DNA from: an uncultured virus (IMG/VR IMGVR_UViG_3300034735_000012)
Lineage: Duplodnaviria > Heunggongvirae > Uroviricota > Caudoviricetes
DNA: 20,000 nt
IMG/VR virus record: IMGVR_UViG_3300034735_000012
Direction: 5' to 3' (one strand)
The notes beneath the pieces were generated by a model. That model did not search any database and was not told the origin of the DNA. It worked only from the letters and a program-made list of their open reading frames with translations. The position numbers and the translations under genes were made by a program. Positions 1 through 20,000 of the stretch are shown piece after piece (position 1 is the first letter of the stretch; each line of letters starts with the position of its first letter).

Positions 1-79
1 AGCAGTATGAAAATGCAAATTGGTACGTGAAAGCTAGCGTAAATCCTATAGAGAAAAAAAGGTGAAATGGAGGAAGAAA

Positions 80-307
80 ATGGATAGTCGATTGTCAATC
101 GAGGAACTAGCAAAACGGTGGCGTTGCACTGTTGGTACATTATACTTGTGGCGGCATCGTAAGCTAGGTGTAAAGCATCATAAAGAGGGTCGTAAGTTAT
201 TTTATGATCTAGCTGATGTTGAGGAATATGAACGTAAAAACTGGAGCGTTAGAGCTACCCCATTAGAATATAACATTGCAGTGAACTGCAAAGGGAGTGA
301 AAAGTGA
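80..307 (+). CDS. Excisionase/AlpA-like helix-turn-helix DNA-binding protein
   Basis: LSIEELAKRWRCTVGTLYLWRHRKLG...GRKLFYDLADVEEY is a typical Xis/MerR-type HTH pattern. ATG at 80 follows a GGAGG RBS; the ORF track starts at GTG 62. Confidence 0.8.
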   Translation: MDSRLSIEELAKRWRCTVGTLYLWRHRKLGVKHHKEGRKLFYDLADVEEYERKNWSVRATPLEYNIAVNCKGSEK

Positions 308-618
308 AATTTGAATTGACACCACTACAGATAGGTAGATTTGAATCTGTTAAAGAATATGTTGCTAATTATAACGTACATATTAGTGATTTAGCAAGCA
401 ATTTTAACAAATGTAGGACTATGCCTGAATCAGAATTTTATGAATCTGAAATCTACAAGGAAGCAATGGCAAATGCAAGGGCAATCGTTTTACGCACCCT
501 TAAAGAGCCTTTCTTGTTTGATATAACTTGCATCGATACTTTAAAATCACGCTATAGAAATAAGTTAGCACATGAGTTCTCTTGCCAGTGCATTAATTTG
601 TTATTTGCTATTAATTAA
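304..618 (+). CDS. Hypothetical protein (104 aa)
   Basis: ORF overlaps the upstream stop (GTGA coupling) and has a GGAG RBS. Confidence 0.65.
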   Translation: MKFELTPLQIGRFESVKEYVANYNVHISDLASNFNKCRTMPESEFYESEIYKEAMANARAIVLRTLKEPFLFDITCIDTLKSRYRNKLAHEFSCQCINLLFAIN

Positions 619-631
619 AAGGAATTGAAAA

Positions 632-922
632 ATGAATACGGAATATTTATTAGCCGAGTTAGACGATATAGACGAGTTTAGTTATCGTGATAGCAGAGTT
701 ATAGGACATATTAAAAGTTTTGTGAATGTTTTGTCAAACCATATTGTTTATATTGCAGACTATTCTAGTTATGCTAAAGAAAACACGTACCAAGACATAG
801 TAAATGGAAACATTACAAATTCTATTGATGTTGGGCGTATATATCAGCAATACTATTTAGACGCATTAATATCTGCATTAAGAGACAAAATTGATATTAT
901 AGCAAAAGAGTTAGTTGTTTGA
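632..922 (+). CDS. Hypothetical protein (96 aa)
   Basis: ORF with AAGGA RBS, co-directional in an apparent operon. Confidence 0.7.
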   Translation: MNTEYLLAELDDIDEFSYRDSRVIGHIKSFVNVLSNHIVYIADYSSYAKENTYQDIVNGNITNSIDVGRIYQQYYLDALISALRDKIDIIAKELVV

Positions 923-1504
923 TTGCAATTAGCCCGAATATTGAAATTTAAGCAAAAAAGGCTTATGAAAAAAATGTTTGAAGATATTGGCGTGGATATA
1001 GAAAGCAATAGGCTTTTAGATAGTACAGAACATCTGAACCGTGATTACAGCTATTCAAGTGCGAATCACAGAGGATACAAAACTATCAATATTGAAGCAA
1101 AACAGGCTGTAAAAGCAGAAAAGGGTACTTTTGATGATATAGATATAGGCATACATTTTGCTATATTTGATCGTGCAAATGTTTCTGATGATAGATTAAT
1201 CACTGCTATGCTAGCATTGCATAATATAGCTGTCCGTGATGTTGTTGATCGTTTTCAACATGATTATGCGTATGAAGAAGCTGATGATATTTTTGCTGAA
1301 ATTAAAAGCGAGTTAGAGAAGTCTGGCTATATAATTTCTGATTTTCAATCTTCTATAATACGAGAAATAGAAGATCGATCAGACATGAAGATTGAATTTA
1401 ACATTAAAAAAGATGACCGTGTTTTTTTCTTCGTATCTATTAAAGGATTTTCATACGAGAGTTTTTTAATATTGTTTAAAAGTGTTTTGCTCAGTTTGAT
1501 ATAA
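923..1504 (+). CDS. Hypothetical acidic protein (start may be ATG 965)
   Basis: Long ORF in AT-rich DNA, contiguous with the upstream genes. Confidence 0.7.
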   Translation: MQLARILKFKQKRLMKKMFEDIGVDIESNRLLDSTEHLNRDYSYSSANHRGYKTINIEAKQAVKAEKGTFDDIDIGIHFAIFDRANVSDDRLITAMLALHNIAVRDVVDRFQHDYAYEEADDIFAEIKSELEKSGYIISDFQSSIIREIEDRSDMKIEFNIKKDDRVFFFVSIKGFSYESFLILFKSVLLSLI

Positions 1505-1582
1505 GGAGAAAAACTGAAAAAAATTCCTTATTCCCTTGATTCCCATGTGCGTGGGGATCAATCATTAATTGGAGTATAAATT

Positions 1583-2728
1583 ATGGCTCACAGAGCAAAA
1601 TTGTATACATATACAGAGATTTTACATCATTTGAAAACAGCAAAATCGTCTAGTCAAACTATATGTATATCAGTAGCTGAAAACCTATCTATTATATTTA
1701 GTACATCTGCCAATAATACTAGATATACAGTTGCAGGAATTCACATTAGCAATGAAAACAAGCAAAAACGATTTAGAGTTGTTACGCAAGAGTTGATTAG
1801 TCAACTAACTAGGAAACAATTTTATTGTTTGTTAACAGCTGTAAGGTTTGCTCAAGAAGATTTTGAAACACTACTGGATAAGTTGTATAAAATATATGAT
1901 TATCAGTCTGACAAATTAGTTAAGCAGTGCATAAAAGATTATAATAAAGCAAATAAAACTCAAGATGAATTTGAGGAAATAGAATTTATTAAGCATTGTT
2001 TAGCTAAAAAGCTCAACGTACGTAGCTTGCAGGAGAGTCTAGCTAAAATATATAAAACAGAAATAACATCTAAAAACCATTATGATAGGCAAGATCAATT
2101 AACAGTATTATTAGATTTTTGCATAGAACATGATTTAAAAGCTAAAAAGATCAAATACGGGGTGTTTTTCAACAGCGGATATTATCTAGCAGTAAACTAC
2201 ACGTATAGTCAAAAAACTAAAGACAAGCATGAGTTTTTGCATAGCTATAAAAGGCTAAATAATTTTATTAAAAGCAACCACAAATTCCACTATGTATCTG
2301 AGCATCTATCACAAAAAACATTGTTAGCAATGAAATTGAATATATTGATAGGTGTTGCCCCCATTCACTCTTTATTAGACACAAAAATTGAAGATATTTG
2401 TGATGACTATATATCTGTTGGTGGCAAAAAATATACATTAAGCGAAGAAGCTAAAGATGTTATTAAACAGCTGGCAGGCAGAAAATATTTATTAGAAAAG
2501 GAGGACGGAAGTAGAGTTAAAGGAGCAACTGTTTTTACTGTTATTATTGCGGAACTAGATTTAGAGCATCATTCTCTAAGAGCAATTATATTCTATATGT
2601 TGGAGGCAATTTCAGATAGCTATACAGCTAGGAAAATTCAATATAGAGACCGAAGATATAGAGAGAAAAATACTAGCAAATCTATAAAAGAAGTGCTGGA
2701 TTTATTTGCTAAAAAATTAGCATTTTAA
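1583..2728 (+). CDS. Divergent, probably inactive tyrosine recombinase (P4-like integrase fold)
   Basis: 381 aa. LAMKLNILIGVAP resembles box I (L..LTG.R with R>A); YTLSEEAKDVIKQL resembles the PLS..A..IL patch; HHSLR matches H-x-x-R. C-terminal helix resembles P4 integrases. GGAG RBS. Confidence 0.6.
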   Translation: MAHRAKLYTYTEILHHLKTAKSSSQTICISVAENLSIIFSTSANNTRYTVAGIHISNENKQKRFRVVTQELISQLTRKQFYCLLTAVRFAQEDFETLLDKLYKIYDYQSDKLVKQCIKDYNKANKTQDEFEEIEFIKHCLAKKLNVRSLQESLAKIYKTEITSKNHYDRQDQLTVLLDFCIEHDLKAKKIKYGVFFNSGYYLAVNYTYSQKTKDKHEFLHSYKRLNNFIKSNHKFHYVSEHLSQKTLLAMKLNILIGVAPIHSLLDTKIEDICDDYISVGGKKYTLSEEAKDVIKQLAGRKYLLEKEDGSRVKGATVFTVIIAELDLEHHSLRAIIFYMLEAISDSYTARKIQYRDRRYREKNTSKSIKEVLDLFAKKLAF

Positions 2729-2766
2729 TAATTAAATTTAACTTAAATTAACTTAATGGATACAAT

Positions 2767-3732
2767 ATGTTTTTATCAGAAATTGAAAAATTACTAGGAA
2801 ATGATGGTTTTAGATATTTAGATATGGAAGCAGAATTTAATAAAAATGAATGTCTTTTTTATATTTATTTGATTGCGGAGAATATTAAGCAACCAGAGAT
2901 AAGATTTAAAGTTTCTTATACTACAAATTCTTTATATGAAAAAGACGTTAGCGACGTTGACGTTAAGAGAAAAAAATATCTGTTTAGCGTTGGTGGTGTA
3001 TGGTTTTTTGGTGTTTTTAGAAAACTCTATATTGAGAATGTAGATATCATAGATGATGTTTCTAGCAAGGACTCTTTAGGCAGAAATAAAGATTTCCTTA
3101 TTAGGAATTTAATATCTGACATTATCGTAAAAAAATATGATATGTCTGAGAAGTCGATAAAAGATTTGTTTTTATCCAGACCTGATTTTGAAAAAGAACT
3201 TAAATTTATCGCACATAAAAGTTATTACAAAAAGGGTTCAGAATTTAAAGGGGCATCTAAAAAACAAATTGAATACGGCTCAAGCATGAAATCTAAAAAA
3301 TTAATTTTGTTTGATAGATTAATGAGTGATTTAGATGTTTACAAAGATGAACGATTGAAAGAGTACGAAGTGGATCTTGATATCGACGATATCTATTATC
3401 GCTATAATGAGACAAAAGAGTACATTAATATAGCATATGAAAAAATAAAATCTGCAAAAGAAATGATCCTTGGGAATTTAGAAGCAAAGTTTTGGATTGA
3501 GTTAAAAGTTTTTGACTTGTTTGCTATTGATAAAAAGTATCGTAATAGAGAAAAAGATGTTAGTAATTTACCAGAATTTAATAGGGGCTATCGTACGTTA
3601 GTAATGAATGAAAGATATGGTCATAAACTAGACCGTAAGGCTGTATTTGAGAATGTATTTGATTGTGCTAGCGAATGGAATTTGACTGACGTAGAAGCAT
3701 TGAAAAATATGTTTTCTGGTAAAAAAGATTAA
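2767..3732 (+). CDS. Hypothetical protein (321 aa)
   Basis: Long ORF followed by a terminator; no recognised motif. Confidence 0.75.
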   Translation: MFLSEIEKLLGNDGFRYLDMEAEFNKNECLFYIYLIAENIKQPEIRFKVSYTTNSLYEKDVSDVDVKRKKYLFSVGGVWFFGVFRKLYIENVDIIDDVSSKDSLGRNKDFLIRNLISDIIVKKYDMSEKSIKDLFLSRPDFEKELKFIAHKSYYKKGSEFKGASKKQIEYGSSMKSKKLILFDRLMSDLDVYKDERLKEYEVDLDIDDIYYRYNETKEYINIAYEKIKSAKEMILGNLEAKFWIELKVFDLFAIDKKYRNREKDVSNLPEFNRGYRTLVMNERYGHKLDRKAVFENVFDCASEWNLTDVEALKNMFSGKKD

Positions 3733-3750
3733 AATAATTTTTAATTACTT

Positions 3751-3771
3751 GCCTAGTTTTCTAGGCTTTTT
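3751..3771 (+). terminator. Rho-independent terminator
   Basis: GCCTAG-TTTT-CTAGGC followed by TTTTT, about 20 nt after the stop of 2767..3732. Confidence 0.7.
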
Positions 3772-3893
3772 GTAGGAGTTAATATGTATATGAAAAATTC
3801 ATCTTGTCTTTTGATAATGTTAATCAGAATATTGCACTGGCTACACTGTTACGCATGGTTAGCAAAAAGTGCCGTAAAACCCGTTAATTTATT

Positions 3894-4025
3894 CTGTTCA
3901 CTGGGAATTTTTTTTAATAGATAATATTAGCCTGTACACTGGGAATTTTTTTTAATAGATAATATTAGTCTGTACACTGGTAGTTTTTTTTAATAGATAA
4001 TATTAGTCTGTACACTGGTAGTTTT
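3894..4025. repeat. 38-bp tandem repeat, about 3.5 copies
   Basis: Units start at 3894, 3932, 3970 and 4008; consensus CTGTACACTGG(G/T)A(A/G)TTTTTTTTAATAGATAATATTAG(C/T). Confidence 0.95.
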
Positions 4026-4031
4026 CAAGTG

Positions 4032-4071
4032 AGTTTGTGAATGATAAATCGTAAAATATCATTCACAAACT
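4032..4071. other. Perfect 15-bp inverted repeat (hairpin; possible terminator or binding site)
   Basis: AGTTTGTGAATGATA-N10-TATCATTCACAAACT. Confidence 0.85.
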
Positions 4072-4164
4072 GTTTTACCTAGTAGTTCACTTTTGAGTTA
4101 TGTATGTTTAATGCCATCACGGATAAGTCGATATCATCAAATAATTTTTGTGCTTCTGTATGGT

Positions 4165-4542
4165 TCATTTTTTACCTTTTTTGCATTGTTCTTCCGCTTC
4201 ATCAAGCGTTAAAGTTTGTAGATTTTTGAAGTGTAAAATGTCAAGCAAATCCATTAGAGTTTTCGGTCTTTTCATATCAATAGCACCATGTATTTCAGCA
4301 CATATAGCTGTAAATAGTATATTACCATCTACCGATTTTTTTGAACCTAATGCTAACTCTGATATTTTATACATTAAAGAGGCATCGTAAGATTGGCTTA
4401 CAATTTTTATAGCGAACTCAACATCAGTGTATAAAGCCTCCAATAGTGGTTTGATTCCTCTCATAAGTTTGCCGTAAAATAATTCTTTAACTTTGTTTAG
4501 CTTTTCTGTTTCGTTCATCATTTCTATGTCTATTGTTTCCAT
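4165..4542 (-). CDS. Hypothetical protein (~125 aa)
   Basis: ATG 4542 (METIDIEM) has an AAGGA RBS; the ORF track extends to 4611, overlapping the upstream gene. Confidence 0.7.
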   Translation of the reverse strand: METIDIEMMNETEKLNKVKELFYGKLMRGIKPLLEALYTDVEFAIKIVSQSYDASLMYKISELALGSKKSVDGNILFTAICAEIHGAIDMKRPKTLMDLLDILHFKNLQTLTLDEAEEQCKKGKK

Positions 4543-4573
4543 AAAGTTCCTTTTTGAAATATCTTCACTACTG

Positions 4574-5569
4574 TTACTTTTCTTTTGGCAACATATTAGG
4601 AGTTTTTTCAATTAGTTCTGGATATTTTTTATACATCTTAGAAAAATGCTCTTTTAGCTTAGATTTACTATATGAATAGCATTTCCAAACAGTATACTTT
4701 TGCTCAAGTATATTTTTTCTTTCAAAAAATGATAGTATTCCTCTAAAGATTTCTCTGGTTTCATCATCACAGCAATCTGAACCATAAAACATATTTATAG
4801 AAAGAAATATAAAAAAATCTCTTGATTCAGAAGTTTGAAATCCTATTTTATTTTCTTTCATGTAGTTAATAATAGCTAACATTTCAGGCAGTACTTTTCT
4901 ATGCCATTTTCTTACTGATTCTGGTAAAGTATTGCGAACATTAATGTATTCAGCAGGGTATCGCCTCCTGTTTTCCTCCTCTTTTTCTCTGTACATGCGA
5001 TCATCTTCTTCAAATTGATCTTCGTAAGGTACTCTCTCTGAGTACCTTATTTTTGATAGATTAAAGTAATCTTTTATGCAGTTTTCTTTTCTTTCATTGA
5101 ATTCAATTTGCCCTTTCTCTTTTCTAACTGTAAGTAGATTTGCGTGTGAGAAAAATGTTGGATTAAGAATAAATCCGTTGGCAGGAAACCTATCCTTTGA
5201 TGTTATAGAAGAAATAAAATAACCTCTAATATAATCTAGTTTCTCTAGCTTTTCTATTATTTCAAACGCTCTCTTTAAAGTGTATTTTTCTTCAAAATTG
5301 GCTATTTTTTCAGGCGTTATAGTTGCTTTTTTGAAGCTACTAGTAGAAGTTCTAAAATGTCCGTATTTTATACCAAGAGTCCTCTTTTGCATATCTAATA
5401 AAAAATAAAACTCCTCTTTTGATAAATCGTTTATTTTCTCTAGGTTTTTTTGTGTTTTATAGAATGTTTCTACAAAAACTTTTTTCAGTTTGTAATGTTT
5501 AATTAACGGTGTTGGGTTTAATTGCAAAATTTTACATGCCATATATATATCTCTGAATATCTTGTTCAA
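4574..5569 (-). CDS. Protein with N-terminal RepL-like winged-helix region and unknown C-terminal domain
   Basis: DLSKEEFYFLLDM...LEKLDYI...GFILNPTFF parallels the motifs of the neighbouring RepL-like proteins. Confidence 0.5.
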   Translation of the reverse strand: MNKIFRDIYMACKILQLNPTPLIKHYKLKKVFVETFYKTQKNLEKINDLSKEEFYFLLDMQKRTLGIKYGHFRTSTSSFKKATITPEKIANFEEKYTLKRAFEIIEKLEKLDYIRGYFISSITSKDRFPANGFILNPTFFSHANLLTVRKEKGQIEFNERKENCIKDYFNLSKIRYSERVPYEDQFEEDDRMYREKEEENRRRYPAEYINVRNTLPESVRKWHRKVLPEMLAIINYMKENKIGFQTSESRDFFIFLSINMFYGSDCCDDETREIFRGILSFFERKNILEQKYTVWKCYSYSKSKLKEHFSKMYKKYPELIEKTPNMLPKEK

Positions 5570-5601
5570 CTAGCAAGCTAGCAGTACTAGCTAGCTTATT
5601 T

Positions 5602-6150
5602 TCAAGTTCCTGTTTTGGAATTTGGTGCTAAAGTTTTTTCATTTTCAACCGCTCTCAAGACCCGTGCTTTTCTCTTTTTTTCAGTTTTTTCAGTTTTAAT
5701 ATCTAAAGAAAAGTTAGGTTCTTTTTTAGGTCTGTGTTCTATTTTAATAGTTAATGATTTAAATGTATCATTTTTAGTCCGTATATCATACAATGTGCCT
5801 ACGTTGAAATATTTTGGATTAACCATGTAAGTGTTCCTGCTTACATTCACTATTAATCCCGCTTTTCTTAGATCACAAAGGCGAGCTGCTAGCGAACCTA
5901 ATGAGTCGTAACCAACATCTTCCATCAACCGTTTTCTCAACGCTGAATTCAAATAGATCATATTGTGTTTATCTATTCGTGTTGCTAATTGCTGAAACAA
6001 TACAATTTCTTTTGGGGAAAGGTTTTTGTATGTAGCAATATCGAAGAAAAATGCTTGTACCCAGTTGTTCTCTGGGTCATTTCTCAAGCCATCTTCTTTT
6101 TTACTTATTTTTTTGTCTATAATCTGCTTAACTGTAAGTTTTTTTGTCAT
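5602..6150 (-). CDS. RepL-like replication/maintenance protein (winged helix)
   Basis: NLSPKEIVLFQQL...NMIYLN...RLCDLRKAGLIVNVSRNTYMVNPKYF matches the RepL-family signature (Y.vNP.yf). ATG 6150 has a GAGGTG RBS. Confidence 0.7.
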   Translation of the reverse strand: MTKKLTVKQIIDKKISKKEDGLRNDPENNWVQAFFFDIATYKNLSPKEIVLFQQLATRIDKHNMIYLNSALRKRLMEDVGYDSLGSLAARLCDLRKAGLIVNVSRNTYMVNPKYFNVGTLYDIRTKNDTFKSLTIKIEHRPKKEPNFSLDIKTEKTEKKRKARVLRAVENEKTLAPNSKTGT

Positions 6151-6187
6151 ATAAGACACCTCAATTGTTACTTGCTTGCCGTAATGT

Positions 6188-6216
6188 ATAATAATGATTA
6201 TACAGTTTTTTGTCAA
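6188..6216 (-). promoter_or_regulatory. Sigma70-type promoter for the 6150 gene, overlapped by an inverted repeat
   Basis: Minus strand TTGACA (6216-6211), 17 nt, TATTAT (6193-6188). Inverted repeat GTATAAT-AATG-ATTATAC at 6186-6203. Confidence 0.65.
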
Positions 6217-6270
6217 CATTAATTACTCTGATTCAGTAATAATAAAATAAATATTAAAAAATATTATCGA

Positions 6271-6324
6271 ATTTCGTAACTGTTTTCGTAATGATTTTCG
6301 TAATGATTTTCGTAATGATTTTCG
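6271..6324. repeat. 12-bp tandem repeat (iteron-like)
   Basis: TTTTCGTAATGA at 6283, 6295 and 6307, partial copy at 6319, degenerate copy at 6271. Confidence 0.95.
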
Positions 6325-6431
6325 CAAAAAATCCAAAAAACCTTTTTAACTTTTTGATATCTATCAAAAGCACCGTATTTATGCGGTTTACAGACTATAA
6401 ACAACAAACGACAGTTTATGTCTATAGCTTG

Positions 6432-6522
6432 AGATCATTACCCACTCCGTAATGATCTTCGCCACATCATTACCCACTCCGTAATGATCTCCGATAGATC
6501 ATTACCCACTCCGTAATGATCT
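6432..6522. repeat. Three 27-bp palindromic repeats with a 32-bp period
   Basis: AGATCATTAC-CCACTCC-GTAATGATCT at 6432, 6464 (one mismatch) and 6496; 5-nt linkers TCGCC and CCGAT. Confidence 0.95.
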
Positions 6523-7053
6523 TATTTTGTAAAAATCTTCTACACACGGTATAAACAAAGGGCTACAGCCGATTTTTCGCTTCCCTTGGGCTGTTGATCT
6601 GTTCTCTGCTTTTTTCATTACGTTAGTTCTCCGAGATTCGCATTCGGTCATATCACGTTACTAGCCCGCCGAAAATGTATAATGGTATTTGAGTCTTTCC
6701 CAAAGGGTTGCGAGTAATTTTAAAATCTGCTGGGGCAGATGTTTAAAATGACATACGCATTAAAAACTAAAAGATAGGTATTTTTTGAAGCTTTATTTCA
6801 AATAGCTTTAAAAAATATTTATTGATAGGTAGGTCATAGATATGTTGTTGATATCTAAATTGTTCGTAAGGTTTATAACAGCCAAGTGATTTTTTCATAA
6901 ATTTTCCGTAATCTGAAAAACTCCAACAGCTTTAAAACCCTTATAAAATATGCTATTTACTAGTAGTACCATTGTACCTATTTGGCTATTGGACTAACTA
7001 AAATAGGTAGCTACTCTTAGTAAAACAAGCACTAAAAATTACAAGGAATTTTC

Positions 7054-7581
7054 ATGGTAAATGATAAATCAGATAATGAAAAGCAATATCTGCTTGATAT
7101 TATTAATAATGTTTCTGTATATTTAAAAAACACTAAATTTAAAAATACAGGATTTAATATGAAATTCATCGACACACTTAGACCAGAGACGACAAAATTG
7201 CTTGGTCGTTTTGATGTAACTCCTGAATTTTTATTGAATTTAGTTTTGATAATTAGAATGATGGATATCCCAGAAAGTAAAGTTTGCTTAATACTGTGTT
7301 TATTTGATGAATTAACAGATAAAGCTGTTTTATTATTAGATAAAAACGTACGTAAACGGATAATGCGTAAATCAAATTATACAAATCAGACAGTAAAAAA
7401 TAACTTGAAAATGTTTGTTAGAAAGAAATTTATGTTACGAATTGCTAATAATCATTATGAATTCAATCGAGAGTTGTTTGGTATAGGTAATTATGATTTT
7501 ATAAAAAATACTGGTACGTATCGATTAGAGGTTGATATTGAATCTGAAATAGTTTCTATCAACACCAATTTGTCTAGGTAA
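7054..7581 (+). CDS. RepL-like winged-helix protein (second paralogue)
   Basis: VLLLDKNVRKRIMRKSNYTNQTVKNNLKMFVRKKFMLRIANNHYEFNRELFG aligns by eye with MIYLNSALRKRLMEDVGY...YMVNPKYF of the 6150 protein. AAGGA RBS. Confidence 0.65.
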   Translation: MVNDKSDNEKQYLLDIINNVSVYLKNTKFKNTGFNMKFIDTLRPETTKLLGRFDVTPEFLLNLVLIIRMMDIPESKVCLILCLFDELTDKAVLLLDKNVRKRIMRKSNYTNQTVKNNLKMFVRKKFMLRIANNHYEFNRELFGIGNYDFIKNTGTYRLEVDIESEIVSINTNLSR

Positions 7582-7623
7582 TTGAATTTGCTAAACAGAA
7601 AAAACCCTAAACACGGAGTGTAG

Positions 7624-8028
7624 ATGAGCTTTGACGAAAAATATGAAAATTTCAAAAACAATTTAGATTTAGATATTAATAATCTAACTATTTTTTTTGA
7701 AAATAAAGAAGATTGTGAGACATTTGATAAAATTCTGAGTGTACTGGACAAAGGTTCGCCAGAAGATGATGGAATGATTTTTTCATACCTTGAGGGTGCT
7801 AAGGCAGGTATCCGTGAATTAATTAATTCTGAAAAAGGGAACATGAGAATGTTTTATGATGTATTAGATAAGCATCATCAGGATTGTTATTTTGAAAATG
7901 TAACTACAGTAATGCAGAATAATTACATCAATGTTTGCCTGTATATTTACAGGAAGCATTTCAAAGAAAATAAAGATATTGATAAGGATATTGTTAAAAA
8001 GTTGAATGAGAAGTATCTAAAAGAATAG
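7624..8028 (+). CDS. Hypothetical protein (134 aa)
   Basis: ORF with GGAG RBS; N-terminus resembles 8197..8559. Confidence 0.75.
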   Translation: MSFDEKYENFKNNLDLDINNLTIFFENKEDCETFDKILSVLDKGSPEDDGMIFSYLEGAKAGIRELINSEKGNMRMFYDVLDKHHQDCYFENVTTVMQNNYINVCLYIYRKHFKENKDIDKDIVKKLNEKYLKE

Positions 8029-8196
8029 TATTTCGTGTCTAACTCAAGAATATCGTTTAACTTTATTTAAACTTTAGTATTTGTATAACTTTTGCCAAAT
8101 CGTTTAAATTTGGCATGTTTTTGAAAGGATTAGATCAAATGTGTGAAGTGCGTAAAGAGACCAATGGAAATTATAACTTCGAGCAATCTTTTCCAG

Positions 8197-8559
8197 TCAA
8201 TCAATCTCAATCGGCATGATTGCCAGTATAGCTTCTTTTGTATTTTTATTACCCTTTGCATAATTAACAACTATTGTTTTTGCAAAACTGAGATACATTT
8301 TCATTTCCAACTCGCCACATATTTTTTTCATTGTAAACCGATCATTTACACTGTTAAATAAGTCATCATAGTTTTCTTTAAATATACCTCTTATAAAGGT
8401 TTCATATCTGTAAATAGCTTTATTTATACGGCTATAAAATTCATAACTATTTTTAATTTTTAATTGTGCATCTTCGTCTGGCAATGTTTCTTTAAAAATA
8501 TTTTCAACACTTAAATCAACATTATTTATAAAATTGATAATTTGTTTTTTAAAATTCAC
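8197..8559 (-). CDS. Hypothetical protein (120 aa)
   Basis: GTG start with GGAG RBS; TATAAT upstream (8597-8592). Confidence 0.7.
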   Translation of the reverse strand: MNFKKQIINFINNVDLSVENIFKETLPDEDAQLKIKNSYEFYSRINKAIYRYETFIRGIFKENYDDLFNSVNDRFTMKKICGELEMKMYLSFAKTIVVNYAKGNKNTKEAILAIMPIEID

Positions 8560-8631
8560 TATATCAGCTCCGTTACAACTTTGAAGTTTTTATTATACAA
8601 CTGAAATTGAAAAAGTAAAAAAATCGCAAAA

Positions 8632-8660
8632 TTGACACCGTCGTTGGCAAGATTTACACT
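8632..8660 (+). promoter_or_regulatory. Sigma70-type promoter with no long downstream + ORF
   Basis: TTGACA (8632-8637), 17 nt, TACACT (8655-8660). Confidence 0.55.
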
Positions 8661-8772
8661 GTATATCTCAATTATTTCATGTTTAATTCGATTGAATCAT
8701 TAGAGGGTAAAATGCGTGCCATACATGGTGATTTTTTGATAAAAAAAACTTTAGAAAAAAAATATTTTTTTT

Positions 8773-9087
8773 TCAATCGCTAATTGCTTGAGACAAAAAA
8801 TAAGTGCCTTTGCTTAGTTTGTAATTCATATTTATATTGCTAACACAACTTCGTTTAAATCTGCGTATGATCGTTCCTTCTGTGTCTCTCTTGCTGTCAA
8901 AACACTCTGCAAGATTATCTAAAAACTGCTCTCTAATGCTTTCTACTGAGCTTTTAAAATTAGTTTTATTTTCTATACACTTTTGTTTGAATAATTCTTG
9001 ATCTTCTTCTGGAACTACTAAAGCTAGATCAGCATAAGATGTTATTTTAATGTTATCAATTGTTTTTCTGTATTCAATTCTATTCAT
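8773..9087 (-). CDS. Hypothetical protein (104 aa)
   Basis: ATG-started ORF at the distal end of the helicase operon. Confidence 0.65.
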   Translation of the reverse strand: MNRIEYRKTIDNIKITSYADLALVVPEEDQELFKQKCIENKTNFKSSVESIREQFLDNLAECFDSKRDTEGTIIRRFKRSCVSNINMNYKLSKGTYFLSQAISD

Positions 9088-9149
9088 TTTTACGTCTCTC
9101 TTATTGTTGTTACGACTGAAAAAAATATCAGCCGTGGTTGTTAGGTGAA

Positions 9150-9365
9150 CTACCCCTTTAACTCTTTTTCAGTATCGCTAGCTTGTTTTTTTTCTTCTTC
9201 AAGTTTTGCAAAGCTGCTTAAGACGATTAAACAGTTTGCTTTATACGATTCAAACAGCTTGAATATTTCATCTGTATTTGATCCTTCAATAGCCTCAAGT
9301 TCGTCAGTTAAAGTGTTGTACATTGTTTCTAATACTAGCTTTTTTAGTATAGCATTGCTTTTCAT
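9150..9365 (-). CDS. Small hypothetical protein (71 aa)
   Basis: ATG with AAGGA RBS directly after the helicase stop. Confidence 0.65.
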   Translation of the reverse strand: MKSNAILKKLVLETMYNTLTDELEAIEGSNTDEIFKLFESYKANCLIVLSSFAKLEEEKKQASDTEKELKG

Positions 9366-9374
9366 TTGGCTTCC

Positions 9375-10715
9375 TTAGCTTGTTAGCATTTTTAGTATAT
9401 CAGTTAAAGCAAATAATTTATTATTTAGTGAATTATACACATCAACTTCTTTTGTGTTTGTTGCTGATATTCTAATAATTTCAGTTTTTTCAGTTTGAGA
9501 TATTCTGCATATTCGGGCATTAACTTGATTATAAATTTCTGCTGAATATGTTGGAGAAGACCAAATTAAACTTGTAGCTTTAGTTAGAGTTAATCCATGA
9601 CTGCAAGATTTGCTATGAATAATTAAAACTCTATATTTACCCTTTTGAAATTTTTCTACAATTTTTGATCTTTTTTCCATCGGAACATTACCTGATATAT
9701 AAGCATTTGACAATTTCTTTTCTTTTAGTTGCTTTTGTAGTTCTGGTAACTGATGCCTCCAATTGTAAACGATAATTGTATGCTCCCGTTGATTAGCTAA
9801 TTCTACAATCAACTTATATCTTTCAGGGCATATGCTTATAGTATCGCTAGATTCGTCATAAACAGCTCCTGTTAAGATTTGCAATAATTTATTTGTTTTA
9901 GTCGCTGAATGCAAACTATTTAATTTTACCTCCTCTTTGTTTATTTTAATCCCTATGTCATATTTTAGATTTTCATATGCCGATCTACATTTTGTAGATA
10001 ATTCGTGGTAATAATCAGTTGTTATTTGGCTTGGTAAATCAACACAATCTCTTAATTTAAATCTAATTGATATATCACTTATTTTTTGAGCAACTCTTTC
10101 TCTAGCATCTATTTTATCCTTATATTCAGTAAAATATGGATTTTTCTTTGTGTAGCGATACAAGTCTCTAAAGCCCATGATAAATTTACCTAGACGTTTC
10201 CCACCATCAATTATTTTTGTAGGGTAGAACAAATCTTCAACTGAATTGTTTATCGGTGTGCCAGAGAGCAATAAAAGATTTTCAACTTCTTCAACAACTT
10301 CTTTGATTGCTCGTGATCTTTGTGCCGTATGATTCTTATATGCAGTACATTCATCGATTATAACGTGTGATATATTTTCAAGAGATAATTCATTCTCAAT
10401 AATAAATTTGCTAAATTCATGGGAACAAATTAATATATCTGCACTTGATTTATTGTAACGATCAATTTTTCGTGCTTTAGTACCTGTTAAGATTTCATAC
10501 GTTCCGCCGAACTTCTTGATGTCGTTACCCCATGACGCTTTTAAAATAGATACTGGTGCAAACACTAACATTTTTTTCCGATTTTTAGACGCAAAAAAAG
10601 CGTCAATAGACGCTAATGTTTTGCCTGTACCTGCATCAGATAAATTAAATGAGCGTTTTTTGTTTAACCAAAAATCACTCATTTTTTTTTGATGACTGTA
10701 AAGTGCTATTTTCAT
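9375..10715 (-). CDS. Phage SNF2-family (SF2) DNA helicase
   Basis: Q-motif LYSHQ, Walker A DAGTGKT, DECT (DExx), SGTP, HGLTLT and QVNARICRISQ (motif VI). Confidence 0.92.
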   Translation of the reverse strand: MKIALYSHQKKMSDFWLNKKRSFNLSDAGTGKTLASIDAFFASKNRKKMLVFAPVSILKASWGNDIKKFGGTYEILTGTKARKIDRYNKSSADILICSHEFSKFIIENELSLENISHVIIDECTAYKNHTAQRSRAIKEVVEEVENLLLLSGTPINNSVEDLFYPTKIIDGGKRLGKFIMGFRDLYRYTKKNPYFTEYKDKIDARERVAQKISDISIRFKLRDCVDLPSQITTDYYHELSTKCRSAYENLKYDIGIKINKEEVKLNSLHSATKTNKLLQILTGAVYDESSDTISICPERYKLIVELANQREHTIIVYNWRHQLPELQKQLKEKKLSNAYISGNVPMEKRSKIVEKFQKGKYRVLIIHSKSCSHGLTLTKATSLIWSSPTYSAEIYNQVNARICRISQTEKTEIIRISATNTKEVDVYNSLNNKLFALTDILKMLTS

Positions 10716-10721
10716 AGTTTT

Positions 10722-11378
10722 TTAGTAAACTCTAAAGGTATTTTCTTCTATGTTTTTAGTAATATCTTTATATATATTTCTAGCTGATTCGAGTAATTTC
10801 TTATCGCATAGAGCATAAAAACTGAACTTAGGTAGATACCATGTTCCCTTTGTATTTGTACGGCTTTTTGTTGCTAAATTCCAAATGCCTGCATATCGTG
10901 GGGCATTTTTAGGGTGTATCATTTGTATCTTTGTATTTAATGCTTTGTTTACTTGTAATCTACTTTTTGATAAGTAAAGCATTACTGGGTGATCTATATT
11001 ATTTTCTTCATCGAGAAGTAATAATATGTTTTGACCAGTTTCAACTATCGTTGCTTTCTCTCCAGAGCTTTCGATATATGCTTTTGCGTCATCATTAGTT
11101 TTAAATGTACCCAACAATTTATCGCCTTGATCTTCGCTCCACACGCTGAACACGGTCATATAATGTAAGGGTATAAAATTCATATCTTCAAGAGATAAAT
11201 CTCTTGACGATAAAAATATTTCTCCTGCTTTAGCGTTATCTATTTCGTCTAAGGTAGGGGATAGTTTTTCAAGTATCTTGATATAGGGTATCTGAAAATC
11301 ATCACTTGTAAGACTTTCATTTCCATCATTAGCAAATTCAGAATAATCAATTTCTGCAATCTCTTTAGAATCAGTCAT
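10722..11378 (-). CDS. Putative phage single-stranded DNA-binding / replication protein
   Basis: DDFQIPYIKILEKLSP...AKAGEIF and NTKGTWY resemble SSB-like proteins of siphovirus replication modules. ATG 11378 has an AAGGAG RBS; adjacent to the helicase. Confidence 0.55.
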   Translation of the reverse strand: MTDSKEIAEIDYSEFANDGNESLTSDDFQIPYIKILEKLSPTLDEIDNAKAGEIFLSSRDLSLEDMNFIPLHYMTVFSVWSEDQGDKLLGTFKTNDDAKAYIESSGEKATIVETGQNILLLLDEENNIDHPVMLYLSKSRLQVNKALNTKIQMIHPKNAPRYAGIWNLATKSRTNTKGTWYLPKFSFYALCDKKLLESARNIYKDITKNIEENTFRVY

Positions 11379-11379
11379 A

Positions 11380-11751
11380 TTAAGCTCCTTTTTTGAATGA
11401 TAATTTAACAAGATCAATCATCTCAATGCCATCGATTTGTTCATTTTCTGACGCTAATTCGTCCAATAAGGTGCTACTAATTCTAGTATTGATTAATGCA
11501 GTATTTTTGCTATTGAAGACATAGTTACAAAATGCTGTTTTATCAACTACTTTTGCAACAGGTTTTTTTGATATAGATACTAAACAACCGTCTGCTTCAA
11601 CTCTAGTAAATCCATTGTTTTCTAATTCGTCTAAGATTGCAGTTGTTATTTCTGCATCCTTGGTGGTTAGTTCTTTTGTTTGTTTTGCTAGTTCTGCTCT
11701 AGCATTTTTAATTGATGAGAGTTCATTAATTAATGTACGCAACAATGACAT
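11380..11751 (-). CDS. Conserved phage replication-module protein (coiled-coil N-terminus)
   Basis: Coiled coil followed by VVDKTAFCNYV...RIS...IDGIE, typical of the small gene preceding SSB/helicase genes in tailed phages. AAGGA RBS. Confidence 0.6.
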   Translation of the reverse strand: MSLLRTLINELSSIKNARAELAKQTKELTTKDAEITTAILDELENNGFTRVEADGCLVSISKKPVAKVVDKTAFCNYVFNSKNTALINTRISSTLLDELASENEQIDGIEMIDLVKLSFKKGA

Positions 11752-11807
11752 AAAAAGTCCTTTTTAAAAATAAAAAATAATTATCTTCTTACTAGAAGAT
11801 AACTACT

Positions 11808-11835
11808 ATTATACTTTTAAAAAAACCAATTGCAA
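11808..11835 (-). promoter_or_regulatory. Sigma70-type promoter of the helicase operon
   Basis: Minus strand TTGCAA (11835-11830), 16 nt, TATAAT (11813-11808). Perfect 9-bp inverted repeat TTATCTTCT-TACT-AGAAGATAA at 11781-11802 just downstream. Confidence 0.6.
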
Positions 11836-11854
11836 GCATTTATTTATTTTATTT

Positions 11855-11887
11855 CAACTATATTGCAACTATATTGCAACTATATTA
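11855..11887. repeat. 11-bp tandem repeat x3
   Basis: CAACTATATTG at 11855, 11866 and 11877 (last copy ends in A). Confidence 0.9.
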
Positions 11888-11895
11888 CAGTTGCG

Positions 11896-14800
11896 TTAAA
11901 TCTCGTAAATGCTAGTGGTTGTCTTTATTTTTGCACTTACTTTTTTAGCTGTTTCAACGATTTCCGTATCTCTTATATCACTAGCTCTTGCGGTTGGGGC
12001 TGTTTTTGTTGGATCAGATAAGCCAACATCAACAACATTTGAATCACGCTCTAAGTCATCAATTTTAGCAACCGTTTTAGGAATATTTTTTACAACACTA
12101 GCTGTTAATGTTTTGCTATATAAGTAGGTGTATGTCTCTTGAGGAACTAGTTTATCTTTTTTAATAAAGGTATCAGCTTTATTAATATCAGACACATTAT
12201 CTACATGACTTGGTAAAGTATTTTCATTTAATTCAGTTGTTCTGGTTAGATTATATTTAGTACCTGATTTTGATAATATGTAATCATAATCGCTATAATA
12301 AATATCTTCGCCATTATTGTTCAAGTTAGGGTTTTCTATTTTAGTAATGCTACCTCTTAAAAGGTCTAAGTGTACGACTTCTTTTTGGGAGGGTACTCCT
12401 ACTATTAAATATAGGCCATCATTTGAGCAATCTATTGAGCAATTAACATCTTTAGTAAAGGATAATACTTTAGTGCTTACATTACTATGTAGTAGCCTTA
12501 AATGGACTTCTTCATCATTTTTTATAAAATAAATATATTCTATATTTTCAGACGCTACTACTTTATTTTTTATATTAGTTATAGGGTCTACAGTTAATAA
12601 CTGCATATCCTTAGTATTATCAAGGGGTGTAGAAACTAAAGTGTCATTATTGACAGTATATAAGAGGTAGGTAGAATTTTTAGCTAGTTGGATATACTGC
12701 TGTTCTGTAGTTGTCGCTAAATACTCTTTATTAAACTCTTTGTAATACGTTCCGTATTTTTTAATATATGTAACAATATTCAGGTAATTACCAGACGCTA
12801 AGTTTATAACGGCTTTTACATTTTTTATTGTTACAGTCTTATTAACAAGGCTAATTTCAACATCTTGTATAACTCTAGCGTCAACTTTAGATAAATTATA
12901 TAAGGCCACTTTGTTATCTTCTGATATTACAACTTTTTTAGTATCTACATTAGGGTCTATTGTTGTTTTAAATGTTTCTATTTCAGCATAGCCATTACTT
13001 GATAATAAATAAGTTTCAACTGCATCATCTGTTTTAACAGATATATATTTACCCTCTAAATCTATTTCTAAATCATTTGGATTTTTTATAGCTGTTACTT
13101 GGTAATGTAGCTCTTTTTTATATGTTGCAGGGGTAGTTGGTTGCTCAACATCTACCTCTTTAATGATAATAATACGGTTTCCGCTATAATCATTGCGTTT
13201 ATGCTTAGGGTGTATCTTATAACGGTTATTTTTTATCTTAGAGGGTGTTTTTTTAGTAGCACGTGTTACAGTAGTTGATTTGTTTTCAGCATTTTCATCG
13301 ACTATTGCTAATATAACACTCCCATCTTTATTAGATACAATTTTATCTGTAAATAGATGGCTATTATCTAAAGTAAGTTTTAAAGTTCCTTTTGTTAATA
13401 CTTTATTAGTACTATCTACAGATATAGTTATATTTTTATCTGGTGTAGTAGTAGTTTTATTTGTTCCTGATGCAATAAATTTAGCCTTTGTATCTTCTAA
13501 ATTGTTTTCTGCAAACGCTGTTTTTAGCGTCATAGGTACGGCTTTTTTTACATTTGTACTTAACTTAGTTAAGTCATTAAAAATAATAAAGTTAGTAGGA
13601 TCAGAATTAAATATAACTGCAACTTTTCCGCCACTACTTGATACTACATATTTTGTTGCATCTTTAATTAATATTTTGCTTTTATTATTTCTAATAAGGA
13701 TAGTTTTATTAGTATTATCTACTAATATACGCAAATTATTTTTTGCACCTGTGTGCATATATTTATATGCTGTTTTTGTGCTATCTTGCTCAATTAATTT
13801 AACATTATAAAACTCATATATATTATTTACAGCGTGGACTTTTATAAGATTACCCTGTAAAATTGATTCTATATTTTTGTTTCTAACTTTTTTATTTGCA
13901 TCAATGTCTTCAAGATCTTCTGTTAGCCAGTTGTATTGTTGTTCTGCTGTGTTTGTTGGCTGATCTTTTAGCTTATACTTGTTTAGCACTAATACATATT
14001 TAGACACTGTTTTATTAAAGATATCATTTAAATAAAGATCACAATTACTGCCAAAAATAACTTTATTTTTAATATTTGCAGTATATGTATTATCAAAAAC
14101 ACAAAAGGGAGTTTCTACTATAGGTTTCAATCCTTTACGTAGCTTATAAACATATATATTAGCTGCTTTTCTAGCACCACAAGCCATATAAGCTGAATTA
14201 TCTGCTATATCTATATTCATATAATCATCTAAAAATTCATATCGAATATCAAAAGAGCTAGGTATATTTATTTGATTTATTGTTTGAGTTAACTCATATT
14301 GCAATGATTTATCTCTATATGTATAAACAAATATATCTCTTGTAGTAGCAGCAGTGGCTATAAATTGATGTCTATTGGGTATAAACTTAACAAATGCACC
14401 AAAAAACGAATGTGGTACTTGTGAATCATCTTCAATTATTTTAGTTAGCACTGTATGTTTAGCAGTATCGTTAGGTAATAATTTAAGAGTTTCTAAGCTA
14501 TTAATTAACTCGCTTGGAGAGCTAATAATAAAACTAATTTGTTGATCTATATCAAACAATGCTACCTTTTCTAACGATGTACCCACTACACAATATTTTT
14601 CATCAGAAGAAAAACTTATATCAGTTACTGTGTATGGATACTTGCCAAATAGATCACTGATATCTAACTCAATATGTAGCTTATCTTTATTATATACAGA
14701 TATTTTTCCATCGGACTTACCAAAACAAACATAATTGCCATAAGGGCTTAACTCATGCTTTATTATTGGGGTAGTACCTACTATATGGTATAAATATCTA

Positions 14801-17800
14801 TTTAAAATAGATTGATTTAGAACAGTGCTTTCATTATTTAAGTTTTTAATAAATAATAAATCATTGTTTTCAGGCATAGATTGTATTCTGCTTGCAATAG
14901 CTAAGGTATCACTATTTGATAAGGCTATTGAGGCTTTTTTTGAATGTGTTTGCGTGCCGTATTTGTCATCTATCATTAAAGATGAATCAGTTTTAATTGT
15001 TTCTTCTTGTCTTGATAACAGCCTGCTTAATCCCTTGCGGTTAGTAGCTAACCACTGGCTATTTGAATCCTTATATCCATAGCCGTTTGAAAATGATACT
15101 GATTTTTTAAGTAATGGTTTAAGTTTGCCAGATCTTGGATTTAATTCATAAAGACCACTTGACGTAGCTACTAAATCCTTATCATTATCATTAAAAGCAA
15201 ATCCGTTTTCTGTATTTGTATTATCAGTTACTGTTAACATACCAGAATTAATATCTAGTTTTGTTAAACCATCATTTTCTGTTCCAATCCATATGTTTTT
15301 GTTTTTATCCATATATCCAAAGCCATTTTTTACACTTTTAGTATCGGTAGTTGTTATTTGTATTTTAAGGTCTCTGTCTATATCATAAACGTGTAGTTTA
15401 TCTTGCTTTTTATCTAATAAGAGTAAATAATTTTTCTGTAAAAATGCTGTATCATAAAGTTGAATCCTACCAACTTTAACCTCAAAAATATTTGTTCCTG
15501 TATTAACCCCATCTATATGCTCTTTTACAGTAGCAGTTGAATCAGCGTTCCCTTTTTTAAGTAAAACTACTGCATTAACCTTTTGTTGTTTTTGATTTAC
15601 ATAACTAGATATTAAAACATCATCAAATAAAGGCGTTCCTTTATTATTTTCTGTTGTTAGCAAACTCCATTGTTTATTTTTACAATAATAATAGGTTAAA
15701 ACATCTTTATTTTTATTTGATGCTATAGCCATATCCGAGCTTATAGCAACAATATCTCCGAAATTATTAACACCTGTATTATTAAATTTATTGGAATTGC
15801 CAATTATATCTATTTCTATACTATTTTTTGTCTTATCTCCAATAATTAAATAATTGTCATTTTTATATTCTTCTCTTGTAGAATAATCATATGTTTGTTT
15901 TATGTTTTTTAATATACGTAAATTACGCTTATCCATATCAAACTCTAATAAAGAGTTACCTACTCTTATTTGAGTGTCTTTTGTTGTTAATAAATCTGCT
16001 ATTTTTAATGTATTATCTCTTAATTCATTTCTATACATAGACACAAAAGTATTATCTCTTATATCCGATCTTATAACAGTGCTATTGTATGCAGATACGC
16101 TAAGAATATTATTTTCTAATGTAGCTTTTCCTTTTAGGTTGGTGTCTGGTATAAGCATTGCACTATTTATTTTTTCAGTGCTTTTTATATTAGTGTTTAA
16201 TAAATCAAACGTATTATATATTCCAGTTTTACCCGAAAATGAGACTAACGTATCATTGATTATATCTATATCTGATATATCAGATATATCACTTACATAT
16301 TTTTCTTTTTTTGCTCTATATACTCTTATATTATTATCATAAGCCGCAGGATTTTTATCTTCCAATTTGTAAAGCAAAATACCTTTATGTAATTGCATAA
16401 AAGTAACGCCTTTAGTTTTTTCTACTTCTTCTATTGTTTGAATTTCTTTCCATATTCCTTTTATTTTTTTATAAATATATACAAATTTTACTTTACTACT
16501 TGATGAAAATGAACCAGCACTTCCAGAAGTCATTCTTAATCCTGTAGAAACTGCAAGAATGTCATCTTCCATGCATACATTAGTTATTGCTAAATCATTT
16601 GATGTGTTAAACTTTAAAGAAGATTTGTAAACCCATTTTAGATTTGAGTTATCAAATTCATAAAGTGTTATATATGAACCGTTATTTTTGTAATCTTCTC
16701 GTAATGCCAAATCAGTATCAGTAAAAGCATATGCAGTATAATTTAACGCATTTTCATATCTTTTGTTTCCGCCAGAATGGATTGTTACAAAATCCTGAAT
16801 AAACACAAATTCATTTTTATTTTCATCGAAATGATATCCTTTTATAGAACAGTCTATTAAGAATCCCCAATGCTCTAAAAAATCATACATATCGCAACCA
16901 AACTCTATGAAGATAAGATGTTTATTTGTCATCTTACAATTAACAACTGAATCTCTGCCATAGTGAATTTTTTCTTTTATCTTCCAAGGATAGCCTGATC
17001 CATAATTTCTAACATAAATCGATGGTGCATCATTTGATCCGCAATAACTAAGCAAAACTTTTCCATCGTATACGCAAGCATTGTATAACTCATTATTATG
17101 AGTGTATTCAGAATATTCCCATTGATCTGTACTTTCATTATATATACGTATATCTGCATGTGTGTCGTAGCCTCTACCTCCTCCTGTAAATGCTAAAACA
17201 TTTCCATACATGCTAACAGTACAGATATTATACTTTCCAGGGCCAGAAAAACTTGAATGTTTATTCCAAACATATTTTTTAGTGCTAGCATCATATGACC
17301 TTTTAAACATATAAACTACGCCGTCAACAAGTATTCCACACCAATTACCATAAAAAGTTAATCCGTTAATTACATTATTGTTTTTATAGACCATAAACGA
17401 GGATTCAAAAACAAATTGCTCTGAATTAGTAATAAATGGATTTATTTTTATTACTCCATTTTTTGATATTGCATCTGTGTCTTGATTTAAAGAAACAGAA
17501 TGGCCATAATTTATATTTTTTTTATCCATTAAATATAAGCTACCTACACCACCAAACCAAGAGTTTCCATCATCATCTGTAATTCCAAAACTATCACTGA
17601 CATCAAGTTGTCCTGATTTATAGGTTGTGCTTATTTCAACTATTTTATTATGTACATCATCATATTTTGCTAGCCTTTTATTTTTTACTACCCATATTTG
17701 CCCAACACCATCTGTAAACCAATAACTACCTAAAGTTTTTGCATTTGCATCAACAATAGTATCTGTTTTTGCGACTGGATCAAATATTGCTAATCCGTTA

Positions 17801-20000
17801 GTAGTACCTATAATAAGTTTTCCATTGTTATCTTTAAAACCAAAAAAACCTTGTGAAATTTGTTTTGTTGTTATTTGAGTTATTTTCCCTGTGCTTTTAT
17901 CTATTTGCCCGATACCTTGAGATAATGCAATATATAAATCATTATCATCTTCAAGAAAAAATCCTGTTCCTGTTGTATCTGTACTAGTTAATGTAATATT
18001 TACTGGGTCAAATACAAGCAACCCTGCACCTGGGGAAGAAATAAAATATTTATTTGGGTTTTTTGTAGCTATAAAATGACCGTTTTGTAAGTTTTGTATT
18101 TCTTTTTTTATTAGCACTTTATTTGCTGTATCAAATAAATATAACCCTGATTGAGTGCCTATATACAGCACTGAATTACCTGCTGTTATAACTTCAAAAC
18201 CGAAAGCATTTTGAATTGGATATGAACTATTTTTCTTAATAGCTAATTCTAAAGATTTAGTTTTAGTATTTAATTTATAGATACCGCTAGAATTACTACC
18301 CAGATAAATATCCCCATTTGCAGTTTTAAATGCAAATCCATTTGTTAAATTAACTCCTCCTAGTTGAGTTAATATTTTATTATTTTGATCCACTCCATTT
18401 TTTACTGTTATTAATGACCAAGCACCATTTACAAATCCATATTTATAGCATGATTCGTGCAATGGAGATCCCACAAGAAGTTTATCATCTAAAATTGCAA
18501 CACTTTTGCCAAAATCATTTTTGTTATTTGTATTTGTTATGACATAAGGAGTTACATTACCTTTTTCATAGACATAAACAGTTGAATCACGATACTGTCC
18601 TATAGCTATTTTGTTATTTACATAATCAATATTAATATCTAAATCTTTTATTTTGTATACTTTTTCTTTATTGTTTGCTTTATCTTGCACTACAAAAACA
18701 TCTGCATAATGCTTATAATCAGCAGAGTTATATATATTATATATCTCGTTGTGAGTAGTTAAGTCTTTTTCTGTTATATATACAGTTAGCTTATTATCGC
18801 CTGTTCTTTTATCATATGCTTTATATTCGTGCAGATCATAATCTGGATATCTAGTATAGTATGGAACTTTTTTAGAATGTAATATACTAGGGGCAATTGT
18901 TGTTCCAGTGCCTAGTAAACTTACGTAGTTCCCAGTTTTATTTGGTTGTTCTTGTATGTCTGTAGCTGTTATCTTTATATTTCTCTTAGCTTGGACTATA
19001 GGGTCTGGTAGCTTTGCTAGCGGTGCTACTGTTTCCATAATACTGTTAAAGTTAGTATTATCTTTTACTTCTTGATTGTTATAATAATGCTTGCCGTCTG
19101 TTGTGTCTAAGTACACTTGTTTTTTTGTTATTATTGTATTCAGTCGACCAATACCACTGTCAGATGTACCGATCCACGATTGTCCTTGTGCGTCCACGAA
19201 GCCGAAGCCCTGCACCACATTTGTGCTATCTGTTATCGTTAGTTTACCAGTAGTTGTATTCAGTAGACCAATACCACTGTAAGTTGTACCGACCCACGAT
19301 TGTCCTTTTGCGTCAACAAAGCCGAAGCCACTCCCCATACGTTTGCTATCTGTTATCGTTATTTTACCAGTAGTTGTATTCAGTCGACCAATACCAATGC
19401 CAGCTGTACCGACCCACCATTGTCCTTTTGCGTCAATAAAGACGAAGCCCCCAAACACACTTTTGTTATCTGTTATCGTTATTTTACCTGTGGTTGTATT
19501 CAGTCGACCAATACCACTGCTAGATGCACCGACCCACGATTGTCCTTTTGCGTCCACGAAGCCGAAGCTATCCTCCACATTTGTGCTATCTGTTATCGTT
19601 ATTTTGCCTGTGGTTGTATTCAGTCGACCAATACCATTTCTACTTGTACCGACCCACGATTGTCCTTGTGCGTCCACGAAGCCGAAGCCCTGCACCACAT
19701 TTGTGCTATCTGTTATCGTTATTTTACCAGTAGTTGTATTCAGTCTACCAAAACCAATACCAACTATACCGACCCACGATTGTCCTTTTGCGTCAACAAA
19801 GCCGAAGCCATTCCACATATTTGTTCTATCTGTTATCGTTAGTTTACCTGTGGTTGTATTCAGTCGACCAATACCTTTTCTACCTGTACCGACCCACGAT
19901 TGTCCTGATTTATCAACAAAGGCAAAACCAGAACCCATATCTATCCTATCTGTTTGCGAGAACGTACCACCTTTTACAGTTGTTATAGTAGTGCCAAAAC
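11896..20000 (-). CDS. Giant multi-beta-propeller protein (about 2,700 aa visible, 5'-truncated), probable virion adhesin / receptor-binding or surface protein
   Basis: The frame stays open upstream of ATG 19938 to the window edge (FGTTITTVKGGTFSQTDRID). Contains Reg_prop-like blades (D..G..W.GT..GI), FG-GAP-like blades (DFGKSVAI...LVGSP) and WD40-like segments. Confidence 0.8.
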   Translation of the reverse strand, partial: FGTTITTVKGGTFSQTDRIDMGSGFAFVDKSGQSWVGTGRKGIGRLNTTTGKLTITDRTNMWNGFGFVDAKGQSWVGIVGIGFGRLNTTTGKITITDSTNVVQGFGFVDAQGQSWVGTSRNGIGRLNTTTGKITITDSTNVEDSFGFVDAKGQSWVGASSSGIGRLNTTTGKITITDNKSVFGGFVFIDAKGQWWVGTAGIGIGRLNTTTGKITITDSKRMGSGFGFVDAKGQSWVGTTYSGIGLLNTTTGKLTITDSTNVVQGFGFVDAQGQSWIGTSDSGIGRLNTIITKKQVYLDTTDGKHYYNNQEVKDNTNFNSIMETVAPLAKLPDPIVQAKRNIKITATDIQEQPNKTGNYVSLLGTGTTIAPSILHSKKVPYYTRYPDYDLHEYKAYDKRTGDNKLTVYITEKDLTTHNEIYNIYNSADYKHYADVFVVQDKANNKEKVYKIKDLDINIDYVNNKIAIGQYRDSTVYVYEKGNVTPYVITNTNNKNDFGKSVAILDDKLLVGSPLHESCYKYGFVNGAWSLITVKNGVDQNNKILTQLGGVNLTNGFAFKTANGDIYLGSNSSGIYKLNTKTKSLELAIKKNSSYPIQNAFGFEVITAGNSVLYIGTQSGLYLFDTANKVLIKKEIQNLQNGHFIATKNPNKYFISSPGAGLLVFDPVNITLTSTDTTGTGFFLEDDNDLYIALSQGIGQIDKSTGKITQITTKQISQGFFGFKDNNGKLIIGTTNGLAIFDPVAKTDTIVDANAKTLGSYWFTDGVGQIWVVKNKRLAKYDDVHNKIVEISTTYKSGQLDVSDSFGITDDDGNSWFGGVGSLYLMDKKNINYGHSVSLNQDTDAISKNGVIKINPFITNSEQFVFESSFMVYKNNNVINGLTFYGNWCGILVDGVVYMFKRSYDASTKKYVWNKHSSFSGPGKYNICTVSMYGNVLAFTGGGRGYDTHADIRIYNESTDQWEYSEYTHNNELYNACVYDGKVLLSYCGSNDAPSIYVRNYGSGYPWKIKEKIHYGRDSVVNCKMTNKHLIFIEFGCDMYDFLEHWGFLIDCSIKGYHFDENKNEFVFIQDFVTIHSGGNKRYENALNYTAYAFTDTDLALREDYKNNGSYITLYEFDNSNLKWVYKSSLKFNTSNDLAITNVCMEDDILAVSTGLRMTSGSAGSFSSSSKVKFVYIYKKIKGIWKEIQTIEEVEKTKGVTFMQLHKGILLYKLEDKNPAAYDNNIRVYRAKKEKYVSDISDISDIDIINDTLVSFSGKTGIYNTFDLLNTNIKSTEKINSAMLIPDTNLKGKATLENNILSVSAYNSTVIRSDIRDNTFVSMYRNELRDNTLKIADLLTTKDTQIRVGNSLLEFDMDKRNLRILKNIKQTYDYSTREEYKNDNYLIIGDKTKNSIEIDIIGNSNKFNNTGVNNFGDIVAISSDMAIASNKNKDVLTYYYCKNKQWSLLTTENNKGTPLFDDVLISSYVNQKQQKVNAVVLLKKGNADSTATVKEHIDGVNTGTNIFEVKVGRIQLYDTAFLQKNYLLLLDKKQDKLHVYDIDRDLKIQITTTDTKSVKNGFGYMDKNKNIWIGTENDGLTKLDINSGMLTVTDNTNTENGFAFNDNDKDLVATSSGLYELNPRSGKLKPLLKKSVSFSNGYGYKDSNSQWLATNRKGLSRLLSRQEETIKTDSSLMIDDKYGTQTHSKKASIALSNSDTLAIASRIQSMPENNDLLFIKNLNNESTVLNQSILNRYLYHIVGTTPIIKHELSPYGNYVCFGKSDGKISVYNKDKLHIELDISDLFGKYPYTVTDISFSSDEKYCVVGTSLEKVALFDIDQQISFIISSPSELINSLETLKLLPNDTAKHTVLTKIIEDDSQVPHSFFGAFVKFIPNRHQFIATAATTRDIFVYTYRDKSLQYELTQTINQINIPSSFDIRYEFLDDYMNIDIADNSAYMACGARKAANIYVYKLRKGLKPIVETPFCVFDNTYTANIKNKVIFGSNCDLYLNDIFNKTVSKYVLVLNKYKLKDQPTNTAEQQYNWLTEDLEDIDANKKVRNKNIESILQGNLIKVHAVNNIYEFYNVKLIEQDSTKTAYKYMHTGAKNNLRILVDNTNKTILIRNNKSKILIKDATKYVVSSSGGKVAVIFNSDPTNFIIFNDLTKLSTNVKKAVPMTLKTAFAENNLEDTKAKFIASGTNKTTTTPDKNITISVDSTNKVLTKGTLKLTLDNSHLFTDKIVSNKDGSVILAIVDENAENKSTTVTRATKKTPSKIKNNRYKIHPKHKRNDYSGNRIIIIKEVDVEQPTTPATYKKELHYQVTAIKNPNDLEIDLEGKYISVKTDDAVETYLLSSNGYAEIETFKTTIDPNVDTKKVVISEDNKVALYNLSKVDARVIQDVEISLVNKTVTIKNVKAVINLASGNYLNIVTYIKKYGTYYKEFNKEYLATTTEQQYIQLAKNSTYLLYTVNNDTLVSTPLDNTKDMQLLTVDPITNIKNKVVASENIEYIYFIKNDEEVHLRLLHSNVSTKVLSFTKDVNCSIDCSNDGLYLIVGVPSQKEVVHLDLLRGSITKIENPNLNNNGEDIYYSDYDYILSKSGTKYNLTRTTELNENTLPSHVDNVSDINKADTFIKKDKLVPQETYTYLYSKTLTASVVKNIPKTVAKIDDLERDSNVVDVGLSDPTKTAPTARASDIRDTEIVETAKKVSAKIKTTTSIYEI
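19133..19953 (-). repeat. Seven coding 120-bp tandem repeats (40-aa propeller blades)
   Basis: The marker CAGTCGACCAATACC (or a near match) recurs at 19141, 19261, 19381, 19501, 19621, 19741 and 19861. Confidence 0.97.

Follow-up and report, generated by a model that had tools for sequence, protein, structure and literature searches.

The window analysed here, a stretch of 20,000 nucleotides of viral DNA, carries close to one end an array of tandem repeat units that vary mainly in two short loops. The question raised by this locus is which process gave the loops their diversity. The original prediction described a seven-bladed propeller with a constant framework, whose loops were diversified either by a process resembling that of a diversity-generating retroelement (DGR) or by strong diversifying selection.

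Repeat units and variable loops

The array spans positions 19111..19950 (minus strand) and is formed by seven blade units of 120 nt or 40 amino acids, unit 1 starting at 19950 and unit 7 ending at 19111 (units 1 to 7: 19950-19831, 19830-19711, 19710-19591, 19590-19471, 19470-19351, 19350-19231 and 19230-19111). Tandem Repeats Finder detected a period of 120 with 6.4 copies and 85% matches at 19134-19906, and nhmmer retrieved exactly these seven copies, with E values from 1e-33 to 1e-38. All seven units are in frame with a giant open reading frame (ORF), and the array falls within the N-terminal 300 residues of a product of at least 2680. In unit 7 the final eight codons are decayed. Over the first 32 codons of the units (21 pairs), DNA identity was 0.72-0.93 (mean 0.81) and amino-acid identity 0.56-0.91 (mean 0.67), the lowest pairs being slightly below 60%. 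Over the same codons, amino-acid identity averaged 0.86 for framework positions and 0.29 for loop positions.

Loops were located by codon alignment. Loop A comprises codons 22-25 of the unit and occupies 19756..19767 (minus strand) in unit 2; in units 1 and 3 to 7 it is found at 19876-19887, 19636-19647, 19516-19527, 19396-19407, 19276-19287 and 19156-19167, respectively. Loop B comprises codons 2-8 of the unit and occupies 19807..19827 (minus strand) in unit 2, and 19927-19947, 19687-19707, 19567-19587, 19447-19467, 19327-19347 and 19207-19227 in units 1 and 3 to 7. The peptides previously listed for both loops were reproduced in the alignment: TGRK, IVGI, TSRN, ASSS, TAGI, TTYS and TSDS for loop A, and RIDMGS, RTNMWN, STNVVQ, STNVED, NKSVFG, SKRMGS and STNVVQ for loop B. 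The codon patterns described for them also hold, codon 2 of loop A being NNT in all seven units, codon 3 NNC in four of seven and codon 4 ANT in six of seven, with NNT at codon 3 and RTG at codon 4 of loop B. Across the seven units 42 of the 120 columns are variable, and the minimum number of nucleotide changes was 35 in 33 loop positions versus 21 in 87 framework positions (binomial p = 4.8e-8). The claim of near-identical 120-bp units with variation in two short loops is thus confirmed by the repeat detection, the codon alignment and the counts of changes.

Fold of the array and setting of the giant protein

An AlphaFold model of the array, based on a 30-sequence alignment, was a propeller with four strands per unit (pLDDT 92.6, pTM 0.88), with strand D of the seventh blade not confidently placed; run from the single sequence, the prediction showed an identical strand pattern, with low confidence. 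In the model, loop A is a 4-residue B-C turn that joins strands 2 and 3 of each unit, and loop B is a link of 6-7 residues running from strand D of one blade to strand A of the following one. Since the B-C and D-to-next-A connections of a four-strand up-and-down meander must exit on the same side, both loops are placed on one face of the propeller by geometry, and the strand order of the model bears out the arrangement proposed for them beforehand.

The best Foldseek matches were 4a2m, 4a2l (BT4663), 3ott (BT4673) and 3v9f (BT3049), with E values from 2e-13 to 1e-10. Among single seven-bladed propellers, TM scores of 0.68/0.67 were obtained with virginiamycin B lyase (2z2n) and of 0.68/0.69 with the designed protein v13WRAP-T (7big). 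The sole match of phmmer among PDB sequences was 3v9f (E 1.7e-4), and a search against 1.84 billion representatives gave 3156 matches at E <= 1e-3. Reg_prop (PF07494) scored above its cut-off in 13 of 15 homologues scanned, these being taken from the 150 listed of the 3156 matches, and the array itself reached 10 bits (E 1.2), below the gathering cut-off of 20.4. The array is predicted, from the modelled fold, to be a seven-bladed beta-propeller of the Reg_prop type. The reading as a propeller with a constant scaffold is supported, and the number of seven blades stands for what the window shows, the ORF being still open at 19998.

The giant ORF extends over 11896..19998 (minus strand), with 2700 codons within the window and its 5' end open at 19998, and encodes protein P0001. 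The public gene call for the same protein gives 2680 amino acids from an ATG at 19938, a size to be read as a lower bound (at least 2680 amino acids), with the true N-terminus beyond the window. An identical protein, P0002, comes from a contig of 70,718 nt and is a singleton. In the collections searched, the non-repeat part of the giant protein had no relatives, its sole match being the protein itself. No membrane span was suggested along P0001 (highest 19-residue hydropathy 1.2). Searches of the protein, whole and in five pieces, gave no match to Y_Y_Y, HisKA, HATPase_c, Response_reg or HTH; within P0001 an AraC domain was not found either, and NACHT and NB-ARC were without match.

Two further runs of Reg_prop-like blades were located in the same protein. 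The second run, old and diverged, lies at 17509..18351 (minus strand; approximately amino acids 550-830), with blades at residues 565, 612, 651 and 728 in a motif scan and weak Pfam matches to FG-GAP_2, SGL and Kelch, each under its cut-off. The sole weak nhmmer echo of the 120-nt unit, at 17879-17917, falls within it. The third run is short (14929..15321, minus strand; approximately amino acids 1560-1690), with blades at residues 1569, 1609 and 1649 in the motif scan, and its matches to Reg_prop (E 0.061, 14 bits) and SGL (E 0.014) were both under cut-off.

Past the giant ORF, the intergenic stretch 11808..11886 (minus strand) contains three 11-nt direct repeats at 11850-11886 (Tandem Repeats Finder period 11, 3.4 copies), followed by a promoter-like site, TTGCAA-16-TATAAT, from 11835 to 11808 on the minus strand. 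This site agrees at 10 of 12 positions and is weak, one site being found versus 1.8 expected in shuffled sequences. It precedes downstream genes of recombination and replication.

Origin of the loop diversity

In the framework, pS was 0.148 and pN 0.066, and the scaffold is under purifying selection. For the loops together, pN reached 0.432 and pS 0.158 (pN 0.50 in loop A and 0.39 in loop B), loop pN being 2.7 times the pS of the loops themselves and 2.9 times that of the framework. Conservative event counts gave at least 30 replacements over 25.8 nonsynonymous loop sites versus at least 8 silent changes over 22.2 synonymous framework sites (p = 0.0012). The sample behind these counts is small, with 11 loop codons in seven units that are not independent of one another, from a single gene without orthologues or strain variants. 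Replacement change thus exceeds silent change in the array and is focused on few positions of one face, as judged from the pN/pS counts and from the strand order in the AlphaFold model, and the alternative of strong diversifying selection contained in the original prediction fits these data. Tests of the dN/dS type can be inflated by recombination among units. Gene conversion or codon constraints could also depress framework pS, so that merely unconstrained loops would look selected.

The blades are mosaics. Units 3 and 7 have no differences in loop B and a single difference in the next 39 nt, and differ at about 6 of the 12 nt of loop A; the loop A nearest to that of unit 7 is that of unit 6 (2 differences), and the nearest to that of unit 3 is that of unit 1. 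Between units 2 and 6, 39 framework nt show no differences and loop B shows 6. The four-gamete test was failed by 16 of 28 pairs of informative sites, a result that recurrent mutation at selected sites could also give.

The account that we consider probable, taken as a whole, is that of a young seven-blade propeller of the Reg_prop type whose loops were diversified by mutation, exchange and selection, with no DGR involved, and which is placed at or near the N-terminus of a giant multi-propeller protein (at least 2680 amino acids) that has no relatives and belongs to a phage-like element. What the data show is that a single blade of 40 residues, with strands A to D, was multiplied in tandem, its copies being still 72-93% identical in DNA, and that the loops on one face have gained replacement changes at about three times the silent rate. 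Variants may be generated by ordinary mutation together with short-patch exchange between blades, through unequal recombination, slippage or gene conversion, and may be retained by selection for dissimilar loops. Around the propeller's mouth, the 14 loops could jointly form one asymmetric, putative ligand-binding surface. Homologous propellers serve Bacteroides hybrid two-component systems as sensors of oligosaccharide signals, which they bind, and by analogy with them the putative ligand of this surface would probably be a glycan or a host protein.

The most serious competing explanation, although judged unlikely, is that the loops are merely unconstrained. A young propeller would drift freely at its surface while conversion or constraint kept the scaffold alike, silent sites included, and neither selection for diversity nor a special binding repertoire would be needed. 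Throughout the Reg_prop family (consensus 'W.GT...GL') these two loops are indeed the unconserved positions, the mosaic structure suggests conversion-like exchange, and the sample is small. Neutral loops, however, should not outpace the silent rate, and the loop pN of 0.43 does so against the pS of both loops and framework (p = 0.0012); tracts homogenising the scaffold would, moreover, level the short loops inside them too, unless variants were retained.

It is somewhat less likely still that the array is an actively evolving phage recognition module, its blades and loops being reshuffled by short-patch exchange, with loop sets and blade numbers differing between strains or even within one population. 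If so, it would provide a propeller-based, DGR-independent retargeting of a giant host-interaction protein, a viral counterpart of the fungal NLR repeats.

Another active form of diversification different from a DGR, such as programmed shuffling of loops or blades from donor copies inside or outside the array, appears improbable. The sharp clustering of differences between units 3 and 7 would agree with it, as would unitigs of run X1 that branch inside the array and contigs of the 2025 sample X2 that are blade-like with other loop letters, both signals being ambiguous since contigs of one unit can align to another at 80% likeness. Against it, no donor cassettes were found within the 20-kb window and no recombinase or other dedicated machinery beside the gene, and ordinary homologous exchange between 120-nt repeats suffices for the mosaics.

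A DGR located elsewhere on the element, rewriting the loops from an adenine-rich template, is very improbable. The DGR-like process originally put forward drew on the NNY-like loop codons, such as NNT at codon 2 of loop A in all seven units and at codon 3 of loop B, and phages are known to carry DGRs (PMC8144416, in part). However, in a comparison run across the seven units, adenine bias was absent: 15 of the 42 variable columns have no A in any unit, A is the base in 28 of the 78 columns that do not vary, among them 5 of the 10 invariant loop columns, and consensus-A columns are no more variable than the others (11 of 39 versus 31 of 81; Fisher p = 0.31). Third positions vary in codons 3-4 of loop A and codons 5-6 of loop B, and silent T/C and T/G differences are scattered over the framework, which a single template could not yield. 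The N-terminal propeller would also require 14 separate variable regions of 12-21 nt.

The search for retroelement components spanned 20 kb of a contig of about 70.7 kb, a scope that leaves some room for a DGR. Within that window, none of the 17 other ORFs matched a reverse transcriptase family at E <= 0.01 or in PHROGs, and no template copy of the unit was retrieved at 1-19100 by nhmmer --max or by blastn with word size 7; the best nhmmer match outside the array (E 0.3) lies inside the same giant ORF. According to passages of PMC8144416, the variable regions of DGRs are C-terminal, have a C-type lectin fold and show at least 75% of mismatches at template adenines. As a DGR target by fold and position the array was rejected, being located in the first 300 residues and modelled as a beta-propeller, and the 75% adenine criterion is contradicted by the column counts across units.

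On young duplicates whose neutral divergence is low, any excess of substitutions that alter the amino acid leaves third codon bases fixed and the first two variable. NNY codons of 'DGR-like' appearance can thus arise without a retroelement, in young tandem duplicates that gain amino-acid changes faster than silent ones, and invariant adenines beside variable non-adenine columns constitute the discriminating test between a DGR and selection on duplicates. Recent blade duplication with selection on the binding face explains the pattern better than a retroelement mutator.

Finally, an artefact of short-read assembly in blade order or content is the least probable explanation, since, although the Logan contigs of the best-matching run, a small one (70 million letters, depth of about 12), break in the array, with the long contig ending at 19203 and only short unitigs thereafter, no 70-mer recurs in the array and its longest exact repeat measures 68 nt, which makes assembly through it plausible, the frame is kept through seven units and 2400 further codons, and the public gene call is identical.

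Comparison with known systems

With the variable proteins of DGRs, such as those of phage BPP-1 and Treponema TvpA (FGS or C-type lectin fold), the array shares a constant scaffold bearing a small number of strongly variable positions at its surface, and the setting in a phage. It differs from them in having no adenine-specific pattern, in being neither C-terminal nor of C-type lectin fold (following criteria given in parts of PMC8144416 and PMC7159879), and in the absence of a reverse transcriptase or template repeat within the 20-kb window.

The best structural matches are the Bacteroides Reg_prop sensors BT4663 (4a2l/4a2m), BT4673 (3ott/3va6) and BT3049 (3v9f), with seven four-stranded blades. 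The blade motif is also that of these sensors: a hydrophobic strand, D..G, W.GT, three variable residues and GL. Their propellers work as ligand-binding domains. In the usual Reg_prop architecture, two propellers are followed by Y_Y_Y and then by kinase or regulator modules; in contrast, P0001 was found without Y_Y_Y, histidine kinase, receiver and AraC domains and without a membrane span. It is, moreover, encoded in a phage-like element, has blades that are near-identical instead of diverged, and scores under the Pfam cut-off. This giant multi-propeller protein without relatives is a candidate host-interaction factor. An unrelated giant protein, P0003, likewise has Reg_prop blades that are nearly identical to each other but differ in their loops.

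The WD40 repeats of fungal NLR proteins (HET-D/E/R, NWD family, Podospora) are described in parts of Dyrka et al. 2014 (PMC4986451) as having about 85% mutual identity and concerted evolution, with positive diversifying selection at few positions mapping to the interaction face. The pattern measured in the array matches theirs in similar repeats and a selected face, and the mosaic blades may reflect a comparable shuffling. The array differs in its blade family, which is Reg_prop, in lacking a match in P0001 to a NACHT/NB-ARC NTPase or an effector domain, and in its phage context; fungal RIP mutagenesis is not applicable to it.

Recently amplified propellers (WRAP and others) are reported, in the portion of Pereira and Lupas 2022 (PMC9218822) considered here, from all major lineages and kingdoms, viruses included, and from most propeller families, with pairwise blade identity above 60% and an origin from one blade amplified in tandem. 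The main text of that article contains no mention of Reg_prop, two-component, hypervariable or loops. Like those propellers, the array has blades that are highly alike in both protein (mean 0.67) and DNA (mean 0.81). Recently amplified, internally conserved propellers with selected loops are of a kind already known, and no new kind of mechanism is opened by the array; among recently amplified propellers whose variable face is under selection, it is a further example, of the Reg_prop type and in a phage-like element.

Giant reading frame and blade array

The giant open reading frame (2700 codons; its product is designated P0001) is located on the minus strand; it ends with a stop at 11896 and extends, without closing, to 19998. 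An identical protein of 2680 amino acids, starting with the ATG at 19938, is present in the public protein collection as a singleton, from one contig of 70,718 nt. An AGGA motif is placed 5 nt 5' of this ATG, the start used by the public gene call, and upstream of it (19939–19998, minus strand) the frame remains open. A closing half-blade in this upstream stretch was rejected, as the ungapped match to the unit tails comprised just 3 of 16 residues.

The array was delimited by Tandem Repeats Finder at 19134–19906 (period 120, 6.4 copies, 85% matches). In frame, it is composed of seven 40-codon units (u1 to u7), from 19950 to 19111 on the minus strand, the final eight codons of u7 being decayed. 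Among the 120 unit columns 42 were variable and 78 invariant. The minimum number of nucleotide changes was 35 in the 33 loop positions (loop A, unit codons 22–25; loop B, unit codons 2–8) versus 21 in the 87 framework positions (p = 4.8e-8), and the mean amino-acid identity between units was 0.86 for the framework and 0.29 for the loops. All codon statements of the original prediction held, and so did its loop peptides.

The GC content of the array kilobase was 0.43, versus 0.27–0.33 in the AT-rich rest of the window. Third-position GC was 0.35 in the array (19111–19950) versus 0.17 in the rest of the giant gene (11899–19008); TTC was used in 9 of 16 cases in the array versus 5 of 85 elsewhere in the gene, and CTG in 7 of 10 versus 5 of 191. 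The consensus unit had 14 GC-ending codons out of 40 (p 0.005 against 0.17). This codon usage, unlike that of the rest of the gene, suggests that the founding blade had a more GC-rich origin or is too young to have reached the composition of the element.

Additional blades were recognized outside the array, with an older and diverged Reg_prop-like run at about residues 550–830 of P0001 and a short one at about residues 1560–1690, besides weak Kelch-, FG-GAP- and WD40-like signals. In the protein atlas, two non-array parts gave weak propeller-family leads (scores 0.82–0.89, guide value 0.9). Pfam searches with the whole protein and five pieces gave nothing above any cut-off, no PHROGs family was assigned to it, and no membrane span was found. 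Related loci were not found in viral contigs, and of 44 pattern matches in metagenome contigs none was confirmed. Searches based on shared words, which may miss distant relatives, retrieved only the protein itself with residues 320–2700 at near lengths, and no relative with residues 280–900 at shorter lengths, each among about 8000 candidates with the most words in common. We infer that P0001 may be a large multi-propeller phage binding protein, whose young N-terminal propeller would now be changing.

Fold and position of the variable loops

No Pfam match above the cut-off was obtained for the array (Reg_prop, E 1.2). A full phmmer scan against 1.84 billion representatives yielded 3156 matches at E ≤ 1e-3, and Reg_prop (PF07494) was detected in 13 of the 15 matches that were scanned out of 150 listed; most of these carriers were sensors of the hybrid two-component type, which also contain Y_Y_Y, kinase and receiver domains. 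The sole PDB sequence match was 3v9f, the BT3049 sensor domain (E 1.7e-4). Run on the single sequence alone, AlphaFold gave a poor model (pLDDT 46.9); the one based on a 30-sequence alignment (A2) reached a pLDDT of 92.6 and a pTM of 0.88 and showed each 40-residue unit as four strands. The top Foldseek matches in the PDB were the sensor propellers BT4663 (4a2m, 4a2l), BT4673 (3ott) and BT3049 (3v9f), with seven-bladed single propellers next, among them virginiamycin B lyase (TM 0.68/0.67). Because the last blade's fourth strand was modelled without confidence and the reading frame is open upstream, the blade count and the closure of the ring are provisional.

The modelled strands are A (F-x-F-V), B (S-W-V-G-T), C (G-I-G-R-L-N) and D (K-I-T-I-T-D). 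In the AlphaFold model loop A, the four residues following W-V-G, forms the B–C turn, and loop B, the six to seven residues preceding G-F-G, joins strand D with the A strand of the following blade. From this strand order, in an up-and-down sheet of four strands, the B–C and D–A' connections would necessarily lie on one side of the propeller, opposite to A–B and C–D. The face with the B–C and D–A' connections is conventionally called the top and is the ligand-binding face. The proposal of a single binding surface formed by both loops therefore stands on the strand order of the model and this geometric reasoning.

Origin of the loop variability

Nei–Gojobori counts over all 21 unit pairs gave pN 0.432 and pS 0.158 for the loops (pN 0.50 for loop A and 0.39 for loop B), and pS 0.148 and pN 0.066 for the framework. 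On a conservative count of events, taken as the distinct residues minus one per codon, at least 30 replacements had occurred over 25.8 nonsynonymous loop sites versus at least 8 silent changes over 22.2 synonymous framework sites (p 0.0012), in a test with seven non-independent units that recombination is able to inflate. Strong diversifying selection, which had been put forward as the alternative to a retroelement together with a per-site dN/dS comparison across units, is supported by the excess of loop pN over framework pS. With neutral divergence as low as here, third bases mostly remain ancestral and the first and second bases bear the selected amino-acid changes, which gives NNT columns without a retroelement.

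The relationships between blades were mosaic. Units u3 and u7 were identical in loop B, with one difference in the following 39 nt, and yet the nearest loop A was that of u6 for u7 and that of u1 for u3; u2 and u6 shared the same 39-nt framework stretch, yet differed at 6 positions of loop B. Of 28 informative site pairs, 16 failed the four-gamete test. The mosaics point either to short-patch exchange among blades or to selected sites having mutated repeatedly.

The other explanation in the original prediction was a process similar to a diversity-generating retroelement (DGR). In a DGR, a template is copied into the target with randomization of the template adenines only. As described in sections of PMC8144416, at least 75% of mismatches are opposite adenines, and the variable regions are C-terminal, in C-type lectin folds. 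In the array, 15 of the 42 variable columns had no A in any unit and 28 A columns were invariant, comprising 5 of the 10 invariant loop columns (codon positions 2.1, 3.1, 3.3, 22.3 and 25.1). Columns with a consensus A were variable in 11 of 39 cases versus 31 of 81 for the others, with no excess (Fisher p 0.31), and third codon positions varied in codons 3 and 4 of loop A and 5 and 6 of loop B. Silent T/C and T/G differences in the framework sort the units into two types, which rules out a single template as their source. No reverse transcriptase was found among the 17 other reading frames of the 20-kb window, part of the 70,718-nt contig, and no further unit as a template copy within bases 1–19100. 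The array, which shows no adenine bias, is N-terminal and is a propeller, was rejected as a DGR target on the evidence of the window. Of the interpretation in the original prediction, the variable surface on one face and diversifying selection are retained, and the DGR is abandoned.

Sequencing runs were compared at sample level through their Logan contigs. Run X1 covered the window at a depth of about 12 and was broken into unitigs within the array, X2 contained pieces 80–96% similar to the window, and X3 and X4 next to nothing of it. Among the X2 pieces, those at 18024–18564 differed from the window at 11 of 276 and 18 of 289 positions and would belong to a related element. The apparent variants or joints in the array (for example 19523, 19571–19575, 19689 to 19581) were inseparable from the effect of aligning contigs of one unit to a different unit. 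A 150-nt unitig of X1 with normal depth (14.7) matched the array end, 19061–19193, with 17 mismatches and 6 gaps, and another branched in loop B of unit 2, with a loose end at 19821; each may represent a strain variant, an additional copy beyond the window or the contig of one unit aligned to another. X1 contigs also broke at 3766 and 3928–3996, with T-run length variants in which TT or GTT is inserted after 3766, the TT insertion being present in a second sample too. This site is a variable homopolymer or repeat, intergenic between convergent genes.

Genomic context and comparison with known systems

Judged by its other genes, the window resembles an early or replication region of a phage. 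A recombination and replication module occupies 9375–11751 on the minus strand, with a Gp157-like protein (11380–11751) directly downstream of the giant reading frame, a Pam3 gp34-like protein (10722–11417; PF23977, E 1e-37) and an SNF2-type helicase (9375–10715; phrog_62, E 1e-93), and an excisionase-like HTH protein is also encoded in the window; most of the remaining reading frames had no family match. The intergenic region after the giant reading frame (11752–11895) contains three 11-nt direct repeats (11850–11886), a TTGCAA-16-TATAAT site resembling a promoter (minus strand, 11835 to 11808) and an AT-rich hairpin with a T run behind it, all of which precede the Gp157-like gene. The recombination genes downstream may be transcribed from a promoter of their own. 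Megablast of the window against phage and plasmid collections gave no match, and tRNA and Rfam scans of it gave nothing. A helicase-based search for related phages retrieved one 30%-identical locus (L001) on an 11-kb contig, too distant and too short to be accepted.

As to the origin of the blade, the closest small homologue, P0014, comes from a 2.2-kb contig that carries the label of an uncultured gammaproteobacterial bin, too weak a pointer to name a donor or a host. An unrelated public protein, P0003 (2672 aa, 47.8-kb contig), has near-identical Reg_prop blades, grouped into three arrays and differing in their loops, so this style of scaffold plus loops recurs in the blade family. Its arrays are separated by long Ig-like-looking repeats, and in the third array two blade types alternate nearly unchanged; this array is a very recent two-blade amplification.

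A recently amplified propeller with a selected variable face is an already known class. PMC9218822 reports recently amplified, highly repetitive propellers for the majority of propeller lineages and across all kingdoms, including viruses; in a term search of its main text, neither the Reg_prop lineage nor variable loops turned up. In fungal NLR proteins, according to sections of PMC4986451, internally conserved WD40 repeats have about 85% mutual identity, are shuffled within and between genes, and show positive selection on four interaction-surface positions. These fungal repeats are the closest match to the array in evolutionary regime.
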